This document shows, one piece after another, positions 1-64,000 of a stretch of DNA of 64,000 nt. The DNA is from Bacteroidetes bacterium GWF2_43_63 (GTDB lineage: Bacteria; Bacteroidota; Bacteroidia; Bacteroidales; DTU049). The position numbers and the translations under genes are program-made. How positions within the stretch are numbered: position 1 is the first letter of the stretch; each line of letters opens with the position of its first letter. The stretch covers positions 19,219 to 83,218 of the forward strand of contig MEOQ01000029.1 of assembly GCA_001769275.1 (NCBI GenBank). Reading direction: 5' to 3'. The notes under the pieces were generated by a model. That model was not told the DNA's origin. It saw nothing but the letters and a program-made list of their open reading frames with translations, and searched no databases.

Positions 1-441
1 TTTATTTTCGAAATCCATTTCAATCATCAGCCGAAGCATGGAATAGGTAGTGGCATGCTGTGCAGTACCAAACGACATTTTCGGTATAATCCGTATCTGA
101 TAAGGAATTTCAGGTCGTTGGGGATGAAACGGAGCCGAAACATATATCTGTCCTTCAATTTCTGTTGAAGGGAAGTTCTTTTCCCATTCTTCATTCCAGT
201 TTTTATTTTCAAGTTCTGACTGAATAATCCGTACAGGACTGTTGGGCAACATTTTTTCAATCAACAATTGTAATGTTTCTGTCTTATAGCTATCAGCTGC
301 TATATAGGCATGCAACAGGGCTCCGTCTTCCCAGAAGCTGTCAAAGCCAATTTCAAGCATTCCCGACATAACCAGCTCGCGGGTGCTATCGTCCTGCGGA
401 AGTCCTGTCAGGGTAATTTGAATAAATTCCGAAGCATTCAT
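1..441 (-). CDS. prmA: ribosomal protein L11 methyltransferase PrmA, N-terminal part (gene runs off left edge)
   Basis: Absent from the ORF track because it is open to the window edge. My translation from ATG 441-439 reads MNASEFIQITLTGLPQDD...IIPKMSFGTAQHATTYSMLRLMIEMDFENK. This fits PrmA: an N-terminal domain, then the P.MSFGT..H.TT motif preceding the SAM fold. The ATG directly abuts the tpiA stop (442-444). Confidence 0.7.
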   Translation of the reverse strand, partial: MNASEFIQITLTGLPQDDSTRELVMSGMLEIGFDSFWEDGALLHAYIAADSYKTETLQLLIEKMLPNSPVRIIQSELENKNWNEEWEKNFPSTEIEGQIYVSAPFHPQRPEIPYQIRIIPKMSFGTAQHATTYSMLRLMIEMDFENK

Positions 442-1206
442 TTATTTGCAGCTGTTGATGAGTTTTGTAACTGATTCGGCTTTGAGCGATGCGCCGCCCA
501 CCAGACCACCGTCGATATCCTGCATGGAAAACAGTTCTTCGGCGTTGTCGGGCGTAACACTGCCGCCGTACAGAATGCGTATATTGTCAGCAATGCCGCT
601 TCCGAAGCGCTTTTCGATAAGCTGTCTGATAAATGCGTGCATTTCCTGCGCCTGCGCCGGTGAAGCTGTAACGCCGGTACCAATGGCCCATACGGGTTCA
701 TAGGCAATGGTAATTGTTTTAATAATTTCATCTGAAAGGTTCCACAGGGCGCCCTCCAGCTGGCTTTGAACGATATTGAAATGATTTGCGGCTTCGCGTT
801 CGGGCAACATTTCACCGCAGCAAAACACAGGTTTGATGCCGTTTGCAAACAACAACTGAATTTTTTTCACCAGCAATTCATCACTTTCGTGATAATACTG
901 GCGGCGCTCGGAATGTCCAATAATGCAGTAAGGCAGTGCCAGATCCTTCAACATAGCTGCAGAAACTTCGCCGGTGAAAGCACCTTTTTCTTCGCTGGCT
1001 ACATTCTGTGCGCCAATGGCTACTGGCGTTCCTGAAAATAATTCCTGCAATAATGGCAAATAAACAAATGGAGGACAAATGAGAATATCAGCCCGGCCAT
1101 CGAAATCAGTCAGATTATTTTTCAGTTCCGAAGCAAAAGATTTAATTCCGGCTGCATCCTGATTCATTTTCCAGTTGCCAGCCACCAGTTTTCTGCGCAT
1201 AACCAT
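442..1206 (-). CDS. tpiA: triosephosphate isomerase
   Basis: 254 aa with TIM hallmarks VAGNWKMN, IIGHSERR, AYEPVWAIGTG and YGGSV. Met-3 (1200) is an alternative start. Confidence 0.97.
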   Translation of the reverse strand: MVMRRKLVAGNWKMNQDAAGIKSFASELKNNLTDFDGRADILICPPFVYLPLLQELFSGTPVAIGAQNVASEEKGAFTGEVSAAMLKDLALPYCIIGHSERRQYYHESDELLVKKIQLLFANGIKPVFCCGEMLPEREAANHFNIVQSQLEGALWNLSDEIIKTITIAYEPVWAIGTGVTASPAQAQEMHAFIRQLIEKRFGSGIADNIRILYGGSVTPDNAEELFSMQDIDGGLVGGASLKAESVTKLINSCK

Positions 1207-1285
1207 TCTTTTTTAGTAAGGTACGAAAATACGAAGAATAGTTGAAACCAATACGTAGAAATTTAATCAGATTGAACCAGATACA

Positions 1286-1695
1286 TCAATTTATGACAAT
1301 CCGGCAATCATTTGAAATCAGATATGAATAACTCAGTTTAATACGGTTTAGCACCAAATGATTTTTACTGATGCTATCCCAGGGAATGGTTTCGACTATA
1401 TTGCTTTCAAACACAAATAAATACATTGTATCTGACGAAACTACCCTTTCCCATTCACTTTCAGTACATAAAGACATATTCGGAATCCTGTTTTCTGCTT
1501 TTGCATCGACAAAAAACTGTTTCTGTTTGCAATAATTACATCCTTTGAAGTAAAATTCAATGTTGTATCGGAAAAATGATAACACGGAACCACATAAATC
1601 GCTTTATCGAGTTTGTTAACAACAGTTATTCTGTTTTCTAAATAACATTTTTTATAGCATTTGTTTGCTGAAAGTCCAAGAGAACAAATGAGCAT
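1286..1695 (-). pseudogene. possible frameshift-disrupted small gene (or non-coding AT-rich spacer)
   Basis: Two overlapping minus-strand ORFs lie in different frames (1441..1695 and 1286..1585). A 47-codon ORF from ATG 1795 lies in a third frame. No recognisable family; AT-rich. Confidence 0.25.
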
Positions 1696-1805
1696 AAAAA
1701 TGAGTCTTGATGTTTTTGTATTGAAAAAGCAACAAGTGTTTAGATACTTTTTTTATAAGCAATGCACTAATACTTCGAAAACGAAAGAGTTTCATTTGAT
1801 TGGTT

Positions 1806-3227
1806 TTAGTTAATAATTACTTTCTTACTTATTTGAGAATCTCCTGAAAAAAGGCTCAGATAGTATATACCTGAAGGCAAAGCTGACACATTTAAAGAAA
1901 CCAGATTATTGCTTGTTTGAACAATCCTTTCAGTCAATAATTTTTGACCTTGAAAGTTTACTAACTCAACAATGACATCTCCTTTGAAAAGAAATTGAGA
2001 GCTAATAGTTAAAATTTCGGTGCAGGGATTCGGATACACGTTAATTACGATTCCCGGCACCTCATTGTTTTCTATTCCTGCAAAACCATCTGCCCGGGTC
2101 TTAATCAAATATACATCGCTGGAGATGTTGAAATTATAATAGCCTGACATAATAAACCCTCCGTCAGTTGTTTTTTGTATACAATTCACCCAGTCGTCAT
2201 CTGCCCCCCCGTAAACATGTGTCCATAAGGTATCGCCGTTCTGGTCAACAGCAACCATATACACATCCGAGCCTCCGAGCCCGAAACTAGATGTTCCACC
2301 AACAATGACAGCGCCGAATGAAGAAGCAGTACAATAATACCCGTAATCATTTGCAGTGCCTCCGTACGTTTTTTCCCAAATTTCACCACCGTTTGTATCA
2401 ATTTTGATCAGATATATATCGTAACCACCCGCTCCAAAACTTGCGGTGGTCCCGGACAAAAAATAATTTCCATCTGTTGATTTACAGATACAGGCCAGAT
2501 CATCGCGCGATATTCCTCCATAAGTTTTGGTCCAGAGTGTATCGCCTGTTGAATTGGTTCTAACAACATAGCAATCAAAGGTGCTTGATCCACCAGTTGA
2601 AGTATAGCCTGCAAATAAAAACCCATTATCAGGTGTTTGAATAACAGAATAAGCATCGTTAAAATATTCTTTTTCATATGTTTTAGTCCACAAAGTGTCT
2701 CCATTTTCATTTGTGCGTATTGCATACATTGAATTGAACCCAATGGCAAAAGAACAAGATGCGCCGGCAATTATAAATCCTCCATCATTACATTTAATCA
2801 AATCATATCCACTATCATCTTCTGTTCCCCCATATGTTTTAAGCCAAACAGAGTCGCCGTTTAAACTAACTTTCATTAGAAACACATCGGAAGCACCACT
2901 GCCTTGGCTGGATGTGTTACCTGACAGATAGTAAAAGTTGTCTGTTCCCTCCAGCACCGCTACCGGTGAATCCCAGTTATATCCACCGTAATGCTTTGTC
3001 CAGGTAGTATCACCGTACTCATTGGTTTTTATCAGGTAAATATCCTTGCTGCCTGCACCCCAGCTATCGGTAAGTCCGGCCACAAGATATCCGCCATCAG
3101 AGGTTTGAATCACAGCATTTCCACCATCATCACCTGCTCCTCCGTAATGTCGTTGGAACATGATTTGGGCTGGGCTTGTATAAAGAATTGCCATGAATAG
3201 CAGTAGAAATACACCTTTTTGTTTCAT
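1806..3227 (-). CDS. T9SS-secreted repeat protein (seven ~52-aa repeats, probable beta-propeller)
   Basis: 473 aa with signal peptide MKQKGVFLLLFMAILYTSPAQ. Seven tandem repeats fit the consensus G..DD.G..v.qT.DGGy...G.T.S.G.G..D.YLIKT...GDTLWTKTYGG. The C-terminus (VYPNP...GIYYLSLFSG...KKVIIN) looks like a T9SS sorting domain. Confidence 0.8.
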   Translation of the reverse strand: MKQKGVFLLLFMAILYTSPAQIMFQRHYGGAGDDGGNAVIQTSDGGYLVAGLTDSWGAGSKDIYLIKTNEYGDTTWTKHYGGYNWDSPVAVLEGTDNFYYLSGNTSSQGSGASDVFLMKVSLNGDSVWLKTYGGTEDDSGYDLIKCNDGGFIIAGASCSFAIGFNSMYAIRTNENGDTLWTKTYEKEYFNDAYSVIQTPDNGFLFAGYTSTGGSSTFDCYVVRTNSTGDTLWTKTYGGISRDDLACICKSTDGNYFLSGTTASFGAGGYDIYLIKIDTNGGEIWEKTYGGTANDYGYYCTASSFGAVIVGGTSSFGLGGSDVYMVAVDQNGDTLWTHVYGGADDDWVNCIQKTTDGGFIMSGYYNFNISSDVYLIKTRADGFAGIENNEVPGIVINVYPNPCTEILTISSQFLFKGDVIVELVNFQGQKLLTERIVQTSNNLVSLNVSALPSGIYYLSLFSGDSQISKKVIIN

Positions 3228-3245
3228 ATTTCAAATTATTGTGGC

Positions 3246-3253
3246 CAAAGATA
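3246..3253 (-). promoter_or_regulatory. Bacteroidetes -7 box TATCTTTG (consensus TAnnTTTG)
   Basis: CAAAGATA on the plus strand, 19 nt upstream of ATG 3227. Confidence 0.5.
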
Positions 3254-3611
3254 TTAAAATTTATTACAAAATAACATAGCTTACATGCCTTATTCTGTTG
3301 ATAATACCGTGTTGATTTATATATTAGGCCAACCCTGAACTTAGCTTCTACAAATCATTGCATGTGTTAACGGCATTATTGCCGTGTTGAAAATCAAGTT
3401 ATTCATTTTTTTTCAACGGCATAAATCAAATTTGAAATTCTAGTGCGTCTTTGGACTAACTATAATTTCAATTTGGTATAACACTACGTTTAATGAGCAC
3501 ACGACTTTTCAACATTCATTAAAAGGCAATTCTAAAAACCTCGTTTTGTATGCAATCAACAAGTCTTTCAATGTCTTTACGAAGCTGATAATTAGTTGAT
3601 TGCATCGATAT

Positions 3612-3633
3612 TTCGACTCCGCTCAATATGACA
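3612..3633. repeat. REP-like family A copy (ttcgactccgctcaNNatgaca)
   Basis: ttcgactccgctcaatatgaca versus ttcgactccgctcagcatgaca at 21419-21440 (20 of 22 identical). Confidence 0.8.
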
Positions 3634-3698
3634 AAAACGGGTTTTTAGAGATGCCCTCAAGGCGATACAGGAGCAATAAATGTTACAATAACAAGATA

Positions 3699-4547
3699 TT
3701 AATCCTTCTTTTTCAACTCATCACAATCCTTGAAACTTTTATCATACTGATTCATGGCGCTTTCGCTCATTCCCATACTGCTGAATCCACCGTCGTGAAA
3801 GAGGTTTTGCATGGTGACTTTTTTGGTCAGATCTGAAAACAGCGTGATGCAGAAATCGGCGCAGTCGTCGGCCGAAGCATTGCCAAGGGGCGACATGCGT
3901 TCGGTGAAATCGAGCAGCGACTGAAAGCCGAAAACGCCGCTACCGGCCGTGGTTGGCGTTGGTGATTGCGAAACGGTATTGATGCGGATTTTTTTCTCGC
4001 GGCCGTAAATATATCCGAAGCTGCGCGCAATGGACTCCAGCAGCGCTTTGGCGTCGGCCATATCGTTGTAGCCGAAAAGCGTTCGTTGCGCAGCCACATA
4101 CGACAGCGCTACAATTGAGCCCCAGTCGTTGATGGCATCCATTTTTCGGCACATCTGAATCACTTTGTGAAACGATAACGCCGAAATATCAATGGTTTTC
4201 AGATAGTTTTCGTAGTTGATATTATCGTATGGAATTCCTTTGCGCACATTGGGCGACATGCCGATTGAATGCAGTATAAAATCGAATTTTCCGTCGAAAA
4301 AATCCATGGATTTTGCAATCAGATTTTCGAGATCGTCTGTGTTGGTGGCATCGGCCGGAATCACAATGCTGTCGCATTTTGCAGCCAGTGTTTCCACATC
4401 GCCCAGGCGCATGGCAACCGCGGTATTTGAGAGTACAATTTGTGCGCCTTCGGCATGTGCTTTTTCAGCCACTTTCCAGGCAATGGACTGATCGTTCAGT
4501 GCTCCGAAAATAATTCCTTTTTTCCCTTTCAAAAGATTGTAGGCCAT
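3699..4547 (-). CDS. fabI: enoyl-ACP reductase (NADH), FabI type
   Basis: 282 aa. N-terminal GIIFGALNDQSIAW dinucleotide-binding start, an SDR-type Tyr/Lys region (LSYVAAQR...MADAKALLES) and an overall FabI layout. Confidence 0.93.
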   Translation of the reverse strand: MAYNLLKGKKGIIFGALNDQSIAWKVAEKAHAEGAQIVLSNTAVAMRLGDVETLAAKCDSIVIPADATNTDDLENLIAKSMDFFDGKFDFILHSIGMSPNVRKGIPYDNINYENYLKTIDISALSFHKVIQMCRKMDAINDWGSIVALSYVAAQRTLFGYNDMADAKALLESIARSFGYIYGREKKIRINTVSQSPTPTTAGSGVFGFQSLLDFTERMSPLGNASADDCADFCITLFSDLTKKVTMQNLFHDGGFSSMGMSESAMNQYDKSFKDCDELKKKD

Positions 4548-4570
4548 ATCAGAAGTATTTAATCAGACTG

Positions 4571-4578
4571 CAAAGATA
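4571..4578 (-). promoter_or_regulatory. -7 box TATCTTTG upstream of fabI
   Basis: CAAAGATA on the plus strand, 24 nt upstream of ATG 4547. Confidence 0.5.
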
Positions 4579-4669
4579 CGACATTGGGCAGGGTGGACCA
4601 ACAATGGCGAAAAGCCTGACTCATGCAATATATCACTTGCTTAGGTTTTGCATTTCAGGATATCTGCAC

Positions 4670-4708
4670 CAACGCACTCAGGTCGCCTTCTGCGACGCAG
4701 AGAGGTTG
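4670..4708 (-). repeat. REP-like family D copy, overlapping the 3' end of the GT2 CDS
   Basis: Its reverse complement caacctctctgcgtcgcagaaggcgacctgagtgcgttg matches 48165-48201 apart from a 2-nt indel. Confidence 0.85.
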
Positions 4709-5454
4709 GCTGGAGTTTTAAACAGCCGGCTTTTGCACAGGCCCCATTTGTGAAAGCGGTATTTGAATGCCGTTCCGAGCACGCCAAATCCATATTTCAT
4801 CGAGCGACGGAAGTTGATTGATGAAGCATCGTCGAAATATTTTGTAGGGCAGGTGACTTCGGCAATTTCGAAACCAGCCATAAATATTTGAGCAATCATT
4901 TGATTGTCGAATACAAAATCATCGGAATTGGCGTGGTAATTAATTTTCCGGAGTACGTCGGCCGAAAAAGAGCGATAGCCTGTATGATATTCCGATAATT
5001 TCTGACCAATGATGATGTTTTCGGCCAACGTTAGAAAACGATTGAAAAGATATTTGTACAATGGCATTCCGCCTTTCCGGGCACCACGACCCAGGATGCG
5101 CGAACCGAATACAACAGGATACAGACCGCCGGCAATAATATGAGCCATCGGCGCAGCCAGTCGCGGCGTGTATTGATAATCAGGGTGCAACATGATGACA
5201 ATATCGGCACCCAACTCCAAGGCTTTGTCGTAGCATGTTTTCTGGTTCCCGCCATATCCTTTGTTTACCTCATGGCGGATAATATGTTTAATTCCAAGTC
5301 TGGCAGCTACTTCCGCGGTGCGGTCATGACTGCAGTCATCCACAAGGATTACGTCATCCACAATGTCGAAAGGGATCTCCGAATAGGTGAGTTCTATTGT
5401 TTTTTCGGCATTGTAAGCCGGAAAGACTACAATTATTTTTTTTCCTGATATCAT
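4678..5454 (-). CDS. family 2 glycosyltransferase (polyprenol-phosphate sugar synthase-like)
   Basis: 258 aa. KIIVVFPAYNAEKTI...VILVDDCSHDRT is a GT-A signature, as in DPM1/ArnC/GtrB-like enzymes. The last ~10 codons lie inside dispersed repeat family D. Confidence 0.9.
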   Translation of the reverse strand: MISGKKIIVVFPAYNAEKTIELTYSEIPFDIVDDVILVDDCSHDRTAEVAARLGIKHIIRHEVNKGYGGNQKTCYDKALELGADIVIMLHPDYQYTPRLAAPMAHIIAGGLYPVVFGSRILGRGARKGGMPLYKYLFNRFLTLAENIIIGQKLSEYHTGYRSFSADVLRKINYHANSDDFVFDNQMIAQIFMAGFEIAEVTCPTKYFDDASSINFRRSMKYGFGVLGTAFKYRFHKWGLCKSRLFKTPANLSASQKAT

Positions 5455-5481
5455 GAATCAGAGATTAGGCTGTGAATCAGG

Positions 5482-5489
5482 ACAAAAAT
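5482..5489 (-). promoter_or_regulatory. -7 box TATTTTTG upstream of the GT2 gene
   Basis: CAAAAATA on the plus strand, 27 nt upstream of ATG 5454. Confidence 0.45.
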
Positions 5490-5681
5490 ATAAAATTTTC
5501 CGAACAGTCAAAAATGGCACAAAAAATGCAGGTCGCCTTTCAAATCTTTCAGCCATGAATGCAATAAAAGAAAAAATGATCTGGGTCTTGTATTTCTGCC
5601 TCATCGCCAGTTTAATTCTCGCAGCAACGGTAACATTATAATATCCCATAGCCCGATAGGGCACCATTCATGACTCAGTGT

Positions 5682-5709
5682 AAAAGCTTCCGGAAACGGG
5701 AGCTTTTTT
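5682..5709. terminator. strong hairpin with GAAA loop flanked by an A-run and a T-run (potentially bidirectional intrinsic terminator)
   Basis: AAAAGCTTCCG-GAAA-CGGGAGCTTTTTT forms an 11-bp stem with one G-U pair. It lies between the convergent micro-ORF (plus strand) and the 5883..7322 gene (minus strand). Confidence 0.7.
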
Positions 5710-5760
5710 GATTTAAGATATACGAGTTCAGATATTTGATTTTTGAGGAGAGATGATCAG

Positions 5761-5802
5761 AGGTCGAGGATAAGGTCAAGGATGAGGTTAAGGTCGAGGA
5801 TA
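5761..5802. repeat. tandem hexamer array AGGNNN x7
   Basis: aggtcg aggata aggtca aggatg aggtta aggtcg aggata. Confidence 0.8.
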
Positions 5803-5882
5803 AGCAGCTTTCAGATGTCAGCAATTAGCTCTGAGACGGGGCTGTATTGTTGCACCTCTATGCCGCAGCCGCAAGCCGCATG

Positions 5883-7322
5883 CTATTTTATCCACACCAG
5901 ATTGCGCTCTGATTTATAACTCAGGTAAATTATATCGCTCTCAACAAAATCGTTGGTTAACGGAATTGCGTCAATCTTGTTTTCCTTAATGAATAATGCA
6001 GTTGCATTGAGTTGCGCTTGTTTTATAGCTGGCTCAGGGATAGATTTGTGATAAATTCCGGTTGACCAGAAAGCAGCCAGATGCATCAGAAAAATAAATA
6101 CACCGATAACAATTCCAGGTTTTTTGAAAACCTCAATTGATTTGGCAAACAATGCAGCGCCTGCCAGTGCAATGAAAGGCGTGAAGCGGGCTGTGTAAAT
6201 GTAATGAATGGAACTGGCACTCAGCACTGCCACGAAAAACAGCAATGCGGTCCATAACGCGATTTTTTGAACAGATAAATCAATCGGGCCACATTTTTTT
6301 CTTGCGAAAACGAAGCACATTACAGCCAGAGCAACAACAATATACCCAGGACCTGAAAGAATATTGTGAATCTGCTTGAGCACCAGTAGCCAAGTTTCAG
6401 GATTCAGTACATCGTAACCCATGTCGGTATAATGGCTTCCGAAGAAACCACTTCGTTCGAGATAGCGAATTCCAAGGGCTCTGTATAATGCATCAAATCC
6501 TCCAATAGATAGATATTGAAAGGCAACGGCTCCATATGTAACAAGCGCTGATGCAGCCACTAAAATTACCCCGTAGCGAATATGCGCCTTTTTGAACTGG
6601 CGGAAATATATAATGAACAATGCCGCTACGAAAGTGAGTCCCATCCAGTCGGTTGCAGCCAGCAAAGCAACAGATAGAAATAGCAGCAGCCGAACAATAA
6701 ACACCCTGTCTGATTGCAAATACAGAGTCCAGGCAGCGAGCGTGGTGATTAGAAAAAACTGTCCCCAGATTTCACTGAAATTATGCTGGCTGTGAGCAAA
6801 AAGATTTACCGGATTCAGCAGATAAAACACCATGGCCGCCAGCATTGACAGTTGAACATATCTCTGCTCTGTCTGCTGCGATGATTGTTTGATGATCCAG
6901 GCGAGAAGGAGGGCTCCAGCCAGAAAAATAAATATCAGAAACCATTGTAAAGTTGCCTGATTTACAGATAAACCGAAAAGTTGTATGAGGCCATAATTGG
7001 CAATGAATGCGAAGGGTGGGTGCGAAACATAATAGTTGTTGCCTTCTTTATCTTCGAGTCGTTGGTAATAGTGATTGAATTTTTTTGCCTCCGGCCAGGT
7101 TTGAACGGGTGCCGCATGATATTCACTTAAGCCTTTACTGTCCCATGCTTTAAGCGTCGTCAGCATAAAAACGTGAGCAGTGTTGGAATGAACAGGTTGA
7201 GTACTTATTTTCTGGAAGAGAAGCCAGAAAGCAAGTATAAGGAGGCCCAGGGCCGGTATTATAAGTCTTAGTCGGGACAATAGTGTTGAATTACAATAAG
7301 CCCAATTCCAGCTTGGCTTCAT
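5883..7322 (-). CDS. polytopic membrane protein, tentatively GT-C (PMT/ArnT-like) glycosyltransferase
   Basis: 479 aa with about 11 hydrophobic segments. The loop motif YVSHPPFAF resembles the hPPL motif of GT39/GT83 enzymes, and the gene neighbours a GT2 gene. ATG 7322 overlaps the sufT 3' end by 32 nt. Confidence 0.6.
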   Translation of the reverse strand: MKPSWNWAYCNSTLLSRLRLIIPALGLLILAFWLLFQKISTQPVHSNTAHVFMLTTLKAWDSKGLSEYHAAPVQTWPEAKKFNHYYQRLEDKEGNNYYVSHPPFAFIANYGLIQLFGLSVNQATLQWFLIFIFLAGALLLAWIIKQSSQQTEQRYVQLSMLAAMVFYLLNPVNLFAHSQHNFSEIWGQFFLITTLAAWTLYLQSDRVFIVRLLLFLSVALLAATDWMGLTFVAALFIIYFRQFKKAHIRYGVILVAASALVTYGAVAFQYLSIGGFDALYRALGIRYLERSGFFGSHYTDMGYDVLNPETWLLVLKQIHNILSGPGYIVVALAVMCFVFARKKCGPIDLSVQKIALWTALLFFVAVLSASSIHYIYTARFTPFIALAGAALFAKSIEVFKKPGIVIGVFIFLMHLAAFWSTGIYHKSIPEPAIKQAQLNATALFIKENKIDAIPLTNDFVESDIIYLSYKSERNLVWIK

Positions 7323-7605
7323 CGCTCAGCCTATCGGGATCCCAAGGTGGATCGAAAGTGAGTTCAACCCAAACGCTTTTAAGTTGCGACATGTATTCCA
7401 CTGCTGTTTTCACCTCAATGGGCAACGTATCAGCTACAGGGCAATTGGGTGCCGTGACTGTCATCAGGATTTTTGCGTTCATTTCAGCGTCGACCGTGAT
7501 GTCATAAATCATCCCCATATCCCAGATATTCACTGGTATTTCCGGGTCAAAAACCGTTTTGATCCGCGAAATTATTTCCTGCACCATTGGGCTAGTTGTA
7601 TCCAT
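7291..7605 (-). CDS. sufT: SUF Fe-S assembly protein, DUF59/SufT family
   Basis: 104 aa. VFDPEIPVNIWDMGMIYDI...TAPNCPVADTLP is the DUF59 signature. Directly follows sufE. Confidence 0.85.
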   Translation of the reverse strand: MDTTSPMVQEIISRIKTVFDPEIPVNIWDMGMIYDITVDAEMNAKILMTVTAPNCPVADTLPIEVKTAVEYMSQLKSVWVELTFDPPWDPDRLSDEAKLELGLL

Positions 7606-7606
7606 G

Positions 7607-8041
7607 TTATGCTTGTTTTTCGTATTTGGTTTTAAATGCCAGCGCGTAAAGTTTCATTTGTTTGATCATCCCGTTGAGTCCATTGGCGCGGGTTGGTGAC
7701 AGATGTTCGCGCAATCCGATTTCGTCAATAAAATGCATGTCACATTTAATAATGTCATCGGGAGTTGAGTTTGACAAAACGCTGATGAGGATAGCTGCAA
7801 TGCCTTTTGTAATAAGCGCGTCGCTGTCACCTTCAAAAAAAACAGCGCCATCTTTGTACGATGCCGTGATCCACACCTGCGACTGACAGCCGGAAATCAG
7901 GTTGGATGGATTCTTTTTTGTTTCGTCGAGCGCGGGCAACGATTTTCCGATATCAATGATATAATTGTACTTATCGAGCCAGTCTTCAAAATTCGAAAAG
8001 CTGCCGGATAATTCGGCCGCTTTTTCAGCAATGGTCTTCAT
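7607..8041 (-). CDS. sufE: cysteine desulfuration protein SufE
   Basis: 144 aa. SufE motif ISGCQSQVWI. The ATG overlaps the sufS stop (ATGA). Confidence 0.9.
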   Translation of the reverse strand: MKTIAEKAAELSGSFSNFEDWLDKYNYIIDIGKSLPALDETKKNPSNLISGCQSQVWITASYKDGAVFFEGDSDALITKGIAAILISVLSNSTPDDIIKCDMHFIDEIGLREHLSPTRANGLNGMIKQMKLYALAFKTKYEKQA

Positions 8042-9255
8042 TCAAAAATTGATTTTACTTTGGTGAGCGATTCGAAGAAATAGTCTATTTCTTCAATGGT
8101 ATTGTAAATTGCGAACGAAATTCGCATGGTTCCGGTAATACCGAAATATTTCATGAGTGGTTCAGCACAATGAGTGCCTGTGCGAAGTGCTATCCCCATT
8201 TTATCAAGCAGGGTGCCTGAATCATAGGGATGAACGCCGTTTATCAGAAAAGAAATTACAGCTGATCGCGGAGCATCGGGCGCAAAAACACGGATTCCGT
8301 CCATGGCCCTGAATTTTTTCAATGCATGTTCAGTCAGCAAATGCTCATAATCGCCGGCTTCTTGAATGTCATAAGAACGCAGAAAGCGAATGGCAGCTTG
8401 CAACCCAAGAACCCCAGCTACATTTGGAGTTCCGGCTTCGAATTTATATGGAAGTTCGTTGAAAGTTGTGTTTTCAAAACTTACATTTTTGATCATCTCG
8501 CCGCCGCCCTGATATGGAGGCATTTTGTCCAGCCATTTTTCTTTTCCGTACAAAACGCCAACACCCATCGGGCCATACATTTTGTGAGCTGAGAAAGCAA
8601 GAAAATCACAATCCAGTGTTTGCACGTCTATTGGAGTATGAGCTACAGACTGAGCTGCATCGACAAGGACCGGAATATTTACAGAATGGGCAAATTCAAT
8701 TATTTCACGGATTGGATTGATAATTCCAAGCACATTGCTGATATGAGCAATGCTGATGAGTTTAGTGCGATCATCAGCAAGCGATTTCAAATGTTCAATG
8801 TCGAGGGTTTCGGCTTCAGTAAGTTTTGCTACGCGAAGCTCAAGCCCGTGTAGTTTGCAGGCAAGCTGCCAGGGAACGATGTTGGAGTGATGCTCGAGTG
8901 TGGAAACAATAATATTGTCGCCGGAATTGAACAGCGTAGTAAATGAAGAAGCCACCAGATTTATGCTCTCTGTTGTTCCTTTTGTAAAAATAATTTCAGA
9001 GACCGATGATGCATTAATGAATGCTGCAACTTCTTGTCTGGCTTCTTCAAAAGCAATGGTGGACTGGGTTGACAGATAATGAACTCCGCGGTGGACATTG
9101 CTGTTGAGTTCAGAATAATAAACAGATTCAGCATCAATCACAGACTTGTGTCGTTGATTGGTGGCTGCATTGTCGAAATAGACCAGTGGTTTTCCGTTAA
9201 CGCTGCGTGACAGGATTGGAAACTGTTTGCGAATTTCAGCCGTGTCGTGTTTCAT
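8038..9255 (-). CDS. sufS: cysteine desulfurase SufS (class V aminotransferase)
   Basis: 405 aa. Contains SAHKMYGPMGVGVLYG (PLP lysine region), RTGTHCAEP (catalytic Cys loop) and a YFDNAAT start. Confidence 0.94.
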   Translation of the reverse strand: MKHDTAEIRKQFPILSRSVNGKPLVYFDNAATNQRHKSVIDAESVYYSELNSNVHRGVHYLSTQSTIAFEEARQEVAAFINASSVSEIIFTKGTTESINLVASSFTTLFNSGDNIIVSTLEHHSNIVPWQLACKLHGLELRVAKLTEAETLDIEHLKSLADDRTKLISIAHISNVLGIINPIREIIEFAHSVNIPVLVDAAQSVAHTPIDVQTLDCDFLAFSAHKMYGPMGVGVLYGKEKWLDKMPPYQGGGEMIKNVSFENTTFNELPYKFEAGTPNVAGVLGLQAAIRFLRSYDIQEAGDYEHLLTEHALKKFRAMDGIRVFAPDAPRSAVISFLINGVHPYDSGTLLDKMGIALRTGTHCAEPLMKYFGITGTMRISFAIYNTIEEIDYFFESLTKVKSIFE

Positions 9256-9259
9256 GAAG

Positions 9260-9267
9260 CAAAGATA
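9260..9267 (-). promoter_or_regulatory. -7 box TATCTTTG upstream of sufS (near-leaderless geometry)
   Basis: CAAAGATA on the plus strand. Only 4 nt separate the box from ATG 9255. Confidence 0.45.
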
Positions 9268-9371
9268 AAAATTTTAATCCTGCCGATTGGAAAACAGATT
9301 TTTCGCTTCGCTGATTTATGTCATGTGCCGCAATGTTCAAAAAATTTCTTTACTTTGAAAAAAATTCCGAT

Positions 9372-9842
9372 ATGAAAAAAGTATTTCAGGTTTTATTTGC
9401 AGCATTGCTGCTATGCAGTATTTCGATGGCTGCACATGCTGAAACAACAGGTAAGAAGCCGACTAAGCTGTTGAAAAAGTTTGCAGCGCGCGTCGAATCT
9501 CATGATGTCAAAGGCATTCTTACCTTACTCGATGGTTCATATAAACAGGTTCAGCTAATTGGAACCAATAAAAATGACACCACTAAATTTATCAGTGAAT
9601 TGTTTTGTGGCTACAGTACTGTTGATAATAAGACTTTCATGTGTGTGAAACTCAGCGATATTAAAAAATGTTCATTTATGAAGCTGGGCAAATTCGACAG
9701 TGACACAAAAAGCCCTGCCTATGCATCGGTGAATTACAGGATTGATACTTACGACGGACAGAAAATTAAAATCAATCTCGTTGTGTTGCGTATTACAACA
9801 AGTACTGGTGTGCTTTTTCGTTTGGCGGGAGCTGTCGGCTGA
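9372..9842 (+). CDS. hypothetical secreted protein
   Basis: ATG at 9372 gives the signal peptide MKKVFQVLFAALLLCSISMAAHA. The track ORF begins earlier (9318) without signal logic. No family recognised. Confidence 0.6.
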   Translation: MKKVFQVLFAALLLCSISMAAHAETTGKKPTKLLKKFAARVESHDVKGILTLLDGSYKQVQLIGTNKNDTTKFISELFCGYSTVDNKTFMCVKLSDIKKCSFMKLGKFDSDTKSPAYASVNYRIDTYDGQKIKINLVVLRITTSTGVLFRLAGAVG

Positions 9843-9868
9843 TACAGTGTCATTTAATCCAAAATATT

Positions 9869-10360
9869 ATGAGTGATGTCAGGGAATTAAAGCGGATATA
9901 TCTGGACCATAAAACACGGATATCTGCTGTAGGGCAGAAAATCCCTGTGTTTGCATTTCTGCTCATGTGGATTGCGTTGTTCGGATTAATGGTATATATG
10001 TGCATTACCTCATTCTATCTGGTTTTTCTGATTATGGGGCTCTTCTTTGCATTGTTCGGTTACCTCACATTTCGTTCTGTCAGCAAGATGCGAAAGGTTT
10101 ATGCCGATGAAAACTTCATGTATATTCGCTCCGGAAGTTATGAGGAAAAAATCTCCTTTGAGCAGATTTATGCCGGAAGCAAACCCGTAATCCGCTTTGT
10201 TTCTGCGCTTGAGGCCGTTAAGTTTTATTATAATACAGAAAGCGGAGAGAAAAAGGTTGTGAAGTTTGTTCCGGCTCAGGTCAATCAGATGTACAATCAG
10301 TTTATCGACGCCATTGCCTCCAAAAACATCAGCGTGAAAATCAGGCGCAGTTTTCTTTGA
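9869..10360 (+). CDS. hypothetical membrane protein (two TM helices plus soluble C-terminal domain)
   Basis: 163 aa. A hydrophobic hairpin (IPVFAFLLMWIALFGLMVYM...FYLVFLIMGLFFALFGYL) is followed by a ~90-aa domain. No family recognised. Confidence 0.55.
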   Translation: MSDVRELKRIYLDHKTRISAVGQKIPVFAFLLMWIALFGLMVYMCITSFYLVFLIMGLFFALFGYLTFRSVSKMRKVYADENFMYIRSGSYEEKISFEQIYAGSKPVIRFVSALEAVKFYYNTESGEKKVVKFVPAQVNQMYNQFIDAIASKNISVKIRRSFL

Positions 10361-10449
10361 ACAACCCAAAGTCATTATTTGGAGCGCTTTTGTTGAAATT
10401 TGCACCAATGACCAGGAGATATTTTTTCGCGACTACATGAAAAAAATTT

Positions 10450-10457
10450 TACTTTTG
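10450..10457 (+). promoter_or_regulatory. -7 box TACTTTTG
   Basis: 17 nt upstream of ATG 10475. Confidence 0.5.
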
Positions 10458-10474
10458 CACAAAATCAATGGTTC

Positions 10475-11005
10475 ATGAAAGACAATAAGACTCTCTCCCG
10501 TATTTTTCTGGTAATAGCCATTATGGCTCTGTTCGCGTTTCTGCGTATTTTTATCGAACTGCCGAATATATCACCGGTTGCAGCTATAGCTCTTTTCGGA
10601 GGTACATTTATTAGCCGCAAAGGCCTGGCTGTGGTTTTGCCGCTGGCCATTCTTTTCGCCAGTGATGCTATTCTCGGCTTCTACAGCCCATTTCTCATGG
10701 CTTTTGTTTATGGATCGTTTGCATTGATCGCAGTTGTTGGCCTCTGGCTTCGCAATCACATGAAATTCCACAATGTAATGCTGGCATCCATTGCCTCATC
10801 AGTGTTATTCTTTATTGTATCCAATCTGGGTGTTTGGGCTGAAGGAATCTGGTATCCAATGAACGTGACCGGTCTTACTGAATGTTTTGCCATGGCCATT
10901 CCATTCTTCCGTTATGAACTGGCCGGAACACTTGGCTTCACCCTTGTTTTCTTCGGCATGTATCAGTTTGCCACATCACGCATCAGCGCTTTCAAAGCTG
11001 CATAA
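10475..11005 (+). CDS. integral membrane protein (5-6 TM), function unknown
   Basis: 176 aa, hydrophobic throughout. Has its own -7 box (10450-10457) and terminator (11023-11053). Confidence 0.65.
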   Translation: MKDNKTLSRIFLVIAIMALFAFLRIFIELPNISPVAAIALFGGTFISRKGLAVVLPLAILFASDAILGFYSPFLMAFVYGSFALIAVVGLWLRNHMKFHNVMLASIASSVLFFIVSNLGVWAEGIWYPMNVTGLTECFAMAIPFFRYELAGTLGFTLVFFGMYQFATSRISAFKAA

Positions 11006-11022
11006 GCAATTTTAATATTTCC

Positions 11023-11053
11023 GAAACAGCATCTTCATCGGTGCTGTTTTTTT
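11023..11053 (+). terminator. intrinsic terminator after the 10475..11005 gene
   Basis: AAACAGCATC-TTCATC-GGTGCTGTTT forms a 10-bp stem followed by a T-run extending to 11053. Confidence 0.8.
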
Positions 11054-11180
11054 TGTTTTATCATTATTGTTTCCGATAACGAAATTAAATATAATGTTAA
11101 TATTTTCTTTAGCGGTCTGACTTATCATAACTCTGCGTAAATTGTCGGGTCAAATTCACTTGTACACAAATTCCTTCAAA

Positions 11181-14100
11181 ATGAAGAAATTCTTCCTGTT
11201 TTTATCGGTAAGCTTCACTATTTATGCTCTTCAAGGGCAGATTGTTGTAAACACTACTCCAACTGCGCAGCAATTGGCTGAATTACTTGCAGGCAGCAAT
11301 CTCGTTGTAAGTAATGCCTCACTGACCGGCGCTGCGTCGGCGCATGGCAGTTTCAGTAATGGCGGATCGCAGGTTGGAATGACATCGGGGGTGCTTTTAT
11401 CCACAGGAAATGTAACAACCGCGCCGGGGCCGAATACCGTGGGAAACACATCCAATGAACTTGGTACTGCTGGAACAACTCAAATGACAGCCCTGGCGGG
11501 AGCTACAACCTATGACGCGATTACGCTTGAATTTGATTTTAATGTGCAGTCCGACTTCATACAGTTCAATTACATTTTTGCTTCGGAAGAATATCCGGAA
11601 TATGCACCACCCGTAAGCTCCAGCTATAACGATGTTTTTGCTTTCTTCATTTCAGGCCCGGGCATCACTGGCGAAGAAAATATTGCACTTATTCCTAATA
11701 CTTCAACGGCTGTTGCTATCAATAATATCAACGCCATCACAAACACGCAGTATTATGTGGATAATGCCGGCGGAACAGATGTTTCGTTTGATGCATTCAC
11801 TACCATGCTTACCGCACGCCGGGATGGTCTGACGCCTTGTTCAACCTATCACCTAAAGCTGGTGATTGCCGATGCAGGTGACCGAAAGTACAATTCAGCT
11901 GTATTGCTGCAGGAAAATAGTCTGGTGCAGGGTGTTGTCGAAGTAAACACTGAAACCATAAATGCTGACTCAATAGCGCTGGAAGGCTGTATTGAAGCCA
12001 GTTTTTCCTTTTCGCTCGATCAGGTTTCTGCAACGGATAAAACCATTAATTTTCAGATTGCAGGTACGGCAACAAACGGGGTTGATTATTCGCCCATCGC
12101 GTCAAGTCTCACTATTCCTGCCGGTCAAACACAGGCATCGGTTTTCATTCATGCCATCTCCGACGGAATTCCCGAAGGGCAGGAATCCATTCTCATCATC
12201 TATAAGCCTGAAGTGTGTTCTGATTGGGACACTGCGTATCTGTTCATCGACGATGCCCAACCGATTATTTATTCATTGGCTGGTACGAATTTGGATTGTT
12301 ATGGCGACCATTCAGGCGAGATTCTCATCAATTCCAGTGGTGGATTTCCGCCATACACCTATCATCTCACAAACCCTTTTGGACAGATAAATCAATATAC
12401 TGCAAATCCAGTAACAGGGCTTGAGGCCGGTCAGTATAAGGTCTACGTATATGACTCCTACGGCTGCAAAGCTGAAGCTTTGGTGATAGGCGGATTATTC
12501 AATGCAGGCACTACTTTTCTTCCGGACGGATCGGGAGTCACCTATTCATCCACTCTTAATATTACCGGTTTTAATACCGGCGCTACACTTACATCGCTGA
12601 GCATGTTGCAAAATATCTGTCTGAACATGGAGCACAGTTATCTTGGAGATTTATTAATCACCATGCAGGCTCCCGGAGGACAATCTGTACAATTAAGCAG
12701 TGGTGGTGGTGGCTCTTGTGATTTAGGAGAACCAATCGCAACCGGGCCAATTGATGGATCAGCAAGCAGTTATCTGACGGATCCAGGTATAGGTTATGAT
12801 TATTGTTTCAACGTTTCCCCAATGTATGGAACCATGGTGTCTGAAAGCAATAATTTTACAAGAAATTACACCGATGCTCAGGGACATAATTATACTGACA
12901 ATTATTTGCCTGCCGGCAGTTATACACCTGAACAAAGCCTGAGTAATCTTATTGGAACCCCGCTAAACGGCACCTGGACTGTTTTTGTAACTGATCAGAT
13001 GGGACTTGATAATGGTTATATTTTCAATTGGACCATCAGTTTTGTTAGTGATTTGCCCGATACAATTGTTATTCTTTCTCAACCAGACTCTATAGGAATC
13101 AGCAGTTTTATAACCAATGCCACTTGTGGTGCTGCCAACGGTTCAATCAACATTTCTGCCAATGGTGACTTTTCGCCATATACCTATTTATGGAACACAG
13201 GTGCTATAACCGAAGACCTCAGTGCAGTGACTGCCGGAGCATATTCTGTAACTGTTACTGATACGCACAACTGCCATGACTCGGCATTTTTTGCAGTAAG
13301 TAATACCAGTTCATTGTCGCTTACATCGGTTGTTTCACCGGTTCTTTGCACCGGTGGAAATAACGGTTCTATTAATATTTCTGTGTTTGGGGGTATTCCA
13401 ACCTATAGTTACAACTGGAGTAACGGAGCCACTTCGGAAGACGTTGTAAATCTTGCTGCCGGTAGTTATTCTGTGACAATTACCGATGCAATCGGTTGCC
13501 AGATTATTCGCCTTTTTCAGGTTACCACAATGCCACCTGTACAGATTACACTGATTAATCAGCAAAGTGAAATGTGTTCGTTGGGCAATGGTTTAATTAA
13601 TATAAGTGCATCGGGTGGAAGCGGCTCTTATGGCTATTTGTGGAACAATGGTTCTAACGGATCATCTATCTCTGCATTGCATACTGGAACCTATTCAGTC
13701 ACTGTAACAGACGCCTATGGATGCTCAGCCACCAATTCATGGTTTATTCCTAACGATGTTTCGAACTGCGCAGCTTACTGTTATCTAACTGTAACAGAGA
13801 ATTCCGTAATCGACGATCAGTGTGGTCAGTCGGTTGGCAGCATTGATGTTTCGATTAACGATGCGGTACAGCCCTATCTTGTTCAATGGTCAAACGGGGC
13901 TTCGACTGAAGATCTTTCTGGTCTGACACAGGGAAATTATTCAATTACAGTTACCGATGCCAATCAATGTGTGGCTTCTATTGCAGTAAATGTTGGCAAC
14001 AACACTGGTTCACTGGCAGCATCAGTAAATACTATTCAGAACGAAACCTGCGGCAGCAGTAACGGTTCTGTTGATATTTCGGTTTCAGGCGGCGCACTGC

Positions 14101-17100
14101 CTTACTCTTTTGTTTGGAGCAATGGTACATTGACAGAAGACCTATCTGGCATTTCGGCTGGTAATTATTCCCTGACAATTACTGATGCAAACCTGTGTCA
14201 GGTAGTGAAAACATATAATGTTTTGAATGATGTCGGCACACTTCAGGTCACTGCTGCGCTGACTCATGAATCCTGCGGAGCAGTGAATGGAGCCATAAAT
14301 CAAACTGTTACGGGCGGCTTTGGAACCAGCACCTATACATGGTCCAACAGTTCTGCAATGCAGGATATAACTGGTCTTTCAGCTGGTACTTATTCATGTA
14401 CAATCACCGATGCAGGAGGTTGTTCCATGCAGCGGGTTTATAATATCATTAATCTTGCGGGACCGCTAGCAATCACAAACACTACTGTTACAAATGAACA
14501 ATGCGGAAATTCGCAGGGCGCTATAAATCTAACGGTCTCTGGTACCGGATTGACATATCTATGGAACACCAATGCTACAACTGAGGACCTAAGCGGGCTT
14601 CAGGCAGGCACGTACATCTGCACAATCACAAATTCGAGCGGATGTACTTTAGTTTCAAATTCCATCCATGTTTTTGACGCTCCCGGAACAATTGAAGTAA
14701 GCACCCAGACTATAGTTCACGAAGTATGCGGAAATGGAAACGGTTCAATCAATGTAAATGTAAGTGGCGGTACAGGCCCCATGACCTATCTCTGGTCCAA
14801 TGGTTCCACATCGCAGGATATTTACTTGCTTCATGCATCAAACTACACGATCACTGCTACAGACAGCATCGGATGCGCTTTTGTATATTCTGAATCAGTC
14901 GACAATATTCAGGGAACAATTGCACTGCAGAGTGTTGTAATCACAGATGAAACCTGCGGAAATACAAATGGAGCTATCAATATTTCCATTAGTGGTGGTA
15001 CAACACCATACGCATATTTATGGAGTAATAATGCTACATCGCAGGATTTGAGCGGTATTTCGGCAGGTACTTATTCTGTCACCGTTCATGATGTTAACGG
15101 TTGCGAATTGTTATATCAGGAGACGGTCAGCAACATTGCAAACAGTATGACAGCAGTATGGCAAGTTACCAACGAGATTTGTACCAACGCTTCAGGTGCG
15201 GTTGATCTCACTGTTTCCGGAGGCACCGTTCCTTATACATTTTTGTGGAGTAATTCTTCAACTACTGAGGATTTATCAGCTTTGGCCGCAGGGAACTATT
15301 CATGCACGGTAACGGACAACGCTGGTTGTAAAATTCATACAGGTCCCATTGCTGTTAATAATTTTTCGGCAGGCATGACAGCAACCTCTGTAGTTACTGA
15401 TGAGACCTGCAACCAGTCCAATGGTGCGATTGACATAACTGTTAGCGGCGGAGTTTCTCCTTTTATCTACATCTGGAGCAATGCTGCTGCAACGCAGGAT
15501 TTAAGCGGTCTTTCAGGTGGCACCTATTCATTCACTGTAACGGACATTAACGGTTGTTCGGTGAGCGGAAATGCAATAGTGGATTCAACGTCCGGCAATA
15601 TGGCTCTGAGTGCGGTTATTACTGACGAGACCTGCAACAGTAATACCGGAGCAGTTAATCTTTCAGTGAATGGCGGCGTTTCTCCATACTCATTTTTATG
15701 GAGCAATGCACAATCAAGTGAGGATTTGAGTGGTCTAACAGCGGGTCAATACACATGTACGGTGACAGATAATACCGGCTGTATGTTGGTAAGTCAACCG
15801 TTCACTGTGGCTGATAATCCCGGAACACTTGGCATTACAGGCATTGCAGTGACAAATGAAATCTGCAATCATAATAATGGTCGCATTAATCTGACTGTAG
15901 TAGGTGGAACAACTCCTTATACTTTTAATTGGAGCAACGGAATTCACACAGAAGACCTGAACAATCTCACCGCTGGTTTGTATTCTGTTACAGTAATAGA
16001 TGCTTCTGGATGCAGTGCGGTTTCACAGGCCGTTGTTTATGACGATAACGGATCCTTCGGAATTACGGCATCTGCAATTACTGATGAACATTGTAATGAT
16101 CAGACCGGGGCCATCGATATTTCAGTGAGTGGTGGAACAATTCCATATACCTACCTGTGGAGCAACAGCGCATCAACACAGGATATTTCGGCCATCAGCG
16201 AAGGAAATTATCAGGTGTATGTCACCGATGCGTCGGGTTGTTCCGATAATCAGAATTTCATCGTACTGAATCAAGGTTCTGACCTTGCGCTAACCAATGC
16301 AATCATTACTCAGACTATTTGTAATGCAAGTAATGGTAGAATTGATATTTCTTTTTCGGGAGGAATAGCTCCGTATATGTTCAACTGGAGCAATGGAAGC
16401 CACCTGCAGAATCTGAGCAATGTGAATGCCGGAAATTATTCAGTTACAATAACCGATGCGTTTGGCTGTATGACAACCGGAACATGGACTGTCGGAAATC
16501 AGCCAGGAACGCTCGTTTCTGCAAGTATTTCTGCTGATGAATATTGTGGAAATAGTTCAGGCAGCATTATGGTTAGTACTTCAGGTGGTGCAACTCCTTA
16601 TAATTTCGAATGGAACAATGGCTCCACAGTCGAGGATCTATCAAGTCTTCATGCCGGGAATTACTCATTAACGGTAACCGATTACTTTGGATGTGAAATC
16701 ATTTTGTTTGATACGGTTGTTAATATCACAAGCGGAATCAGCATTGTGCAAGATTCGTTGTTCAATGAAAGCTGCGGCCAGAGTGATGGAGCCGTGTATG
16801 TTACCATTCAGGGTGGAGCAGCGCCATACAGTATCCTGTGGAATACAGGCGCCATTACGGATGATATAGCCGGGCTGAGTGCCGGAAACTATTCGCTTAC
16901 AGTGACAGATGCAACTTCATGTTCGCAGTTAATGAATGTGCAAATCATCAACAATGCTGGAGGAATGGTTTTGTCATATTCAAACACACAGGACGAATTC
17001 TGCGGGCATTCGGATGGTTTTATCGACATTGAGGTTACAGGTGGGTTTGCGCCTTATTCCTATGATTGGTCAAATGGAGATACAACACAGGACATTATTT

Positions 17101-18821
17101 TACTTTCCCACGGAACCTATGTCGTTACTGTCACTGACAATAACGGGTGCAGCATGAATAGTTCTTTTTCAATTGTAAACTTAACCGGATCTGGCATTTT
17201 AGCAAGTGCCGTTGTTGAAAACACAATATGCATTTCAACTACAGGTTCAATTGACCTTTCTGTAACCGGGGGATTGCAGCCATTAACTTTTCTCTGGAAC
17301 AATGGCTCAACAAGTCAGGATATTTTTTCAGTAGATGACGGATCTTATTCAGTGATAATTTCCGATGCTGCTGGTTGCAGTGATACAAACACATATGTGG
17401 TTGATCAGGATTTTAATGAAAACCTCGAATTCTACTATGTCTGGACTGAGAACGATAATTGCTGGCAGAGCCAGGGTTATGTTTACTGGGACGGTTTGGG
17501 CGCTTCTTTTTTCACCTATCTCATCAATGATGTGCCCAATGCAAACGGATATGCACCTTCTCTTACAACTGGCTGGTACGAAGCTTCAATTGTGGATGAA
17601 TTTGGTTGCCGGCTCGACAGTACTGTTTATGTTGACAATCTCGCGACTTTTAATATTTCCGGAATTGCCAGCGATGAGCTCTGCGGCGGAAATGACGGAG
17701 CCATTGACCTGAGTGTTGATGGTGCAGGTCCCTATTCCTATTGGTGGAGCAATGGTGCAATTACAGAAGACCTGAATGGACTTTCAGCAGGAACGTATTC
17801 AGTGACAGTTACCGATGGTAGCTGCTCGGATGACTATGCTGTCACAATCGGAAATGAATTTGATTTTGCAACCAGTATCTCTGTAATTAATGAAAGTTGT
17901 GGCGATGGCACTGGCAGTATTGATCTTTCAGTTAATCCATACGTCACCAGTACATACAGCTATTTATGGAGCAACGGAGCCACAACACAGGATCTGAACG
18001 GAATCAGCGCCGGAGTTTATTACTGCACTGTAACCCGCGTTTCAAGCGGCTGTTCAAGAATAGTGAGTGATACTGTTTTTTCTGTTTCAAGCGGACTTGA
18101 AATTGCTGCTTTGATCGAATCTGATTCATGTTCGCTAGGAATCGGCAGTTGTCAGATATTGCTGACAGGTGGATCGGGCATGTATGATTATTACTGGGGC
18201 CATGGCCCGGTATTGCTTTCATTGAATAATCTTGTGGCGGGTGATTATACATTCACCGCAATCGATATGAATGATGACTGTTCCACAACGGAATTCATTG
18301 AAATTCCTGACATCAGAACATTTCATGCTTCGGCAATTTTGGCTGATGCCAGCTGTTCAACATGCAACGATGGAATGATTGATTTGACAGTGACTGGCGT
18401 TCCGGGATATACAAATGCATTCACGTATTCGTGGAGCCATGGTCCGACCGTGCAGGACGGCGTTTCACTCACCCCTGGTATTTACACTGTTACAATTTCA
18501 TCGTCAACTGGATGTGACACAACAATGACTTTTGAAGTCAAGTTTCCCGATATTGTTTCCATAGATGAAGCAAACTTGAATATTCTGCAGATAAGTCCCA
18601 ATCCGGCTGACGGAGAATGTGTCATTTCGTGGAATATCATCAACGGCGAAAAAGGAGTAATACAAATCACTGACATGAACGGCAGAAAACTTCGCCGATG
18701 GAAAGTTTCAGGTGAAGCAAGCACGATTTTCGAAACCGCTCTGCTGGCTCCCGGACAATATGTTGTTGTTTTGAATACGGATAGCAACGTAACACGAAAG
18801 AAGCTTGTTGTTGCGAGATGA
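11181..18821 (+). CDS. giant T9SS-secreted adhesin: choice-of-anchor-L-like domain, Calx-beta-like, P-domain-like, about 24 SprB-type repeats, T9SS C-terminal domain
   Basis: ATG 11181 gives the signal peptide MKKFFLFLSVSFTIYALQGQ.
- N-terminal region: SEEYPEY...NDVFAFFISGPG.
- Calx-beta-like: INFQIAGTATNGVDYS.
- P-domain-like: LNMEHSYLGDLLITMQAPGG.
- Repeats: C..(S/N)NG.I......GG..PY.Y.WSNG..T.DL..L.AG.Y.VTVTD..GC.
- C-terminus: LQISPNPADGECVISW...GQYVVVLNTD. Confidence 0.9.
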   Translation: MKKFFLFLSVSFTIYALQGQIVVNTTPTAQQLAELLAGSNLVVSNASLTGAASAHGSFSNGGSQVGMTSGVLLSTGNVTTAPGPNTVGNTSNELGTAGTTQMTALAGATTYDAITLEFDFNVQSDFIQFNYIFASEEYPEYAPPVSSSYNDVFAFFISGPGITGEENIALIPNTSTAVAINNINAITNTQYYVDNAGGTDVSFDAFTTMLTARRDGLTPCSTYHLKLVIADAGDRKYNSAVLLQENSLVQGVVEVNTETINADSIALEGCIEASFSFSLDQVSATDKTINFQIAGTATNGVDYSPIASSLTIPAGQTQASVFIHAISDGIPEGQESILIIYKPEVCSDWDTAYLFIDDAQPIIYSLAGTNLDCYGDHSGEILINSSGGFPPYTYHLTNPFGQINQYTANPVTGLEAGQYKVYVYDSYGCKAEALVIGGLFNAGTTFLPDGSGVTYSSTLNITGFNTGATLTSLSMLQNICLNMEHSYLGDLLITMQAPGGQSVQLSSGGGGSCDLGEPIATGPIDGSASSYLTDPGIGYDYCFNVSPMYGTMVSESNNFTRNYTDAQGHNYTDNYLPAGSYTPEQSLSNLIGTPLNGTWTVFVTDQMGLDNGYIFNWTISFVSDLPDTIVILSQPDSIGISSFITNATCGAANGSINISANGDFSPYTYLWNTGAITEDLSAVTAGAYSVTVTDTHNCHDSAFFAVSNTSSLSLTSVVSPVLCTGGNNGSINISVFGGIPTYSYNWSNGATSEDVVNLAAGSYSVTITDAIGCQIIRLFQVTTMPPVQITLINQQSEMCSLGNGLINISASGGSGSYGYLWNNGSNGSSISALHTGTYSVTVTDAYGCSATNSWFIPNDVSNCAAYCYLTVTENSVIDDQCGQSVGSIDVSINDAVQPYLVQWSNGASTEDLSGLTQGNYSITVTDANQCVASIAVNVGNNTGSLAASVNTIQNETCGSSNGSVDISVSGGALPYSFVWSNGTLTEDLSGISAGNYSLTITDANLCQVVKTYNVLNDVGTLQVTAALTHESCGAVNGAINQTVTGGFGTSTYTWSNSSAMQDITGLSAGTYSCTITDAGGCSMQRVYNIINLAGPLAITNTTVTNEQCGNSQGAINLTVSGTGLTYLWNTNATTEDLSGLQAGTYICTITNSSGCTLVSNSIHVFDAPGTIEVSTQTIVHEVCGNGNGSINVNVSGGTGPMTYLWSNGSTSQDIYLLHASNYTITATDSIGCAFVYSESVDNIQGTIALQSVVITDETCGNTNGAINISISGGTTPYAYLWSNNATSQDLSGISAGTYSVTVHDVNGCELLYQETVSNIANSMTAVWQVTNEICTNASGAVDLTVSGGTVPYTFLWSNSSTTEDLSALAAGNYSCTVTDNAGCKIHTGPIAVNNFSAGMTATSVVTDETCNQSNGAIDITVSGGVSPFIYIWSNAAATQDLSGLSGGTYSFTVTDINGCSVSGNAIVDSTSGNMALSAVITDETCNSNTGAVNLSVNGGVSPYSFLWSNAQSSEDLSGLTAGQYTCTVTDNTGCMLVSQPFTVADNPGTLGITGIAVTNEICNHNNGRINLTVVGGTTPYTFNWSNGIHTEDLNNLTAGLYSVTVIDASGCSAVSQAVVYDDNGSFGITASAITDEHCNDQTGAIDISVSGGTIPYTYLWSNSASTQDISAISEGNYQVYVTDASGCSDNQNFIVLNQGSDLALTNAIITQTICNASNGRIDISFSGGIAPYMFNWSNGSHLQNLSNVNAGNYSVTITDAFGCMTTGTWTVGNQPGTLVSASISADEYCGNSSGSIMVSTSGGATPYNFEWNNGSTVEDLSSLHAGNYSLTVTDYFGCEIILFDTVVNITSGISIVQDSLFNESCGQSDGAVYVTIQGGAAPYSILWNTGAITDDIAGLSAGNYSLTVTDATSCSQLMNVQIINNAGGMVLSYSNTQDEFCGHSDGFIDIEVTGGFAPYSYDWSNGDTTQDIILLSHGTYVVTVTDNNGCSMNSSFSIVNLTGSGILASAVVENTICISTTGSIDLSVTGGLQPLTFLWNNGSTSQDIFSVDDGSYSVIISDAAGCSDTNTYVVDQDFNENLEFYYVWTENDNCWQSQGYVYWDGLGASFFTYLINDVPNANGYAPSLTTGWYEASIVDEFGCRLDSTVYVDNLATFNISGIASDELCGGNDGAIDLSVDGAGPYSYWWSNGAITEDLNGLSAGTYSVTVTDGSCSDDYAVTIGNEFDFATSISVINESCGDGTGSIDLSVNPYVTSTYSYLWSNGATTQDLNGISAGVYYCTVTRVSSGCSRIVSDTVFSVSSGLEIAALIESDSCSLGIGSCQILLTGGSGMYDYYWGHGPVLLSLNNLVAGDYTFTAIDMNDDCSTTEFIEIPDIRTFHASAILADASCSTCNDGMIDLTVTGVPGYTNAFTYSWSHGPTVQDGVSLTPGIYTVTISSSTGCDTTMTFEVKFPDIVSIDEANLNILQISPNPADGECVISWNIINGEKGVIQITDMNGRKLRRWKVSGEASTIFETALLAPGQYVVVLNTDSNVTRKKLVVAR
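13100..18540 (+). repeat. array of about 24 diverged SprB-type repeats (~77 aa / ~231 nt each) inside the adhesin gene
   Basis: Counted from recurring Y.W(S/N)NG..T(E/Q)DL and VTVTD..GC motifs in the translation. One further repeat lies upstream of the P-domain (~12290-12500). Confidence 0.85.
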
Positions 18822-18823
18822 AC

Positions 18824-18857
18824 CAGTAGTCAGTAGCCAATAGTCAGTAGTCAGTTG
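18824..18857. repeat. short tandem (c)agtagt/cagt repeat just after the adhesin stop
   Basis: cagtagtcagtagccaatagtcagtagtcagttg, followed by the hairpin cagttg-gattatcctca-caactg. Confidence 0.75.
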
Positions 18858-18897
18858 GATTATCCTCACAACTGACTGCTATAAATTTATTCAACTG

Positions 18898-18963
18898 TGG
18901 GCGCGCGTCTCCTTCTTGCAGCCACGTGGAACGAGGCAAGTTGTTTTCTGTTGACGTGTGACC
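18898..18963 (+). repeat. REP-like family C copy (tgggcgcgcgtctcc ... gttgacgYgtgacc)
   Basis: Shares both termini with 44027-44073. The interior is longer and diverged. Confidence 0.7.
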
Positions 18964-18990
18964 AGAAGCAACTGGATTTTTCTCGTTGAT

Positions 18991-19698
18991 TCAGAATGAA
19001 TACACAACCCCAACTCCACCACTCGCCGAATAATAGCGGTACCAGCTCTTCTCAGGGAAACTTAGTTTAACAAGGTGTTGCAGAAAAGTTGTGTAATTCA
19101 GGTCTGCACGCAGACTCCAGCTGTCAGCAAGTTTGTATTGCGCAAATAATCCGGCGCCGGCTGTCATTATGAAGGGGCGGTCACCGATGTCAATCACCTG
19201 ATCTGAATGGTGGTCTTCGTATACTGCCTGAAAGTCAAAATCACACAAATGGCGCGTTGTAAAAATATGCGATATCCCAAACTGAATGGAAGGTCCGAAG
19301 CTGAATTTATCGTGGCTGATGACACTGTACTGCACCTGTGCAGAAGCATTCAGAAACCGGTAGCGGTAATCATCATTTACGGTGAGACCAACATATTCAT
19401 AATCTGTATTTATGTACATTGAATCACACCTGTTGGATGATTTTTCCTGAAGCCGGTTCATCGAAAGGGTTGCGCCGACCGAGAATCGTCCGAAATTATG
19501 CGAATATCCGAAAGCAGCATTGTAAAAGAAGCCGTTTTCCTGCTCCTGAACAATGGCATTGTAAATGTCAATCAGCGGTCCTCCCTTATCAATCAGCTGA
19601 AAACCCGATGTACCGCCATTGAACTGCAGGTTGAGGTTATTGTTCTGGGCAGATCCAATAATAGAAAACAGAATAAACGCAAAACAAATACTTTTCAT
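18991..19698 (-). CDS. outer-membrane beta-barrel protein (porin-family-like)
   Basis: 235 aa. Signal peptide MKSICFAFILFSIIGSAQ, alternating amphipathic strands and a C-terminal ...GVGVVYSF ending in Phe. Confidence 0.7.
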   Translation of the reverse strand: MKSICFAFILFSIIGSAQNNNLNLQFNGGTSGFQLIDKGGPLIDIYNAIVQEQENGFFYNAAFGYSHNFGRFSVGATLSMNRLQEKSSNRCDSMYINTDYEYVGLTVNDDYRYRFLNASAQVQYSVISHDKFSFGPSIQFGISHIFTTRHLCDFDFQAVYEDHHSDQVIDIGDRPFIMTAGAGLFAQYKLADSWSLRADLNYTTFLQHLVKLSFPEKSWYRYYSASGGVGVVYSF

Positions 19699-19756
19699 TT
19701 TTTTCTGATTTATTGTAACATATTTTGTGCGTCTCTCTACATTATTGAGAAAACTG

Positions 19757-21157
19757 TTATTCCATCACCAGCTTCGCAACCCGCATTCCATCTGCCGTTT
19801 TCAGTTGCAGAAAATAAATTCCAGCATCAAGACTACCGATACAAATGTCTCCACTTGTGAATCCCGATTGCATCAACTGTCCGGTTGATGAAAAAATGGA
19901 GTACTGAAGATTGGCTCCCGAAGCGATGTTGAGATAGATGATGTCGTTTGCCGGATTTGGATAAAAAACAATCTCTGAACTGTTTTCGTGTCCCGCTATA
20001 TCGGTGCTGACAGGAATAATGTTGAGTACGATTCCTTCAAGCACGCCCATGGAGTAGGGGAACGACGGATCGGGAACGAGCCACCAGCCATCGGTTGAGC
20101 CACCCCACCCGAAATTGATATGAAAATAGCCATCGGCGCGGTAACCGTCAACGACCACGTTGTGTCCGGTACTCCAGGCAGCGTCGACCACCGCCAGGTG
20201 AGCCGGCCAGCCGTTTTTCATATTGCTGATGAGTGTTTCATACATGACTGAATCGGTGTTTGTGTGCAGTTCACAACTCACAAAACCGAAACGCTGAAAA
20301 GCTGCGTATGCCTGACTTACACTGAAAGTGCCGGAGCCCGCTGATGTGTACACCTGTGTACAAGCTGTGCCGCAGGCGAAAACGATAGCCGCTGCTGTTG
20401 ATGAAGTTGCGTCGAGACCCGATTGAAACAATATGTCCACCGAATCAAGCCAATCGTTTAGTACCGGAAATGTTGGAAATCCAAGCGAGTCAGCATCATC
20501 GTCGATGTAATAATTGCGGCCTGCATAGTTGTGATGATAATCGTCTCCATCATCAAAGCGTGTGTTCTGCGTTGTTTTCAGATAGTTGACGATTTGCCCC
20601 ATGGCAATGGCCGGACATCCGGCATAGCTGCGGCTTCCGGAGACAGGATCCATCGGACACATTTGATTGTATGGCGCACTCTGTGTCCAGTGAGTTTCAA
20701 CCCAACCGCCGGTAGTAGTTGTTCCCGAGTCAGGCCAGTACTGGAGTTTGGGCGATTGTAGGATTTGATTACTCAGCAATTCCCATTGATTGTGAATATC
20801 TGTTTTTTGCGAACTATTCAGCAAAGTTGCTTTTGCAATTCTGTTTGAAATGTCTTTGTCGAGAATTTGTGCAAACGGCATTGATACATCGAACTGAGAA
20901 GTTGATGACCACGCAATCACCGGCGACACATGTTCATTGGCAGCAACAATTATATAATGATGAGGCGCTGCATTGACGACATAATAAAGTGTGTCTCCGG
21001 AAAAATTTGTACGCGGAGTGACTGATTGCACTGAGCATGTAAGATTGTTCTGTTGAAGAAATTCAATAGCAACTAATTGTGCTTTTTGCATCGAAATGTG
21101 TTGAGCAAAGCCGGTAAGCGACCAGACACAAAAGAAAAATAAAAGCCCCCTTTTCAT
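19757..21157 (-). CDS. C10-family (SpeB/streptopain-like) cysteine peptidase with T9SS C-terminal domain
   Basis: ATG 21157 gives the signal peptide MKRGLLFFFCVWSLTGFAQ (the track start 21175 is TTG). Catalytic Cys context YAGCPAIAMGQIVNY, His context GHNVVVDGY, and HINFGWGGSTDGWW. C-terminus VFYPNPANDIIYLNI...GIYFLQLKT. Confidence 0.9.
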   Translation of the reverse strand: MKRGLLFFFCVWSLTGFAQHISMQKAQLVAIEFLQQNNLTCSVQSVTPRTNFSGDTLYYVVNAAPHHYIIVAANEHVSPVIAWSSTSQFDVSMPFAQILDKDISNRIAKATLLNSSQKTDIHNQWELLSNQILQSPKLQYWPDSGTTTTGGWVETHWTQSAPYNQMCPMDPVSGSRSYAGCPAIAMGQIVNYLKTTQNTRFDDGDDYHHNYAGRNYYIDDDADSLGFPTFPVLNDWLDSVDILFQSGLDATSSTAAAIVFACGTACTQVYTSAGSGTFSVSQAYAAFQRFGFVSCELHTNTDSVMYETLISNMKNGWPAHLAVVDAAWSTGHNVVVDGYRADGYFHINFGWGGSTDGWWLVPDPSFPYSMGVLEGIVLNIIPVSTDIAGHENSSEIVFYPNPANDIIYLNIASGANLQYSIFSSTGQLMQSGFTSGDICIGSLDAGIYFLQLKTADGMRVAKLVME

Positions 21158-21418
21158 ATTCTTTTTTGAGTGCAATGTAGAAATATTTCATTTATTGAGG
21201 GACAGTGTGTTAAAACTTTATACGAATTGGGAAAATGAATATATAAAACCAGTGATGAAACCTCACTGACGCGATGGACTTCTTCTATTGAACTTCAAAT
21301 TACTTCGCAAAATCAATCGAAGGCTGCTGTCGCACTTCGATACAACGGAGCAATCAATTATATCATGACTTCTCTTCGTTACTCAGTGTGACAGCAGCCT
21401 TAGCCCCGCTGTTCGTGC

Positions 21419-21489
21419 TTCGACTCCGCTCAGCATGACAGCGGCGGGGCTCTGCGTGAAAGCAGCATTAACCCCGCTGTCATCCTGAG
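21419..21489. repeat. REP-like family A copy plus long hairpin
   Basis: gctcagcatgacagcgg (21428-21444) pairs with ccgctgtcatcctgag (21474-21489) with one mismatch. A related half-site actcagtgtgacagcagcc lies at ~21381. Confidence 0.8.
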
Positions 21490-21540
21490 TTTTTCGAAGC
21501 GAAGCGTAGAAAAGTATCGAAGGAGACAGCGAGTAACACT

Positions 21541-22452
21541 CTATTTTTCGCTCGTCATTTCCCGGTCGCAAATTTTGCGGATGAAAGCTATAATATTGTC
21601 AGATTCGCTTTCCCAGTAAGTATAATCATGACCATAGCCTTTTGGGAAATGCGACACCGGCTCAACTTTACCTATCTTCAGTAATGTTTTATTCAACGTA
21701 TCGGACTGATTCCAGGTAACAACGCGGTCTTGCTGTGCATGCCCGATATAGATGGGCAGGGTCCATTTATCAGCATTGCGTAAAAGATTATCATCACCTT
21801 CCCAGCGCTCCGGATACTCTTCGTAGCTGCCATAGAAATAAGTCATAAGATTGTCATCGGTCATCATGGTCTGATCATAATCGCCTGAAAGGACAACAGC
21901 ACCATCAAACACCTCCGGCATATCAATGCCTAATGCAAAAGCACCGCGCGCACCGGTTGACAGACCAACAATAAAATTGTTCGCTTCATTTGTAAACAAT
22001 TTGAATGAGTCGCGTAAATACACTATTACTGTGTCTGTAAGCCAGGAGCGGAGCGGTTGTTCGGCCATGGTTGGCAGCGTCTCATCGAAAGTTTGTGATG
22101 CATACATGCTTTTACCCATGTCTGGTATGATGATATTGAAACCAGCATCGCGCAGTTTATTGCAGAGTGTAGTCTGTTCGCACCATCCGAGTGGGTTGAG
22201 ATTCCAGCCATGAAGCAACAGAATATTGCCGCGGCTGAAAAAAGTATTGGCCGGAATCAGATATACTTTACGGTCGCTATCAACCCACGGAATATTCAAT
22301 GTAGTATCGGGCGGACGTTGCACCGAAGTCAGGACAGATCCTGCGTTTTTCAGCAATTTTGCTGAGTTGTCCGAAGTGCATGATGCCAGCAAGGCAATTA
22401 TTAACACGAAACTGTAAGAAATAATTCTTTGAAATTTTGATTTGATGCGCAT
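21541..22452 (-). CDS. alpha/beta-hydrolase lipoprotein (esterase-like)
   Basis: ATG 22452 gives the lipoprotein signal MRIKSKFQRIISYSFVLIIALLASC. Contains LLLHGW, nucleophile elbow GLSTG and HAQQD. The track ORF start (22560) would overlap dnaE. Confidence 0.8.
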   Translation of the reverse strand: MRIKSKFQRIISYSFVLIIALLASCTSDNSAKLLKNAGSVLTSVQRPPDTTLNIPWVDSDRKVYLIPANTFFSRGNILLLHGWNLNPLGWCEQTTLCNKLRDAGFNIIIPDMGKSMYASQTFDETLPTMAEQPLRSWLTDTVIVYLRDSFKLFTNEANNFIVGLSTGARGAFALGIDMPEVFDGAVVLSGDYDQTMMTDDNLMTYFYGSYEEYPERWEGDDNLLRNADKWTLPIYIGHAQQDRVVTWNQSDTLNKTLLKIGKVEPVSHFPKGYGHDYTYWESESDNIIAFIRKICDREMTSEK

Positions 22453-22542
22453 AGAAGAAAAGTTATCAACAACACTTTTTGAAGGAGTAAAAATATATAT
22501 TTTTATCGAAACGAAATTTTTAAAAGCAAAGGAAAGGAATTC

Positions 22543-25500
22543 ATGTCTCAGTTTGTTCATTTACACTTGCATACCATTTATTCAGTTCTCGATGGAGCAG
22601 CCAACATAAAAAAACTGTTGAAGCGAGCTGCAGCATTGAATATGAATTCTGTTGCCGTGACCGATCACGGACAAATGTTTGGGATTTTGGAGTTTGTCAC
22701 CGAAGCAAAGAAAGCAGGCATAAAACCCATTATCGGATGCGAGACCTATGTGGCCCGCAACAGCATGGATCAGACGACTGCAAAGGAAGACCGCAGCGGC
22801 CATCACCTTATTTTGCTCGCTAAAAACATGCAGGGTTACCGCAATCTGGTGAAACTTATTTCTCAGGCCAACCTGAAAGGGTTTTTCTATACACCCCGGA
22901 TCGACAAGGATTTACTTTCGAAATATCACGAAGGGCTGATTGCATGCTCTGCCTGTCTGGGCGGCGAAATTCCGCAGCTGATCATGAATCGCAGCGAGGA
23001 AGAAGCATTGAAATCGATAGAATGGTACAAAAGTCTTTTCGGTGACGATTATTATCTTGAAATGATGGATCATGGTCTGCCGGAACAGAAGCAGGTGAAT
23101 GAAGTTCTGGTGCGGCTTTCACAAAAATCGGGTGTAAAATTAATCGCCACAAACGATGTTCATTATGTAAATAAAGAAGATTTCGAGGCACACAAAATTC
23201 TTATCCGCATCAATACCAACAAGGATGATAATGATGATTTGTATTATACCGGAAATGAATATCTGAAATCTTATGACGAGATGCTCGCGCTTTTCGGCGA
23301 TCATCCGGAGGCATTGGCGAATACGGTTGAAATTTCTGACAAAGTTGAAGAGTTTAGTATCGAGCATGATGTGATGCTGCCAGCTTACCCAACGCCGAAG
23401 GAATTCAGCAGCGATTTTGAGTACATGGCGCATCTGGCGCTGGAAGGAGTGAAAGGCAGATACGCTGATTTCAACGACGAAATAAAAGACCGGCTTGATT
23501 TCGAATTGGCTACCATTGAAAAAATGGGCTTCGCAGGATATTTTCTTATTGTGCAGGACTATATCCGAAAAGCGCGCGAAATGGGCGTTTTGGTCGGTCC
23601 AGGCCGTGGAAGTGCTGCAGGTTCTATCGTTGCATATGGTCTTGGAATTACGAATATTGACCCCATAAAATACAATTTACTGTTTGAACGTTTTCTCAAT
23701 CCCGACCGAATATCAATGCCCGATATTGATGTCGACTTTGATGATTACGGGCGCGATTCGGTGATTGATTATGTGATTAATCAATATGGTGCCGACAAGG
23801 TGAGTCAGATCATCACATTCGGCAAACTCGGCGCTAAATCTTCGATTCGCGATGTTGCCCGTGTTATGGGTGTTGAACTTTCTTTGTCGAACCGAATAGC
23901 AAAACTCATCCCTGATGGCCCCAAAGTCACGCTTGACGATGCGATGCGAAACAAGGATTTTGAGGATCTGTATAATTCAAATCAGGATGTTAAAAAAGTA
24001 GTTGACATTGCCCGCACGCTGGATGGAAATGTGCGCAGCACCGGCGTGCATGCATGCGGTGTTATCATCGGCAGAGAGGATCTTTCGAATTATGTTCCGA
24101 TGGCTCGTGCCAAGGATTCAATCCTGCCATTGGTTCAGTATGATGGTTCACTGGTCGAGAAGGCCGGATTGCTGAAGATGGACTTCCTTGGACTGAAAAC
24201 ACTCTCAATCATCAAAGACGCACTGGAACTTATAGAGGCAAGGCATAAAAAAAAGATAGACATTGATAATATTTCACTTGAAGAAGAGAAAACATACAAG
24301 CTCTATCAGAAGGGAGAGACGATTGGCACCTTTCAGTTTGAATCAGAAGGTATGCGATCATGGCTTAAAAAGCTCAAACCAACGCACATTGAGGATTTGA
24401 TTGCCATGAATGCTTTGTTCCGCCCGGGGCCGATGGGATTTATACCGAATTTTATTGCCCGTAAACATGGAGCTGAAAAGGTTGAATATCCGCACAGCCT
24501 GGCTGAAACTGTGCTGCAGGACACTTATGGCATTATGATCTATCAGGAGCAAATCATGCTCCTTTCGCAGCGATTGGCCAACTTCACCAAAGGCAAAGCT
24601 GATGAACTTCGCAAAGCCATGGGTAAAAAGAAGATGGACCTTATTGACAAGCTTCGCAGCGAATTTATTGAAGGAGCCAAAGCCAATGGTATTGAAAAGG
24701 CGCTTGCCAACGACATTTACGACACCATGGCGAAGTTTGGTGAGTATGGCTTTAATAAATCCCACTCGGCTGCCTACACTGTACTGGCCTATCAGACCGC
24801 ATGGCTGAAAGCCAATTATCCTCCCGAATATATGGCTGCGGTGCTCGGACATAACCTGAACGATCTGAAAAAAGTCACATTCTACATCAACGAATGTCGC
24901 CGCATGGGAATTGCAGTGCTCGGTCCCGATGTGAACGAAAGCTTGCTGAAATTCTCTGTAAACAAGGAAAATCAGATTCGTTTCGGATTGGCTGCATTGA
25001 AAAACGTGGGTGAATCGGCCGCACAATCCATCATCGACGAAAGGAATACCAACGGAAACTATACTGAAATTAATGATTTTTTCAAGCGCAATAATTTTCG
25101 TAATGTAAACAAGCGTGCGCTTGAATCATTGGCTATGGCTGGAAGTTTCGACAATATGAATACGCACCGCGCTCAGTTTTTCCATACAGACCAGGATGGT
25201 GTTGTTTTTCTCGAAAAAATGACAAAGCATGCCTCGCAGATGCAGGAAAAACTTAATTCACAGCAGGCTTCGTTGTTTGGAGAAATGGAAGAAGCTACCT
25301 TCCCGGCTATGGAAATGCCTGAATGTTTACGTTGGAATCTCGATGACAAACTTGCAAAAGAACTTGATGTAGCGGGCTTTTATATCAGTGGACACCCGCT
25401 GGATGAATTCGTTGATGAAGTAACACATTTTAGCACACATCAAATTCAGGAAATTTCTGACGGGCTCGATGTGATGAAAGTTGGAACTGACCTTCTGTTT

Positions 25501-26091
25501 TCTGGTGTTGTAAAAGATCTGCAGGAAAAGCGAGATAAAAACGAAAATATGTATTCGGCTTTCACGCTGTTTGATTATTCCGGCGAAATTACACTGCGTG
25601 CATTTAAGGATGATTATATCAAATATAAATCGGTGCTCGAAAACGGACAGAAAGTTTTTGTGCATGCCAAGGTCGATGCCGGAAGGTTCGGCCGTGACCC
25701 GGATTCGCGTGAATTACGACTGCAAAGTATATCAAAGCTGGCTGGCTATTTCGATCAGAAAATTGCAGCTGTTTTATTTCACGTTCCAATGGCTGAAATA
25801 TCAGCAGAAAGTACGCGGAGAATCGATGAAATTTTGAACGCCCATGCCGGAAATATAGCCATCAGATTTCTCCTGATGGACCCCGAAAATAAAGAGGTGG
25901 TCAAGCTCAGCAATCCGTATTTGAAAACAGATATTGCAGGAATTTCATTGATTGCCGATCTTGAGTTTGTGAATGGGTATGATGTAAGAAGCATTATTCT
26001 GAGTTCTGAGATTCCATTCCGAAAAAAGATGACCGAAGTGGTTGTTGCAGAAATCCCGGAAGAAGTAAATACTGATGAATATCAGGAATAG
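22543..26091 (+). CDS. dnaE: DNA polymerase III alpha subunit
   Basis: 1182 aa. PHP domain FVHLHLHTIYSVLDGA, palm/fingers GPGRGSAAGS...PDIDVDF and an OB-fold C-terminal region. Confidence 0.98.
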   Translation: MSQFVHLHLHTIYSVLDGAANIKKLLKRAAALNMNSVAVTDHGQMFGILEFVTEAKKAGIKPIIGCETYVARNSMDQTTAKEDRSGHHLILLAKNMQGYRNLVKLISQANLKGFFYTPRIDKDLLSKYHEGLIACSACLGGEIPQLIMNRSEEEALKSIEWYKSLFGDDYYLEMMDHGLPEQKQVNEVLVRLSQKSGVKLIATNDVHYVNKEDFEAHKILIRINTNKDDNDDLYYTGNEYLKSYDEMLALFGDHPEALANTVEISDKVEEFSIEHDVMLPAYPTPKEFSSDFEYMAHLALEGVKGRYADFNDEIKDRLDFELATIEKMGFAGYFLIVQDYIRKAREMGVLVGPGRGSAAGSIVAYGLGITNIDPIKYNLLFERFLNPDRISMPDIDVDFDDYGRDSVIDYVINQYGADKVSQIITFGKLGAKSSIRDVARVMGVELSLSNRIAKLIPDGPKVTLDDAMRNKDFEDLYNSNQDVKKVVDIARTLDGNVRSTGVHACGVIIGREDLSNYVPMARAKDSILPLVQYDGSLVEKAGLLKMDFLGLKTLSIIKDALELIEARHKKKIDIDNISLEEEKTYKLYQKGETIGTFQFESEGMRSWLKKLKPTHIEDLIAMNALFRPGPMGFIPNFIARKHGAEKVEYPHSLAETVLQDTYGIMIYQEQIMLLSQRLANFTKGKADELRKAMGKKKMDLIDKLRSEFIEGAKANGIEKALANDIYDTMAKFGEYGFNKSHSAAYTVLAYQTAWLKANYPPEYMAAVLGHNLNDLKKVTFYINECRRMGIAVLGPDVNESLLKFSVNKENQIRFGLAALKNVGESAAQSIIDERNTNGNYTEINDFFKRNNFRNVNKRALESLAMAGSFDNMNTHRAQFFHTDQDGVVFLEKMTKHASQMQEKLNSQQASLFGEMEEATFPAMEMPECLRWNLDDKLAKELDVAGFYISGHPLDEFVDEVTHFSTHQIQEISDGLDVMKVGTDLLFSGVVKDLQEKRDKNENMYSAFTLFDYSGEITLRAFKDDYIKYKSVLENGQKVFVHAKVDAGRFGRDPDSRELRLQSISKLAGYFDQKIAAVLFHVPMAEISAESTRRIDEILNAHAGNIAIRFLLMDPENKEVVKLSNPYLKTDIAGISLIADLEFVNGYDVRSIILSSEIPFRKKMTEVVVAEIPEEVNTDEYQE

Positions 26092-26128
26092 CAAACTAAA
26101 ACTGGTTTGGATTTACGGTTAAATTGCG

Positions 26129-26136
26129 TAATTTTG
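26129..26136 (+). promoter_or_regulatory. -7 box TAATTTTG upstream of trxA
   Basis: 30 nt upstream of ATG 26167. Confidence 0.45.
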
Positions 26137-26166
26137 TAATTGTTCTAACTTTAAAATATAGTATTT

Positions 26167-26484
26167 ATGGCACATCAATTCACCGATGCTGATTTTGAAA
26201 AAGACGTCCTGCAGAGCGACGTTCCTGTTATTGTTGATTTTTGGGCAGAGTGGTGCGGTCCATGTCGCATGATTGGGCCTATCATCGAAGAGCTTGGAAA
26301 TGATTATGCCGGCAAAGCAAAAGTCGGCAAAGTGAATGTGGATGAAAATCCGCAAATCACTTCGCAATTCGGCATCCGGAATATTCCCACTGTTTTATTT
26401 TTCAAAGGCGGACAGCTTGTTGACAAACATGTTGGCGCTGCATCGAAAAGAACATTTGAAGAAAAACTACAGAAGCTGCTTTGA
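26167..26484 (+). CDS. trxA: thioredoxin
   Basis: 105 aa with active site [10 protein letters not shown]. Confidence 0.96.
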
Positions 26485-27407
26485 TAGATTGGAATGACAA
26501 CAGGCTGCAGCAGTTCGGGTATCTCGGATTGCGCGCACGTCAGGTAGTAGAAGGATTTATAACGGGGCTTCACAAGAGCCCCTTTCATGGTTTTTCGGTT
26601 GAATTTTCCGAACATCGGCAATACAATTCGGGAGAGAGCACGCGCTTTATCGACTGGAAACTTTTTGCCAGAAGCGAAAAACTTTTTATCAAACGTTTCG
26701 AAGAAGAGACCAACCTGCGCTGTCGTATTATCATTGACGGCTCTGCATCGATGCTCTTTCCCGGCGACAGCAGCAAACCGCAGGAACTGCAAAGCAAATA
26801 TCATTTTTCGGTATTTCTGGCAGCTGTTTTCATGATCATTTTCCGTCAGCAGCGCGATGCTGTTGGATTGTCATTGATCAACAAGGAGCTCGAAACACAC
26901 ACTGCTGCGAAATCCACGTTTATTCATCATCAGTATCTGATGAGTATTCTGGAAAAGCATCTTGAGAAAATTAAAAAGGAACCGGCTCCCGAAACGCAGC
27001 TGGTACCGGCATTGCATGAGATTGCCGAACGAATTCATCGTCGCTCCATGGTCATCATTTTCAGCGATCTGTTCGATGCTGCGCACGATCCCGATGCCTT
27101 GCTTGATGCACTGCAACATCTCCGGCATAATGGCAACGAAGTGATTGTTTTTCACACGCTCGATAAAAAGTTCGAAGAAGATTTTGAATTCGGGAATATG
27201 CCGCATAAATTTATTGATCTGGAAAACCGCTCTGTGATTAAAATCAGGCCGGCCGAAGTCAGAGAAATGTATCAGAAGAATTTCGCAAAACTCATGAGTG
27301 AAATTCGCACAAAATCGCCTCAGTACGGAGTCGATTATGTTGAGGCTGATTTGAATGCCGGACTGGAAGGTGTTCTACTTCCGTTCTTCGCCCGCCGTAG
27401 AATGTGA
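26481..27407 (+). CDS. DUF58 family protein (MoxR-system-associated, vWA-like)
   Basis: 308 aa. [48 protein letters not shown] is the DUF58 core. There is no in-frame ATG before this core, so the TTG at 26481 (overlapping the trxA stop) is the likely start. Confidence 0.82.
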
Positions 27408-28706
27408 TTCAGCAAGCTTCTTATAATATTTCATTCTTGTGTATAAGTACACAATAGTAAGTATCAAAATCATAAAAAATCCCAGCAGCAGTCCTGTGAA
27501 AAGTGTTTTTCCAGCTGATTGTTTCAATTCCGTTGCACTGTTTTCATTAATCGCTTTGCTGGATATTTGAGCTGGAAGTCCGACTGATGCAGCCATTTTC
27601 TGATATTTCAGCGCTTCTTCAAATTCCCCAAGGGCCGAATAGTTTTCACTCAGTTGTTGCAAAATTGTTCTAAGTCCCGACAAATAATTCATATCCGCCG
27701 CAAATTCGTATGCATTCAGCAAGTACTGATTCGCTTCTTCATATTTTTTGTTTTTTGAAAGAATAAAACCTTGTTGCATGAGCGCGTCGCAGGCCAACAA
27801 ATTATTATCGGTTTCCACACATCGGTTCAGGGCTTCAAAAAGATAAAACTCCGCGCTATCCGGTTTATTCTCATCGCTCAGGAGTTTGGAGTAAAATATT
27901 TGTGCATTTATAAGTTCAATATCATTTTTGTTCTGTTTGCTTAAGTCAATGGCTTTCACAATAAATTTTCGGGCCTGTGCAAAATCGCTGCTAATCCGGT
28001 AATTGTCGCCCAGATTTGAAAGAACCATTGATAGGTGCTGACTGTCGTTGACCAGGGTGAAATATCCGAGCGCTTTTTGATAAAACTCATTGCCTTTAAG
28101 CTTATTGCCGGCTTCGGAATAGGCACTGCCGATATTGATCCAGGTTTGCGCTTCGCCAAATGCATTGCCGGTGGTGCGTTCGAAATCGCCTGAAAGTCTG
28201 TAGTATTCAATGGCTTTTGGATAATCACCGTTAATCTGAAAAATCTGACCGAGGTTGTTTAATCCATAGGCCATTCCTGAAGTATCTTTTAGCGATCGAT
28301 CAATATTCAGACTGACGGTGTAATACTTTTCAGCTTGCTTAAAATTGCTCAACTGATAATATACCATTCCGGTATTATTGGCTGCGGCTGACATTCCGGC
28401 TGCATTATTGAGCAATTTATAAAACCGGTAACTTTTTTTGAAAGAAGCAATAGCAATGTCGTATTGACTAAGGTAGTACTGAGCTAAGCCAATGTTGATG
28501 AGACTTTCGGCCATTGTCAGCGTATCCGATTGCTTTTCTGAAACTTTATATGCAGCTTCCGCAATGCTTAAACTCGTTTGCATGTCTGATTGCCTAAATT
28601 CGACAGCCAGTACGTTCAGAGAGTCGGCAGCGGATATATTTTCCTGAGCATCGACAGTAAGTGATGTCCAGACAATAAGCAATATTATTGTAAAAATATT
28701 TTTCAT
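27375..28706 (-). CDS. TPR-repeat protein with signal peptide and C-terminal TM anchor
   Basis: ATG 28706 gives MKNIFTIILLIVWTSLTVDAQ and has a -7 box 6 nt upstream. About 8 TPR-like repeats. C-terminal TM segment LFTGLLLGFFMILILTIVYLY with only a ~20-aa tail. Confidence 0.8.
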   Translation of the reverse strand: MKNIFTIILLIVWTSLTVDAQENISAADSLNVLAVEFRQSDMQTSLSIAEAAYKVSEKQSDTLTMAESLINIGLAQYYLSQYDIAIASFKKSYRFYKLLNNAAGMSAAANNTGMVYYQLSNFKQAEKYYTVSLNIDRSLKDTSGMAYGLNNLGQIFQINGDYPKAIEYYRLSGDFERTTGNAFGEAQTWINIGSAYSEAGNKLKGNEFYQKALGYFTLVNDSQHLSMVLSNLGDNYRISSDFAQARKFIVKAIDLSKQNKNDIELINAQIFYSKLLSDENKPDSAEFYLFEALNRCVETDNNLLACDALMQQGFILSKNKKYEEANQYLLNAYEFAADMNYLSGLRTILQQLSENYSALGEFEEALKYQKMAASVGLPAQISSKAINENSATELKQSAGKTLFTGLLLGFFMILILTIVYLYTRMKYYKKLAESHSTAGEERK

Positions 28707-28712
28707 GAAAAA

Positions 28713-28720
28713 CAAAAATA
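28713..28720 (-). promoter_or_regulatory. -7 box TATTTTTG upstream of the TPR gene
   Basis: CAAAAATA on the plus strand, 6 nt upstream of ATG 28706. Supports the shorter start. Confidence 0.45.
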
Positions 28721-28800
28721 CAACCTTTTTGGGGAATAATATCGATTTCAATTTTGTCGTGTAACTACGTGAATAATAGATAATAGGAGCACTTATTGAA

Positions 28801-28831
28801 AATTGGAGGTCGCAAATTGCGTCCTCCAATT
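28801..28831. repeat. 31-nt near-palindrome upstream of the ORF6N gene
   Basis: aattggaggtcgcaa-a-ttgcgtcctccaatt differs at 2 positions from the perfect palindrome at 29166-29196. Confidence 0.9.
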
Positions 28832-28961
28832 TAGAGCGATTTGCGTATTTTAGTTGAATTGAAAAGCGACAACAAATGATTACAAATATTTATATCCGAC
28901 AGTAAATACTTAATAACCGAATAATTATGTAAACAGGTAGTTATTTTGCAATAAAAACGCC

Positions 28962-29498
28962 ATGAAGACAGAAACCATCTCAGTATTCCCGGACGAAATT
29001 ATCCTGAATAAAATATTTCTTATCCGGGGCAAAAAAGTGATGATCGACCGTGACCTGGCTGAAATGTACGATGTAGAGACAAAAAGATTAAAGGAGGCGG
29101 TTAAACGAAATATTGAACGCTTTCCAAAGGACTTTATGTTTGAAATGAATAAAAGGGAATTTAAAAATTGGAGGTCGCAATTTGCGACCTCCAATTCCGA
29201 CAACATGGGTCTACGCTATGCTCCGTGCTGTTTTACAGAGCAGGGGGTCACCATGTTGGCTTGTATCCTAAATAGTAAGAGAGCAATCGACGTAAATATC
29301 AGGATTATTCGCGTTTTTACACGCATGCGTGAAATGATAATGACTAACAAAGATATCCTTCTTAAACTTGAGCAGCTCGAAACTCAGGTTTTGCGAAGCA
29401 GCGACGACATACAACTGATCTTTTCTGCATTGAAGCAATTGCTTACACAGCCAGAGGTTCCCCGAAAAAAAATTGGATTCAAACAATCCTGTACGTGA
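28962..29498 (+). CDS. ORF6N-domain DNA-binding protein (KilA-N-related)
   Basis: 178 aa. IRGKKVMIDRDLAEMYDVETKRLKEAVKRNIERFPKDFMFEM...NWRSQFATSN...RYAPCCFTEQGVTMLA...RAIDVNIRIIRVF matches the ORF6N family pattern. Confidence 0.85.
   Translation: MKTETISVFPDEIILNKIFLIRGKKVMIDRDLAEMYDVETKRLKEAVKRNIERFPKDFMFEMNKREFKNWRSQFATSNSDNMGLRYAPCCFTEQGVTMLACILNSKRAIDVNIRIIRVFTRMREMIMTNKDILLKLEQLETQVLRSSDDIQLIFSALKQLLTQPEVPRKKIGFKQSCT
29166..29196. repeat. 31-nt perfect palindrome inside the ORF6N CDS
   Basis: aattggaggtcgcaa-t-ttgcgacctccaatt. Encodes NWRSQFATSN. Confidence 0.9.
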
Positions 29499-29500
29499 CG

Positions 29501-31120
29501 TTATTCAATAATTATTTTAGTTGAAAAAACAATTCCATTTTTGTTTAAAACAGCTGCTTTCAGCACACAATTACTGGAGTTTGAAAACCTGACAACTCTT
29601 ACTTCATTTAGCTGTGGAGTAGCCGTGATGCAGCCTCCCTCGATACTCCAAAACACTTTTTCAATTCCGGTGCTTGGCGTGATTGAATATTCATTATTTG
29701 TAGTTTTTTCCAAATTGAAAGTATCTCTTAAAATCTGCGCATTCAGGAAACTATCGATGGCATGATGAATTAATTTTAAATCGGAAGTATATTTATTATT
29801 TTCATCAATCTGAGGTTCATGATTTCCACCTGAGATTTTAAGCAGGGTGACAGGGAATCCAATAGATGAAGTTTTCTCAAATATGGGTCCTGAACCATAG
29901 ACTTTTTTAGAGAAAAAAGAGGAGTATTCTTCACCGACATTTTTGAAAGGATAATCATATCCGTATGGAACGATATTATCTGAATCACCGTGAATAAGCA
30001 GCATGGGAGTCTTTTCAAATTCATCAATCATTTCTATATCAGTAAGGGCTCCCCACATATTTATTACTCCTTTCAGGCGGAATTTGTCCTTGTAATTGTT
30101 TCCAGAGCAATCGAGACATCCCAGGTCGTCCTGCAGCATCAGCAGGTTTCCATCAACACTTTCAAATGATTCAGAATCAGCCATGAATGCTGTTTTCATC
30201 GCAATGAATCCGCCCGCACTGTTTCCGGCAACAAAGATGTGATTTGTGTCGATCCTGTATTTTTTATTGTTTTTTACAAGCCACCGGAATGCGGCACGGG
30301 TATCCTGAATAGCTCTGTAGATGCATCGTTCGAGATTTGAATATGCGCCGGGAATAAACAAATATCCGAGTCTGTAATTGATGCTCGCCACTACGTATCC
30401 AAGCTTTGCATAATGAATTGCGAGTTTTTGCTGTAGTTTATCGCGCTTGTCGCCAACAATAAATGCACCACCATGAATCAGCATCAGCAGCGGTCTTGAT
30501 GAAACCGTGTCGCCTTTTGGCTGATAGATGTCCATTTTTAATGAAAGGTCGTCGGTAAACAAATTATTGCCGAGTTCATTCAAAACCTCCGAAATAATAT
30601 CAGGATAGGATTCGTAATTCATTTTAGAAATCGGCTTCGACTGATAAAAGCCCGATGCTTTGCCGTATGTGACCTCGCTGCGCTGAATGGTGTCGAAAAC
30701 GGCTTCAACATATCTGTTGCCAAAGGCTGGAATTGTATATTCGGGTTGCAAAAAGAAGGTGCTCTTTTCTTTTTTATTTGAGTTGTTTATAAAAACCAGT
30801 TTATCCGATTCAATAATCCATTTTCCATTTTGAGAGATCTCAAATTGGGGCAAACGAACATGAATCGAGTTATTTGAAATTTCAATTTTACCGGGAGTTA
30901 CGCTTAATGTGTTTTCATCCGCAAATGCAGTGCCTGACGCTGTTTGCTTATCGACTTCCTCAAATTTTAAAAAAAGTTTTCTGCTATCAAAAGTGCCAGA
31001 GTAATATCTGCGAATATTAATTTTTGAAAAATCAGCAACAGGGGTCCTGTCGCAGGCGTGAATTGCAATCACGATCAGCGTAAAATAAAAATATGACTTT
31101 ATCGCATTCGAAAATCGCAT
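29501..31120 (-). CDS. alpha/beta-hydrolase lipoprotein (HGG-type carboxylesterase/lipase family)
   Basis: ATG 31120 gives MRFSNAIKSYFYFTLIVIAIHAC and has a TATGTTTG box 3 nt upstream (the track start 31126 is TTG). Contains LMLIHGGAFIVGD (oxyanion HGG), VAGNSAGG (GxSxG) and LIHGDSD. Confidence 0.82.
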   Translation of the reverse strand: MRFSNAIKSYFYFTLIVIAIHACDRTPVADFSKINIRRYYSGTFDSRKLFLKFEEVDKQTASGTAFADENTLSVTPGKIEISNNSIHVRLPQFEISQNGKWIIESDKLVFINNSNKKEKSTFFLQPEYTIPAFGNRYVEAVFDTIQRSEVTYGKASGFYQSKPISKMNYESYPDIISEVLNELGNNLFTDDLSLKMDIYQPKGDTVSSRPLLMLIHGGAFIVGDKRDKLQQKLAIHYAKLGYVVASINYRLGYLFIPGAYSNLERCIYRAIQDTRAAFRWLVKNNKKYRIDTNHIFVAGNSAGGFIAMKTAFMADSESFESVDGNLLMLQDDLGCLDCSGNNYKDKFRLKGVINMWGALTDIEMIDEFEKTPMLLIHGDSDNIVPYGYDYPFKNVGEEYSSFFSKKVYGSGPIFEKTSSIGFPVTLLKISGGNHEPQIDENNKYTSDLKLIHHAIDSFLNAQILRDTFNLEKTTNNEYSITPSTGIEKVFWSIEGGCITATPQLNEVRVVRFSNSSNCVLKAAVLNKNGIVFSTKIIIE

Positions 31121-31123
31121 GTA

Positions 31124-31131
31124 CAAACATA
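31124..31131 (-). promoter_or_regulatory. -7 box TATGTTTG upstream of the esterase gene
   Basis: CAAACATA on the plus strand, 3 nt upstream of ATG 31120. Confidence 0.4.
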
Positions 31132-31214
31132 AGAAAATTTCATGTTCGAAACAATTGTAAGTTGAAGGGCGACTACAATGAGTCGAAATAAATGAAAGAT
31201 GTAAGATCTGAAAA

Positions 31215-33044
31215 TCAGATCACAACCAGTACCACTCTCAATTTCTCCAATTCTTTTAATAATGCAAGAATTGTCTGTTTGGTATTTTCGAGTTCAATTT
31301 CAAACTGAGAGATCAGGATATTGAAACGGCCTTTCATATTTTTGAGAAGACCTGAGTAATACTCAATCCCATCAATCATATTCTGAGAGAACGACTGAAT
31401 TGATTTTGGCTGAATCTGATTATTTTGATTCTTTAACGACTCGAATTTTTGCTGGAGTGTGTCGAGATACATGCGCAGTTCATTGATGAACATGTGAGGC
31501 CGGTCTGTCCTTGTAATAACATTGGTGCGACCATAAATATGATCGGTCATTTCCTGCAATGTCATTTCCTTTGAGAAATAGGCCAGATTCGGACCGGGGC
31601 AAACAGAAACGCCATCGCCTTCGAGCTTTGTGTCAAGGTCATTTACAAGCAAAGCCGAAGTCCCCAATCCTACGCAAATACATGCTTTTTCGACAATCTT
31701 CCTGTATTCAACTGCATATTCTTCAGGAGACAGATTCTTATCGTCGAGTTCCTTGATTTTTGCAGCCTGATAAGTATTTGATCCGGCGCAAATATTATTG
31801 CCGGTTTTGTCAACATTGAGAGCCAGATTTTTCTTATGGCATGGACTTCCGGGCTTACCGCTTTTAATGCGTTCCTCTTGTTCAATTTCCTTGCTGTTAC
31901 CTCTCAGATTATTGAAAAGAACACCTAAAGGGGAGACGGTGCTCAGGTAAAGATCTTTTTCTTTAGCTTCCATCATTTTCTGCAAAGTGAAATCATCGAC
32001 ATTGGTCACTTCGGGTACGAGCAGAAAGGGAGTACCCCAGCCGATGGAATCAAGCTGGTAGTATTCGAGTAAAAAATCATGTTCTTCAGATGTACCAACG
32101 CCACCCTGTGCGGTAATACGCATGGGCAGGCTTTCAGGAACCGGAAGATTTTTCGAAGCAAGCGCTTCCTGAAGAATTGAAAAAACAGTTTGATACAGCT
32201 CTCCACGATTATTCTTAAACTCTTCAAGGATGGGCCCCATCAGAAATCCATCAGTTGCAAAAGCATGTCCGCCGCAGTTCAATCCTGATTCCATGCGGTA
32301 TTCCGACACCCAGATTCCTTTTTTTGCCAGAAATTTTCCCTGAATAATTGCCGAGCGATAGTCGCTGACCTTGATGGTTACTTTCTTGCGGATATGTCCT
32401 TTTTCATCGGGAAAAAAGTCACTGAATTGCTGAATATATCCATAAAGCGAAGGATTCATTCCAGCCGAAAATACGATTGATGATTCCAGATCACTGTTGG
32501 CAAATCCGCGCAAAGCTGAATGTGCATCGTTTCGATCTGAGGGCAGCCGTTCTCCGTTTTTGTAATTGATTTTATCAAGCTTGGTCATGATGTTTACATC
32601 AATGCTTCCAAGGGTGAGATTGTCTTTCAACCACTGACGTGTTGCATCCTGCGAAGGATTTGTCTGCCGGAAAGCTTTGAAACGTTTGTCCAGTTCTGAA
32701 TCTGGTGGAAGTAAGCTGAAATATTTTTCAACAGAAACCGGGCTGTTAATCAGCTGATCAAAACGTTTTTCAACAATAAATTTTAAAAGATTGAGATATG
32801 CTGTAGTTCTTTTTGCCCTGCAATCATCATCCGTACGGCTGATTTCTTCGTAGGGCTGACTGTGAACAGCGCATAATTTCTTGCGTAGTCTTTCCATCAA
32901 TCCGTCATCAAGCAGCGAAGCAACTGTGTCAATGCCATAAGGCGCAACACGGGTTGCTGCATCAATGGTGAAACCAATTCCCATGACAGGGATGTGAAAG
33001 GAGTGTGCTTTTATTTCTGGAGTGTGAGTTGGGGAAGTGTTCAT
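31215..33044 (-). CDS. conserved-looking hypothetical protein, 609 aa, possible FMN/TIM-barrel oxidoreductase-like core
   Basis: Long clean ORF with an ATG start. ESGLNCGGHAF and ITAQGGVGTSEE resemble the E.GGH and AAGGI motifs of nitronate monooxygenase/FabK-type TIM barrels. The C-terminal ~200 aa are Cys-rich (CHKKN..NICAG, CICVGLG, VSVCPGP). Function not established. Confidence 0.7.
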   Translation of the reverse strand: MNTSPTHTPEIKAHSFHIPVMGIGFTIDAATRVAPYGIDTVASLLDDGLMERLRKKLCAVHSQPYEEISRTDDDCRAKRTTAYLNLLKFIVEKRFDQLINSPVSVEKYFSLLPPDSELDKRFKAFRQTNPSQDATRQWLKDNLTLGSIDVNIMTKLDKINYKNGERLPSDRNDAHSALRGFANSDLESSIVFSAGMNPSLYGYIQQFSDFFPDEKGHIRKKVTIKVSDYRSAIIQGKFLAKKGIWVSEYRMESGLNCGGHAFATDGFLMGPILEEFKNNRGELYQTVFSILQEALASKNLPVPESLPMRITAQGGVGTSEEHDFLLEYYQLDSIGWGTPFLLVPEVTNVDDFTLQKMMEAKEKDLYLSTVSPLGVLFNNLRGNSKEIEQEERIKSGKPGSPCHKKNLALNVDKTGNNICAGSNTYQAAKIKELDDKNLSPEEYAVEYRKIVEKACICVGLGTSALLVNDLDTKLEGDGVSVCPGPNLAYFSKEMTLQEMTDHIYGRTNVITRTDRPHMFINELRMYLDTLQQKFESLKNQNNQIQPKSIQSFSQNMIDGIEYYSGLLKNMKGRFNILISQFEIELENTKQTILALLKELEKLRVVLVVI

Positions 33045-33279
33045 TTGAAATACTTTTTTTTTGGCCTTTTAATGTTCGGCCATGAACAGATTAGAAAGAT
33101 ATGATTTTTTCGTCTGTTTGGGGATAATCATACCTCTTTTCAGCGCAAAGGTAAACATTTATTCTGAAACTGGCTTAAACCCTGCTTAAATATGCCAATT
33201 GGCTTACAGCGCATTTATTGAAGTGTTTTGGGGTATGTTGCTTGCGTTTTAGCGAAATTTAATTGCCTGATTAACAAGA

Positions 33280-34161
33280 TTATAAAATGTTCATTTTTTC
33301 AATATTTTTCGAAACTTCTTCCATTAGCCACATTGGAGTTGAAGTCGCGCCACAAATTCCAACACTGTCGGTGGCCCGAAACCATTCCTTTTTAAGTTGC
33401 GTAACATCGGAAATCATGTAACAACGGTGATTTACCTCCTGGCAAATGCTGAACAGAAACTGACCGTTTGAGCTTTTAATCCCGCTGACAAAAATCACGA
33501 TATCGTGTTCAGATGCAAATTTCCGTAATTGCGGAACCCTTTTCGAAACAAGGCGGCAAATGGTATTGTTGATGGTGAGACTTTTGTCCGGATCGATTCC
33601 GGATTTAATCATTGTCTGTTTGATTGCTTCAGCTACCTGATAAAATCCGTTTTCATCCTTGGTCGTTTGAGAAAATAATACGATGGGCTTTGTAAAATCA
33701 ATGCCAGTGAGATTGTCCGGCGAGCTGATTATAATTGCTTTATCGCTGATCTGACCATTGAGCCCAATGACTTCAGCATGCCCGTGTTTGCCGTAAATCA
33801 CAACCTGACCATTCTGAGCCGACATTTGATCAAATCCGGTAATGATTCTTTTCTGCAACTTGAGTACAACCGGACAGGAATAATCGAGCAGCGTCAGATT
33901 GTTTTGACGGGCAATTTCATAAGTCGAGGGTGGCTCTCCGTGCGCTCTTATGAGAACCCGCTCGTTTTTTAGCGATTTAAATTGGTCATAAGTAATTACT
34001 TCCAGACCAAGGTTGCGCAAACGATCCATTTCGGAACTATTGTGCACCAGATCGCCAAGACAATATAGTCTTTTGCTCTGCCTGAGTTCTTTCTCAGCAG
34101 CCTGAATGGCCGAAGTAACGCCCGAGCAAAATCCGGATTTATTGTCGATTGTGATTTTCAT
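33280..34161 (-). CDS. ispH: 4-hydroxy-3-methylbut-2-enyl diphosphate reductase
   Basis: ATG 34161 gives MKITIDNKSGFCSGVTSAIQAAE..., the typical IspH/LytB start. Contains LGDLVHN and HGEPP. The track extension to 34233 runs through repeat family B. Confidence 0.93.
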   Translation of the reverse strand: MKITIDNKSGFCSGVTSAIQAAEKELRQSKRLYCLGDLVHNSSEMDRLRNLGLEVITYDQFKSLKNERVLIRAHGEPPSTYEIARQNNLTLLDYSCPVVLKLQKRIITGFDQMSAQNGQVVIYGKHGHAEVIGLNGQISDKAIIISSPDNLTGIDFTKPIVLFSQTTKDENGFYQVAEAIKQTMIKSGIDPDKSLTINNTICRLVSKRVPQLRKFASEHDIVIFVSGIKSSNGQFLFSICQEVNHRCYMISDVTQLKKEWFRATDSVGICGATSTPMWLMEEVSKNIEKMNIL

Positions 34162-34193
34162 TGCTATTACGAAGGTACGCAATTTTGCCAAAT

Positions 34194-34222
34194 CCCTCGA
34201 AGGGTTCCAAACCCTTCGAGGG
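34194..34222. repeat. REP-like family B palindrome
   Basis: ccctcgaagggttccaaacccttcgaggg, 28 of 29 identical to 62471-62499. Confidence 0.9.
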
Positions 34223-34263
34223 ATAAGCCGCAAATGTGAAAATCAGCATTCAAATACATCTCT

Positions 34264-34271
34264 TATCTTTG
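34264..34271 (+). promoter_or_regulatory. -7 box TATCTTTG upstream of the giant SPOR-protein gene
   Basis: 64 nt upstream of TTG 34336. Confidence 0.45.
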
Positions 34272-34335
34272 TAAAGAAACAAAACTGTCCGGAATCCGTA
34301 AAAAGAATTCAATCACGCGCGATTAATAAAAAGCA

Positions 34336-37300
34336 TTGCCCACTGCAAAAAAAATATTTTTCCGTTGTCTGATTTCATGCTTATTCATGATCTCAGTCGT
34401 TGTGGCTGTGGCTCAACCCGTCGGCGATGACCAGCAGGTAAAAACAGAAGCAGATCTGTTGTTTTCTCAGCAGAAGTATGGAGAGGCATTTCCGCTTTAT
34501 TCGCAGTTGCTGAGTATTCATCGCAAAGACGCGTATTATTCATACCGCTTCGGTGTATGTCTGCTGTATACCGACCGCCGCGATCCCGAAGCTCCGATGA
34601 AATACATGGAACCTTCTGTGGGCGAGCTTTCCGGTGAAGATGCGTATATGATTTATTTTCATCTGGGCGTAGCCTATCATCAGGCTTATAGGTTTGGTGA
34701 GGCTTTGCGGGCATTCGAAGCTTTCAAGGGGAAAGTCCCGGCCAAAAGCCCTTATGCGAAAGAGGCGCTGATTCGCAATCAGATGTGCAGCAACGGCATT
34801 TCTCTGCTTCAGAATCTAAGTGATTTGTCGGTGATGAAAAAATACGAGGTTGGTACCGAAAGCTTTTTTCGCTCGTACGATATTTCAAAATTTGGAGGCC
34901 GCATTGGTCCCAAGCCGGATTTTCTGAAAACCAAACCCGACCGCCAATCATCGGATCCGGAGCTTATTTTCATCAGCGATACGCATAATGTTGTTTACTA
35001 CAGCAGCTATGGCAAAAAGAATGCGACCGGGCGCGATATTTACAGAGTGTACAAACTCCCTGACGGGAAATTCTCAACGCCGGAAAAACTCAGCGATGCA
35101 GTTAATACGCCTTACGACGAAAATTATCCCTATCTGTTGCCCGATGGCCGAACACTTTATTTCAGTTCGAAAGGCCACAATTCAATGGGCGGCTATGATA
35201 TTTTCAGAACGGAGTTTGACACGATCAACAAAGAATGGTCTGTACCTGTAAATGTCGATTTTGCCATCAATACACCCTTTGACGACATTCTTTTTATTAC
35301 AGATCCAAGCCAGCGCTACGCCTGGTTTTCGTCGTTGAGAAACAGCAGCGATGGGCGCATTCTGGTATTTCTTGTTCGCATCGACCGCAAAATTCCTGTT
35401 TACGACAACTACAATCCGGAGCTAATTGCAGGAGGCAATATCGATATAAACAGTCCGGAATATCTTGAAACCATTGCGAAGCTGCGCGAAAAGGCCAGTC
35501 TGGATGTAAACAGCAATGAAGAAATCGCAATTGACACTACCAAAATAATTGCTTCGGGTAATAATGCAAAATACAATATTCCTGCAAATCCTACAGGTGA
35601 TCAGATTGTTGATATTGCATTTAACCACGTTGCTTCAGCCGAAGACCAGCTCGATAATTTTCGCAACATGCGCGATGCATCGCTGAAAATTTCGGAACAG
35701 AAAAAAGATCTGGCTGCAGCACTCAATAAGCAAAGTCTGGATTTACACGAAAAAGCAGTAGGCGAAACGGATGCGAAAAAGAGAAAGGATTTAATGGCGC
35801 AGGCCAACGATCTTTCGAAAAAGTCGTTGCTCCTTACCGATGAATCTGATCTGGCGAAACAGATGTATAACCAGTATGTTTCAGCAGCTGATGAGCAGGC
35901 AAAGAACTTTGACCAGATTCAGGATAAGGCCGGGAATGTTCAGAAACTGGCTCTTTCGAGGCAAATTGACAATTCGGTGGTTTTACTTAAAGAACTGATT
36001 GATGGAATCGATACATTCAAAGTCAATCTGGTTCAGCTCGACAAGAAAATTCGCGGCGACAGTGAGTATGTATCAGCGCTCGAAAAAAATATAGCCGACG
36101 ATCTTTCCGAAGCGGCTAATCTTGAAAGCCAGGCCCTAAAGCTGGATAAGGAAGCGAGCCAGTATAAAAATGAAGCTGCACTTGCAACTGATCAGGAAAT
36201 GAAAGACGAATATCTTTCAGAAGCAAATAATCTTTTGAAAGAAGCCGCCGACAATCGCGAAAAGGCGCAGCAACTTAAGAATGACGCCCGCCAACAACAG
36301 ACTGAGCTGGTTGAATTGAAATCAAAATCAGATAAGCGCGATGATCTTGTTGCAGACGCAATAGCTTACGTCGACTCGCTTCAAAAAGCTTCGAATAATA
36401 ACCAGGTAGTTGCCGACAACAACAATCAAATCGCTTCTGATACCATCAATCAAAATCTGGTTAACAACAATAATCAGAATAATGTTGACAACAATCAGAA
36501 TAACAACAACATTATTATTGCAGATACGAACAATCAGGATTCAACGGACAATATTCAGATTATTGCAGACAACAATGCAGTTTTGAACAATAACAATCAG
36601 GATGTGACGAATAACAACCAGATTATTGCTAACAACAATCAGAATGCAAACAACATTGTAGTGGATACAGTCAATGCTCAGAATTCTGATAATCAATCAG
36701 AGAAAGTCGCTATTCAAATATCGCAGGAAATAACGGCAGCAGCGGATTCTGTTGAGAAGCTGATTGAGCATAACAATCGTGAATCGGATGCCATCAGTCT
36801 TGCCTTTGCCAAAAAGAAAAGTGATTATGATTTCAAGTTGTCCGAATGGGTCAAACTCCGCGACCTGCCTAATCTTTCGCAAAGTCAGGTAGTAAAAAAA
36901 TCGGAGCTTGAAGCAGACCTGACTGAGCTGAATCTGCAAATGAATGTACTGAGTGATTATCACGATGAGCTTGATAAACACAATGCTCCGTTGATGCAGG
37001 CGGGCAGCGATTTTGATAAACTCATGCAGGATCTTTCGGAGAAATCAACCGCTGATACAAATGAATTGAAAACGCTGCAGGCCAGAAGTAAAGCCATTAT
37101 TGATGCTATGCAACCTGCGACTGATGATTCGGAACAAATACTTGCAATCAATACAACTGAGATCAAATCGGAAATTAGCAAGATCGAGAAAGACAGAAAT
37201 GCTTTGCAACCGGAGTTGAACGATATCGAGAAAAAGATTCAGATTCTGAACGAAAAGCTTGAAAATACGGATAATCCGAAAAAGCGCACGCAGATTGAAA

Positions 37301-39660
37301 CGGACATTGCAGTCAACAAAGAAAAAGCAGACGCCCTTAAAGAACGGCTGTCAGAGCTGAATGAGATGATTATCGCACTGAATGATTCAATCGGATATCT
37401 CGAAAGACATCATCAGCTGCTGGGTGAAGTAAGGTCTTCCTATTTACAGATTCCTGACAGCGAGCTGAAAACCATGTCGGAAAAGTGGAACAGCACAGTG
37501 CTAAAACCAGATGTGAAAAATGTTGAAATGTTGCCTGATTTCAATGCATACGATCAGCAAAACATTCCGGCTGACACTACTCAAAATATTACAGACAATA
37601 ATCAGAACATAGCCGATAATAATAATCAGGTTGTTCAGGACAACAACAATCAGAATGTCCAGGATAATAACAATCTGACTGAAAAGGTTGCTGTCAGCGA
37701 CGAAGAGCAGGATCTGATACAGTCATCGTTCTATGAATCGGGTGCGCAGACTTTCATGGTTCGCATTGCTTCGCTGAAGAAAAAGCTGGCTACGAATCCA
37801 GCCGATTCGAATCAGATAAAAAATGAAATTGCAGTATTGACAAAGACTATGCAGGCCTACAATAATGAAGCAGATGCATATGAAAACAATGCGGAGAACA
37901 ATTTGAAACTTGTCGGAAAGCAGCTCCCGGAGAAGATTCCGGAGTATTCCGAAAAATCGATGATCGACTTTCATGAGCAGCTGTCCGATGTAGAAATGCA
38001 AAAAGCCGACAGTGTGCAACGACTCGCTGATGCTAGCACCGACGCGGTTGTCAAAAACAAACTTCAGAAACAGGCCGATGATTTTAAGGAATCCGCAAAG
38101 CGCCACTATCTGATGGCTTCGGATATTTACGGGATTTGGAATAACAGCGAATTCGAAAGCAACAATATAGCATTCACTGAAAGCAATGTCAATCGCACCC
38201 AGGACACTGACAATGCACGCATGCTGATGATTGAGGCACGACAACTCCGAAGCGAAGCTTATGGTGAAAGTGATTTTGCGAAACAACGCGAAATTTTGGC
38301 GCAGGCACAGAAGAAAGAGGCGGCTGCCATTGATTCGCAGGAAAAATCGATGGAGCAGAACAGCATTGAAAATCCTGAAAAAATTGTCAGCAAGACCATT
38401 GCCGAAATTGAAAGTACAACAGGAAACGACATTGCTGAGATCACAAAACAATATCCTTCAAATACGGCACTGCTGGCTGCTTATGAGAAGTCGCAACAAA
38501 CCAGCGACAGCATTATCGAGGACAACAATCAGATTACGGCAAACAGCAATATTACCAATCAAAACAACAATCAGGTTGTAGATAACAATGTGACCAACGT
38601 AAACACGCAGGTGTCTGAGAACAACAATCAGATTACAGACAATGCTGCAAATAACAATCAGGCAGAGAATATTGTTGTTGCGAATAATCAGGTGACCAAT
38701 GAGCGTGTTGCTGACAATAAATTATATTACCGCATTCAGATTTCGGCATCGAGAGTTGAAATTGATACAACAAAATATTTTCAGGGAATGAATGTGGTTG
38801 TTGACAAAACCGGTGGATGGAATCAATACATGACCGGATATTTCACTTCCTACAACCCAGCATTGACCGAACTCAGACGCGTGCAACCAATGGGATATGC
38901 CGATGCTTTCATTGTTGCCTATTACGACGGCAAGCGCGTTCCGGTGTACGAAGCGCGACGAATGGAGCAGGGCGGAACGCCGGCAAATGTTGCGCAGACC
39001 GCATCGACAGGCAATTTCAGCATGAACGATGTGGAAGGACTTGTGTATTCCGTTCAGGTGGGCGTGTATGCAAAAACCCGCAACAGTACATCGCTTTTCG
39101 GCATCAGTCCTTTGATTGAGGAGCGGATGAACAACGGCTATTACCGTTATTATGCCGGCACATTCAACAACATGAACGACGCTGTAACCGCAAGAAATAA
39201 AATCCGCACCAGCGGTGTCCCCGATGCTTTTGTGGTCATACTCTACAAAGGGAAGAAAATCACGCAGGCCGAAGCTGCGCAATTGCAGACTGACGGAACG
39301 ACTTTCGGCGGCGGATTGAAACAGTCCGGAGCCGGCACCCAGCCGCAGAATACACAGGTGACACCGACAAATATTACACCTGCATCCAAGCCCGTTTTCA
39401 AAGTCCAGATTGGCGCCTACAGCAAAGATGTACCGGTGAATGTGGTGAACGAACTGATTGCCTTAGCCGGGCAGGGCATCGAAACCACCAAGAATGATGC
39501 GGGTTTGACCGTGTACACCGTAGGCAATTTCTCCAAATACACCGAAGCCGAAGCAAAGAAAAACGAACTCAACGCCAAAGGCCTGAGCGATGCATTTGTT
39601 GTTGCATATATTGATGGCAAGCGGGTTTCGGTGAGTGAGGCTAGAAAAATTGGTGATTAG
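34336..39660 (+). CDS. giant envelope protein: signal/anchor, TPR, PD40 (TolB-like) repeats, ~1,000-aa coiled-coil with N/Q-rich tracts, three C-terminal SPOR domains
   Basis: 1774 aa. The TTG start gives MPTAKKIFFRCLISCLFMISVVVAVAQ (ATG 34387 is an alternative).
- PD40-like: NTPYDENYPYLLPDGRTLYFSS...GGYDIF.
- Long heptad-like, charged middle region.
- SPOR-like units: YYRIQISASRV...DAFIVAYYDGKRV, VYSVQVGVYAK...DAFVVILYKGKKI and VFKVQIGAYSK...DAFVVAYIDGKRV. Confidence 0.85.
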   Translation: MPTAKKIFFRCLISCLFMISVVVAVAQPVGDDQQVKTEADLLFSQQKYGEAFPLYSQLLSIHRKDAYYSYRFGVCLLYTDRRDPEAPMKYMEPSVGELSGEDAYMIYFHLGVAYHQAYRFGEALRAFEAFKGKVPAKSPYAKEALIRNQMCSNGISLLQNLSDLSVMKKYEVGTESFFRSYDISKFGGRIGPKPDFLKTKPDRQSSDPELIFISDTHNVVYYSSYGKKNATGRDIYRVYKLPDGKFSTPEKLSDAVNTPYDENYPYLLPDGRTLYFSSKGHNSMGGYDIFRTEFDTINKEWSVPVNVDFAINTPFDDILFITDPSQRYAWFSSLRNSSDGRILVFLVRIDRKIPVYDNYNPELIAGGNIDINSPEYLETIAKLREKASLDVNSNEEIAIDTTKIIASGNNAKYNIPANPTGDQIVDIAFNHVASAEDQLDNFRNMRDASLKISEQKKDLAAALNKQSLDLHEKAVGETDAKKRKDLMAQANDLSKKSLLLTDESDLAKQMYNQYVSAADEQAKNFDQIQDKAGNVQKLALSRQIDNSVVLLKELIDGIDTFKVNLVQLDKKIRGDSEYVSALEKNIADDLSEAANLESQALKLDKEASQYKNEAALATDQEMKDEYLSEANNLLKEAADNREKAQQLKNDARQQQTELVELKSKSDKRDDLVADAIAYVDSLQKASNNNQVVADNNNQIASDTINQNLVNNNNQNNVDNNQNNNNIIIADTNNQDSTDNIQIIADNNAVLNNNNQDVTNNNQIIANNNQNANNIVVDTVNAQNSDNQSEKVAIQISQEITAAADSVEKLIEHNNRESDAISLAFAKKKSDYDFKLSEWVKLRDLPNLSQSQVVKKSELEADLTELNLQMNVLSDYHDELDKHNAPLMQAGSDFDKLMQDLSEKSTADTNELKTLQARSKAIIDAMQPATDDSEQILAINTTEIKSEISKIEKDRNALQPELNDIEKKIQILNEKLENTDNPKKRTQIETDIAVNKEKADALKERLSELNEMIIALNDSIGYLERHHQLLGEVRSSYLQIPDSELKTMSEKWNSTVLKPDVKNVEMLPDFNAYDQQNIPADTTQNITDNNQNIADNNNQVVQDNNNQNVQDNNNLTEKVAVSDEEQDLIQSSFYESGAQTFMVRIASLKKKLATNPADSNQIKNEIAVLTKTMQAYNNEADAYENNAENNLKLVGKQLPEKIPEYSEKSMIDFHEQLSDVEMQKADSVQRLADASTDAVVKNKLQKQADDFKESAKRHYLMASDIYGIWNNSEFESNNIAFTESNVNRTQDTDNARMLMIEARQLRSEAYGESDFAKQREILAQAQKKEAAAIDSQEKSMEQNSIENPEKIVSKTIAEIESTTGNDIAEITKQYPSNTALLAAYEKSQQTSDSIIEDNNQITANSNITNQNNNQVVDNNVTNVNTQVSENNNQITDNAANNNQAENIVVANNQVTNERVADNKLYYRIQISASRVEIDTTKYFQGMNVVVDKTGGWNQYMTGYFTSYNPALTELRRVQPMGYADAFIVAYYDGKRVPVYEARRMEQGGTPANVAQTASTGNFSMNDVEGLVYSVQVGVYAKTRNSTSLFGISPLIEERMNNGYYRYYAGTFNNMNDAVTARNKIRTSGVPDAFVVILYKGKKITQAEAAQLQTDGTTFGGGLKQSGAGTQPQNTQVTPTNITPASKPVFKVQIGAYSKDVPVNVVNELIALAGQGIETTKNDAGLTVYTVGNFSKYTEAEAKKNELNAKGLSDAFVVAYIDGKRVSVSEARKIGD
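36393..36696 (+). repeat. low-complexity N/Q-rich tract 1 (imperfect AAC AAC AAT CAG-type repeats) within the SPOR protein gene
   Basis: Translation reads NNNQVVADNNNQIASD...NNNQNNVDNNQNNNNIII...NNNQDVTNNNQIIANNNQNANN. Confidence 0.9.
37581..37676 (+). repeat. low-complexity N/Q-rich tract 2
   Basis: Translation reads QNITDNNQNIADNNNQVVQDNNNQNVQDNNN. Confidence 0.9.
38521..38700 (+). repeat. low-complexity N/Q-rich tract 3
   Basis: Translation reads DNNQITANSNITNQNNNQVVDNNVTNVNTQVSENNNQITDNAANNNQAENIVVANNQVTN. Confidence 0.9.
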
Positions 39661-39673
39661 AAAGCGGAAGTGA

Positions 39674-39703
39674 CCATGTCACGGATTTAAAATCCGCGCC
39701 ATG
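39674..39703. repeat. REP-like family H hairpin between the convergent SPOR-protein and mrr genes
   Basis: ccatgtcacggattt-aaaatccgcgccatgg is an imperfect inverted repeat and a plausible bidirectional terminator. Confidence 0.7.
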
Positions 39704-39712
39704 GATGTATCT

Positions 39713-40618
39713 TTATTCATCCCCAAAGTAATCACTATCGATTCTTTTTATCTCAAAAATATTCACAGTCGAAACCGCTAAATTATGATCAATCATAAGT
39801 TCAGCTAAACTTTCTCCGTCAATTAAAACAATCTTTGTTTCATTTCTTGGCTGATATTCTTTTGCTTCATTTGTAAATCTCGAAGTTGTAATGAAAACAC
39901 CTTTTTTTGCACCTTGCCCTGCTAATGCACCCACAAATTTTTGTATTTCAGGTCTTCCAACAACATTTTCCCAGCGTTTTGCTTGTATATAAATTACATC
40001 AAGTCCAAGTTTATCTTCTTTTATTATGCCATCAATTCCTTCATCACCTGAACGACCTATCGAACGACCTGCGTCTTTTATCGAACCGCCGTAACCCATT
40101 TTTACTAATAATTCCACAACTAAAGATTCGAAAAATGCAGGGCTGCTACTTTTAATTTTCAAAAGCAGTTCTTGTGCAAGATTTTTTCTGATACTCAAAT
40201 AACTATTTTCTAATACTTCCTCAGGTGTCGAATCTGTTGGTATATTTTCATTGTCGGTTATCGAATCATCTTCTTTTATTCGGCCAGTTCTTTCCTGATA
40301 AGCTGGGATGGTCTTTAATACCCTCAAATTAATTTCTGTAGGATTCGATCCCAAAAACAGTTTCCCAGCTTCAGTGATTCTAAAAGAACTTCTCTTAGTA
40401 TTTTCAATCAATCCAGCCATTTTAATATGAGACTTTGCCCAGGCAACTCGATTCGAAAAGGTCTTAGCTGCGCCGCTTGGTAAAAATTCATTTATTTCAG
40501 CATCTGTCAGATTAAAATGCTCTGCTAATTTCTGATTAGTCTCATTTGTAGTGTGTTCATCTCCGTCAGATAGAATCTGAATGAAAGGAAGCATAATTGT
40601 CTGAAAATCGGGTATCAT
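39713..40618 (-). CDS. mrr: Mrr-family (type IV, modification-dependent) restriction endonuclease
   Basis: 301 aa. N-terminal Mrr_N-like winged helix (MIPDFQTIMLPFIQIL...RVAWAKSHIKMAGLIE) and C-terminal Mrr_cat core (FESLVVELLVKMGYGG...GDEGIDGII...DVIYIQAKRW). Confidence 0.88.
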   Translation of the reverse strand: MIPDFQTIMLPFIQILSDGDEHTTNETNQKLAEHFNLTDAEINEFLPSGAAKTFSNRVAWAKSHIKMAGLIENTKRSSFRITEAGKLFLGSNPTEINLRVLKTIPAYQERTGRIKEDDSITDNENIPTDSTPEEVLENSYLSIRKNLAQELLLKIKSSSPAFFESLVVELLVKMGYGGSIKDAGRSIGRSGDEGIDGIIKEDKLGLDVIYIQAKRWENVVGRPEIQKFVGALAGQGAKKGVFITTSRFTNEAKEYQPRNETKIVLIDGESLAELMIDHNLAVSTVNIFEIKRIDSDYFGDE

Positions 40619-40694
40619 AATACTTCAATGTTATATGTTTGTGCTTTTATAAGGTTTGCAATAGCGTTATAACGTTATTTGCATCGGTTCCTCA

Positions 40695-40702
40695 CAAAAA
40701 TA
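40695..40702 (-). promoter_or_regulatory. -7 box TATTTTTG at the promoter-proximal end of 84-nt repeat copy 1 (upstream of mrr)
   Basis: CAAAAATA on the plus strand, 76 nt upstream of ATG 40618. Confidence 0.4.
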
Positions 40703-40778
40703 CAAATATTTCACATATACATCAATCGAATTTTTTTGTGCTGGCTTGTGGCGACAGAATGGGGGATTGGGCTGGGAA
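40695..40778. repeat. 84-nt perfect direct repeat, copy 1
   Basis: Identical base for base to 42888-42971: caaaaatacaaatatttcacatatacatcaatcgaatttttttgtgctggcttgtggcgacagaatgggggattgggctgggaa. Confidence 0.95.
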
Positions 40779-40783
40779 TGGTG

Positions 40784-40879
40784 GTCATGTCGCGGATAAC
40801 TCACTGATTATTTTTTTGCAAAGGAGTTCGAGAGCTCATCACTTCCAGCGTTTCGGTTGCCAAATCCGCGCCATGGGGG
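40784..40879. repeat. REP-like family H, split copy
   Basis: Arms gtcatgtcgcggata (40784-40798) and aaatccgcgccatggggg (40862-40879) are separated by ~60 nt. Confidence 0.6.
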
Positions 40880-41067
40880 TGAGTGATTGTGTGTGAATTC
40901 AACAATGTAAATCGTATTTATATCTTACGAAATATTTTCGTCACACTTTGCAAAACAGCAGTTCGCTGGCCTGAACAACCAATGATACTTTAACAATATT
41001 AGAATAACTGTTAGTGGCGTTCCGTTGGGCTCAATGGCCTTCTACTCGATTATGTATTGTTTTAATT

Positions 41068-42003
41068 CTAGTAGTATTCAATAACTCTTTCAATAATATA
41101 TATTTCTTCATCATCAATTATTTCAATTTGCTCAATCCAATTTTCTTTTGAGTCATATTTATATTGATAAGACCATGTTGCATCAATGTTTCCTGAATCA
41201 TTAGTCTCAACAACCTCTTTCTCATTTCCTTTTTCAAAAGTGTACGATATTTTCCCCTCAATCTCTCCTTCAGTAAAATTTTCCCAATATTCATGAGTTC
41301 GAACATAATTCTCATAAACATAAGTTGCTTTTTCTAATATTCCCTCATCACTGTCATGCCATGTTTCAGTAATTAAGTTTCCGTAAGAATCATATAAATA
41401 ATCTAACCATTCTTTGTAGTCATCAAATATTGATTCCTCTTTTATTAATCTGTCATTCTCATCATATGAAAATCGCGTTATTCCAACTTTCTGCCCTTTA
41501 ATGTTAAACTCCTGTTTTTCAACAAGTCGATTGTTCTCATCGTAAAGGAACTTGTATATTGATTCTCTTTCTTCTCCCGGAGCATTTGCATTCGAGGAAC
41601 TTATTTGACTCGGTTGACGATTAGTTTCTTTCATTGAGATTAATCTACCAGACGAGTCGTATGTATAGGTTCTTGTATGATACAACATTTCTGATTTCAC
41701 AAGTTTCCCATTAGCATAATCGAACTGTTCCATTCGGGATATTTTTGAATCTGAGTCAAAGTAGATTTTATTCATCTTGTTACCATTGGAATCAAATTCA
41801 GTTTTGGAATCCTGCTGCCAATTTGATTTCCAACCTCTCCGGATTTTAGCATATCCATCAGTTGTTGATTTTCCAATATAGGATATCTCGGTAATTGATT
41901 TAACCCTATCTTTTAAATTTAAATCTTTTAAAGATAAATCCTGAGCGAATGTCAAGCTTGGCATCAATATTAAAAAAATAATTATTTGTCTGCTAGTTTT
42001 CAT
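41068..42003 (-). CDS. secreted protein with YD/Rhs-like repeats
   Basis: 311 aa. Signal peptide MKTSRQIIIFLILMPSLTFAQ. Recurring Y.YD..G(R/N)L(I/V) units: YTYDSSGRLISM, FLYDENNRLVEK, FSYDENDRLIKE, YLYDSYGNLITE. Very AT-rich. Confidence 0.65.
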   Translation of the reverse strand: MKTSRQIIIFLILMPSLTFAQDLSLKDLNLKDRVKSITEISYIGKSTTDGYAKIRRGWKSNWQQDSKTEFDSNGNKMNKIYFDSDSKISRMEQFDYANGKLVKSEMLYHTRTYTYDSSGRLISMKETNRQPSQISSSNANAPGEERESIYKFLYDENNRLVEKQEFNIKGQKVGITRFSYDENDRLIKEESIFDDYKEWLDYLYDSYGNLITETWHDSDEGILEKATYVYENYVRTHEYWENFTEGEIEGKISYTFEKGNEKEVVETNDSGNIDATWSYQYKYDSKENWIEQIEIIDDEEIYIIERVIEYY

Positions 42004-42169
42004 ATGTTATTGTTTGCCTTAGTCAAATAACGGTTTTCAGCTAACCAAAGAAGGGACGATTTCGAAGCACTGACTTGTCAAGTTACACAAAAGCTTATTA
42101 GATGCAGAAACGCTGAAATACCCACTATCTCGGCAATATAATACACTGCCTGTTATGCACCAACAATTA

Positions 42170-42760
42170 TTATTTTTCATCCTTCATCTTTTGTCGTTCT
42201 ACTTGCAACTTGTCTTGAAAATCTTTATTAAACGGATCAGCTGTCACATTTTTTAAAGCCTTAGCATATTCAGGATGATTTCTGTACTTTATGTCTATCA
42301 ACTTACCATTAGGCATAAGAATTAGAATTAATCCAAACCCTCCAACAATTAGTAGTCTTTTAAAAACATGAATATAAAATTTATTTCTTGTTTTTATGTA
42401 CCGGATTTGAGTCACTATTAACACGATAATCATTCCAGCCAATCCGTTGATTAATTCAAGATTTGCACCTGGGTATGATTGGAATTTAAACAAAATACCA
42501 ATAATGGTAATAGATAATACTATTCCTGTTGCAACCGACCCAATAATTCTCACTGTACTAATGCCTTTATAAGATTCTTTCTTGAAGGCACTTTTAAGTC
42601 CAATATTATTCAATAATACAAAACTCAAAGCAAAATAAAACATCGAATATATTGAAAGCGTTAAGACTGTTAAAACCCCACCACCTGGAACTAAAAGTAA
42701 ATTTAGAACAAGTGAGAGAATTGAACTCAATCCAATTATTAATTCAATTTTTCGCATCAT
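42170..42760 (-). CDS. hypothetical 5-TM membrane protein
   Basis: 196 aa, five hydrophobic segments and a charged C-terminal tail. ILFKFQSYPGANL after a TM helix is reminiscent of the FK..H.PGA motif I recall in GldL-like Bacteroidetes membrane proteins (weak recollection). Family unassigned. Confidence 0.6.
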   Translation of the reverse strand: MMRKIELIIGLSSILSLVLNLLLVPGGGVLTVLTLSIYSMFYFALSFVLLNNIGLKSAFKKESYKGISTVRIIGSVATGIVLSITIIGILFKFQSYPGANLELINGLAGMIIVLIVTQIRYIKTRNKFYIHVFKRLLIVGGFGLILILMPNGKLIDIKYRNHPEYAKALKNVTADPFNKDFQDKLQVERQKMKDEK

Positions 42761-42887
42761 ATCTTTCTTTTTATATTTGGTGCATAATAATTTATATACT
42801 CACCCCAACTGTCCAAAAGGCGCATCAATCCGCCCAACAAGGAATGCTTTGAGCACTTTCTAATGTTTTTGAGGTGCATCAATCTTT

Positions 42888-42895
42888 CAAAAATA
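42888..42895 (-). promoter_or_regulatory. -7 box TATTTTTG at the promoter-proximal end of 84-nt repeat copy 2 (upstream of the membrane-protein gene)
   Basis: CAAAAATA on the plus strand, 127 nt upstream of ATG 42760. Confidence 0.4.
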
Positions 42896-42971
42896 CAAAT
42901 ATTTCACATATACATCAATCGAATTTTTTTGTGCTGGCTTGTGGCGACAGAATGGGGGATTGGGCTGGGAA
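42888..42971. repeat. 84-nt perfect direct repeat, copy 2
   Basis: Identical to 40695-40778. This explains the shared KNTNISHIHQSNFFVLACGDRMGDWAG in two spurious track ORFs. Confidence 0.95.
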
Positions 42972-42989
42972 GGTTTTCCGGGAGATCCC
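42971..42989 (+). repeat. 19-nt direct repeat F, copy 1
   Basis: aggttttccgggagatccc, identical to 43610-43628. Confidence 0.85.
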
Positions 42990-43014
42990 GGGTCTGGCCC
43001 GGGAATTTTGTACT

Positions 43015-43053
43015 CCACTGAATCAGTCTTCACCGCAGGTGAAGTCGGATTCG
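43015..43053 (+). repeat. hairpin-containing repeat G, copy 1
   Basis: ccactgaatcagtcttcaccgcaggtgaagtcggattcg, with hairpin cttcac-cgcag-gtgaag. Confidence 0.75.
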
Positions 43054-43150
43054 AACGTGTCCGCCCACTGGCGGATTAGCGTTCATCTGCAGTATGTGTG
43101 GTTTTAATCTTTTCGCGTTCATTTGCGTTTATTCGCGGAAGAAAAGAAGA

Positions 43151-43196
43151 AGGTCACGCGTCAACGTAAAACGTTGCAAGCGGGAGACGCGCGCCC
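43151..43196 (-). repeat. REP-like family C copy, inverted orientation
   Basis: ggtcacgcgtcaacgtaaaacgttgcaagcgggagacgcgcgcccaa is the reverse complement of 44027-44073 with about 4 mismatches. Confidence 0.85.
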
Positions 43197-43560
43197 AACG
43201 GGGTGGTTGCATGCGAGAGGCACGCGCTAAATGTGAGTTTATAAAGTTGAAAGTTATGAAGTTGAAAGGCATTTCAATAAACACAGTTCATGAAATATTC
43301 AAAAAGCAGGAATGTCGAAATGCCAGATTTATTCTAAACCCAAATTGCCTATCAACCTGGGAAGTGCTAATTCAGCGCGGATGTCGCCATATATGATTTT
43401 CGGACAAGAAAATGTGCGGTCAGCGGAAAAAATATTTCGGAGCAAAGCGGAGAACCATGATCCGGATGTCTGTTTGAGGAGCAAAGCGACGAGTTATATC
43501 CGGTTGGAGCTGACCGAATATTTTCCCGAAAATCATATCCGGCGACTAGCTTTTCTTTTG

Positions 43561-43594
43561 GTACTTTTCTTTTTGCAATGAAAAAGAAAAGTAC
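43561..43594. repeat. perfect 14-bp-stem hairpin
   Basis: gtacttttcttttt-gcaatg-aaaaagaaaagtac. Confidence 0.85.
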
Positions 43595-43609
43595 ACAAAA
43601 TAGCTTCGT

Positions 43610-43628
43610 AGGTTTTCCGGGAGATCCC
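43610..43628 (+). repeat. 19-nt direct repeat F, copy 2
   Basis: aggttttccgggagatccc. Confidence 0.85.
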
Positions 43629-43767
43629 TATTAATGAACTCTGAATAAGGAACAAGGGAGTGTGAATGATGAACGGTACTTTAATCAGGATTTACTTCTA
43701 ACTTCTGATTTCCTTGTTAATTGTTCAATATTCAGTTATTGTGTCTTCGTGTCCTTGTGGCGAATAT

Positions 43768-43878
43768 TCTCTGCGTCTCCGCGCCCTCTGCGCGACGCAA
43801 ATGTGAACTCTCTCTGCGCCTTAGCGCCCTCTGCGCGATGCAAATGCGAACTCACTTTGCGCCCTTTGCGCGCGACCC
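43768..43878 (+). repeat. tandem ~42-nt repeat, about 2.6 units
   Basis: tctctgcgtctccgcgccctctgcgcgacgcaaatgtgaac / tctctctgcgccttagcgccctctgcgcgatgcaaatgcgaac / tcactttgcgccctttgcgcgcgaccc. Confidence 0.8.
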
Positions 43879-43916
43879 ACTGAATCACCCTTCATCGCAG
43901 ATGAAGGGTGATTCGC
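43877..43916 (+). repeat. hairpin-containing repeat G, copy 2
   Basis: ccactgaatcacccttcatcgcagatgaagggtgattcgc, with hairpin cccttcat-cgcag-atgaaggg. Confidence 0.75.
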
Positions 43917-44026
43917 ATTAGCGTCAATGAGACCTGCTGAGGGAAGCTAAATTCTTCGCGAGAATTGGCGTAATTCGCGGAAGAAAGATGTTCGTGTCCT
44001 GATGCCTTTGTGGCATCAATCCAACT

Positions 44027-44073
44027 CTGGGCGCGCGTCTCCTGCATGCAACGTTATACGTTGACGCGTGACC
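44027..44073 (+). repeat. REP-like family C copy
   Basis: ctgggcgcgcgtctcctgcatgcaacgttatacgttgacgcgtgacc. Contains the internal palindrome caacgttatacgttg. Confidence 0.85.
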
Positions 44074-44080
44074 TGTAATA

Positions 44081-44112
44081 AAAAGGGCCGTCACTTGTGC
44101 AACGGCCCTTTC
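44081..44112 (-). terminator. intrinsic terminator after the M16 peptidase gene
   Basis: The GGGCCGT / ACGGCCC stem is flanked by AAAA (plus strand), so the minus strand reads a hairpin followed by TTTTTAT. It lies 28 nt downstream of the stop at 44140. Confidence 0.75.
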
Positions 44113-44139
44113 GGTTATGGTACTTTGTTGAAAGTATTT

Positions 44140-46944
44140 CTACTTGCTTTCGGGAAGCCAATAGTTTGTCTGAATGCTTACTCCATTGAAATATTTCTGT
44201 GCTATTTCGCAAAGTTTAGCCGGAGTAATGGCGTTGAGTCTTTGTTCAACAGTAAGAATTCTTTCAGGATCGGTTCCGTTGATATAAGCGGCCTGCAGGT
44301 TGTTCATCCAGTAATTATTTTTCTGAATATTCACCTTGTAGGTTTCTAAAGCCGGCTCGCGGACACGTTTCCAGTCATTTTCGGTAATATTTCCAGGGAT
44401 TTTAGTTTCTTCTACCAGTCGCAGGAATGTTTCATTCACAGCTACAATATTATCGGGACTGCATGGGAAATTCGACTGCATTAAAAGTTCCTCTTTCGGA
44501 AATTTTCGTACCGATCCGTAAAAACCGCCACCATAAATGGCACTCATCTTTTCGCGGATGGTATCTACAATGCGGGTGTTAATAACCGATGTCAACTGTT
44601 GCAGAATGAATACATCCTCAACATCGTATTTGGCAGCTTTGGTATAAAAATGCACCAGCTTTGCTTTTTGTTCACTTCCTTTATTGAGCGTGAAGCTGTT
44701 TTTACCACTTTTTGTGGAGAAGCCGAGATCGACATATTTTGCTTCGGATTTGCCTGCCGGAATTCCACCAATGTATTTTTCAATTAAAGGTTTGATCTGT
44801 TCTTCGGTGAACGAACCAACGAAAGTGTAATACATTCCTTTTGGATTTCCAATGCGGTCTTTGTAGAATGCAATGGCGTTGTCGATGTTGATTTTATCGT
44901 AATCAGACGGGCTGCTGATGCGGTGTGCACGCGGATTATTCTGATACAACACATTGTAAATTGTGTCGCTGAAAAGATTTTCAGGATTGTCTTTCACCTG
45001 CAGCAGTTGCTGTTTTGAGCGGGTAATGAATGAACCGAATGCATCAACGTCTTTGCGTGGCTCGGTGCATTTCAGGAAAATGAGTTGGAACATGGTCTCC
45101 ATATCTTTCACACCGCAGTTACCTGAAACATTTTCAGTGTAGTCATCAACTACCGGCGAAACACTTACGTTTTTACCAGACAGAAATTTGGTGAGATCAG
45201 CAGATGAAAATTCACCGTAGCCCATTTCATCAACGGCATTGTTGCTGAACTGTGCGCTTTGATAATCTTTTCCGGTATAAGTGCTGTAGCCACCCAATTT
45301 ACTTCCTTTAAAGACAATCTCATCGTTTTTGAAAGTAGTGGGTTTGATGCTGACAATGGCGCCGTTTCCAAGCGTGTAGGTGATGGTGCCGAGCTTTTCA
45401 TTTCTTTCGGTTTTAACAATTGCACCAGGTGTCGGTTCCGATTTCAGCAGCGATGAAGCAATCTGTTTTTCGACGTAGGGTTTAATGTCTGATTTCAAAG
45501 CCTCATCCACCCATGATTTGAGCATTTCGTTGGTGGGATTTTTGTCCGAAGTTTTGGTGGTCACATAGCAGAAATAACTCTGATCGATGTCAATGGTTTT
45601 GCGCACGGCATCGAAGTTCGAGAGAGAAATATCTTTCAGATGATCTTTCACAAAATTGTATTCCCATTCAATACCCGGGATGGGTTCACTTTCAAGATAA
45701 TTGTTCACATATTCGTTTACGAGTCGGCCTGATTCAGTTTTATTACGCTCATTATACTGCTTTTCATATTGTGAAAGCACGGTAGCTTTTGCTCTTTCGA
45801 GCTCATTTTCGGTAAACCCGAATTGTTTTGCACGAATGCATTCAACAACCAGTGCCTGAACTGCCTCTTTGATGCCATCGGGGCTGCAGGCGGCAACTCC
45901 TGAAAAGCTTTCGTAACCGCGCGCCCAGCCACCGTTGTATGCGTAGGCAAAAATAAATGGGGGAGTTGCAGAAGAAACTTTTTCATCGAGCCGTGAGTAA
46001 ATCATTGCGTATGCAAGATTATCAACCACATCGTTCAGATAGTCAGCTTCGGTTAATGTTTTTGGCTGAGGGCGCGGATTTCCAACAATGCTAACATAGG
46101 TCATGTCGGCTTCAGGGTCGCTAACAACAACAGCCTGACTTGCTGAAAATGGCTTCAATTCAAATGTTTCAGGACGTTTGCGTGCATTTGCAGGATCTTT
46201 GTGCGCTGAAAATTTTTCGATAATGAGTTTTTCAGCGTCTTCAACGGGCATGTCGCCAACAACCACCACAGCTTGCAGACTCGGGCGGTACCAGTCTTTG
46301 AAAAAGCGGCGGATAGTTTCGTATTTGAAAGATGAAATAATTTCGTCCTTTCCGATTGGCAGGCGATTGCTGTATTTCGAGCCATTGAGCATCAGAGGCA
46401 GCCACGTTTTCATCATACGGTCGTCAGCGCCTTTGCCCAGGCGGCTTTCCGAAAGAATAACGCCGCGTTCCTTGTCAATTTCTTCGTCAGTCAGCAACAC
46501 TCCACTGGCCCAGTCTGAAATCACGGTGAAAGCTTTGTCAAGTTTTTCTTTGTCATCGCTTGGAACAGGCAAAATATAAACTGTCTGATCGAATCCGGTA
46601 TAAGCATTCAGGTCGTTTCCAAACCCTACACCAATACTCTGAAGATAAGACACGAGCTCATTTCCGGGAAAGTGCGACAGACCATTGAAGCACATGTGTT
46701 CCAAAAAGTGCGCAAGGCCCTGCTGGTCGTCATCTTCGAGAATCGAACCTGCATTGACAACCAAACGAAGCTCTACTTTATTTTCGGGCTTTTCGTTGTG
46801 TCTGATATAGTACTTCAAGCCGTTGGGCAGTGTCCCGATCTTCACATCGGATGACACAGGGATTTTGTTTGTGCTCACTTGTGCGTTCACACTCAGCATT
46901 GCGCCAAGCAGAAGTCCGGTAAAGAGAACAATGAATTTTTTCAT
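44140..46944 (-). CDS. M16-family (pitrilysin-like) zinc metallopeptidase, secreted
   Basis: 934 aa. Signal peptide MKKFIVLFTGLLLGAMLSVNAQ, inverted zinc motif HFLEHMCFNG, and a two-halves M16 architecture. Confidence 0.92.
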   Translation of the reverse strand: MKKFIVLFTGLLLGAMLSVNAQVSTNKIPVSSDVKIGTLPNGLKYYIRHNEKPENKVELRLVVNAGSILEDDDQQGLAHFLEHMCFNGLSHFPGNELVSYLQSIGVGFGNDLNAYTGFDQTVYILPVPSDDKEKLDKAFTVISDWASGVLLTDEEIDKERGVILSESRLGKGADDRMMKTWLPLMLNGSKYSNRLPIGKDEIISSFKYETIRRFFKDWYRPSLQAVVVVGDMPVEDAEKLIIEKFSAHKDPANARKRPETFELKPFSASQAVVVSDPEADMTYVSIVGNPRPQPKTLTEADYLNDVVDNLAYAMIYSRLDEKVSSATPPFIFAYAYNGGWARGYESFSGVAACSPDGIKEAVQALVVECIRAKQFGFTENELERAKATVLSQYEKQYNERNKTESGRLVNEYVNNYLESEPIPGIEWEYNFVKDHLKDISLSNFDAVRKTIDIDQSYFCYVTTKTSDKNPTNEMLKSWVDEALKSDIKPYVEKQIASSLLKSEPTPGAIVKTERNEKLGTITYTLGNGAIVSIKPTTFKNDEIVFKGSKLGGYSTYTGKDYQSAQFSNNAVDEMGYGEFSSADLTKFLSGKNVSVSPVVDDYTENVSGNCGVKDMETMFQLIFLKCTEPRKDVDAFGSFITRSKQQLLQVKDNPENLFSDTIYNVLYQNNPRAHRISSPSDYDKINIDNAIAFYKDRIGNPKGMYYTFVGSFTEEQIKPLIEKYIGGIPAGKSEAKYVDLGFSTKSGKNSFTLNKGSEQKAKLVHFYTKAAKYDVEDVFILQQLTSVINTRIVDTIREKMSAIYGGGFYGSVRKFPKEELLMQSNFPCSPDNIVAVNETFLRLVEETKIPGNITENDWKRVREPALETYKVNIQKNNYWMNNLQAAYINGTDPERILTVEQRLNAITPAKLCEIAQKYFNGVSIQTNYWLPESK

Positions 46945-46976
46945 CGGATTTTTTAATTTTAAATTTAATTGGCAAA

Positions 46977-46984
46977 CAAATCTA
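46977..46984 (-). promoter_or_regulatory. -7 box TAGATTTG upstream of the M16 peptidase gene
   Basis: CAAATCTA on the plus strand, 32 nt upstream of ATG 46944. Confidence 0.4.
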
Positions 46985-47295
46985 ACTCTTCTTTTTACAA
47001 TTTATTTCATAAAATCTGCAAACTGAATTTTATTTTTGATTCGAAAATTTATAAACATCAGTAAATCAACTAGTAAAACTAAACCACTTGTCCTTTTTAC
47101 CAAAAAAAAATCGACAAACGGGTTTGAGCAAAACGCACAATGCACAGGTCATGAGGCATGCGGCATGAGGCCTGCGGCTTGCAGTCCCGCTCCTTCGCAG
47201 CGGACTCGCTCATGACTTTCGAGAGTCGCGGAGCGTCCTGAAAGAGTCGGAAAGATGCAGCGCACCTCCCCAATCAGCATGATTAACTCCCCGCC

Positions 47296-47381
47296 TGTAA
47301 CGCTTGTAACGTGTAACGACTGTAACAATTGTAACGTCTGTAACGATTGTAACGCTTGTAACGCGTAACGACTGTAACGAC
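47296..47381. repeat. tandem array of about 10 units of a 9-nt repeat TGTAACGNN
   Basis: tgtaacgct tgtaacg tgtaacgac tgtaacaat tgtaacgtc tgtaacgat tgtaacgct tgtaacgc gtaacgac tgtaacgac. A degenerate cgcgtaacgaac lies at ~47418. Confidence 0.9.
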
Positions 47382-47440
47382 TCCCGCTTCCAGCGGGATA
47401 AATTCCACGACTGTCTCGCGTAACGAACTCCTCAATTAAC

Positions 47441-47448
47441 TATCTTTG
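47441..47448 (+). promoter_or_regulatory. -7 box TATCTTTG upstream of the flavin reductase gene
   Basis: 16 nt upstream of ATG 47465. Confidence 0.5.
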
Positions 47449-47464
47449 CAAAAACGACACAACA

Positions 47465-48034
47465 ATGATTCAAGAAAAACATATCTGGAAACCTGGCAAC
47501 ATGCTTTATCCTTTACCGGTAGTCATGGTTTCATGCGGTAATGCCGACGTTCGCAACATTATTACCATTGCATGGACCGGCACTTTGTGCACGACTCCAC
47601 CCATGGTGTACATCTCAGTGCGGCCTGAACGCCATTCATATGCAATGATAAAAGAACAGATGGCATTTACGATTAATCTTGTGGATAAAAATCTGGTGAA
47701 AGCAGCCGACTTCTGCGGAGTCCGGAGTGGGAAAGACCTCGACAAGTTTAAAACCATGAAACTCACGCCTGTGGCCGGAATTCAGATTCCTTGTCCGTAT
47801 ATTGCCGAAAGCCCGCTGTCGATGGAATGCAAAGTGACACAGATTATCGAGCTGGGTTCGCACCACATGTTCATGGCCGAAGTGCTTAACACCATTGCCG
47901 ACGAAAGATTCTTCAACACAAGAACGTCAAAATTCGAAATCGAACGTGCCGCTCTGATAAACTACAATCATGGTGGATACTTCGAGCATGGCGATCTGGT
48001 TGGAACGTTTGGCTATTCGGTGAAGAAGAAATGA
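47465..48034 (+). CDS. flavin reductase-like FMN-binding protein
   Basis: 189 aa. LYPLPVVMVSCG...NIITIAWTGTLCTTPPMVYISVRP matches the flavin_reduct split-barrel pattern. Confidence 0.88.
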   Translation: MIQEKHIWKPGNMLYPLPVVMVSCGNADVRNIITIAWTGTLCTTPPMVYISVRPERHSYAMIKEQMAFTINLVDKNLVKAADFCGVRSGKDLDKFKTMKLTPVAGIQIPCPYIAESPLSMECKVTQIIELGSHHMFMAEVLNTIADERFFNTRTSKFEIERAALINYNHGGYFEHGDLVGTFGYSVKKK

Positions 48035-48164
48035 TTTGCTGATGTACTCATGTGGAAATGTGAGACTTCGTCCATGTGCGGCTTCGCCGATGTGTGAATA
48101 CGATACCCTGGAAAAAATACGATTTAAAATGTGCAGTTTGCAAAAAGGCACTGCGGCTTTTCTT

Positions 48165-48201
48165 CAACCTCTCTGCGTCGCAAAGCGACCTGAGTGCGTT
48201 G
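48165..48201 (+). repeat. REP-like family D copy
   Basis: caacctctctgcgtcgcaaagcgacctgagtgcgttg. Confidence 0.85.
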
Positions 48202-48351
48202 AAGAAACCAGCCTCATTTAGCATAATGCTTGGTGCATGATAATGTTAGGTGCCAGACTAAGCTTCGCTCTCACACTGTCCAAAACTCCTTCTCATCCGC
48301 TGCGGCGGACTGAATGCTGATAGCTGACTGCTGCCAGTTGGTTTGCTGGTT

Positions 48352-48906
48352 TTAGTTTTTCGGCTGCCAGTTTGGATTGAATTGCATGGCCTGCGGTCCG
48401 ATGTGGCCAACATCAATATTCACGGCGCTTTTATTATCATCGGAACGAAACTCGTCAATGATCAGGCAGAATGCGATGATCAGCTCATAGTTGCAATCAT
48501 TGTCGGCCACGATTGTGTAGTTGTCACCATTGAACCAAGAAACAATTTCCTTATCCCACCAGGCAATCTGAATTCCGTTTTTACAGACAGAATATTTCCG
48601 GCCCCGGTGTCCGTAAATTTCATAGGTGTCTTTGTTTAAAACACAGCGATAATGCAGTCTCCAGTATGAAACAGTTTCGAATTGAATTTCCGTACCGATG
48701 GGAAAAATGATTCTGTATTTTGCACGAAACAAGCTCAATTTCTTTTTAATTGTTAAGCGCACCTGCTGATTGATCGCATCGGACAATTGAATTTCGGCCA
48801 GAAATCTGAAAAGCTTTTTCGCTCCGGAATAGCGCTGCTGGCCATCGATAAATATCTGGTATTTGTCTCCGATGGAGATTTTTTTCTGATTGATGTCAAT
48901 TCTCAT
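48352..48906 (-). CDS. hypothetical protein, possibly tubby C-terminal-like / LURP-one-related fold
   Basis: 184 aa. The opening pattern KKISIGDKYQIFIDGQQRYSGAKKLFRF...LSLFRAKYRI resembles the LOR/DUF567 layout. Assignment is tentative. Confidence 0.5.
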   Translation of the reverse strand: MRIDINQKKISIGDKYQIFIDGQQRYSGAKKLFRFLAEIQLSDAINQQVRLTIKKKLSLFRAKYRIIFPIGTEIQFETVSYWRLHYRCVLNKDTYEIYGHRGRKYSVCKNGIQIAWWDKEIVSWFNGDNYTIVADNDCNYELIIAFCLIIDEFRSDDNKSAVNIDVGHIGPQAMQFNPNWQPKN

Positions 48907-48917
48907 AGGGTGTTTTT

Positions 48918-49412
48918 TTATTGGACCTGAATAATTTTCACTTCAACTCTTCGGTTGATGGAGTGCATGGGTTCCTGCAATTCTTTTGATTGAAGTGCGT
49001 CAATTTCTTCTTTTAAAATAAGTGGTTGTTGTCTACCGTAGCCTTTTATTTCAATTCTGGTCGGATCAATTTCAAACAAACCAACGAGTACTTCTTTAAC
49101 TGATCCTGCCCGATGATAGGAAATGGTGTCATTGAAGTCATCCGTGCCGCGGTAATCGGTGTGCACGCCAATTTCAATGCACATTCCGGGATGCGCATTC
49201 AGAAAATCGGCAATTATTTTTACCGAGTCTTCGCATTCAGGAAGAACGCGTGACCCTCCGCTCAGGGTAAACAAAATTTTAGGTGCCAAAATATTGTCTC
49301 CGGCAGCGAATACCGAATCGTTGAATGATTTATAACCAGCAATGTGCTGTTGCGCATGAATTGGGGTTAGCAACCCAGCGAAAAGCCAGAATATGCAAAA
49401 GATTTTCTTCAT
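48918..49412 (-). CDS. OmpA-like peptidoglycan-binding domain protein
   Basis: 164 aa. Signal peptide MKKIFCIFWLFAGLLTPIHAQ. IEIGVHTDYRGTDDFNDTISYHRAGSVKEVLV...IEIKGYGRQQP...NRRVEVKII is the OmpA_C-like core. Confidence 0.8.
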   Translation of the reverse strand: MKKIFCIFWLFAGLLTPIHAQQHIAGYKSFNDSVFAAGDNILAPKILFTLSGGSRVLPECEDSVKIIADFLNAHPGMCIEIGVHTDYRGTDDFNDTISYHRAGSVKEVLVGLFEIDPTRIEIKGYGRQQPLILKEEIDALQSKELQEPMHSINRRVEVKIIQVQ

Positions 49413-50200
49413 TCAATACGCATTACTGTATTCTCCGAAATTACGAAAACAGATGGATCTGTATAAGGATTTACCCGAATAAAGCCTTCTTCAAAGCCCC
49501 AGTTTTCGCTGAGTGATTCGGCATTAATAATCAGCATACGGCTGTCTTTTCTGAATTCTGAACCACTATAGTTATTCATAAACGGAAGCTGTGAATAAAT
49601 AATTTTACCAGTAATCCGGTCAACAATAGCCATTTGCTGACAACTGCTCCCACAGCCCCACGTAACAATTGTGTAATGACCGGCAAAGTTCACCCCTTCG
49701 TCTTCACATCCATTTTTAATTCTTGTAACAAATTTCAATGCACTGCGATCTGTCGAAAAATCTGGCATTGCAAGTTTTCCTGAATATATTTCAGCAACAT
49801 CAAAATCGCAAAAATCATTTTTGAAGCTGAATTTCACAAACACGCCAGGCGTGGCAATAGCTTCATAGTTTGCAACAATAATTTTTTTTGGATCTTCGAA
49901 AACGGTATCGCCGTGTTTATAAAATTTTGATTTTTCACCATGTTTCAGAATTTCATACTTCATAAGTTTCGACGCTTTGAACATGATATTGTCGATCTTA
50001 ATAATCGTGTCGCCTGATATAGGATTAAAACAATTATCAAGTCTATCAATACCATTAAATGCTGATTTTTCAGCATTACTATTTTGACTATTGCATGAAT
50101 AAAGAATTAAAGTAAAGGCAATGAAAACCCACAGAAAATAATCAGTGATTTTTCGATTCTCTAATAAGTAGATTAATTGTTTTAAACAGGAATTAATCAT
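49409..50200 (-). CDS. hypothetical lipoprotein
   Basis: 263 aa with lipobox ...FTLILYSC. C-terminal motif NFAGHYTIVTWGCGSSCQ. The stop overlaps the ATG of the OmpA-like gene (4-nt overlap). Confidence 0.6.
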   Translation of the reverse strand: MINSCLKQLIYLLENRKITDYFLWVFIAFTLILYSCNSQNSNAEKSAFNGIDRLDNCFNPISGDTIIKIDNIMFKASKLMKYEILKHGEKSKFYKHGDTVFEDPKKIIVANYEAIATPGVFVKFSFKNDFCDFDVAEIYSGKLAMPDFSTDRSALKFVTRIKNGCEDEGVNFAGHYTIVTWGCGSSCQQMAIVDRITGKIIYSQLPFMNNYSGSEFRKDSRMLIINAESLSENWGFEEGFIRVNPYTDPSVFVISENTVMRIE

Positions 50201-50274
50201 TAATCGAAAATATGCATTTTATTGATTGAAAATCTTCCATTCATAAATCACCAACAATAATGTTTTTCATTTTT

Positions 50275-52362
50275 CTATTCCTTGAAAAATTTCAATGAAT
50301 GAATTCCCGCTTTGTTGCTGATGGAGAGCAAATACATGCCATTGCTCAGTTGATGAACCGGCACAACGATGTAACCGCCCTGAGCTTGCTGAATACTTGA
50401 ATAGACGCGGCGTCCATGCAAATCGAAAACAATCACTTCGCAATCAGATTCAGCACCAGCGATGGTAATATAATCTTTTGCAGGATTTGGAAACAGCATC
50501 AAATCTGGTTTACTGAAATCAGCGACTGAAACAGGCGAGGTGCGGTAATTACATTTGAATCCCTGCGCGTGCGTGGTAGCCGTTGTTTTGAGCGTGATGG
50601 TCATGGTGCCGTTGGCGGAATACAAAACCGGAGGCAGTTGGTTGCCTTTGAAATCACCAAGTATGACATTTGTTGTATGATCGGTTACTCTGACGTAATC
50701 GCTGGAATCCACATCAAATTCTGAAAATGAAAGAAGTATCGGCTCGCCTGATGCCGGCTCAATTTTCCAGCGACAGAAATTATTTCCGTGGTACATGTAA
50801 GGACCAGAGCCATCTTCGATGGTGTCGGATTCAGCAGTAATTGTTGACAACGCCGTGCAGAATCCAAAAGGAGAAACAATGCTATAGGAAATCAGAAAGC
50901 CGGCTGCAGTGTCAGCGGCATTGCTTGTGAATGTAAGAAATACGCGATCGCCCGTGGACTGAATTATTGAAGGAATCGAAGAACCGCTGTAGGAGCCAAG
51001 TACAGGCGCCGAAGTGTTTTCTCCGTCGTAGATTGTCAGCACATCGTTGACGCTCTCAGTTTCAAAGCGGTCGAACGTAAGTTTAATGCTGGTTGCGCTG
51101 TCGTCCGGAGCAATCAGCCAGGAGCAATCCGTATTGTTGCGATAGCCGAACAAAGGTCCGGAGCCGTCATCGATGGTACCGTCGCGTGAGCTGACCGTGT
51201 CGGTTCCGTTGCAATAATATGGGTATGGGCCATCGGGATACATGTTGACAACTAGTTCATGCATCAAAGTAAAATCAGCTCCACTGGGTGTCAGATTGCT
51301 GGTGTAGAAATAGCCGTCGGCAGAGCCGCCCCAGCCCCAGTTGAAGTGAAAAAAACAGGTATCCTGATAGCCATCCACCACGAAAGCGTGTCCGCTCATA
51401 TAGATGGTGTCGCCCCAGCCCGCATAATACATGGGCAGTCCGCGTTCAAGGTGACTGATAATAACGCTATCCCAGTTGAGCGTAACCGAATCACGGAAAA
51501 TGTATCGGGTTGAATCGACATATTTGAAAAAAGTTTTTAAAACATGAGCTGCCTTGTGGTTGTTCATTCCGCTTCCGTCGGGGCCATAGTGCATATCGAC
51601 GCCAACTCCGATATTATAGATAAGTTCTGCTGTCTCCGGATTGGTGCGGGTGAGTGCGGTAGCCATTTCGTTAAAATCATAGGTCGCAGCAGCATAATCA
51701 ACGGTGAGCGTTCCATACACCGTGTCTTCGCTTGTGTAGGACCCAACGCCGGATTGCGGCCAGCGAAAATAATTCACCAATTGTCCAAGTGCTGTGGCCA
51801 CACAACCAGTATAACATTTATCATCGGGTCCATCGGGATCGGCCGGACAGAATTCATTGTAGTAAGTTACCTGATACCATTTTGTTGTCAGAAGAGGTGC
51901 AACCTGTCCTTTCGGCGCATTAATGCTTCCAATCATATAATCGGCCCAAAGCTGTTGATTTTCCGGATTCTGATAATTTTTCAAAACAGATGTTTCGTAA
52001 ACTTGTTTTGAATAATTTTCGAGCAATGCATTCAATGCCGGATTTGAATGATTTTGCGGGCAGTGGTTTTCGGACGAATAAGCCACAACGGGAACAATAT
52101 TTTTATTGGCGGAAACAATTATAAATCCCTCCGGAAAAAGATTGAAAACATAGTAGGTTGTTTCCCCATTTAATACGCCGGTATAAGATTCTGCAAAATA
52201 AGGTGCGAAACTGTTTCCAAGCCGTTGTGTTGCAAAATTGGCCGCCACAGTGCTTGCTTCTTCCGGAGTGACGCTCTGCGCTTTTGCAAGATTGCCGTAA
52301 AACAAATCAAGGGCAAGGAACAACGCCAGGCCCGCAACAAATCTCATTGATTTGAATTTCAT
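50275..52362 (-). CDS. C10-family cysteine peptidase with two CUB-like domains and T9SS C-terminal domain
   Basis: 695 aa.
- Catalytic contexts: YTGCVATALGQLVNYF, GHAFVVDGY, HFNWGWGGSADGYF.
- Two CUB-like modules: GTIDDGSGPLFGYRNNTDCSWLI... and DTIEDGSGPYMYHGNNFCRWKI....
- C-terminus: LFPNPAKDYITI...GMYLLSISN. Confidence 0.9.
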   Translation of the reverse strand: MKFKSMRFVAGLALFLALDLFYGNLAKAQSVTPEEASTVAANFATQRLGNSFAPYFAESYTGVLNGETTYYVFNLFPEGFIIVSANKNIVPVVAYSSENHCPQNHSNPALNALLENYSKQVYETSVLKNYQNPENQQLWADYMIGSINAPKGQVAPLLTTKWYQVTYYNEFCPADPDGPDDKCYTGCVATALGQLVNYFRWPQSGVGSYTSEDTVYGTLTVDYAAATYDFNEMATALTRTNPETAELIYNIGVGVDMHYGPDGSGMNNHKAAHVLKTFFKYVDSTRYIFRDSVTLNWDSVIISHLERGLPMYYAGWGDTIYMSGHAFVVDGYQDTCFFHFNWGWGGSADGYFYTSNLTPSGADFTLMHELVVNMYPDGPYPYYCNGTDTVSSRDGTIDDGSGPLFGYRNNTDCSWLIAPDDSATSIKLTFDRFETESVNDVLTIYDGENTSAPVLGSYSGSSIPSIIQSTGDRVFLTFTSNAADTAAGFLISYSIVSPFGFCTALSTITAESDTIEDGSGPYMYHGNNFCRWKIEPASGEPILLSFSEFDVDSSDYVRVTDHTTNVILGDFKGNQLPPVLYSANGTMTITLKTTATTHAQGFKCNYRTSPVSVADFSKPDLMLFPNPAKDYITIAGAESDCEVIVFDLHGRRVYSSIQQAQGGYIVVPVHQLSNGMYLLSISNKAGIHSLKFFKE

Positions 52363-53642
52363 TACTTTGATTTTTCGAGTTGTTTGATCAGTTTTCTGGT
52401 CATCTGACGGATGAAAGGCATAACGTCATCTTCGTTTACCATTGTGAGGCGACCGTTTTCAACCACCAGATGTCCGTTGGAGATAACGTGAGAAATGTGT
52501 TTGCTTTCAATTCCAAAAATCATGTGCATGGCCATGTTGGCGGGAGTGACTTCTTCGGGTGCCGGATAATCGAGTATGATGAGGTTGTTTTCGGCATCTC
52601 CGCAGATTTTGTTTCGCAGAAAATATTCATTGCCCGCTCTCAGACGCTGAATGGCAATAGTCGGATCGATATGATCGAATCCCTGACCGGCCAGGAAAGC
52701 CATTTTGGCGCTTCGCAGCATGTTGCCATGCAATCCATCGGTGCCCAGCATAATGTTTTCACCCATGCCTTCGGAATTGAAGAATCCAACATTGCTGCGG
52801 AGATTGCTTTCCATATTTTCGACCACGAAAACGCCGGTCTTGTTTATCAGTTCAGCTTCTTCGTTGCTCAGATGGATGGCGTGGGCAAGTACTGTTTTGG
52901 TACTTTCAAGAGCACCTGCATCATACAAACGCTCGACAACAGTCACTCCATATTCTTTCAGACTTTGTTCCTGATCGATGGTGCTTTCGGCTACATGAAT
53001 ATGAACGCCGGTTTTATGCTTCGAAGCCATTTCAACCGCATTTTTCAGTGTTGTTGAACCAACGGTAAAACTAGCGTGCAGACCTACGAGACCCGGCTTG
53101 CCCGAAAGCCAGCTGTCGGTATAGTCCAGCCCTTCGTCAGATGCGGAATAACTTTTCCGGTCACTGATTTCGAAACAGGGTAAAAATTGTAAGCCAAGTT
53201 TTTTAAATGCCTTTTCTATGGTTTCGAGTGAACCTTTTATGAAGTTTTGACTCGAATGATGTTCAATCACGCATGTGACGCCATTTTTCAATGATTCCAT
53301 CGCAGAGTAAAGAGCGCAGGCTTCGAGCACATCGGCATCGAGAAACTGATCAATTTTCCAGGCACCGGTTTTCAGTCTGAATTCAAAATCGTCGGTGTTG
53401 GTGAGTTTATGCGTCCTTGTCAGACTAACATAGCTATGATGATGGCCATTGACAAAAGAGTGTGTGACTAGTTTTCCAAAGCAATCTATAATTCTGACGT
53501 CAGTTTGATTTTCAAGCAAATCATTAACATCCGAACTGGTTACAAGCTTTTTTTTACTTTCACCTTCGACTAAGATATTGGTGAACAGTAGTTTATTTTG
53601 CCTGAAATCAAAATAATTTGCGTTTTTAAGAATAATTGACAT
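52362..53642 (-). CDS. amidohydrolase-superfamily protein (chlorohydrolase/aminohydrolase, SsnA-like)
   Basis: 426 aa. Metal ligands FVNGHHHSY, GVHIHVAES, LAHAIHL and LGTDG. Its stop TAA shares one base with the ATG of the downstream C10 gene (TAATG at 52360-52364). Confidence 0.85.
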   Translation of the reverse strand: MSIILKNANYFDFRQNKLLFTNILVEGESKKKLVTSSDVNDLLENQTDVRIIDCFGKLVTHSFVNGHHHSYVSLTRTHKLTNTDDFEFRLKTGAWKIDQFLDADVLEACALYSAMESLKNGVTCVIEHHSSQNFIKGSLETIEKAFKKLGLQFLPCFEISDRKSYSASDEGLDYTDSWLSGKPGLVGLHASFTVGSTTLKNAVEMASKHKTGVHIHVAESTIDQEQSLKEYGVTVVERLYDAGALESTKTVLAHAIHLSNEEAELINKTGVFVVENMESNLRSNVGFFNSEGMGENIMLGTDGLHGNMLRSAKMAFLAGQGFDHIDPTIAIQRLRAGNEYFLRNKICGDAENNLIILDYPAPEEVTPANMAMHMIFGIESKHISHVISNGHLVVENGRLTMVNEDDVMPFIRQMTRKLIKQLEKSK

Positions 53643-53718
53643 TTTTCCTTTTTTAAAAATTTACCTTTGAGGTCCAGAGGCATCAAAGGTTGGTCAAAGA
53701 TAATAAATTATAGTATTT

Positions 53719-56472
53719 ATGAAATCAACGATAGAAGAATTATATAAATTCCTTGACGAAGCCGGCGATAATGATATCCCGGCAATTAAAGTTGTTGAGT
53801 ATCTGGATGCTATGCAGCTCAGGCAATTTGGCAAAAAGCATCATGACCACTATACAGAGTTGCTTGAAGGATTTTCGACATTTAAGGATATCCAAAGTCT
53901 TTCTGATTTTATATCCGGTTTTCTGTATTCGGTTATTGGACAGGAGAATGCTATAACCGTTATTTCGCTCTGTAACAATGAAAACGCTGAGTTTCATACC
54001 GTGTCGATAGCAGGTTGTTCTGATTTGCTTGAAAAAGTCGGAAAACTGACTGAATCAGGCCAATTGTCGCTTGCCATGAAGAACAGTCTGGATGATTTAA
54101 CCCCTATGTTCGAGGATCGCCTGCTGCAGATAGAATCGTTGTACCATTTTGTTCATAAATCCATCCCTGAAGAGGCTTGTCCAGCTGTTGAAGAATACAT
54201 CAATCTTCATTATTACTATGGTTATCCCATCAGTGACGGAAATAAAATCATTGCAACAGTTTCGCTGGCTGTCCCCAATTGTTTATCAGAAGTAAAATTC
54301 ATTGAGCTGGACAGGATGATCCGTTTTGCGAGGCAGTTTTATATTCTGTTATTCAATTTTCAGCAAAGCGACCAGTTGAACCGTCAGATGACTTCGGTTT
54401 TTGACATGACTGATCTGGCATTTGGACTTTTTTCGAGCGATGGACATTTGATAAAAGCAAACAGTTCATTCAATACGTTGTTCAATTCTTTTGACACACC
54501 GCATTTATTTGATCCCGCATTTGTAAAGGTCCTAGGAATAAAAGATGTTTATCAGCTAAAACAAGGTATCGAAGTTCAGATGGATGTTTCGGAGAATGTT
54601 TTCAGAGATTTACCTTCTCTTGCTGAGTATTCGCGTGGGAGAATAGTGCCGGTCAAAGCAACCGATACAACCATAACTTCTTTTATTTTCATTCTTCACT
54701 CCCGAAAGGCAGAGCTTCGGATTCTGGAGACTGTGAAAAAAAATGAACAAAAATATCAACGTATATTCAATTACATTCAGGATGTATATTTCGAAATTAA
54801 ACTGGATGGAACAATTCTCGAGATCAGTCCATCATTATACCACTACACCAATATTAATCCGGTCACTCTGATTGGAACAAACATTCAGTCATTATACCAG
54901 AATCCATCTCAGCGTGATAATTATATACAAGAGATTTTAGCCAAGGGCAGGGTTGATAACTTTGAAATTGACATTCAGTTGCCTGATGGGAAAATATTCA
55001 ACACCATTGTCACCGCATCGCTCGTCGATGCGGGAACTGATTTTGAGCGAATCATTGGTTCCATGGTTGATGTATCGGAACTGAATAAAAAAACGAAAGC
55101 AATTCTTGATAATGAAATCAAGTTCAGATCTCTGTTTGACAATGCTCCGATTGGCTTTATGATATGTGATATTGATGGCGAAATTCTTGAAATGAATCCA
55201 GCTTTTCTGAGTATTTTTCAATTAAAGAGCATTGACAAAAGTAAAGAGACCAATGTTTTAAAAAACGAAACCGCTCAAAAACTTGGTGTCTCTGCGCTTG
55301 CAAAAAGTGTTATTGACACTGGAAAACCTGTGTTTACCGAATCTTTATTCTTGTGTCCGGATGGAGTCGAACGAAGTTTTAAATTGAAGATCAGTACCAT
55401 TCCTGATCAGACCGGTGGATTAAGACATATTCTTTTTATTGCTGAAGACATTACCGACATAAAAGCTAAAGACCTTGCATTGGAAGAGAGTCGTGAGCGT
55501 TTTCTCGATATTTATAACAATACGAGCGATTTGATTTACACAATGGATTTTGAAGGAAATTTCACTTCGGTAAATCCTGTTGCGGAAAAATGGCTTGGAT
55601 ACAGATTCCAGGATCTGAAAAATCGCAACATGCGTGAATATATTTCTCACGATAGTGTTCAACGTGCAATGGAGCAGGTAAGACTTAAGCTGGCACATGC
55701 TTCAAATCACTCCACTTATGAGGTAACTGCTTATACGCGAAACAAGGATAAAATGATCCTTGAGATCAACAGTTTTCTGCGGTACAAGGATGGAAATCCC
55801 ATTGAAGTATTTGGAATTGCGCGCGATATTACTGAGCGCAAGAAGCATGAAGAGTTTATCACATTAGCGCTGCGTGAGCGCGAAAAGTTGATTATGGAAG
55901 TTCACCACAGGATTAAAAACAATCTGCAATTGGTGCTTTCAATGTTGAAAATGTATTCCTACAATCTCGAGGATAAAAAAACGCTTCAGACATTCAGAGA
56001 TATTATTCAGAAAATAATGGCAATTTCTGCAGCGCACGAAGATTTTTATTTCAGTACAGATTTCAAAGAAATTGACTTCGGAAAATATTTGGAGACAGTC
56101 GTAGTGAATTCAATAGAACAATTCGACCATCATAATAAGGTTAAATATAAAATTGAATCAGATGAATTGAAAGCGACAATTGACGAAGTTGTTCCGCTGG
56201 GTCTGATTGTATCCGAACTTCTTTCAAACAGTATCAGACATGGAGTAGACAAAGATGGAACGGTGAACTTATATATTGGTTTACAAAATATCGGCTCAAA
56301 GCATGAATTAATAGTAAAAGATGATGGGCCGGGAATTCCAGCTGAAACATTAAGCAATATTGGACAGTCATTGGGGCTGTCGCTGGTAGCTATGCTTGCC
56401 GAGGATCAGCTGGGTGGTAAGTACCTGGTAGAATCAAATGAAAGCGGAACAATCGTGAAGGTTGAATTCTGA
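53719..56472 (+). CDS. multi-PAS sensor histidine kinase (HisKA_2/HWE-type dimerisation domain + HATPase_c)
   Basis: 917 aa. Several PAS-like modules, phospho-His region EVHHRIKNNLQLVLSML and ATPase motifs ELLSNSIRHG...DDGPGIP...GLSLV. Confidence 0.9.
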   Translation: MKSTIEELYKFLDEAGDNDIPAIKVVEYLDAMQLRQFGKKHHDHYTELLEGFSTFKDIQSLSDFISGFLYSVIGQENAITVISLCNNENAEFHTVSIAGCSDLLEKVGKLTESGQLSLAMKNSLDDLTPMFEDRLLQIESLYHFVHKSIPEEACPAVEEYINLHYYYGYPISDGNKIIATVSLAVPNCLSEVKFIELDRMIRFARQFYILLFNFQQSDQLNRQMTSVFDMTDLAFGLFSSDGHLIKANSSFNTLFNSFDTPHLFDPAFVKVLGIKDVYQLKQGIEVQMDVSENVFRDLPSLAEYSRGRIVPVKATDTTITSFIFILHSRKAELRILETVKKNEQKYQRIFNYIQDVYFEIKLDGTILEISPSLYHYTNINPVTLIGTNIQSLYQNPSQRDNYIQEILAKGRVDNFEIDIQLPDGKIFNTIVTASLVDAGTDFERIIGSMVDVSELNKKTKAILDNEIKFRSLFDNAPIGFMICDIDGEILEMNPAFLSIFQLKSIDKSKETNVLKNETAQKLGVSALAKSVIDTGKPVFTESLFLCPDGVERSFKLKISTIPDQTGGLRHILFIAEDITDIKAKDLALEESRERFLDIYNNTSDLIYTMDFEGNFTSVNPVAEKWLGYRFQDLKNRNMREYISHDSVQRAMEQVRLKLAHASNHSTYEVTAYTRNKDKMILEINSFLRYKDGNPIEVFGIARDITERKKHEEFITLALREREKLIMEVHHRIKNNLQLVLSMLKMYSYNLEDKKTLQTFRDIIQKIMAISAAHEDFYFSTDFKEIDFGKYLETVVVNSIEQFDHHNKVKYKIESDELKATIDEVVPLGLIVSELLSNSIRHGVDKDGTVNLYIGLQNIGSKHELIVKDDGPGIPAETLSNIGQSLGLSLVAMLAEDQLGGKYLVESNESGTIVKVEF

Positions 56473-56473
56473 A

Positions 56474-56839
56474 TTACTTTACGAAACCGCTGCAGGCAGC
56501 AGCACCAAAGGGCAGATCGTTATCATCGGAAAACAAGACTGCATCGCCCTGCACGATTTCGACTTCAACATAGCCTGTATCAGTCGCATTTTTCGCCTGC
56601 AGATAAACGTATGTATCTGGTCTCGCACTGAATTCATAACTCCAGGGAATGGTTCCTGTTGAAAGTCCTGTCAACGTAGTCTCCCCCTTATCGTTTACAT
56701 AGGTTACCAGAATTTCGGCAGCAGTACCATTAACCTTGTAGGCCATCTTTTTTTTGAAGACAACGATTTGGCTTGATTTGTCACATGAGGTCACAAAAAC
56801 AACTGGGAGGAGCAGTAACAGAAAGATGAATTTCTTCAT
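56474..56839 (-). CDS. small hypothetical lipoprotein
   Basis: 121 aa with lipobox MKKFIFLLLLLPVVFVTSC. Beta-rich sequence. Confidence 0.6.
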   Translation of the reverse strand: MKKFIFLLLLLPVVFVTSCDKSSQIVVFKKKMAYKVNGTAAEILVTYVNDKGETTLTGLSTGTIPWSYEFSARPDTYVYLQAKNATDTGYVEVEIVQGDAVLFSDDNDLPFGAAACSGFVK

Positions 56840-56957
56840 TTTAATTCAGTTTAAGTATTTTAAACGTGGCTAAATTAGAAAAGTTTTTTCAAATGGTAAA
56901 AAAAACTTGCATAAAGTTGATTTTCAATTAAAACCCGGCTCCGTCTTTTCTTCACTT

Positions 56958-58427
56958 TCACGGTAGCGGCTCTGTACTTCCTTGCTTATTTCGAACAAAC
57001 CAGACAAAGAAAAGAGCCAGAACCAGAAATGTAATCCCGGCTCCAATACCAATAGACATATTGTATGGAAGTTGAAGGCCTTCAGGTGCGAAGAATATAT
57101 AGGATGAAGCAACCATTGTCATGAACACGGCCGGGATGAACGAAACGAGCCAAAGCTTCTTTTCACCAAGCAGATAAACGGTGATTGCCCAAAGGGTTAT
57201 TGTCGCAAGAGTCTGATTACTCCAGGCCATATAGCGCCAAATGATTCCAAAATCGATTTGAGTAAGAACAAAGCCGCATAAAAAGAGCGGTGAGGCAATG
57301 AGCAACCGATTTGCGATTTTTTTCTGTTTTAAATGGATGAAATCGGCCACAATCAGCCGGGCACTCCGAAAAGCAGTATCTCCCGAGGTGATGGGTGCCG
57401 CCACAACTCCAAGAATCGCAAGGAAAGCACCGAAGCGACCCAGCAATGAGTTGCTGATTTCATTCACTACCCACGCAGCATTCCCGTTTTTTGCAATCAT
57501 CGTGTCGTTCAGTTGTTCAACACCTCCGAAAAACGCCATGGCTGCTGCAGCCCAGATCAGAGCAAGGATTCCTTCCGTAATCATGGCTCCGTAAAATACG
57601 CGCCGGCCATATTTTTCATTTTTTATACACCGGGCCATCAGAGGACTTTGAGTAGCATGAAATCCTGATATAGCGCCACAGGCAATAGAAATGAACATCA
57701 TCGGAAATATGGGCATCGCATCGCCTTTGATGTGCTGATTATATAGATTCCCTGTGAGTTCTGGTAGGTGGAAATTTCCGAACAGAATGGCCCCAATGAT
57801 TGCTGCTGCCATAAACAGTAATGCAAAACCAAATATCGGATAAATGCGCCCGATTAATTTGTCGATCGGAAGCATGGTGGCCAGAAAGTAATAAATAAAC
57901 ACGATTATTGCCCAGAAAGTCAAATCAAATGCTATTGCTGTGTTTCCGATATTCAATACTCCGGGTGTGAGCCCGGCAAGAATTCCGGCAGGCCCCATAA
58001 TGAAGACCGCTCCAACCAGAACCATCAGCATAACGGTGAAGGCGCGCATAAACTGCATGACGGGTTTTCCAAGATATTTTCCAATGATTTCCGGCAGGCT
58101 TAGCCCGTCAAGCCGAACGCTCATCATTCCGGCCATGTAATCGTGAACAGCACCTCCGAAGATAGAACCGAAAACAATCCACAGGAAAGCCGATGGGCCC
58201 CACATGGCTCCGGCTATTGCTCCGAAAATGGGCCCGAGGCCGGCGATATTCAGGAACTGAATAAGAAAAATTTTATACCAGGGCAAGGGAACATAATCCA
58301 CGCCATCTTGTTTTGAAAATGCAGGCGTAGTGCGCGTTTTGTCAACTCCGAAAATCTTTTCCATCAGCAAGCCATAAAACAAATAGCCCGCGATAAGGAT
58401 TCCCACTGAAATGAGAAATGTGTACAT
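56958..58427 (-). CDS. cstA: carbon starvation protein A family transporter
   Basis: 489 aa, polytopic. The N-terminus (MYTFLISVGILIAGYLFYG...) and FLIQFLNIAGLGPIFGAIAGAMWGP match CstA-family patterns. Confidence 0.9.
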   Translation of the reverse strand: MYTFLISVGILIAGYLFYGLLMEKIFGVDKTRTTPAFSKQDGVDYVPLPWYKIFLIQFLNIAGLGPIFGAIAGAMWGPSAFLWIVFGSIFGGAVHDYMAGMMSVRLDGLSLPEIIGKYLGKPVMQFMRAFTVMLMVLVGAVFIMGPAGILAGLTPGVLNIGNTAIAFDLTFWAIIVFIYYFLATMLPIDKLIGRIYPIFGFALLFMAAAIIGAILFGNFHLPELTGNLYNQHIKGDAMPIFPMMFISIACGAISGFHATQSPLMARCIKNEKYGRRVFYGAMITEGILALIWAAAAMAFFGGVEQLNDTMIAKNGNAAWVVNEISNSLLGRFGAFLAILGVVAAPITSGDTAFRSARLIVADFIHLKQKKIANRLLIASPLFLCGFVLTQIDFGIIWRYMAWSNQTLATITLWAITVYLLGEKKLWLVSFIPAVFMTMVASSYIFFAPEGLQLPYNMSIGIGAGITFLVLALFFVWFVRNKQGSTEPLP

Positions 58428-58439
58428 GAAAACCGGTTT

Positions 58440-60671
58440 TTATTTTTTACCCTTTGTTTTCTGTTGATCTTTTTTCCACGCTTCCTTGTCCATCAGATCA
58501 CCCGTTTCTGTGTAATGGCGCCATTTCCCCTGTTTCAACCCTTCTTTGTAATCACCCTCAATCTTTATGGTACCTGAGTCGTAATAAAATTTTGCTTCGC
58601 CATCTGCCTTGCCTTCAGAATATTCAATGCTGGTTTTCGATTCGCCATTGCTGTAATATTCGAGATAGGTGCCATCAATTTCGCCATCCTCAAATTCAGC
58701 CTGAGCCTTTGTTCTGCTTTCTTCTTCGTCGTAATACAACATCCCTTTGCCGGTTGGCTCACCGTCTTCGAACATCAAACTTCCCCAAATATCTCCGCTT
58801 TCGTAGTAATAGCGCCACATCCCTTCGCGATTTTTATCAATAATCCGACCTTCAGCTTTCACCTGAGTGCTATCGTCTTCGTAGTATATTTTGCAGGTTT
58901 TACCTTCTTCATATTCCTCCGGCAGTTCAATGTCGAGCAGGGAATCAAATTCGCTGACATACAAATCTTCGGCGCTGTTTTCAATTTCTTCGAGCGCTGC
59001 ATCAAACAATGCATCGGTACTATGTTCGACAATAAGCATGTTGCTGAACAAGCCTTTTTTCTCGCTCACCAATTGAAATCCAATTTTGTAAAACGAAGCC
59101 AGAATTTCTCTGCTTTCGCGGATATTGGCTTTCTGATCTTTTTTCGCGTAATAATAGAGATGACTGTAGATTTTGGGTCCCTGCAGGAAAACGGACACAT
59201 TGGCTTCGTCGTCGAACTGTTCGTAAAAATTCATAAAATCCTCATCATTGGCCAAAATCCGGCCTTTCTCATACGAGTCAATCATGTCCATCAGACAGCT
59301 TGGAGAATTGCTGAATACAACAAAATCATCCATGTAAATAAAGTAGGGCTTGTCGAGTTTTGCAAACATTTTTCCGAAAAACATTTTGAAAAAACCGTTC
59401 ATTCCGAAATAATGAATTTTGAAATTTTTATATTCAGAATCAGCAATCTTAATCGGAGTGCGGTTTTTTACCTTCTTCACGATTTTCTCCATGCCTGCCA
59501 TCGCCAGTTCAATGTCTTTGGTATGCAAAACTGCAATCATATCATTTTCGCGCGCGTTGGGGGTGGGAGGGAGCTTCAACATGGCTATTTCATTACCAAT
59601 CCAGGAGAAAAAGTCTTCTTCGAGACTGATGCCAAACAGCTTCTCCATTTTTTTCAATGACTTTTCATACGATTCTGCTCCGGCTGAATCTTTGAAAGTA
59701 AACTCAGCTTTGAGATTATTGAAAAGGTCCATGTAGTCGGCAAATGAAATAGAAAGATACAAGGCATAGTCGGAAGGAATAATTCTGTAAGCCTGCATTG
59801 GTCCACGTTCAATACCACTCAGCATGTGCATGTAGCTTTCGGTCGAATCTTTCAGAATGGTGCTGCCGCTGAAACTGAGTCGTTCGCTTTCCAGATTGAT
59901 GTTGAATGCTGAATAGCCGAAAATGCGCTTTAGCTCACCCAGCAGTTCCTGTTCATCTGAAAGGTAATAACCAATGTAGGGTGCAAGAAAATTATAACTG
60001 GCATAGAAGCGAAAAAGATTGTTGCCTGACGTAGAACTCACGACAGTCTGAAAAGCAGCATCGTTTTTCCAGAGATCCGGCGTTTTTGCGGTGGTGATGG
60101 AATTCTGCACCAGACTTTTGTTATATGAAGCCATAAAAACATTGTCGATGACCGAAACATAAAAAACTTCATCGCTGGTTTTATCGTCAATGATGAGAAT
60201 GTCGGTGTCTTCAAATTTTTCGCGCGACATTTCATAGCCAAAGTTCTCAACAATTCCACCGACATAATCTTTGATGAATGCAAATTTACCAGCCTGCTTC
60301 AGATCGACCAGAAACAGAAAATCGAAATCCTGATTTGGAAGAAGATGACAGCTAACGAGCAACGGCCGGTCGGTAAAAAGCATGTCCATGGTTTCGTCGC
60401 CTTTGATAAGAGAGTCGAGGGTGCCGGCGCTTTCCGAAATATCTTCAAATAAAGGATCTGTAATCAGATGCTGCCACATTTTGCTTTCAGTCAGCGTTGT
60501 CCAGCCTTTAGTCAGGTTATCAGTTTCAATGATATAAACGGCGTCACGCGGCACATAATTCCAGATGGCGCGCATGGGGCTGGTTTTGAAATAAAAATAG
60601 GCAGCTGTTCCACCAAGACCCAGAACGATTACTGCAAGCGAGATTAGAAATATTTTGCGTGACTTTTTCAT
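58440..60671 (-). CDS. membrane-anchored protein with C-terminal MORN-variant (YwqK-like) repeats
   Basis: 743 aa. N-terminal TM segment KIFLISLAVIVLGLGGTAAYFYF and a large uncharacterised middle region. C-terminal G..EG.W..YY.SG repeats: EGMWRYYYESGD, GKGMLYYDEE, DGTYLEYYSNGE, DGEAKFYYDSGT, QGKWRHYTETGD. Confidence 0.7.
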   Translation of the reverse strand: MKKSRKIFLISLAVIVLGLGGTAAYFYFKTSPMRAIWNYVPRDAVYIIETDNLTKGWTTLTESKMWQHLITDPLFEDISESAGTLDSLIKGDETMDMLFTDRPLLVSCHLLPNQDFDFLFLVDLKQAGKFAFIKDYVGGIVENFGYEMSREKFEDTDILIIDDKTSDEVFYVSVIDNVFMASYNKSLVQNSITTAKTPDLWKNDAAFQTVVSSTSGNNLFRFYASYNFLAPYIGYYLSDEQELLGELKRIFGYSAFNINLESERLSFSGSTILKDSTESYMHMLSGIERGPMQAYRIIPSDYALYLSISFADYMDLFNNLKAEFTFKDSAGAESYEKSLKKMEKLFGISLEEDFFSWIGNEIAMLKLPPTPNARENDMIAVLHTKDIELAMAGMEKIVKKVKNRTPIKIADSEYKNFKIHYFGMNGFFKMFFGKMFAKLDKPYFIYMDDFVVFSNSPSCLMDMIDSYEKGRILANDEDFMNFYEQFDDEANVSVFLQGPKIYSHLYYYAKKDQKANIRESREILASFYKIGFQLVSEKKGLFSNMLIVEHSTDALFDAALEEIENSAEDLYVSEFDSLLDIELPEEYEEGKTCKIYYEDDSTQVKAEGRIIDKNREGMWRYYYESGDIWGSLMFEDGEPTGKGMLYYDEEESRTKAQAEFEDGEIDGTYLEYYSNGESKTSIEYSEGKADGEAKFYYDSGTIKIEGDYKEGLKQGKWRHYTETGDLMDKEAWKKDQQKTKGKK

Positions 60672-60689
60672 AGCCGGATTTTAGTTAAG

Positions 60690-60697
60690 CAAACCTA
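60690..60697 (-). promoter_or_regulatory. -7 box TAGGTTTG upstream of the MORN-repeat protein gene
   Basis: CAAACCTA on the plus strand, 18 nt upstream of ATG 60671. Confidence 0.45.
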
Positions 60698-60848
60698 CGG
60701 TTTTTTCGTAAGATGTGCAAAGGAATGGGCCGAAAATATTTGTACGGCCTGGATCGCTTTGCTGGAGGCAGTATTAAAACAAGCCAGGCAATCCAACATT
60801 CAATAGTTCGAAGTGTCAAACCCCAGCAAGATACTTCTCACAGTAAAA

Positions 60849-61361
60849 TTAAACGCTGAACATATCCGCAAAAATCTTTTGCATGGTGCTGAAATCTTTA
60901 TCGGAAAATGCGACAAGAAATACATCCGGAGCACCTGGGTTTTCGCGTATAAAAGTGTCGATGGTGCTCATGGCAATTCTCGTGGCTGTGTCAAATGGAA
61001 ATCCATACACGCCGGTGCTGATCGAAGGGAAGGCGATGGTGCGGATTTCGTTTTTCAAGGCCAGTTTCATCGAATTGAAATAACACAATCGCAACAATTC
61101 CGGCTCGTTGTGAACGCCTCCCCGCCAAACGGGACCCGGAGTATGAATGACATACTTTGCGTGTAATCGGAATCCGGGTGTAATCTTGGCTTCGCCGGTC
61201 TGAGCGCCGTTCAGTTTTTTGCAGAACTCGAGCAATTGCGGTCCCGCCGCACGATGGATAGCACCATCAACTCCGCCGCCTCCCAGCAAAGTTGTATTAG
61301 CCGCATTTACAATGCATTCCACCTGTTGTTGAGTAATATCTCCTTTAACAATTTCCATCAT
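60849..61361 (-). CDS. macro-domain protein (O-acetyl-ADP-ribose deacetylase / ADP-ribose-binding, YmdB-like)
   Basis: 170 aa. GDITQQQVECIVNAANTTLLGGGGVDGAIHRAAG and ISTGVYGFP are the macro-domain core. Confidence 0.9.
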   Translation of the reverse strand: MMEIVKGDITQQQVECIVNAANTTLLGGGGVDGAIHRAAGPQLLEFCKKLNGAQTGEAKITPGFRLHAKYVIHTPGPVWRGGVHNEPELLRLCYFNSMKLALKNEIRTIAFPSISTGVYGFPFDTATRIAMSTIDTFIRENPGAPDVFLVAFSDKDFSTMQKIFADMFSV

Positions 61362-61444
61362 TTTATTAGTTGTTAAAAGTGTGTTATCGGTTGGGAAAAT
61401 GACAAAATGCAGTATTAAAATTGTAAATATAAGTAGAATTCATT

Positions 61445-61452
61445 TACATTTG
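61445..61452 (+). promoter_or_regulatory. -7 box TACATTTG upstream of the NYN-CSD gene
   Basis: 31 nt upstream of ATG 61484. Confidence 0.45.
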
Positions 61453-61483
61453 CACTCCAATAAATTATTAAATAATAATTACT

Positions 61484-62410
61484 ATGAATCAGGATCGTAA
61501 GACAAATTTAGCACGAATTGGGGTATTCTATGACGGAAATTATTTTCTCCATGTTAGCAATTACTACAATTACGTGCATTCTCGTCAGAGTCGAATTAGT
61601 ATCAGTGGGCTCCACACTTTCATACGCCAATATGTTGGTCAGGAAGAAGGCATGGATCCACAGTATTGCCAAATAGTCGACGCTCATTATTTCCGCAGTC
61701 GCCCGGGCGCTAAGGAAGCCAGTATGAAAGGCAATCAACTTTATTTCGATCGTCTTTTCGACGACATACTCATGTCGGAAGGAATTACAACTCATTATTT
61801 CCCTGTACGAACCGTTCAGGGTGTAAAAATGGAAAAAGGAATCGATGTTTGGCTTGCCCTCGATGCCTATGATCTCAACATTGCACACAAGTTCGACGTG
61901 ATGGTTTTAATTGCCAGCGATGGTGATTATGTGCCATTGGTCAGAAAAGTGAATGCGCTTGGCACCAAAGTCATGCTTGTCAGCTGGGATTTTGAATTCG
62001 TTGATGACTTCGGTCAGCAAAAAATGACCCGCACATCGCAGGATCTGCTCCGCGAAGTCACTTATCCGGTGGCTATGCATGATCTCATCGAAGACCCGGA
62101 CTTTACAGGTAATCCAACCATCAACGGATTGTTTGTCCCCAGGTCGGAGAAGAAGGATTTTGATCTTTTTGAGTCCGAAGAGTTTATCGAATTGCAGGGC
62201 GATGGTATTGAAAGAACATCATCAATTCTTTCACTCAAAAACGGATATGGTTTTATTAAGTATCCGCCCAACAATCTTTTCTTCCATTTTCACACATTGG
62301 TAGAAACTGACATGACAGAGCTCAAACCGGGCGATGAGGTCATGTTCGAAATTGCCAAGAATGAAAAAGGTGAAGATGTGGCCGTGAAAGTTAAACTGCT
62401 TAAAGATTAA
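61484..62410 (+). CDS. NYN (LabA-like PIN-fold) domain protein with C-terminal cold-shock-like domain
   Basis: 308 aa. KGIDVWLALDA...VLIASDGDYVPLVRKV is the NYN core. The C-terminal KNGYGFIKYPPNNLFFHFHTL...GDEVMFEI...VAVKVKLL is CSD/S1-like. Confidence 0.8.
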   Translation: MNQDRKTNLARIGVFYDGNYFLHVSNYYNYVHSRQSRISISGLHTFIRQYVGQEEGMDPQYCQIVDAHYFRSRPGAKEASMKGNQLYFDRLFDDILMSEGITTHYFPVRTVQGVKMEKGIDVWLALDAYDLNIAHKFDVMVLIASDGDYVPLVRKVNALGTKVMLVSWDFEFVDDFGQQKMTRTSQDLLREVTYPVAMHDLIEDPDFTGNPTINGLFVPRSEKKDFDLFESEEFIELQGDGIERTSSILSLKNGYGFIKYPPNNLFFHFHTLVETDMTELKPGDEVMFEIAKNEKGEDVAVKVKLLKD

Positions 62411-62428
62411 TTTTTTTTAATCATTCCG

Positions 62429-62464
62429 AAACTCTGTCTGCGTAATTGCGGGCAGAGTTTTTTT
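62429..62464 (+). terminator. intrinsic terminator after the NYN-CSD gene
   Basis: AAACTCTGTCTGC-GTAATT-GCGGGCAGAGTTT forms a 13-bp stem (two G-U pairs) followed by a T7 run. Confidence 0.8.
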
Positions 62465-62470
62465 GTTTAG

Positions 62471-62522
62471 CCCTCGAAGGGTTCCAAACCCATCGAGGGC
62501 TTTGTTCCAACCCCTTCGATGG
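62471..62522. repeat. REP-like family B palindrome plus adjacent half unit
   Basis: ccctcgaagggttccaaacccatcgaggg followed by ctttgttccaaccccttcgatgg. Abuts the stop codon at 62524. Confidence 0.9.
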
Positions 62523-62523
62523 C

Positions 62524-63894
62524 TTAGTTTTCAAACCTGACAAGTTTGTATTTCTTCTGACGCATAAACGATTGAATGATTGAATGCGCGTCTTTGTCGA
62601 TGATGGCCGGTTTTTGAATATGCATGTAGCATTCTTCACAACAGCTCAGACTCGCGTCTTCAGGCAGAAATCCATATCCTTTATACGTGCCGTTTTCGAC
62701 AAGTACAAATGGTTTTTTATCGTTTACATACTGACCTTCTGAAAGCAGAAATGTTTCGTTCTTCATCTGAACATCGTCCAGTGCCTGATATGCGCGCTCG
62801 TTGTAGTCTTCAGGCGATTCTTTGCCTACACAGGCCCCTTTGCATTTTTTTATCTGATGATAAAAGCATGGACCTTCAGTGTCGTAGATTCCGCACAGTT
62901 TCTGACAAAGCTGATAGCGGTTTATAATGCGGTCGAGATATTGAAGAGCTTCGTCCTTTTCTGAAAAAGCGCGCAATGGAAAAGCTTTTTTCTGATTTTG
63001 TGTGGCGTCGATATAAAAGTTCAGATATCCATTGTTGTCTTCGCATTCGTAAAGTCCGAAGCGAGCCAGGGAGCGACGTCCGGCGCGATTGAATACCGGT
63101 TTGTTCATTTTTATTTCGTGAGATTCTTTCAGAAGGGCAATGAGTTCGCTGCCGGTTTCTTCGTATTCGACACGCGCCGTAAGTTCCTGCATGCGCAGGT
63201 CGCGCACGGCTTTTTTGTTATAAAAATGATCGAGCACACGGCGGTGCAGGTTGGTGCTTTTACCTATGTAAATCAGATCGTCTTTGTCGTTATAAAAATA
63301 GTATACTCCGGTAGTTTCCGGAATTTCCCTGAAGCGTGTGATCATAAGCGCCGGATGCAGCTTGAGCTGAGTCTGCAGCACTTTCGGGCTGTCAGGAATA
63401 CCAATTTCCTCGAGCATCAGAAACAAATCAACGGTAGCTCGTGCGTCGCCGGCAGCGCGATGTCGGTCGTGGAGCGGAATATTTAGCGATTCGCATAAAT
63501 TGCCCAGACTGTACGAAGCGTGGCCTGGAATCAACTTGCGGCTGTTAGCCAATGTGCAGAATTTATCACTTTTAAAAACATAACCCAGCCGGGCAAATTC
63601 GGTGACAATGAAATTGTAATCGAAGCTTACGTTGTGCGCAACGAAAATGGCATCTTTGGTGATTTCAACAATGCGGGCAGCGACTTCGTAAAACTTTGGC
63701 GCATCTTCAACCATCGCATCAGTAATACCTGTCAGTTGCGTAATAAAAGGCGGAATGGGCCTTTCGGGATTAATGAGCGAACTGAATTCGTCAATGATTT
63801 TGCCATCTTCCACTAAGAAAATGGCAATTTCAGTAATTTTACCTGCCCGGTTATTCCCCCCGGTTGTCTCTATGTCGCAGACAGCGTATTTCAT
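62524..63894 (-). CDS. DnaQ-like 3'-5' exonuclease fused to GIY-YIG nuclease domain
   Basis: ATG 63894 has a -7 box 6 nt upstream (the track start 63903 is TTG). ExoI-III motifs: AVCDIETTG, FVAHNVSFDYNF, HRAAGDARAT. GIY-YIG motifs: GVYYFYNDKDDLIYIGKSTNLHRRV. Confidence 0.88.
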   Translation of the reverse strand: MKYAVCDIETTGGNNRAGKITEIAIFLVEDGKIIDEFSSLINPERPIPPFITQLTGITDAMVEDAPKFYEVAARIVEITKDAIFVAHNVSFDYNFIVTEFARLGYVFKSDKFCTLANSRKLIPGHASYSLGNLCESLNIPLHDRHRAAGDARATVDLFLMLEEIGIPDSPKVLQTQLKLHPALMITRFREIPETTGVYYFYNDKDDLIYIGKSTNLHRRVLDHFYNKKAVRDLRMQELTARVEYEETGSELIALLKESHEIKMNKPVFNRAGRRSLARFGLYECEDNNGYLNFYIDATQNQKKAFPLRAFSEKDEALQYLDRIINRYQLCQKLCGIYDTEGPCFYHQIKKCKGACVGKESPEDYNERAYQALDDVQMKNETFLLSEGQYVNDKKPFVLVENGTYKGYGFLPEDASLSCCEECYMHIQKPAIIDKDAHSIIQSFMRQKKYKLVRFEN

Positions 63895-63900
63895 TGAGTG

Positions 63901-63908
63901 CAAAGGTA
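63901..63908 (-). promoter_or_regulatory. -7 box TACCTTTG upstream of the exonuclease-GIY-YIG gene
   Basis: CAAAGGTA on the plus strand, 6 nt upstream of ATG 63894. Confidence 0.45.
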
Positions 63909-63968
63909 GTGATTTGCCCGATTATTTTATTGATTTTTTGCAGCTGTTGAAAAACTGTAAAAATTCAC

Positions 63969-63976
63969 TATCTTTG
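63969..63976 (+). promoter_or_regulatory. -7 box TATCTTTG followed by an ATG at 63984 (probable start of a plus-strand gene running off the right edge)
   Basis: TATCTTTG, 7 nt, then ATGAATATTCTGACTCA to the window end. Gene identity cannot be determined. Confidence 0.35.
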
Positions 63977-64000
63977 TAAAGCTATGAATATTCTGACTCA

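What the first reader, a model, noticed from the sequence alone, without database searches (positions are those of the whole stretch)
34336..39660. 1,774-aa envelope protein combining TPR/PD40 N-terminus, ~1,000-aa coiled coil with slippage-prone N/Q tracts, and triple SPOR C-terminus
Seen in the sequence:
- An N-terminal signal/anchor.
- TPR-like helices and PD40-type motifs (DENYPYLLPDGRTLYFSS).
- A long charged, heptad-like middle region interrupted by three asparagine/glutamine tracts. These are encoded by imperfect AACAACAATCAG repeats (36393-36696, 37581-37676, 38521-38700).
- Three C-terminal units with the SPOR-like pattern (Y/F).(I/V)Q(I/V)(S/G)A(S/Y)... DAF(I/V)V.Y.GK(R/K)(V/I).

Established knowledge: SPOR domains bind denuded septal peptidoglycan. 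TPR plus PD40 N-termini usually precede OmpA-like domains in Bacteroidetes envelope proteins.

Inference: a septum- or peptidoglycan-tethered extended filament or ruler-like protein. Its length may vary between strains through repeat slippage. I do not recognise this combination as a characterised protein.
Basis: partly seen in the sequence, partly recalled or inferred. Interest (0 to 1): 0.6.

Follow-up and report, generated by a model that had tools for sequence, protein, structure and literature searches.

The report
Giant periplasmic wall-binding protein of Bacteroidota
This is a real 1,774-residue secreted protein of an uncultured Bacteroidota bacterium, built from a protein-binding head, three helical rods joined by floppy spacers, and three cell-wall-binding SPOR domains. 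It belongs to a widespread family that nobody has studied and that probably ties a partner to the cell wall at division sites.

Summary
ORF 34336-39660 (+) encodes a 1,774-aa protein with these parts:
- a Sec/signal-peptidase-I signal peptide, if the TTG start is used;
- a 3-repeat TPR domain;
- a short PD40 beta domain related to the propeller of PorE;
- a long helical middle;
- three Asn/Gln-rich tracts;
- three C-terminal SPOR domains.

One correction is needed. The middle is not a single ~1,000-aa coiled coil. It is three ~230-280-aa modules of long, back-folding helices, separated by three disordered low-complexity spacers.

In other family members the first module is visibly repeated two or three times, in register. 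The spacers keep their positions across the family but change composition (N/Q, N/T/S, T/S/A, E/T/V).

The family is restricted to Bacteroidota. All named members are metagenome-assembled genomes, annotated "hypothetical" or "PD40 domain-containing". The helical module occurs almost only in these giants: 267 of 1.84 billion representative proteins.

The same head usually ends in an OmpA-type wall-binding domain. Here that domain is replaced by SPOR x3.

Best reading: a soluble periplasmic, flexible, multivalent tether that anchors a head-bound partner to amidase-processed ("denuded") peptidoglycan, most likely at the septum. A rigid ruler or filament is not supported. The function is inferred, not shown. 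This is a new variant of known kinds, of moderate interest.

The parts
34336..39660 (+). Whole gene: 1,774 codons plus stop, TTG start
   Evidence: Identical to public protein P0001 except for the start choice.
34264..34271 (+). TATCTTTG, a match to the Bacteroidota -7 promoter element TAnnTTTG, 65 nt upstream of the start. Possible promoter; inference only.
   Evidence: Sequence read. The consensus is from my own knowledge of Bacteroides/Flavobacterium promoters. The sigma-70 scan was at chance level.
34336..34413 (+). Signal peptide (aa 1-26), predicted signal-peptidase-I cleavage AVA|Q; no lipobox
   Evidence: In one search, 102 of 121 assessable family members have a hydrophobic region followed by a small-x-small|Q site, and none has a lipobox. 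Q at +1 fits the Bacteroidetes Q-rule (PMC5837995).
34429..34815 (+). TPR domain, about three repeats (aa 32-160)
   Evidence: AlphaFold helices at pLDDT ~90. Foldseek matches CHIP/PP5 TPR domains, target TM 0.7-0.8. The family profile hits CTPR3 at E 4e-5.
34828..35385 (+). PD40-type beta domain (aa 165-350), about three blades; the most conserved part of the protein
   Evidence: Pfam PD40, 37.6 bits. NCBIfam PorE profile positions 286-409 match aa 213-340, E 7.8e-20. Eleven strands predicted. Invariant SKGHNSMGGYDIF and NTPFDD motifs.
35596..36390 (+). Helical module A (aa 421-685): four long helices with 3-residue turns; the prototype of the family-specific ~225-aa repeat
   Evidence: pLDDT above 90. 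The profile finds 2-3 in-register copies in other members, E down to 1e-51, with no hits on reversed decoys. No Pfam family. Only 267 hits among 1.84e9 representatives.
36391..36687 (+). Low-complexity spacer 1 (aa 686-784): degenerate octapeptide repeats DNNNQN(V/I)A
   Evidence: pLDDT ~25. Same position but different composition in homologues.
36688..37494 (+). Helical module B (aa 785-1053), the fastest-evolving module
   Evidence: Long helices 785-842, 849-902, 908-977 and 981-1037, pLDDT 85-95. hhalign against module A is in register, 33% probability.
37552..37689 (+). Low-complexity spacer 2 (aa 1073-1118), 24-nt periodic repeats
37699..38490 (+). Helical module C (aa 1122-1385)
   Evidence: Helices at pLDDT 80-92. 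hhalign against module A is in register, 41% probability. A partial module-A profile hit at E 5e-6.
38500..38718 (+). Low-complexity spacer 3 (aa 1389-1461)
38722..38967 (+). SPOR domain 1 (aa 1463-1544), divergent subtype (YYRIQISAS)
   Evidence: Pfam 14.5 bits, below threshold but full length. BLASTP to units 2 and 3 at E 1e-13. Predicted SPOR topology. The beta1 Gln is invariant.
39040..39291 (+). SPOR domain 2 (aa 1569-1652)
   Evidence: Pfam SPOR 27.5 bits against cut-off 21; fold; invariant Gln.
39394..39654 (+). SPOR domain 3 (aa 1687-1773), canonical FKVQIGAYS motif; ends at the C-terminus
   Evidence: Pfam SPOR 25.7 bits; fold. Across the family the last SPOR ends a median of 5 aa from the C-terminus.

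Best explanation
The gene encodes a soluble periplasmic 'beads-on-a-string' tether.

1. Export. After Sec export and signal-peptidase-I cleavage, which exposes an N-terminal Gln, the protein stays in the periplasm. It has no lipid anchor and no type IX secretion tail.
2. Wall-binding end. The three tandem SPOR domains bind peptidoglycan glycan strands whose peptide stems have been removed by amidases. That form is enriched at the division septum. Three domains in series give multivalent, high-avidity anchoring.
3. Partner-binding end. The highly conserved N-terminal TPR + PD40 head is homologous to the head of PorE-like TPR-PD40-OmpA envelope proteins. It binds a still unknown envelope partner.
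4. Connector. Three rod-like modules of back-folding helices alternate with three disordered low-complexity spacers. Together they form a long, flexible connector of variable length.

Net effect: a partner or activity carried by the head is concentrated on, or cross-linked to, amidase-processed wall, most plausibly during late cell division and outer-membrane constriction.

Shown here: domain identities, segmentation, family conservation and export signals. Inferred: glycan binding, septal location, the existence of a head partner, and the division role.
For: Export:
- Signal peptide with an AVA|Q site. 102 of 121 assessable family members have the same kind of site and none has a lipobox. This fits the Q-rule (PMC5837995).
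- No Por_Secre_tail domain, although four other proteins in the same window have one.

SPOR end:
- Two units pass the Pfam cut-off and the third is homologous to them.
- A profile of the units hits the CwlC SPOR structure 1X60. AlphaFold predicts three SPOR-type folds.
- The beta1 glutamine that contacts the exposed lactyl carboxylate (Q270 of RlpA; PMC6895207) is invariant in all three units.
- 141 of 179 long family members have exactly three SPOR units, placed at the extreme C-terminus.
- A Bacteroidota SPOR domain (CHU2221) binds denuded glycans with Kd ~1 uM and goes to the septum in E. coli (bioRxiv 10.1101/2022.07.01.498525).

Head:
- PD40 and TPR are confirmed.
- There is a local match to the PorE propeller, E 7.8e-20. 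Some members also carry the CarboxypepD_reg domain, as PorE does.
- The same head is usually fused to OmpA-type wall-binding domains and sometimes to SPOR in short proteins. So 'head plus wall anchor' is the conserved logic.

Ends versus middle: identity to the nearest relative is 88% in the head and 88% in the SPOR region, 64-74% in the helical modules and 29-59% in the spacers. The ends look functional and the middle looks like a connector.

Connector: segmentation into three helical modules and three disordered spacers; spacer positions conserved while composition is free.
Against: - No experiment or expression data exist for any member.
- Gene neighbourhood gives no functional link. In the window the neighbours are ispH and an Mrr nuclease. 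In other lineages they are plsY, clpS, an M48 peptidase and prmA. None is a division or cell-wall gene.
- The head's partner is unknown.
- SPOR domains also occur in proteins with roles other than division.
- The helix back-folding comes from single-chain AlphaFold models with shallow alignments (18 and 10 sequences). Long intermolecular coiled coils are often mis-modelled this way.
- The PD40 domain (~185 aa, about three blades) is too short for a closed five-bladed propeller like PorE's, so its fold and oligomeric state are uncertain.
- Foldseek found no significant match for the beta domain or the helical modules.
Confidence: 0.55

Rival explanations
1. A PorE-like component of the type IX secretion or gliding machinery. 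The TPR-PD40 head docks onto the secretion or gliding apparatus, and the SPOR domains replace OmpA_C to fix that apparatus, or its track, to the wall.
For: - Local homology of the PD40 region to the PorE family.
- The overall logic is PorE-like: head plus wall anchor (PMC7192894).
- The organism has type IX secretion cargo, including a 2,559-aa SprB-repeat protein in the same window.
- Many family members come from Flavobacteriales lineages such as Fluviicola and Crocinitomicaceae.
Against: - The score against the PorE model is 70.7 bits against a cut-off of 600, and it covers only ~125 aa.
- There is no lipobox, whereas PorE is a lipoprotein.
- There is no OmpA_C domain, which is essential for PorE function (PMC12773672).
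- No type IX secretion or gliding genes sit next to the gene in the window or in 80 related loci.
- SPOR targets denuded glycans, which are a localised and transient substrate, not a general anchor.
Confidence: 0.15
2. A periplasmic cytoskeleton-like filament or molecular ruler. The helical region forms a long intermolecular coiled coil that polymerises or sets a distance, with the SPOR domains fixing it to the wall.
For: - About 800 residues are predicted helical.
- Nine of 18 helices have a significant heptad a/d pattern.
- Single-chain AlphaFold cannot see intermolecular coiled coils.
Against: - The helices are interrupted at conserved short turns, and the hairpin packing is predicted with pLDDT 85-95.
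- Three spacers of 46-100 residues predicted disordered break the rod.
- The head-to-SPOR length varies two-fold across the family (866-1,723 aa) and changes between near-identical relatives.
- Foldseek gives only weak, non-significant resemblance to three-helix bundles or BAR-type bundles.
Confidence: 0.12
3. A general periplasmic spacer or wall-coating protein with no specific partner. The disordered N/Q-, T/S- or E-rich tracts and helical modules act as a hydrated cushion or brush, held on the wall by SPOR domains and buffering the periplasmic gap or crowding.
For: - Low-complexity tracts are kept in position but are free in composition.
- The protein is large, and neighbourhood gives no partner.
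Against: The head is the most conserved part of the protein, with dozens of invariant residues across 18 diverse members. That argues for a specific interaction or activity rather than bulk filling.
Confidence: 0.08

Closest known systems
PorE (PG1058) of Porphyromonas gingivalis and the many PorE-like 'TPR-PD40(-CRD)-OmpA family' proteins of Bacteroidota
   Same: - An N-terminal TPR domain followed by a PD40/WD40-type beta domain. Some family members also have the CarboxypepD_reg domain.
- A C-terminal peptidoglycan-binding module.
- Periplasmic location.
- Sequence homology in the PD40 region, E 7.8e-20.
   Different: - The wall anchor is three SPOR domains, which bind denuded glycan, instead of one OmpA_C domain, which binds the peptide stem.
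- A helical and disordered region of ~1,000 aa is inserted between head and anchor.
- There is no lipid anchor.
- The beta domain is ~185 aa against 269 aa for PorE's five blades.
- The protein is far below the PorE family cut-off (70.7 against 600 bits).
SPOR-domain division proteins: FtsN, DamX, DedD, RlpA (E. coli, Pseudomonas), CwlC (B. subtilis), CHU2221 (Cytophaga hutchinsonii)
   Same: - A C-terminal SPOR domain with the conserved beta1 glutamine.
- A long low-complexity or disordered linker ahead of the SPOR domain, as is typical of SPOR proteins (PMC6895207).
- Expected targeting to amidase-processed septal wall.
   Different: - Those proteins have one SPOR domain and are held by a transmembrane helix or a lipid anchor. 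This one is soluble, has three orthologously conserved SPOR units, and carries a TPR-PD40 head and three helical modules.
- CHU2221 is a 249-aa protein, not a member of this family.
Tol-Pal accessory set: CpoB/YbgF (coiled coil + TPR), TolB (PD40 propeller), Pal (OmpA-like). Comparison from my own knowledge.
   Same: The same three kinds of parts in the periplasm (TPR, PD40 beta domain, wall-binding domain, plus helical segments), acting at the constriction site to couple the outer membrane with the wall.
   Different: - Here the parts are fused in one polypeptide.
- No homology beyond the generic domain families was demonstrated.
- No link to TolQRA was tested.
- This is an analogy only.
Short TPR-PD40-SPOR proteins of Bacteroidota (e.g. 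L008 5208-7898, 897 aa; P0258, P0259, P0263, P0284)
   Same: The same head and the same SPOR-type anchor. In L008 one lies directly upstream of the giant.
   Different: They lack the three helical modules and spacers. They are also uncharacterised.

Membership tests
SPOR domain (Pfam PF05036) | Sequence match to the SPOR profile above the curated cut-off | tested here: met
   - Whole protein 32.8 bits against 21.
- Unit 2 scores 27.5 and unit 3 scores 25.7. Unit 1 scores 14.5, below threshold, but is homologous to units 2 and 3 at E 1e-13.
- 9 of 12 family units match.
- The profile hits the CwlC SPOR structure 1X60, E 1.3e-3.
SPOR domain (Pfam PF05036) | RNP-like beta-alpha-beta-beta-alpha-beta fold of ~75 aa | tested here: met
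   AlphaFold secondary structure for aa 1463-1544, 1569-1652 and 1687-1773, pLDDT ~70-90. The Foldseek search of the whole model returned no SPOR structure, so the fold rests on topology, not on a structural superposition.
SPOR domain (Pfam PF05036) | Conserved beta1 glutamine that contacts the lactyl carboxylate exposed when the stem peptide is removed | tested here: met
   Gln is invariant in all three units across the alignments. Its role is taken from PMC6895207.
SPOR domain (Pfam PF05036) | Binding to denuded glycans and septal localisation | not testable with these tools
   Needs sacculus pull-down or ITC, and GFP-fusion microscopy.
PorE family (NCBIfam NF052230, type IX secretion) | Full-length match above the curated cut-off (600 bits) | tested here: not met
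   70.7 bits, covering only profile positions 286-409 of 648.
PorE family (NCBIfam NF052230, type IX secretion) | C-terminal OmpA_C-like peptidoglycan-binding domain | tested here: not met
   No PF00691 hit. The C-terminus is SPOR x3.
PorE family (NCBIfam NF052230, type IX secretion) | Outer-membrane lipoprotein (lipobox cysteine) | tested here: not met
   The signal-peptidase-I site is AVA|Q. No lipobox among 121 assessable family members.
PD40 / TolB-like beta-propeller repeat (PF07676) | PD40 repeat match above the cut-off | tested here: met
   29.1 and 37.6 bits against 20.9.
PD40 / TolB-like beta-propeller repeat (PF07676) | A closed multi-bladed propeller | tested here: inconclusive
TPR domain | Helix-turn-helix repeats matching TPR profiles or structures | tested here: met
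   - Single-sequence Pfam hits are below cut-off.
- The family profile hits CTPR3 (E 4e-5) and PP5 TPR.
- Foldseek target TM is 0.65-0.8 to CHIP/PP5/SPAG1 TPR domains.
Canonical long coiled-coil / filament-forming protein | Uninterrupted heptad repeat over hundreds of residues | tested here: not met
   - The heptad signal is significant only within individual helices, 9 of 18. There is no coherent 3.5-residue periodicity over modules A or C.
- The helices are broken by conserved turns and by three disordered spacers.
Type IX secretion cargo | C-terminal sorting domain (Por_Secre_tail) | tested here: not met
   Absent here, but found in four other proteins of the window.

The most novel reading that the evidence does not exclude
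The family is a Bacteroidota-specific, single-polypeptide device for late cell division. It would do for these bacteria what the separate CpoB/TolB/Pal and SPOR proteins do in Proteobacteria.

- Its triple SPOR end reads out amidase-processed septal wall.
- Its TPR-PD40 head captures an outer-membrane or wall-synthesis partner.
- The alternating rods and disordered, composition-free spacers act as an elastic or condensate-forming leash that keeps the outer membrane in step with the constricting wall.

A less likely variant: the protein is the wall-fixed part of the still unidentified track of the gliding machinery.
Probability: 0.15. Interest if true: 0.7.

Novelty: new variant of a known kind. 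Interest (0 to 1): 0.45.

Why it matters
Cell division and the coupling of outer membrane to wall are poorly understood in Bacteroidota. These bacteria lack clear counterparts of several proteobacterial division proteins.

This family is large and conserved across at least several orders. At least 599 species-level genomes carry the head motifs, and about 150-270 sequence clusters carry the family-specific helical module.

It joins two well-understood end modules through an unusual connector: a denuded-glycan reader and a PorE/TolB-type interaction head. That gives a concrete, testable candidate for a septum-targeted envelope tether.

It also defines a new ~225-aa helical repeat module with no Pfam family. 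And it shows that the common TPR-PD40 head of Bacteroidota can be attached to either of two different wall anchors, OmpA or SPOR.

If it turns out to be only a structural wall-associated protein of uncultured lineages, the impact is modest.

Tried and rejected
- PDB profile search with the C-terminal 1,089 aa gave only generic coiled-coil noise. A SPOR-only profile was needed to find 1X60.
- Internal repeat in the query itself. BLASTP between modules A, B and C gave only weak hits of the kind composition produces. hhalign gave in-register alignments at only 33-41% probability. So homology of B and C to A is likely but not proven for this protein, although it is clear in other members.
- Synteny. 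Conserved neighbours exist only in a Flavobacteriales-like subset and are housekeeping genes (plsY, clpS, M48 peptidase, prmA) plus an unknown ~1,490-aa protein. None of these is in the window. This was rejected as functional evidence.
- The sigma-70 promoter and terminator scan was at chance level.
- Literature searches for SPOR + PD40 + coiled coil in Bacteroidetes or Flavobacterium found no description of the family.
- Search for a cultured host. The 80 best genome loci and 10 looked-up clusters are all metagenome-assembled genomes or unnamed. Presence in model species (F. johnsoniae, C. hutchinsonii, Bacteroides, P. gingivalis) could not be settled.
- CHU2221 was considered as a possible family member and rejected, because it is a 249-aa protein.
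- Whole-region Fourier analysis at a 3.5-residue period was uninformative, because the helices change register. It was replaced by a per-helix test.
Full report

Yes. The window holds an uninterrupted ORF at 34336..39660 on the + strand: 1,774 codons with a TTG start. The protein is identical to a public entry from 'Bacteroidetes bacterium GWF2_43_63', a metagenome-assembled genome. That entry is annotated as a hypothetical protein and starts 17 codons later, at an ATG (P0001, 1,757 aa).

The TTG start is the better choice. It yields MPTAKKIFFRCLISCLFMISVVVAVA|QPVGDD, which has a basic n-region, a hydrophobic core and a small-x-small cleavage site followed by Gln. The ATG start leaves only half of the hydrophobic core.

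Homologues have complete signal peptides at this position. Among 121 family members whose N-terminus could be assessed, 102 have a hydrophobic region followed by a small-x-small|Q site, and none has a lipobox. Gln at +1 is the Bacteroidetes 'Q-rule' for signal-peptidase-I substrates (PMC5837995).

**2. Domain checks**

- PD40. Pfam finds PD40 at 29.1 bits, or 37.6 bits on the isolated segment, against a cut-off of 20.9, at aa 254-291.
- SPOR. Pfam finds SPOR at 32.8 bits against a cut-off of 21.
- TPR. The hits are below Pfam cut-offs for the single sequence. A profile of 18 family members hits designed and natural 3-TPR domains in the PDB (CTPR3, E 4e-5; PP5). The AlphaFold model of aa 1-690 (mean pLDDT 83) superposes on CHIP, PP5 and SPAG1 TPR domains with target TM-scores of 0.65-0.8.
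- PorE relationship. NCBIfam gives one informative hit: aa 213-340 match positions 286-409 of the PorE family model (E 7.8e-20). The score is only 70.7 bits against a cut-off of 600. The beta domain is therefore homologous to part of the PorE propeller, but the protein is not a PorE.

Scanned separately, the three C-terminal units behave as follows.

| Unit | Pfam SPOR bits (cut-off 21) | Note |
|---|---|---|
| 1 | 14.5 | below threshold, but aligned across the full model |
| 2 | 27.5 | passes |
| 3 | 25.7 | passes |

Further support for the SPOR assignment:
- The units match one another by BLASTP at E 1e-11 to 1e-13.
- A profile of 12 units from the family hits the founding SPOR structure, B. 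subtilis CwlC (1X60), at E 1.3e-3.
- AlphaFold predicts three beta-alpha-beta-beta-alpha-beta domains at aa 1463-1544, 1569-1652 and 1687-1773.
- The beta1 glutamine is invariant in all three units. In RlpA this residue (Q270) contacts the lactyl carboxylate that is exposed only when the stem peptide has been removed (PMC6895207).

**3. The Asn/Gln tracts**

The N+Q content reaches 46-48% in the densest 50-aa windows of tracts 1 and 3 (aa ~686-790 and ~1396-1453) and about 30% around the short tract 2 (aa ~1078-1113).

At the DNA level, AACAACAATCAG with up to two mismatches occurs 29 times in the window. Shuffles give 10.7 +/- 3.7, and none of 100 shuffles reaches 29. Sixteen of the matches fall inside the three tracts, and in tract 2 they are spaced by 24 nt. 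Tandem Repeats Finder reports only two weak 24-bp arrays.

The peptide unit is a degenerate octapeptide, DNNNQN(V/I)A.

**4. What the 'coiled coil' really is**

Two AlphaFold models cover the whole protein. The region between head and SPOR domains is not one rod.

| Segment | Residues | Prediction |
|---|---|---|
| Module A | 421-685 | helices 421-476, 480-540, 544-616, 620-689; pLDDT above 90 |
| Spacer 1 | 686-785 | unstructured, pLDDT ~25 |
| Module B | 785-1053 | long helices, pLDDT 85-95 |
| Spacer 2 | 1073-1118 | unstructured, pLDDT ~25 |
| Module C | 1122-1385 | long helices, pLDDT 80-92 |
| Spacer 3 | 1389-1461 | unstructured, pLDDT ~25 |

The helices are 45-70 residues long and are joined by turns of three to six residues. 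They therefore have to fold back on each other into antiparallel bundles roughly 8-10 nm long.

A per-helix test finds a significant a/d heptad pattern in 9 of 18 helices. No coherent 3.5-residue periodicity runs across modules A or C. This is coiled-coil-like packing inside bundles, not a continuous coiled coil.

Caveat: single-chain models with shallow alignments can fold true intermolecular coiled coils back on themselves.

**5. A family-specific repeat module**

A profile built only from module-A orthologues finds second and third full-length, in-register copies (model positions ~1-233) in many other members. E-values go down to 1e-51, and reversed-sequence decoys give no hit at all. The copies align almost without gaps over 232 columns.

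- Among 159 complete members, 37 show two or three full-length copies. The others show one copy plus partial hits.
- In the clade of the query, modules B and C have diverged. hhalign aligns them to A in register, but with only 33% and 41% probability.
- Module A has no Pfam family.
- Searched against 1.84 billion representative proteins, the module profile finds only 267 proteins at E <= 1e-3, and 156 at E <= 1e-10. Nearly all are 1,500-3,000 aa long, with the module beginning at residue ~430-590, directly after the head.

The module is thus a signature of this family.

**6. The spacers are conserved in position, not in composition**

Across homologues, low-complexity tracts sit at the same three places. 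They are N/Q/D-rich in close relatives, N/T/S-rich, T/S/A-rich or E/T/V-rich in others, and short or absent in a few.

Their length changes between very close relatives. L001 and P0004 have almost identical flanks yet differ by a 26-aa block in tract 1, and both differ from the query. This supports length variability. Slippage is a reasonable cause, but it is not demonstrated, and assembly artefacts in repeats remain possible.

**7. The family**

The first protein search returned 1,507 relatives. The best 120 are almost all 1,500-2,450 aa (one partial of 1,051 aa), most carrying PD40 and/or SPOR annotations, and are named 'hypothetical' or 'PD40 domain-containing'.

A scan of one genome per GTDB species found at least 599 loci with the head motifs SKGHN[ST]MG and N[TS]P[FY]DD[IF][LM]F.
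- The 80 best are all Bacteroidota assemblies, apart from one probably mis-binned 'Dependentiae'.
- They are labelled Bacteroidales, Flavobacteriales, Crocinitomicaceae, Fluviicola, Vicingaceae, Lentimicrobiaceae, Prolixibacteraceae and Marinilabiliales, among others.
- The complete genes there encode 1,494-2,441 aa.

Of 179 long members, 141 have three SPOR units, 22 have two and 8 have four. The last unit ends a median of five residues from the C-terminus.

Orthologous SPOR units are much more alike across species (for example 85% for unit 3) than the three units are within one protein (26-32% in the unit alignment). The triple arrangement is therefore old and maintained.

Identity to the nearest relative, by region:

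| Region | Identity to nearest relative |
|---|---|
| Head | 88% |
| SPOR region | 88% |
| Helical modules | 64-74% |
| Spacers | 29-59% |

This is the pattern expected of two functional ends joined by a connector. The connector length (head end to first SPOR) spans 866-1,723 aa, which argues against a ruler.

**8. Context**

In the window the gene stands alone. ispH (LytB) lies upstream on the opposite strand, and an Mrr-type restriction enzyme converges downstream.

In a Flavobacteriales-like subset of loci the gene is flanked by plsY, clpS, an M48 peptidase, prmA and an unknown ~1,490-aa secreted protein. None of these is in the window, and none points to a function.

The window does show that the organism uses type IX secretion. 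Four proteins carry the Por_Secre_tail sorting domain, including a 2,559-aa SprB-repeat protein. The protein studied here has no such tail, so it should remain in the periplasm.

**9. The head belongs to a wider superfamily with interchangeable wall anchors**

A search with a short paralogue (897 aa, TPR-PD40-SPOR) that lies just upstream of the giant in locus L008 returned 2,748 relatives.
- Most are 650-870-aa 'OmpA family proteins': TPR-PD40, often with CarboxypepD_reg, ending in PF00691.
- A few end in SPOR.
- Some end in SdrD-B-like domains.

The OmpA form is the PorE architecture: TPR 25-149, five-bladed propeller 167-435, CRD 441-527, OmpA_C 534-668. PorE is a lipoprotein thought to link the type IX machinery to the wall (PMC7192894), and its OmpA_C domain is essential (PMC12773672). 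Some giants also keep the CRD.

The conserved logic is 'TPR-PD40 head plus peptidoglycan anchor'. The family studied here is the variant with a denuded-glycan anchor in triplicate and a very long segmented connector.

**10. Most likely mechanism (inference)**

1. The protein is exported by Sec and cleaved by signal peptidase I. It is soluble in the periplasm.
2. The three SPOR domains bind stretches of glycan lacking stem peptides, which amidases produce at the septum.
3. Single SPOR domains bind with Kd ~1-10 uM. A Bacteroidota SPOR domain (CHU2221 of Cytophaga hutchinsonii, an unrelated 249-aa protein) binds at ~1 uM and localises to the septum in E. coli (bioRxiv 10.1101/2022.07.01.498525). 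Three in tandem should give strong avidity.
4. The invariant head binds a partner, as TPR and propeller domains generally do.
5. The rods and spacers give reach and flexibility. Fully stretched, the connector would far exceed the width of the periplasm, so the molecule must lie largely along the wall.

I put this reading at about 0.55.

Rivals:
- A PorE-like role in type IX secretion or gliding: 0.15.
- A filament or ruler: 0.12.
- A partner-less wall-bound cushion: 0.08.

**11. Novelty and verdict**

All the end domains are known kinds, and the 'head plus wall anchor' logic is known from PorE. Three things are new:
- the combination of TPR-PD40 head, three rod-spacer units and three SPOR domains;
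- the family-specific helical repeat module;
- the recognition that this is a large, conserved and wholly uncharacterised Bacteroidota family.

I rate it a new variant of a known kind, with moderate interest (0.45). It is a good candidate for a septal envelope tether in a phylum whose division machinery is little known. Every functional statement rests on inference from domains.

Noticed in passing
window 11142-18821 (+): A 2,559-aa ORF with 16 SprB repeats, a proprotein-convertase P-domain and a type IX secretion C-terminal sorting domain. It is a giant SprB-like surface adhesin, which implies type IX secretion and possibly gliding in this organism.
   Followed up: partly
window 50275-52362 (-), 19757-21175 (-), 1806-3227 (-): Three more proteins with the Por_Secre_tail sorting domain. 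Two are C10 (streptopain-like) cysteine peptidases with an N-terminal Spi inhibitor pro-domain, and one of those also carries CUB domains.
   Followed up: no
window 28962-29498 (+) and 39713-40618 (-): An ORF6N/Rha-type phage regulatory protein and a full-length Mrr restriction endonuclease lie near the gene. RHS-repeat fragments sit at 41068-42003. These are hints of mobile or defence DNA around the gene, and may explain why the synteny seen in other lineages is absent here.
   Followed up: no
window 31215-33044 (-) and 5883-7322 (-): ORFs of 609 aa and 479 aa with no Pfam match at all.
   Followed up: no
L008 5208-7901 (+), next to the giant at 9869-14857: In a Lentimicrobiaceae genome, an 897-aa 'mini' version (TPR-PD40-SPOR, without the helical modules) sits directly upstream of the giant. 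L064 has a 574-aa TPR paralogue in the same position. This suggests tandem duplication and divergence of the head.
   Followed up: partly
L023 1434-5912 (+) and equivalents in 27 loci: A conserved ~1,490-aa secreted protein with no Pfam family lies two genes upstream of the giant, on the same strand, in many Flavobacteriales-like genomes. It is absent from this window.
   Followed up: partly
window 37723-38451 (-) and 38722-39282 (-): Long antisense ORFs (242 and 186 aa) inside the gene. They are most likely shadow ORFs produced by the biased codon use of the helical and SPOR regions. They were not examined.
   Followed up: no
window 34336 versus public annotation P0001: The deposited annotation starts the protein at Met18 and so removes half of the signal peptide. 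The upstream TTG start restores it.
   Followed up: yes

Follow-up and report, generated by a model that had tools for sequence, protein, structure and literature searches.

Integron cassettes can insert outside att sites, where they can be expressed from nearby promoters, and isolated cassettes of this kind are known as SALINs (Loot et al., bioRxiv 10.1101/2022.09.11.507474). We use SALIN and CALIN here as the categories of IntegronFinder, and the attC x attG route is that described by Loot et al. Sedentary chromosomal integron arrays, such as the VCR arrays of Vibrio, include carriers of anti-phage genes (bioRxiv 10.1101/2024.07.02.601719; PMC12614218), and integrons are reported to be rare in the complete genomes of Bacteroidota (PMC9024848).

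We have examined an islet of three genes bearing an 84-nt direct repeat in the window, a 64-kb stretch of DNA from Bacteroidetes bacterium GWF2_43_63. It seems reasonably likely that the islet is composed of three former integron cassettes stacked at one chromosomal site, outside an integron, and that the repeat is resident sequence bordering them that was duplicated. The locus is SALIN-like, in that a single decayed attC survives and the window lacks an integrase, and it is a case of gene capture, instructive yet essentially ordinary, and not a new defence system.

Composition and gene content of the islet

The islet is flanked by genes for a SPOR-domain protein and an M16 peptidase, and its own three genes, all in one orientation on the minus strand, encode the restriction enzyme Mrr, a small protein with YD repeats (YD), and a membrane protein with five helices (TM). 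Its GC content is 33.9%, compared with 42.2% for the window as a whole (35.2%, 31.5%, and 30.3% in mrr, YD, and TM respectively), and within the window it is both the GC minimum and the maximum of tetranucleotide deviation (z = 3.3). A preliminary description of this DNA had suggested that the islet is compositionally foreign and that GC and k-mer deviation be computed; the direction of the claim holds, but the contrast is smaller than was supposed, as the dnaE-like ORF (22543-26091), previously put at about 55% GC, is in fact 43.7%. No integrase or transposase was found among the 20 larger ORFs scanned and the called neighbours in the window, in agreement with that description, and the window contains no tRNA or tmRNA target.

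The mrr gene (39713-40618, minus strand) encodes a 301-aa restriction endonuclease of type IV (modification-dependent), and its original identification is borne out by the Pfam domains Mrr_N (3.5e-28) and Mrr_cat (2.2e-37), both matched over their full length, and by PADLOC (mREase_IV, 1.4e-82). Homologues with 77-89% amino acid identity are present in several Bacteroidota orders, and the one with 89% identity, on contig L180 of a Flavobacterium MAG, starts 30 nt past an attC in an array of four attCs. DNA homology of mrr to other loci is limited to the ORF.

The YD gene (41068-42003, minus strand) encodes a small secreted YD/RHS-repeat beta-sheet protein of 311 aa, with matches to Pfam RHS_repeat (2.8e-9) and TIGR01643 and an all-beta AlphaFold model (pLDDT 84). 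Foldseek relates the model to the YD sheets of Rhs proteins and teneurins (E 1e-10, low TM-score) and also to the DUF4595 protein 4ghb. Of the earlier label, YD-repeat lipoprotein, the repeats are present and the N-terminus is signal-peptide-like, but the protein contains no cysteine and therefore cannot be a lipoprotein. We also considered, and rejected, assignment of the protein as an Rhs toxin.

The TM gene (42170-42760, minus strand) encodes a 196-aa protein of a function-unknown family, with five predicted membrane helices, as first proposed, and a helical C-terminal tail. A likeness to GldL had also been suggested, but GldL_N scores 19.4 bits, under the Pfam cut-off of 24 bits. We identified 58 homologues, each of about 195 aa; the AlphaFold model has a pLDDT of 93, and a fold search of the PDB gave no match (best E 1.2).

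Relationship of the three genes to integron cassettes

On metagenome contigs, TM homologues occur in many arrays whose ~136-nt sites have the layout RYYYAAC...GTTRRRY and co-varying stems; 75.9% of cells are paired, versus 32-44% when the 3' partner is slid, and the covariation score is reached by 0 of 500 shuffles. A covariance model (R1) built from 16 attCs of these arrays identifies 46 attC sites in 31 loci, every one of them on the ORF strand, and array attCs mostly score 50-107 bits (range 25-107). It has one match in the window, at 42023-42160 on the minus strand (30 bits, E 6.8e-5, model positions 1-136, the full length), and an nhmmer attC profile finds the same site with E 1.5e-7. This is the decayed attC of the TM cassette, with R'' (GCATAAC) at 42158-42152 and R' (GTTATTT) at 42031-42025; many of its L-stem pairs are non-canonical, its stems are largely broken, and it folds no better than shuffled sequence (z = +0.57). 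Both this relic, which lies between TM and YD, and the membership of all three genes in cassette families had been overlooked in the earlier reading of the islet.

The core of the TM cassette (42153-42787, minus strand) carries complementary, inverted 9-nt boxes at both ends, TTATGCACC at 42787-42779 on the R' side and GGTGCATAA at 42161-42153 on the R'' side, and equivalent boxes co-vary, with GTT...AAC kept, in 17 further loci. Its DNA homology to two other TM loci (L095 and L096, 86-91%) spans 42153-42796, extending to the R'' box and about 9 nt past the R' box, and the base preceding the R' box is an A, not a G. The cassette proper occupies 42787-42031 (757 nt), with the YD cassette starting at 42030. 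Close TM relatives (83-87% amino acid identity) adjoin unrelated genes.

The covariance model finds no attC-like sequence after YD or mrr in the window, and the cassette status of these genes therefore rests on homologues elsewhere. Three arrays (L097, L181, and L183) contain YD homologues with 61-66% identity as single cassettes, and an attC follows each of them; the homology to L097 ends 25 nt past the YD stop codon. All three gene families recur as single-ORF integron cassettes in attC arrays. In the islet, TM and YD remain joined as two contiguous cassettes (R' box, TM, attC, YD), and mrr is a separate unit.

The preliminary description had raised the prospect that an Mrr-linked YD and membrane-protein module is a defence architecture. 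The three genes are not such a module, and the proposal finds no support in a tblastn test of co-occurrence covering 48 TM loci, six Mrr loci, and one YD locus, in which no two of the families occur together in any of the 55 other loci and gene contexts differ, or in a PADLOC defence search, which gave no match for either YD or TM.

The 84-nucleotide direct repeat and its surroundings

The two copies of the repeat, at 40695-40778 (copy 1) and 42888-42971 (copy 2), both on the minus strand, match at 84 of 84 positions, exactly as first described, and are the only copies in the window with up to three mismatches allowed, where none is expected. Nothing further resembling the 84-mer is present in the window or in 166 other loci, and a 28-mer from it had no match in metagenome and viral scans of a collection from which the source itself is apparently absent. 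Both ends are abrupt, and the downstream leaders and upstream flanks are no more alike than shuffled controls (467 and 480 of 1000 shuffles, respectively, score at least as well as the real pairs). Folding shows no inverted symmetry or hairpin, and copy 1 is without secondary structure (DNA fold z = +0.8). Features expected at a recombination site are all lacking from the 84-mer: a hairpin is absent, homology does not continue past its ends, and no further copy was found.

Beyond a GC-rich upstream half of 40 nt, each copy terminates on the minus strand in TTG-N20-TATTTTTG (TTG at 40725-40723 and TATTTTTG at 40702-40695 in copy 1; TTG at 42918-42916 and TATTTTTG at 42895-42888 in copy 2), so that the Bacteroidetes -7 box previously noted at the end of each copy is upheld as a promoter-like motif. 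The pattern TTG-N19-21-TAnnTTTG occurs ten times in the window on both strands, two of these being the 84-mer copies. The distances to the start codons had also been given correctly, as judged from the sequence: 76 nt to the ATG of mrr (40618) and 127 nt to that of TM (42760). The mrr leader (40619-40694, minus strand) contains the palindrome CGTTATAACG about 22 nt past the repeat, which is like an AAC/GTT core. The TM leader (42761-42887, minus strand) contains two direct repeats, GATTGATGC(A/G)CC, at 42830-42823 and 42884-42877, and a third of this type, GATTGATG, lies inside the 84-mer in the -33 region. The two leaders show no similarity to each other, and neither has an attC by the covariance model.

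On the side of copy 2 away from TM is a native, gene-free, REP-like stretch of 1.17 kb (42972-44139, 46% GC), downstream of the M16 peptidase gene and homologous (nhmmer E 6.8e-27) to a stretch between genes on an unrelated contig, L167. It matches no Rfam family. We considered whether it could be an intI pseudogene and rejected this; its ten small ORFs have no meaningful Pfam match, the lone trace being a sub-threshold one to RodZ_C (E 0.041). The last 8 nt of copy 2 together with its flank (42964-42989, GCTGGGAAGGTTTTCCGGGAGATCCC) resemble a REP-like unit at 43603-43628 (88%), and the same end also matches GCTGCGAGGGTTTTCCAGGAGATCCC in L167, an argument that for the 84-mer itself rests on 8 nt, with 6/8 and 5/8 matches.

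At the opposite end of the islet, a hairpin (A, 39674-39704) separates mrr (stop at 39713) from the SPOR-domain gene that converges on it (stop at 39660), and looks like a terminator (-12.3 kcal/mol, z = -5.1, equalled by 0 of 200 shuffles). Between YD and copy 1 is a non-coding region of 289 nt (B, 40779-41067, minus strand), which has no attC by the covariance model and which repeats the arms of hairpin A at 40783-40797 and 40862-40876, about 65 nt apart (repeat family D5); the 15-nt arm AAATCCGCGCCATGG recurs exactly at 40862-40876. One arm differs between A and B at three of 15 positions though the 84-mers are identical, which is not what a simple two-allele model would lead one to expect.

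Five assemblies that were produced independently (JGI, ENA, two UBA MAGs, and the GWF2 MAG) agree exactly on this arrangement, all of them being short-read metagenome data from one clonal population. Logan contigs (k=31) break exactly 30 nt inside each repeat copy, and one of them, L094, consists of the inter-repeat segment with 30 nt of repeat on either side. No empty or single-cargo site was found in related genomes, the best relative having a 59% identical peptidase and no synteny.

Origin of the duplication

On the favoured reading, the 84-mer is chromosomal sequence bordering the cargo, with the promoter-like motif at its cargo-proximal end, and is neither a recombinase site nor a dispersed element. 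Copy 2 lies in its probable ancestral context, and the right edge of copy 1 (40778/40779) is the sole novel junction in the structure, which is exactly the product of one exchange within 84 bp of homology. We propose that the 84-mer was duplicated when the second cargo unit joined the first, either by Campbell-type integration, through the 84-bp homology, of a 2,193-bp circle that would have contained the 84-mer, TM, the attC, YD, and region B, or alternatively by unequal exchange between two locus variants that differed in cargo, in which case the illegitimate junction would lie at 40778/40779, where TTCC microhomology is visible. The repeat, the attC relic, the R' and R'' boxes, the cassette status of all three families elsewhere, and the lack of linkage among them elsewhere are observed directly; the sequence of events, the route of recombination, and the activity of the promoter are inferred. 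If this is correct, then mrr and TM-YD, normally promoterless as cassettes, would each sit behind an identical resident promoter-like sequence, and recombination between the copies could remove TM-YD and leave mrr expression intact.

Two readings had been offered in the preliminary description, of which the added unit is closer to the evidence than the duplicated promoter. The latter may describe a consequence of the event, and in its stronger form a promoter-operator block was copied to co-regulate mrr and TM-YD, with its identity kept by selection. The end of each copy does fall exactly on a TAnnTTTG box with a TTG 20 nt before it, a motif found only ten times in the window, and GATTGATG in the -33 region, present twice more in the TM leader, could be an operator; however, GATTGATG repeats are missing from the mrr leader, and selection on a promoter leaves unexplained the perfect identity across the GC-rich upstream half, the right boundary cutting into a REP-like unit, and the total loss of similarity right past both ends. 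The three genes are also unlinked in all 55 other loci compared and therefore have no shared function to co-regulate, and we regard this explanation as unlikely. The other reading took the repeats as att-like scars of a ~2.1-kb cassette beside mrr; the bracketed, added unit stands, and the site-specific att sites do not. For the 84-mers to be attL and attR of a small TM-YD integrative element mobilised in trans by a recombinase from another locus would fit perfect direct repeats around a compositionally foreign 2.1-kb segment, a k=31 graph compatible with a 2,193-bp circle, and the closest long-contig TM homologue (L095), which likewise lies within a perfect 22-nt direct repeat. Yet no bracketing repeats were found where TM or Mrr stands alone at another locus, comparison defines single cassettes with R' and R'' boxes as the mobile units rather than a 2.1-kb block, the 64 kb yield neither an integrase or transposase nor a tRNA or tmRNA target, the 84-mer lacks both inverted symmetry and a hairpin, and copy 2 continues into a REP-like unit that is native, all of which make such an element quite improbable.

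It is more doubtful still that the locus is the remnant of an integron platform, with the 84-mer as Pc, the TM leader as a degenerate attI, and intI lost from the 1.17-kb gap. The gene-free gap is about the size of an intI gene, the promoter-like motif is directed into the cassettes, and the first cassette is preceded by three direct repeats like the R' box TTATGCACC, an arrangement that recalls the DR1 and DR2 sites of attI1. But the gap consists of REP-like units that also occur on an unrelated contig, no fragment of an integrase-like ORF is present in it, the end of the 84-mer is itself part of such a unit, and the sequence between 84-mer and cassette is wholly different at the two copies, where a fixed attI would not differ. 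We give very little credence to an assembly artefact, a wrong path through the repeat concealing either alternative alleles or a circle beside the chromosome; the data are all from short reads of one clonal population and the k=31 de Bruijn graph is ambiguous at the 84-mer, but at least five assemblies from different pipelines have an identical 85-kb contig with both copies, the repeat at 84 nt is shorter than a typical read and the junctions are therefore directly spanned, and look-ups with the peptidase, Mrr, TM, and YD gave no contig with an alternative context.

Comparison with known systems

The islet Mrr shares with the E. coli-type enzyme the Mrr_N winged-helix and Mrr_cat PD-(D/E)xK domains, covered over the full length, and the catalytic stretch ...GIDGII...DVIYIQAKRW..., and differs in being a solitary, highly mobile Bacteroidota variant, a predicted endonuclease with 77-89% identity across orders. 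In relation to Campbell-type integration or tandem duplication via short homology, the islet has the same two identical direct repeats and single novel junction, and the added segment could loop out by recombination between the repeats; the differences are a segment without plasmid or phage functions and homology of only 84 bp.

As for sedentary arrays, homologues of all three islet genes lie in arrays of uniform ~136-nt attCs that share the orientation of small ORFs, mostly of unknown function, and an Mrr carried as cassette cargo agrees with reports that cassettes are enriched in defence genes, whereas the window has no array, intI, or recognisable attI, and the 84-mer is unstructured and upstream of genes rather than an attC downstream of them. 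The closest correspondence is with SALINs or small CALINs: the islet consists of single-ORF units of foreign composition in one orientation, one R''-L''...L'-R' attC directly follows an islet ORF, GTT/AAC boxes mark cassette ends, no integrase is nearby, and resident promoter-like sequence lies upstream, which is the reported route of expression for such cassettes. It departs from them in the decay of its attC, whose L stems are broken, in the loss of the attC from two of the three genes, in its host, an uncultured member of the Bacteroidota, and in an 84-bp duplication of the bordering chromosome, which lies outside the SALIN picture as described.

The islet and its gene products

The islet at 39713-42971, whose three genes lie on the minus strand, is compositionally foreign, as had been proposed from the sequence: it has 33.9% GC against 42.2% for the window and a tetranucleotide z of 3.3, and no other part of the window deviates as strongly, the lowest-GC 900-nt window being at 41.9 kb. 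The value of about 55% GC that the preliminary description gave for dnaE is wrong, as that ORF has 43.7% GC. Further low-GC patches (32–35%) are present at approximately 1000-2200 and at 49400-50400, the second of which covers a 263-aa ORF (49409-50200) that has no Pfam match and lies beside OmpA-like and LOR genes. A domain scan of 20 larger ORFs and the called neighbours, which are housekeeping genes, confirms that no integrase or transposase is present, and no tRNA or Rfam family was found in the window. A plasmid or phage origin of the islet was considered and rejected, as plasmids have only distant matches to the mrr nuclease core and phages have none.

The ORF at 39713-40618 codes for a full-length Mrr type IV restriction endonuclease, containing both the Mrr_N DNA-binding domain (3.5e-28) and the Mrr_cat PD-(D/E)xK nuclease domain (2.2e-37) that define the enzyme, each over the full length of its Pfam profile, and matching the PADLOC model mREase_IV at 1.4e-82. 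The second gene, referred to here as YD (41068-42003), encodes a 311-aa protein with YD/RHS repeats, modelled as an all-beta sheet (pLDDT 84); Foldseek aligns the model locally with Rhs and teneurin shells, with an Rhs-shell TM-score of no more than 0.4, and also with the small DUF4595 protein 4ghb. A polymorphic toxin of the Rhs/YD-repeat type would have a large closed shell of YD repeats together with an Rhs core and, at its C-terminus, a toxin domain; YD has repeat matches only and is not such a toxin, because it is 311 aa long and lacks both core and toxin domain. Neither is it the lipoprotein that it was first taken to be, since a lipobox needs an invariant cysteine after the signal peptide and there is no cysteine in the translation. 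The third gene, TM (42170-42760), encodes a five-helix membrane protein of a well-conserved family of about 195 aa, for which the structure model is confident (pLDDT 93) but has no match in the PDB with E below 1; the suggested likeness to GldL is not supported by this fold search or by the GldL_N profile, whose score of 19.4 bits is below the cut-off of 24. PADLOC assigns YD and TM to no family.

All three gene families circulate as integron cassettes

Comparison of the window with the two closest TM loci (L095 and L096) shows that DNA homology is limited to 42153-42796, and that it stops at the box GGTGCATAA on the R'' side and about 9 nt past the complementary box TTATGCACC on the R' side. 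The TM unit thus has the form of an integron cassette, with a 5′ end (TTRRRY...) complementary to its own R'' box and homology ending at the boxes. The ORF is bounded likewise in 17 of approximately 33 further TM loci with enough flanking sequence, where the boxes vary from locus to locus (for example GTTATGCGCC/GGCGCATAAC, GTTAGCACGC/GCGTGCTAAC and GTTGTGCAAC/GTTGCACAAC) but complementarity is kept, and only GTT...AAC is constant. Such co-variation is the sequence signature of integron attC core sites.

Imperfect hairpins of about 136 nt, with the layout R''-L''...L'-R', lie downstream of those TM ORFs, and 16 of these attCs were aligned to build a covariance model, R1. In this alignment 75.9% of cells are paired, as against 32–44% when the 3′ partner is slid, double changes occur in 70 cells as against 32 in shuffles, and none of 500 shuffles reaches the observed covariation score. 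With R1, 31 loci yield 46 sites, which form arrays of up to nine and without exception lie on the ORF strand, and YD loci yield 11 further attCs. Relatives of YD (61–66% aa identity) are directly followed by an attC in three arrays (L097, L181 and L183), and the start of an Mrr relative with 89% identity, in a Flavobacterium MAG (L180), lies 30 nt past an attC in an array that has four. All three gene families therefore circulate as integron cassettes. Arrays with uniform attCs of about 136 nt are present at L097, L100, L106, L108, L111/L112, L180, L181 and L183, with up to 9 attCs per 17-kb locus and small ORFs that mostly have no known function; at least one is in a Flavobacterium MAG, and that at L097 is interrupted by IS110 and DDE transposases. 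No integrase was found within the fetched flanks of these arrays.

The three families do not travel together. A tblastn comparison of 55 loci (48 for TM, 6 for Mrr and 1 for YD, more YD loci being added later) revealed none in which any two of them lie near each other. The closest TM relatives (83–87% aa identity) adjoin a peroxiredoxin gene or a PIN gene, and Mrr relatives (88–89%) lie between housekeeping genes or within an array of small ORFs of unknown function. The idea of an Mrr-linked defence architecture with YD and a membrane protein is thus not supported, given the absence of co-occurrence in the 55 loci and the empty PADLOC result for YD and TM. Homologues of Mrr with 77–89% identity (P0072-P0191) are present in MAGs of several Bacteroidota orders (Flavobacterium, Paludibacteraceae, Prolixibacteraceae and Cytophaga), each time as a lone gene and in differing contexts (L175, L176, L179 and L180), and DNA homology among these loci is limited to the ORF. 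Among the matches listed, the best relatives of the neighbouring core M16 peptidase are only 59% identical and show no synteny, and the contrast with Mrr across orders favours a recent spread of mrr by horizontal transfer. Among the single-gene defence determinants seen in this comparison, Mrr ranks with the more mobile, and at least once it is an integron cassette.

A single decayed attC in the window

With filters off, R1 has one significant match in the 64 kb, at 42023-42160 on the minus strand (full model, 30 bits, E 6.8e-5), which falls exactly between TM and YD; an nhmmer profile of the same attC alignment finds the same interval with E 1.5e-7. The profile and covariance model were used because a scan of the window for AAC...GTT folding energy is not discriminating, its background reaching -30 kcal/mol. 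The central part of the site and its AAC/GTT ends are kept, but pairing in the L stems is largely non-canonical, and shuffled sequence folds at least as well. The site is therefore a decayed attC, and probably an inactive relic; attCs in arrays mostly score 50–107 bits (range 25–107) as compared with its 30. It delimits a TM cassette of 757 nt (42787-42031), with the YD cassette starting at 42030.

No attC was found after YD, after mrr or in either of the leaders that separate the 84-nt repeat copies from the mrr and TM start codons (R1 with filters off, E up to 10, including 40600-41100), and a search for attC remnants in the mrr leader and in the region between YD and the first repeat copy (40779-41067) was likewise negative. 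An attC 3′ of the ORF, which marks an integron cassette, is thus present for TM and absent for YD and mrr, and the cassette origin of the latter two rests on their homologues in arrays, as they have no detectable attC of their own. The two closest TM loci also lack an attC by R1.

The locus is not a CALIN, which needs at least two nearby attCs where the window has one significant match in 64 kb, nor a complete integron, as neither the 20 larger ORFs scanned nor the 10 small ones within the 1.17-kb gap beyond the islet encode an integrase domain. One attC and no integrase place it in the SALIN class; SALINs have been attributed to cassettes inserted at genomic sites outside integrons and expressible from nearby promoters (Loot et al., bioRxiv 10.1101/2022.09.11.507474).

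The 84-nt direct repeat and its junctions

The sequences at 40695-40778 (copy 1, on the mrr side) and 42888-42971 (copy 2, on the TM side) are identical over 84 nt and lie 76 nt and 127 nt from the mrr and TM start codons respectively, all as first described. These are the only copies in the window (both strands, up to three mismatches; expected number 0), and identity breaks off sharply at both ends. The 76-nt and 127-nt leaders are no more similar to each other than shuffled sequence, and neither are the 120-nt flanks preceding the two copies, so degenerate homology past the repeat ends can be rejected. Relatives were found neither elsewhere in the window nor in 166 loci of other organisms, which include all of the cassette arrays, and the repeat is therefore not part of the cassettes or their attCs. 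A 28-mer from it has no match in a collection of metagenome and viral contigs, a result of little weight because the collection evidently lacks the source contig.

Folding reveals no secondary structure on either strand, no symmetry and no hairpin or TIR. A dispersed repeat of the REP or MITE type does not fit two copies in 64 kb, none in the 166 loci and the lack of a hairpin or TIR; an attC hairpin in the repeat or the intergenic regions is rejected by folding z values of +0.6 to +0.8. Descent from the 3′ end of the flanking SPOR gene was also rejected, with a local alignment score of 34 where shuffles give 21±3.3 and a maximum of 37; an unbiased search does not rank the SPOR 3′ region, in which only hairpin arms are paralogous.

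On the minus strand each copy has TATTTTTG at its cargo-proximal end with ATTG 20 nt before it, and thus matches, as a motif, the Bacteroidetes sigma-A-type promoter (-33 TTTG and -7 TAnnTTTG, about 19–21 nt apart). The pattern TTG-N19-21-TAnnTTTG has only 10 matches in 128 kb (both strands of the window), of which two are the repeat copies. In addition, three copies of GATTGATG lie upstream of TM in a span of 98 nt (minus strand, 42823-42830, 42877-42884 and 42913-42920) and another is at 40720-40727, the window average being one per 7.5 kb of strand. Its extended form GATTGATGC(A/G)CC, present twice with a related copy upstream of the TM R' box, is similar to the cassette R' box TTATGCACC, and these repeats may serve as an operator or as binding repeats of an attI-like kind.

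The final 8 nt of copy 2 run on into GGTTTTCCGGGAGATCCC, and a 26-nt stretch over this boundary reappears at 43603-43628 (88%) and, as GCTGCGAGGGTTTTCCAGGAGATCCC, in the metagenome contig L167. Because this stretch belongs to REP-like units common to the window and L167, copy 2 is in its native context, and it follows that copy 1 is broken off at its right end (40778/40779) within a native repeat unit, this being the sole novel junction. There is also a second direct-repeat pair: the arms of the terminator-like hairpin that separates the SPOR gene from mrr (39674-39704) recur beside copy 1 at 40783-40797 and 40862-40876, one with 15/15 and the other with 12/15 matches, and now about 65 nt apart. 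TTCC follows both hairpin copies and also starts the 84-nt repeat, and may represent microhomology at the junction.

The gene-free 1.17 kb beyond copy 2 (42972-44139) is built of REP-like units, including a 47-nt inverted pair (43151-43197 and 44028-44074) whose core TGGGCGCGCGTCTCC occurs again at 18898-18912 (within 18889-18920), a 43-nt tandem repeat (43768-43853) and paired hairpins (43015-43053 and 43877-43915). The whole set is also present in L167, which is otherwise unrelated, at 7527-8072 (nhmmer E 6.8e-27), and is a lineage-specific intergenic repeat family without an Rfam match. An intI pseudogene or ncRNA was sought here and rejected, with no meaningful Pfam or Rfam match.

Several other repeats were observed. 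The TM-cassette homologue at L095 (GCA_020052415.1; 83% aa identity, the closest on a long contig, and without an attC) has a perfect direct repeat of 22 nt, GGGAACCCGGAGTAAAGAATTA, on either side (7859-7880 and 8627-8648), 768 nt apart in REP-rich non-coding DNA, which echoes the 84-nt bracket of the window; such brackets are not a general trait of solitary cassettes, as they are absent from eight other loci. Within the window, a 36-nt palindromic element, TTGAAAATTGGAGGTCGCAAATTGCGTCCTCCAATT, is present twice (92%; 28796-28831 and 29161-29196) around and inside an ORF6N/Rha-like regulator ORF (28962-29498). A 9-nt TGTAACG-type tandem array (47296-47378) about 90 nt upstream of a flavin reductase ORF (47465-48034) may consist of regulator-binding sites, and a 38-nt hairpin-type element, CCCTCGAAGGGTTCCAAACCCTTCGAGGG, is a small dispersed repeat with inverted intergenic copies 28 kb apart (34189-34226 and 62467-62504).

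Proposed history of the locus and alternatives

From these sequence relationships we infer, as the most likely history in its order, route and promoter role, a tandem exchange. The mrr unit and the TM-attC-YD block would each have reached or occupied the same interval, from the SPOR terminator to the promoter-bearing sequence by the REP cluster, and the two would have been joined in tandem by a single exchange. This could have been homologous integration of a 2,193-bp circle carrying the 84 bp; alternatively, two versions of the locus could have undergone unequal exchange, and either route would duplicate the bordering 84 bp. As a result, cassette genes that are normally promoterless would each lie behind an identical resident promoter-like sequence, and the TM-YD unit could be shed by recombination between the two copies, leaving mrr unaffected. 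We note that the two hairpin copies resemble each other less closely than the 84-nt copies do, which a simple model of exchange does not predict.

An error of assembly is very unlikely to have created the tandem arrangement, as the repeat is shorter than the reads. Both copies are found in each of at least five concordant assemblies of independent origin (a JGI metagenome contig, an ENA scaffold, two UBA MAGs and the MAG Bacteroidetes bacterium GWF2_43_63), which are 100% identical across the 16.8 kb compared; Logan k=31 contigs end exactly 30 nt inside each copy, and one of them (2,169 nt) consists of the inter-repeat segment with 30 nt of repeat on each side. Duplication of a promoter for co-regulation, one of two readings offered in the preliminary description, may describe a consequence of the duplication, but we regard it as an unlikely cause, since it explains neither the exact identity across the GC-rich upstream half nor the boundary inside a REP-like unit. 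The other, that the copies are site-specific att sites of an integrative element, seems to us rather improbable: there is no recombinase, the repeat is without symmetry, and comparison shows single cassettes to be what moves, the TM-YD block not being found as a unit elsewhere.

Two further readings appear very improbable. The GATTGATGC(A/G)CC repeats upstream of the TM R' box would suit a degraded integron platform, for which they would be the attI-like set and the 84-nt repeat would contain Pc, but the gap expected to hold intI is REP-like and has no integrase fragment, and the sequence between repeat and cassette boundary differs between the copies. We would also give little credence to an integrase-independent capture hotspot, formed by the 84-bp stub and the duplicated hairpin, in which stub-bearing cassette circles are stacked by homologous recombination, each with a copy of the resident promoter; were it true, units could be shed by repeat-mediated deletion, the GATTGATGC(A/G)CC repeats would be protein-binding sites, and the L095 22-nt bracket would be a second instance.

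Comparison with known systems

An apparently odd islet of Mrr, YD and a membrane protein becomes the readable record of three unrelated cassettes fixed in a chromosome outside any integron. For defence-island mining the lesson is one of caution: that a gene adjoins a restriction gene within low-GC DNA does not count as evidence of a functional module. Cassettes have been reported to stock anti-phage genes (bioRxiv 10.1101/2024.07.02.601719; PMC12614218), and Mrr as cassette cargo fits those reports. Integrons are reported to be rare in complete Bacteroidota genomes (PMC9024848); arrays of attCs of about 136 nt are not rare in the environmental samples that carry these gene families. Experiments have demonstrated that cassettes can escape from integrons, and SALINs have led to the same inference (Loot et al., bioRxiv 10.1101/2022.09.11.507474); this locus is a natural example of such escape in an uncultured groundwater Bacteroidota. 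Loci of this kind, with integron cassettes left behind outside an integron, are already known, and the present new case is noteworthy for its host phylum, its Mrr cargo and the 84-bp duplication that places a resident promoter-like sequence before both mrr and TM-YD.

What the first reader, a model, noticed from the sequence alone, without database searches (positions are those of the whole stretch)
48352..53642. Five-gene minus-strand string: amidohydrolase translationally coupled to a C10-CUB-T9SS peptidase, then lipoprotein, OmpA-like and tubby/LOR-like proteins
Seen in the sequence:
- The amidohydrolase stop and the C10 peptidase start share a base (TAATG at 52360-52364).
- 74 nt downstream a 263-aa lipoprotein gene starts.
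- Its stop overlaps the ATG of a 164-aa OmpA-like gene by 4 nt.
- An 11-nt gap then precedes a 184-aa ORF.
- No terminator-like hairpin is visible inside the string.

Established knowledge: C10 peptidases (SpeB; Bacteroides Bfp) are commonly co-transcribed with small cognate inhibitor proteins.

Inference:
- The lipoprotein (C-terminal NFAGHYTIVTWGCGSSCQ domain) or the 184-aa protein could be a cognate inhibitor or partner.
- The OmpA-like protein could tether the complex to the wall.
- Coupling a cytoplasmic-type metal amidohydrolase to a secreted protease is unusual and suggests a shared substrate pathway.
Basis: partly seen in the sequence, partly recalled or inferred. Interest (0 to 1): 0.55.

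Follow-up and report, generated by a model that had tools for sequence, protein, structure and literature searches.

The report
Composite gene string around C10 protease
The five tightly packed genes are real and probably share one transcript, but only the amidohydrolase–protease pair is conserved in relatives; the three small downstream genes sit next to the protease only because a deletion removed what lay between, so they are unlikely to be its inhibitors.

Summary
All five minus-strand ORFs, their junctions (TAATG overlap, 74-nt gap, ATGA overlap, 11-nt gap) and the domain calls were verified, and the same arrangement recurs in 12 independently assembled contigs.

The interpretation mostly fails.
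- Seven relative configurations with 49–88 % amidohydrolase identity conserve a different core: a divergent PAS kinase, then amidohydrolase–C10, followed in all but one by a GroES-like (Cpn10) gene.
- Only one of those configurations (L001/L002) has lipoprotein–OmpA–YxjI downstream, and there four other genes lie between them and the C10 gene.
- The window's 74-nt "intergenic gap" holds the first eight codons of that Cpn10-like gene, which marks a deletion. The C10–lipoprotein adjacency is therefore secondary.
- YxjI (70 genomes) and the lipoprotein family (4 distant contexts) have no protease neighbour elsewhere. Neither predicted structure resembles a known inhibitor.
- More distant amidohydrolase homologues (≤48 % identity) lie in SsnA-type purine-degradation clusters without a protease.

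The amidohydrolase–protease linkage is genuinely conserved within one Bacteroidales clade, but whether it is functional is unknown. Overall this is an ordinary, lineage-specific composite locus.

The parts
53695..53702 (-). Candidate promoter -7 box (TATCTTTG, matching the Bacteroidota consensus TAnnTTTG), 52 nt upstream of the amidohydrolase ATG. It is the only exact match on the minus strand across the whole string.
   Evidence: In this window, 14 of 40 motif matches lie within 120 nt upstream of a same-strand gene start, whereas only about 3.7 % of positions qualify.
52362..53642 (-). Cytoplasmic metal-dependent amidohydrolase, SsnA-like but below the SsnA family cut-off. It is the first gene of the conserved core.
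   Evidence: Amidohydro_1, E 2.6e-26. NCBIfam SsnA: 286 bits against a cut-off of 444. His/Asp positions at the family's HxH, HIHVAE and TDG motifs are invariant or >=90 % conserved in the family alignment; assigning them as metal ligands is inference. dN/dS 0.05 against L002.
50275..52362 (-). Secreted C10 (streptopain-family) cysteine peptidase zymogen: signal peptide, I69-like prodomain, catalytic domain, two CUB domains and a T9SS C-terminal sorting domain.
   Evidence: the streptopain and interpain A zymogens align over residues 61-375. Catalytic motifs GCVATA (position 186), GHAF (324) and WGWGG (342) are present. dN/dS 0.14.
50241..50270 (-). Deletion scar: a vestigial 9-codon ORF (MKNIIVGDL*) whose first 8 codons match the 5' end of the GroES-like (Cpn10) gene that directly follows the C10 gene in relatives.
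   Evidence: Alignment with L002 and L082. The Cpn10-like proteins start MKNIIVVGDRV.... The blastn match to L002 runs from the amidohydrolase through C10 to window position 50252 and then breaks. No other Cpn10-like remnant occurs in the window.
49409..50200 (-). Lipoprotein of an uncharacterised family, with a conserved C-terminal domain of about 135 aa carrying the motif NFAGHYT..WGCGS.C. It is the first gene of the variable tail and the lowest-GC gene in the window.
   Evidence: No Pfam or NCBIfam hit. Family alignment and motif. AF2 model: pLDDT 87, with no PDB match at E <= 0.001. GC 0.343, z = -2.0. dN/dS 0.21.
48918..49412 (-). Periplasmic OmpA_C-type (peptidoglycan-binding) protein in a short form, consisting of a signal peptide plus the OmpA_C domain. 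Relatives carry an extra N-terminal domain of about 210-235 aa.
   Evidence: Pfam OmpA, E 4.4e-10. Alignment with the 374-aa and 386-aa forms. The short form is shared with L008. dN/dS 0.26.
48352..48906 (-). Cytoplasmic YxjI/LOR-family (tubby-like) protein of unknown function, the last gene of the string.
   Evidence: Identity to relatives is 88 % and dN/dS is 0.09. No conserved neighbour in 70 genomes.
53719..56472 (+). Divergently transcribed PAS/HisKA_2 histidine kinase. It is the conserved upstream neighbour of the amidohydrolase, both in the C10 clade and in the purine-cluster outgroups.
   Evidence: synteny.
47465..48034 (+). Convergent flavin reductase gene that marks the far boundary of the variable region in the closest relatives.
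   Evidence: in L082 it lies immediately after the Cpn10-like gene.

Best explanation
The string is a lineage-specific composite, not a dedicated five-gene functional module.

Conserved core. It consists of a divergent PAS histidine kinase and an operon-like run: SsnA-like amidohydrolase, then a C10/CUB/T9SS cysteine peptidase, then, in all but one relative configuration, a GroES-like (Cpn10) gene. This block has been inherited vertically in one uncultured Bacteroidales clade.

Variable tail. Everything downstream of the core differs between relatives. In the window's lineage a deletion removed the Cpn10-like gene after codon 8, and probably further ORFs. That brought a separate lipoprotein-OmpA_C-YxjI segment to within 74 nt of the C10 stop codon. 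A second in-frame deletion shortened the OmpA-like protein.

How it works.
- The five genes are probably read from the single promoter upstream of the amidohydrolase (inferred, not shown).
- The C10 peptidase is made as a zymogen. Its own I69-type prodomain keeps it latent until T9SS export and autoprocessing (inferred from homology to streptopain and interpain A).
- The lipoprotein, the periplasmic peptidoglycan-binding OmpA_C protein and the cytoplasmic YxjI protein are unrelated envelope and housekeeping genes that share the transcript by accident of rearrangement.
For: - ORFs, junctions and domains verified.
- The I69 prodomain and catalytic Cys/His/Trp motifs are present, with full-length similarity to the streptopain and interpain zymogens.
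- Amidohydrolase-C10 is conserved in the window, L079, L080/L002, L082, L166, L167/168, L169/170 and L171, spanning 94 to 49 % amidohydrolase identity. The PAS kinase lies divergent upstream in every locus that includes the upstream sequence, and Cpn10 lies directly downstream in L001/L002, L082, L166, L167/168 and L171.
- Kinase, amidohydrolase, C10 and Cpn10 identities fall together across these loci, which indicates vertical co-inheritance.
- The genes downstream of the core differ in every configuration.
- The deletion scar at 50270-50241 is collinear with the Cpn10-like 5' end of L002 and L082, and there are no other remnants.
- OmpA short versus long form.
- L008 and L009 lack the lipoprotein upstream of OmpA.
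- YxjI in 68 more distant genomes, and the lipoprotein in 4 distant genomes, have none of the other four genes nearby.
- The window's second C10 paralogue lacks these neighbours.
- Single -7 box, no terminator.
- All five genes are under purifying selection, dN/dS 0.05-0.27.
- dS relative to L002 is uneven along the string (about 1.4-1.7 for amidohydrolase/C10/lipoprotein against 0.5-0.9 for OmpA/YxjI/flavin reductase), and the lipoprotein gene has unusually low GC. Both fit a mosaic history.
Against: - No transcript data exist, so co-transcription and the absence of an internal promoter are inferred. The AT-rich 74-nt scar contains one-mismatch versions of the -7 box (TATTGTTG, TATTTTCG).
- The lipoprotein-OmpA ATGA overlap and the OmpA-YxjI spacing are kept in L001/L002, so the tail genes may have some relationship with each other.
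- No protein-protein interaction prediction could be run, so a lineage-specific interaction between C10 and a tail protein is not formally excluded.
- The direction of the events (deletion in the window versus insertions in relatives) rests on parsimony plus the Cpn10 remnant.
- NG86 dS values near 1.5 are close to saturation.
Confidence: 0.75

Rival explanations
1. The lipoprotein (or the 184-aa YxjI-like protein) is a cognate inhibitor or partner of the C10 peptidase, co-transcribed with it as in SpeB-Spi, Bfp-Bfi or staphopain-staphostatin, and the OmpA-like protein tethers the complex to peptidoglycan.
For: - Co-orientation, tight spacing, no terminator.
- Precedent for inhibitors encoded next to the protease gene (PMC2873492).
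- The lipoprotein is exported and so could meet the zymogen in the periplasm.
- YxjI is a cytoplasmic beta-barrel, loosely like the staphostatins.
Against: - Adjacency results from a deletion.
- Five relative configurations keep the C10 gene without any of the three tail genes.
- L001/L002 has four genes between C10 and the lipoprotein.
- YxjI (68 loci) and the lipoprotein (4 loci) occur without a C10 neighbour.
- Sizes of 263 and 184 aa contrast with 116-138 aa for Bfi.
- No sequence or fold similarity to Spi, the propeptide or staphostatin; no PDB match at E <= 0.001.
- The C10 peptidase has its own I69 prodomain.
- The OmpA-like protein has no membrane anchor or lipobox, and its N-terminal domain is dispensable.
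- The paralogous C10 has no such partners.
Confidence: 0.04
2. The conserved core (PAS kinase | amidohydrolase-C10-Cpn10) is a true functional unit. The amidohydrolase and the secreted protease would act in one nutrient-acquisition or signalling pathway under the kinase. Alternatively, the cytoplasmic GroES-like protein would guard or chaperone the C10 zymogen, as staphostatin does. On this view the window has lost one component.
For: - The triad is kept with 0-7-nt junctions (3-4 nt at the deepest locus, L171) from 88 down to 49 % amidohydrolase identity, while everything downstream is reshuffled.
- The Cpn10-like gene is a small cytoplasmic beta-barrel protein encoded immediately after the protease gene, a position analogous to staphostatin (PMC2873492).
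- The amidohydrolase left its ancestral purine-cluster context exactly where C10-Cpn10 appears: C10 context at 49-50 % identity, purine context at 48 %.
Against: - The upstream block (CstA-rSAM-aminotransferase-118aa-kinase) is equally syntenic, so conservation may simply be inherited gene order.
- The junction is not fixed: overlaps, gaps of 3-12 nt, and an MGS-like gene inserted in L169.
- L169 lacks Cpn10, and the window lost it while C10 stays intact and under purifying selection.
- The Cpn10-like protein is a bona fide GroES homologue.
- There is no biochemical logic linking a cytoplasmic ring-opening amidohydrolase to an extracellular endopeptidase.
Confidence: 0.15
3. The tail (lipoprotein-OmpA_C-YxjI) is an independent transcription unit driven by a promoter in the AT-rich scar, so the 'five-gene operon' is really two units (2 + 3).
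For: - The 74-nt gap is the only sizeable gap. It is AT-rich and contains near-consensus -7 boxes about 50 nt upstream of the lipoprotein ATG.
- In L008 and L009, OmpA-YxjI are preceded by non-coding DNA, so they must have their own promoter there.
- Composition and dS change at this point.
Against: - No exact TAnnTTTG motif in the gap.
- No terminator after the C10 gene, so read-through is expected anyway.
Confidence: 0.3

Closest known systems
Streptopain-family (MEROPS C10) zymogens secreted by Bacteroidota, such as interpain A of Prevotella intermedia and periodontain of Porphyromonas gingivalis
   Same: - N-terminal I69-type prodomain followed by the C10 catalytic domain.
- Catalytic Cys/His motifs conserved.
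- Full-length similarity to the SpeB and interpain A zymogen structures.
- C-terminal T9SS sorting domain, as in other Bacteroidota secreted proteases.
   Different: Two CUB domains lie between the catalytic domain and the T9SS tail; their best PDB sequence match is metazoan cubilin, E 4e-33. No activity or substrate data exist.
Protease/cognate-inhibitor gene pairs: SpeB-Spi, Bacteroides fragilis Bfp-Bfi, staphopain-staphostatin
   Same: A cysteine protease gene is followed by small co-oriented ORFs with no terminator between them.
   Different: - Known inhibitors are 105-138 aa, lie within about 35 bp of the protease gene, and resemble the propeptide (Spi) or a lipocalin-like barrel (staphostatin, Bfi) (PMC2873492).
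- Here the neighbours are 263, 164 and 184 aa and show no such similarity.
- They are not conserved next to the protease, and they became adjacent through a deletion.
SsnA, the ring-opening amidohydrolase of the reductive uric-acid / 2,8-dioxopurine pathway (E. coli ygeW-ssnA-xdhD cluster)
   Same: SsnA is the best NCBIfam match (286 bits), and the conserved His/Asp metal-ligand motifs are kept. Homologues at 43-48 % identity sit beside XDH subunits, a hydantoinase, and YgeW-like and YgeY-like genes (bioRxiv 10.1101/2025.05.19.654654).
   Different: The score is below the SsnA equivalog cut-off of 444 bits. In the window's clade the purine-cluster neighbours are replaced by C10 and Cpn10 genes. 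The substrate is unknown.
YxjI / LURP-one-related (PF04525) tubby-like proteins
   Same: Twelve-stranded barrel with a C-terminal central helix in the AF2 model. Homologues are listed with PF04525 and are named YxjI by JGI.
   Different: The window protein itself scores below the Pfam cut-off (16.1 against 24.5 bits). No function is known for bacterial members, and there is no conserved gene neighbourhood.

Membership tests
Peptidase family C10 (streptopain family) | Pfam PF01640 match above the gathering score | tested here: met
   171 bits against a cut-off of 26, covering profile positions 1-194 of 194.
Peptidase family C10 (streptopain family) | Catalytic Cys and His in the conserved motifs, plus the WGWGG tryptophan motif | tested here: met
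   GCVATA at 186, GHAF at 324 and WGWGG at 342. The Cys and His motifs are conserved in all six relative C10 sequences examined.
Peptidase family C10 (streptopain family) | Zymogen with an N-terminal inhibitory prodomain (I69-like) | tested here: met
   Inhibitor_I69, 59 bits against a cut-off of 25, residues 28-121. The SpeB and interpain zymogen structures align from residue 61-68 onward.
T9SS cargo | C-terminal Por_Secre_tail / TIGR04183 sorting domain plus an N-terminal signal peptide | tested here: met
   PF18962, 42 bits, and TIGR04183, 37 bits, both above their cut-offs. Hydrophobic N-terminus MKFKSMRFVAGLALFLAL.
Protease-cognate inhibitor operon (SpeB-Spi / Bfp-Bfi / staphostatin type) | Partner resembles the protease propeptide (Spi) or the staphostatin/lipocalin-like barrel | tested here: not met
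   - No Pfam I69 or other family hit in the lipoprotein or YxjI.
- PDB sequence searches found no inhibitor.
- Foldseek found no PDB match at E <= 0.001 for either AF2 model.
Protease-cognate inhibitor operon (SpeB-Spi / Bfp-Bfi / staphostatin type) | Small ORF (about 105-140 aa) immediately adjacent (within about 35 bp) to the protease gene | tested here: not met
   The nearest ORF is 263 aa at 74 nt. The 184-aa ORF is three genes away. Criteria are from PMC2873492.
Protease-cognate inhibitor operon (SpeB-Spi / Bfp-Bfi / staphostatin type) | Partner gene co-occurs with the protease gene in related genomes | tested here: not met
   - Five C10-bearing configurations lack all three tail genes.
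- 68 YxjI loci and 4 lipoprotein loci lack a C10 neighbour.
Protease-cognate inhibitor operon (SpeB-Spi / Bfp-Bfi / staphostatin type) | Physical binding to, and inhibition of, the protease | not testable with these tools
   No multimer prediction or biochemistry is available.
SsnA (NCBIfam NF005540 / TIGR03314) | Score at or above the curated equivalog cut-off | tested here: not met
   286.4 bits against 444, and 252.6 bits against 455.5.
SsnA (NCBIfam NF005540 / TIGR03314) | Genomic association with XdhD/YgfK/HyuA-type purine-degradation genes | tested here: not met
   These genes are absent from the window. They are present next to homologues at 43-48 % identity.
OmpA_C-like peptidoglycan-binding proteins (PF00691) | Pfam match above the gathering score | tested here: met
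   40.2 bits against 27.2.
OmpA_C-like peptidoglycan-binding proteins (PF00691) | A membrane anchor (beta-barrel or lipid), needed for a tethering role | tested here: not met
   The protein is only a signal peptide plus the OmpA_C domain. Relatives carry a non-barrel N-terminal domain of 210-235 aa that is missing here.
LOR / YxjI (PF04525, tubby-like) | Pfam match above the gathering score | tested here: not met
   The window protein scores 16.1 bits against 24.5. 13 of 24 relatives match at E <= 0.01, best 1.4e-5. PF04525 is listed for nearly all homologues in the precomputed table.
LOR / YxjI (PF04525, tubby-like) | Twelve-stranded barrel around a central C-terminal helix | tested here: inconclusive
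   The AF2 model has 12 strands plus helix 140-157, pTM 0.85. Foldseek matches to TULP1: probability 0.91-0.96, TM 0.44-0.46, but E 0.16-0.22.
Single operon | Co-orientation, short or overlapping junctions, no internal terminator, one promoter | tested here: met
   (computational evidence only).
Single operon | One continuous transcript | not testable with these tools
   No transcriptome data are available.

The most novel reading that the evidence does not exclude
The conserved triad in this uncultured Bacteroidales clade is a functional unit. It comprises an SsnA-derived amidohydrolase, a C10/CUB/T9SS protease and a GroES paralogue, next to a divergent PAS kinase. In this reading the small cytoplasmic GroES-like barrel, encoded immediately after the protease gene, acts as a staphostatin-like guard or dedicated chaperone for the C10 zymogen. 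The window would then represent a natural loss-of-guard variant. Separately, the lipoprotein's C-terminal domain of about 135 aa (FAGH..WGCG..C motif; 4,489 clusters at 50 % identity; no Pfam or NCBIfam model; no PDB fold match) could be a new fold family with an as yet unknown envelope function.
Probability: 0.1. Interest if true: 0.55.

Novelty: new member of a known kind. Interest (0 to 1): 0.22.

Why it matters
As written, the finding would have suggested a new class of C10 protease inhibitors in environmental Bacteroidota. The evidence points the other way. The apparent protease-partner arrangement is a by-product of deletions in a variable region, and the peptidase is a conventional self-inhibited T9SS zymogen.

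The case is a useful caution. Tight spacing and stop/start overlaps in a single genome do not establish a functional module.

Three things remain mildly interesting:
- a clade-wide linkage of an SsnA-derived amidohydrolase, a C10-CUB protease and a GroES paralogue;
- the displacement of that amidohydrolase from its ancestral purine-degradation cluster;
- a very widespread, unannotated lipoprotein domain.

Tried and rejected
- **Lipoprotein as inhibitor.** There is no Pfam, NCBIfam or PDB sequence hit. The only sub-threshold PDB match is MazF at E 0.065, which I judged to be chance. Foldseek found no match at E <= 0.001; the top hits are beta-propeller fragments with TM about 0.2.
- **YxjI as a staphostatin-like barrel.** No such match was found; only tubby-like matches appeared.
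- **Conserved neighbours of YxjI.** None exist: the largest neighbour cluster covers 5 of 70 loci.
- **My own early inference that amidohydrolase-C10 is confined to relatives with at least 86 % identity.** This came from the metagenome scan and was wrong. Intermediate relatives at 77, 70, 56 and 50 % identity all keep the pair, so I revised it.
- **Insertion model.** A cassette inserted into Cpn10 should leave a 3' remnant beyond YxjI. No remnant exists in the window, so a deletion or replacement is favoured.
- **Lipoprotein N-terminus derived from one of the L002 genes missing here.** There is no tblastx similarity.
- **Sigma-70-type promoter scan.** It is uninformative for Bacteroidota, so I used the TAnnTTTG motif instead.
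- **Rfam and tRNA scans of the window.** Nothing was found.
- **Fused domains in longer lipoprotein-family members.** None were found.
- **Literature on YxjI and on C10/CUB/T9SS.** Nothing specific turned up.

Full report
**1. Observation**

| Gene | Coordinates (−) | Length |
|---|---|---|
| Amidohydrolase | 52362-53642 | 426 aa |
| C10 peptidase | 50275-52362 | 695 aa |
| Lipoprotein | 49409-50200 | 263 aa |
| OmpA-like | 48918-49412 | 164 aa |
| 184-aa ORF (YxjI-like) | 48352-48906 | 184 aa |

- The junctions are a one-base TAATG overlap, a 74-nt gap, a 4-nt ATGA overlap and an 11-nt gap.
- Pfam confirms Amidohydro_1 for the first gene. For the peptidase it finds Inhibitor_I69, Peptidase_C10, two CUB domains and Por_Secre_tail. 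For the fourth gene it finds OmpA.
- The lipoprotein has no family hit.
- The 184-aa protein scores only 16 bits against LOR/PF04525. Its homologues are listed with PF04525 and named YxjI. Its AF2 model has the tubby-like topology of 12 strands plus a C-terminal helix.
- No terminator-like structure lies in any gap.
- The same gene order is found in 12 contigs from independent assemblies, including GCA_003518945.1. The lipoprotein is 100 % identical to a protein of "Bacteroidetes bacterium GWF2_43_63". The arrangement is therefore real.

**2. Transcription signals**

- The sigma-70 scan is not appropriate for Bacteroidota, so I used the phylum's −7 box, TAnnTTTG.
- In this window, 14 of 40 motif matches lie within 120 nt upstream of a same-strand gene start, although only about 3.7 % of positions qualify.
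- On the minus strand of the string there is exactly one match, at 53695-53702, 52 nt upstream of the amidohydrolase ATG.
- The 74-nt gap holds only one-mismatch versions of the motif.
- A single transcript is therefore plausible but unproven. A secondary promoter in the gap cannot be excluded.

**3. The peptidase**

- It aligns with the streptopain and interpain A zymogens from the prodomain through the catalytic domain.
- It keeps the catalytic motifs GCVATA, GHAF and WGWGG.
- Together with the I69 prodomain and the T9SS tail, this describes a conventional secreted zymogen whose latency is provided in cis.
- A second C10 paralogue in the same window (19757-21175, 28 % identity; I69 + C10 + T9SS) is flanked by an OMP beta-barrel gene and an alpha/beta-hydrolase gene. 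None of the proposed partners is nearby.

**4. Neighbourhood conservation: the tail**

- In the closest relative that has the lipoprotein (L001/L002), the order is amidohydrolase, C10, Cpn10-like (114 aa), 355 aa, 51 aa, 339 aa, lipoprotein, OmpA (374 aa), YxjI. Four genes therefore separate C10 from the lipoprotein.
- L082 has amidohydrolase, C10 and Cpn10, and then directly the convergent flavin reductase gene. The tail is absent.
- L008 and L009 have OmpA-YxjI preceded by non-coding DNA, with no lipoprotein in the 96 and 437 nt available upstream.
- In 70 genomic YxjI loci, only these two close relatives have an adjacent OmpA gene. None has a lipoprotein, C10 or amidohydrolase homologue within 10 kb, and YxjI has no conserved neighbour at all.
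- Four distant lipoprotein homologues (L005, Hymenobacter L159, Mangrovimonas L160, L161) have unrelated neighbours.

**5. The deletion scar**

- Directly after the C10 stop codon the window reads ATGAAAAACATTATTGTTGGTGAT (MKNIIVGD), followed by TTATGA.
- This aligns with the start of the Cpn10-like gene of L002 and L082 (MKNIIVVGDRV...). It also lies inside the collinear blastn match that runs from the amidohydrolase through C10 to window position 50252 and then breaks.
- No other fragment of the Cpn10-like gene, the 355/51/339-aa genes or the long OmpA N-domain exists in the window.
- The C10-lipoprotein adjacency is therefore secondary.
- The OmpA-like protein is likewise a short form. About 210 codons present in L002 and L009 are missing, while the signal peptide and the OmpA_C domain are kept. 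L008 shares this short form.
- All five genes remain under purifying selection, with dN/dS of 0.05-0.27.
- The lipoprotein gene is the lowest-GC gene in the window (0.343, z = −2).
- dS relative to L002 differs along the string: about 1.4-1.7 for amidohydrolase, C10 and lipoprotein, against 0.5-0.9 for OmpA, YxjI and the flavin reductase gene. This fits a mosaic history, with the caveat that the higher values are near saturation.

**6. Neighbourhood conservation: the core**

My first inference, from the metagenome scan, was that C10 follows the amidohydrolase only in relatives with at least 86 % identity. That was too narrow. Targeted look-ups showed the pair persisting much further out:

| Locus | Amidohydrolase identity | Arrangement after the amidohydrolase |
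|---|---|---|
| L166 | 77 % | C10, then Cpn10 |
| L167/L168 | 70 % | C10, then Cpn10 |
| L169/L170 | 56 % | MGS-like gene, then C10; no Cpn10 |
| L171 | 49-50 % | C10, then Cpn10 |

- In all of these, the PAS kinase lies divergent upstream, and in the longer contigs a CstA-rSAM-aminotransferase-118aa block lies beyond it. Every locus has different genes downstream.
- Kinase, amidohydrolase, C10 and Cpn10 identities decline together, which indicates vertical co-inheritance.
- At 48 % identity (P0261), and in 43-47 % homologues, the amidohydrolase sits among XDH subunits, a hydantoinase and YgeW-like and YgeY-like genes. In L093, L096, L154 and P0261 it is still next to a divergent PAS kinase. 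No C10 gene is present.
- That is the SsnA-type reductive purine and uric-acid cluster (bioRxiv 10.1101/2025.05.19.654654).
- The window's enzyme scores 286 bits against the SsnA model (cut-off 444) and keeps the conserved His/Asp metal-ligand motifs.
- The amidohydrolase-C10(-Cpn10) block is therefore a long-lived feature of one clade, in which an SsnA-derived enzyme lost its purine-cluster neighbours.
- Whether this reflects function or inherited gene order cannot be decided here. The junction itself varies: a 1-nt overlap, 4-nt overlaps, gaps of 3-12 nt, and an inserted gene.

**7. The small proteins themselves**

- *Lipoprotein.* The model is confident (pLDDT 87, pTM 0.72) but has no PDB match at E <= 0.001. 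Its conserved C-terminal domain (motif NFAGHYT..WGCGS.C) is found in 4,489 clusters at 50 % identity, many of them stand-alone proteins of 150-210 aa. None of the 20 additional family members scanned has a Pfam match, and the 10 of them also checked against NCBIfam have none either. One cluster includes a member from Longimicrobiaceae.
- *YxjI.* It has no signal peptide and is highly conserved (88 % identity to L002, dN/dS 0.09).
- *Comparison with known inhibitors.* Neither protein resembles Spi, the propeptide or the staphostatin/Bfi type. The known Bacteroides partners are 116-138 aa and lie within 35 bp of the protease gene (PMC2873492).

**8. Verdict**

- The operon reading is plausible.
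- The amidohydrolase-protease linkage is real and conserved within one clade.
- The locus is best described as a conserved core (PAS kinase | amidohydrolase-C10-[Cpn10, deleted here]) fused by deletion to a variable tail of unrelated envelope and housekeeping genes.
- Interest is low. The residual curiosities are the conserved amidohydrolase-C10-GroES-paralogue triad and the widespread, unannotated lipoprotein domain.

Noticed in passing
window 50241-50270 (-); L002 3457-3801; L082 10362-10706; L166 10345-10701; L167 10327-10683; L171 10326-10682: A GroES paralogue of 114-118 aa (Pfam Cpn10; E 2e-8 to GroES structures; no signal peptide) directly follows the C10-CUB peptidase gene in five relative configurations, with overlaps or gaps of at most 5 nt. 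In the window only its first 8 codons survive. Its position is analogous to staphostatin genes, but no functional link has been shown.
   Followed up: partly
window 49409-49840 (-) (lipoprotein residues about 120-263): The C-terminal domain of about 135 aa, with a near-invariant FAGH..WGCG..C motif, is very widespread (4,489 clusters at 50 % identity at E <= 1e-3; 3,219 at E <= 1e-10). It has no Pfam or NCBIfam model and no significant PDB fold match, despite a confident AF2 model. It looks like an undescribed domain family.
   Followed up: partly
window 19757-21175 (-): A second C10 peptidase paralogue (472 aa; I69 prodomain + C10 + T9SS tail, no CUB; 28 % identical to the first). It is flanked by an OMP beta-barrel gene (18991-19698) and an alpha/beta-hydrolase gene (21541-22560).
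   Followed up: partly
window 52362-56472; L093, L096, L154, P0261 locus: The divergent PAS-kinase | SsnA-like amidohydrolase pair is older than the C10 association. In homologues at 45-48 % identity, the same pair is embedded in an XDH / hydantoinase / YgeW / YgeY purine-degradation cluster. This suggests the kinase may originally have regulated purine catabolism.
   Followed up: partly
window 48918-49412 (-) vs L002 6880-8004 and L006 450-1610: The OmpA-like protein exists in a short form (164-165 aa; window and L008) and a long form (374-386 aa; L002 and L009). They differ by an in-frame N-terminal domain of about 210 codons that has no confident family assignment (weak MORN-like hit).
   Followed up: partly
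window 50275-52362 (-), residues about 384-610: The two CUB domains of the peptidase match metazoan CUB proteins strongly (cubilin E 4e-33; neuropilins E about 1e-16). The C10+CUB+T9SS architecture is conserved throughout the clade.
   Followed up: no
window 56474-58427 (-): In relatives (L166, L167, L169, L171), a radical-SAM (BATS) gene and an aminotransferase gene lie between CstA and the ~120-aa gene. In the window, CstA (56958-58427) is followed directly by the 121-aa gene (56474-56839). This suggests another deletion in the same lineage.
   Followed up: no
window 28962-42003: A cluster of genes typical of mobile or defence regions: a phage-type ORF6N/Rha regulator (28962-29498), an Mrr restriction endonuclease (39713-40618) and an RHS-repeat protein (41068-42003).
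   Followed up: no
window-wide: The Bacteroidota -7 box TAnnTTTG is roughly ten-fold enriched within 120 nt upstream of gene starts (14 of 40 matches). It is a usable promoter marker for this genome; the sigma-70 consensus scan is not.
   Followed up: yes
window 47465-53642 vs L002: Synonymous divergence from the same relative is uneven along the locus: dS about 1.4-1.7 for amidohydrolase, C10 and lipoprotein, against 0.5-0.9 for OmpA, YxjI and the flavin reductase gene. This hints at recombination between lineages within this region.
   Followed up: partly
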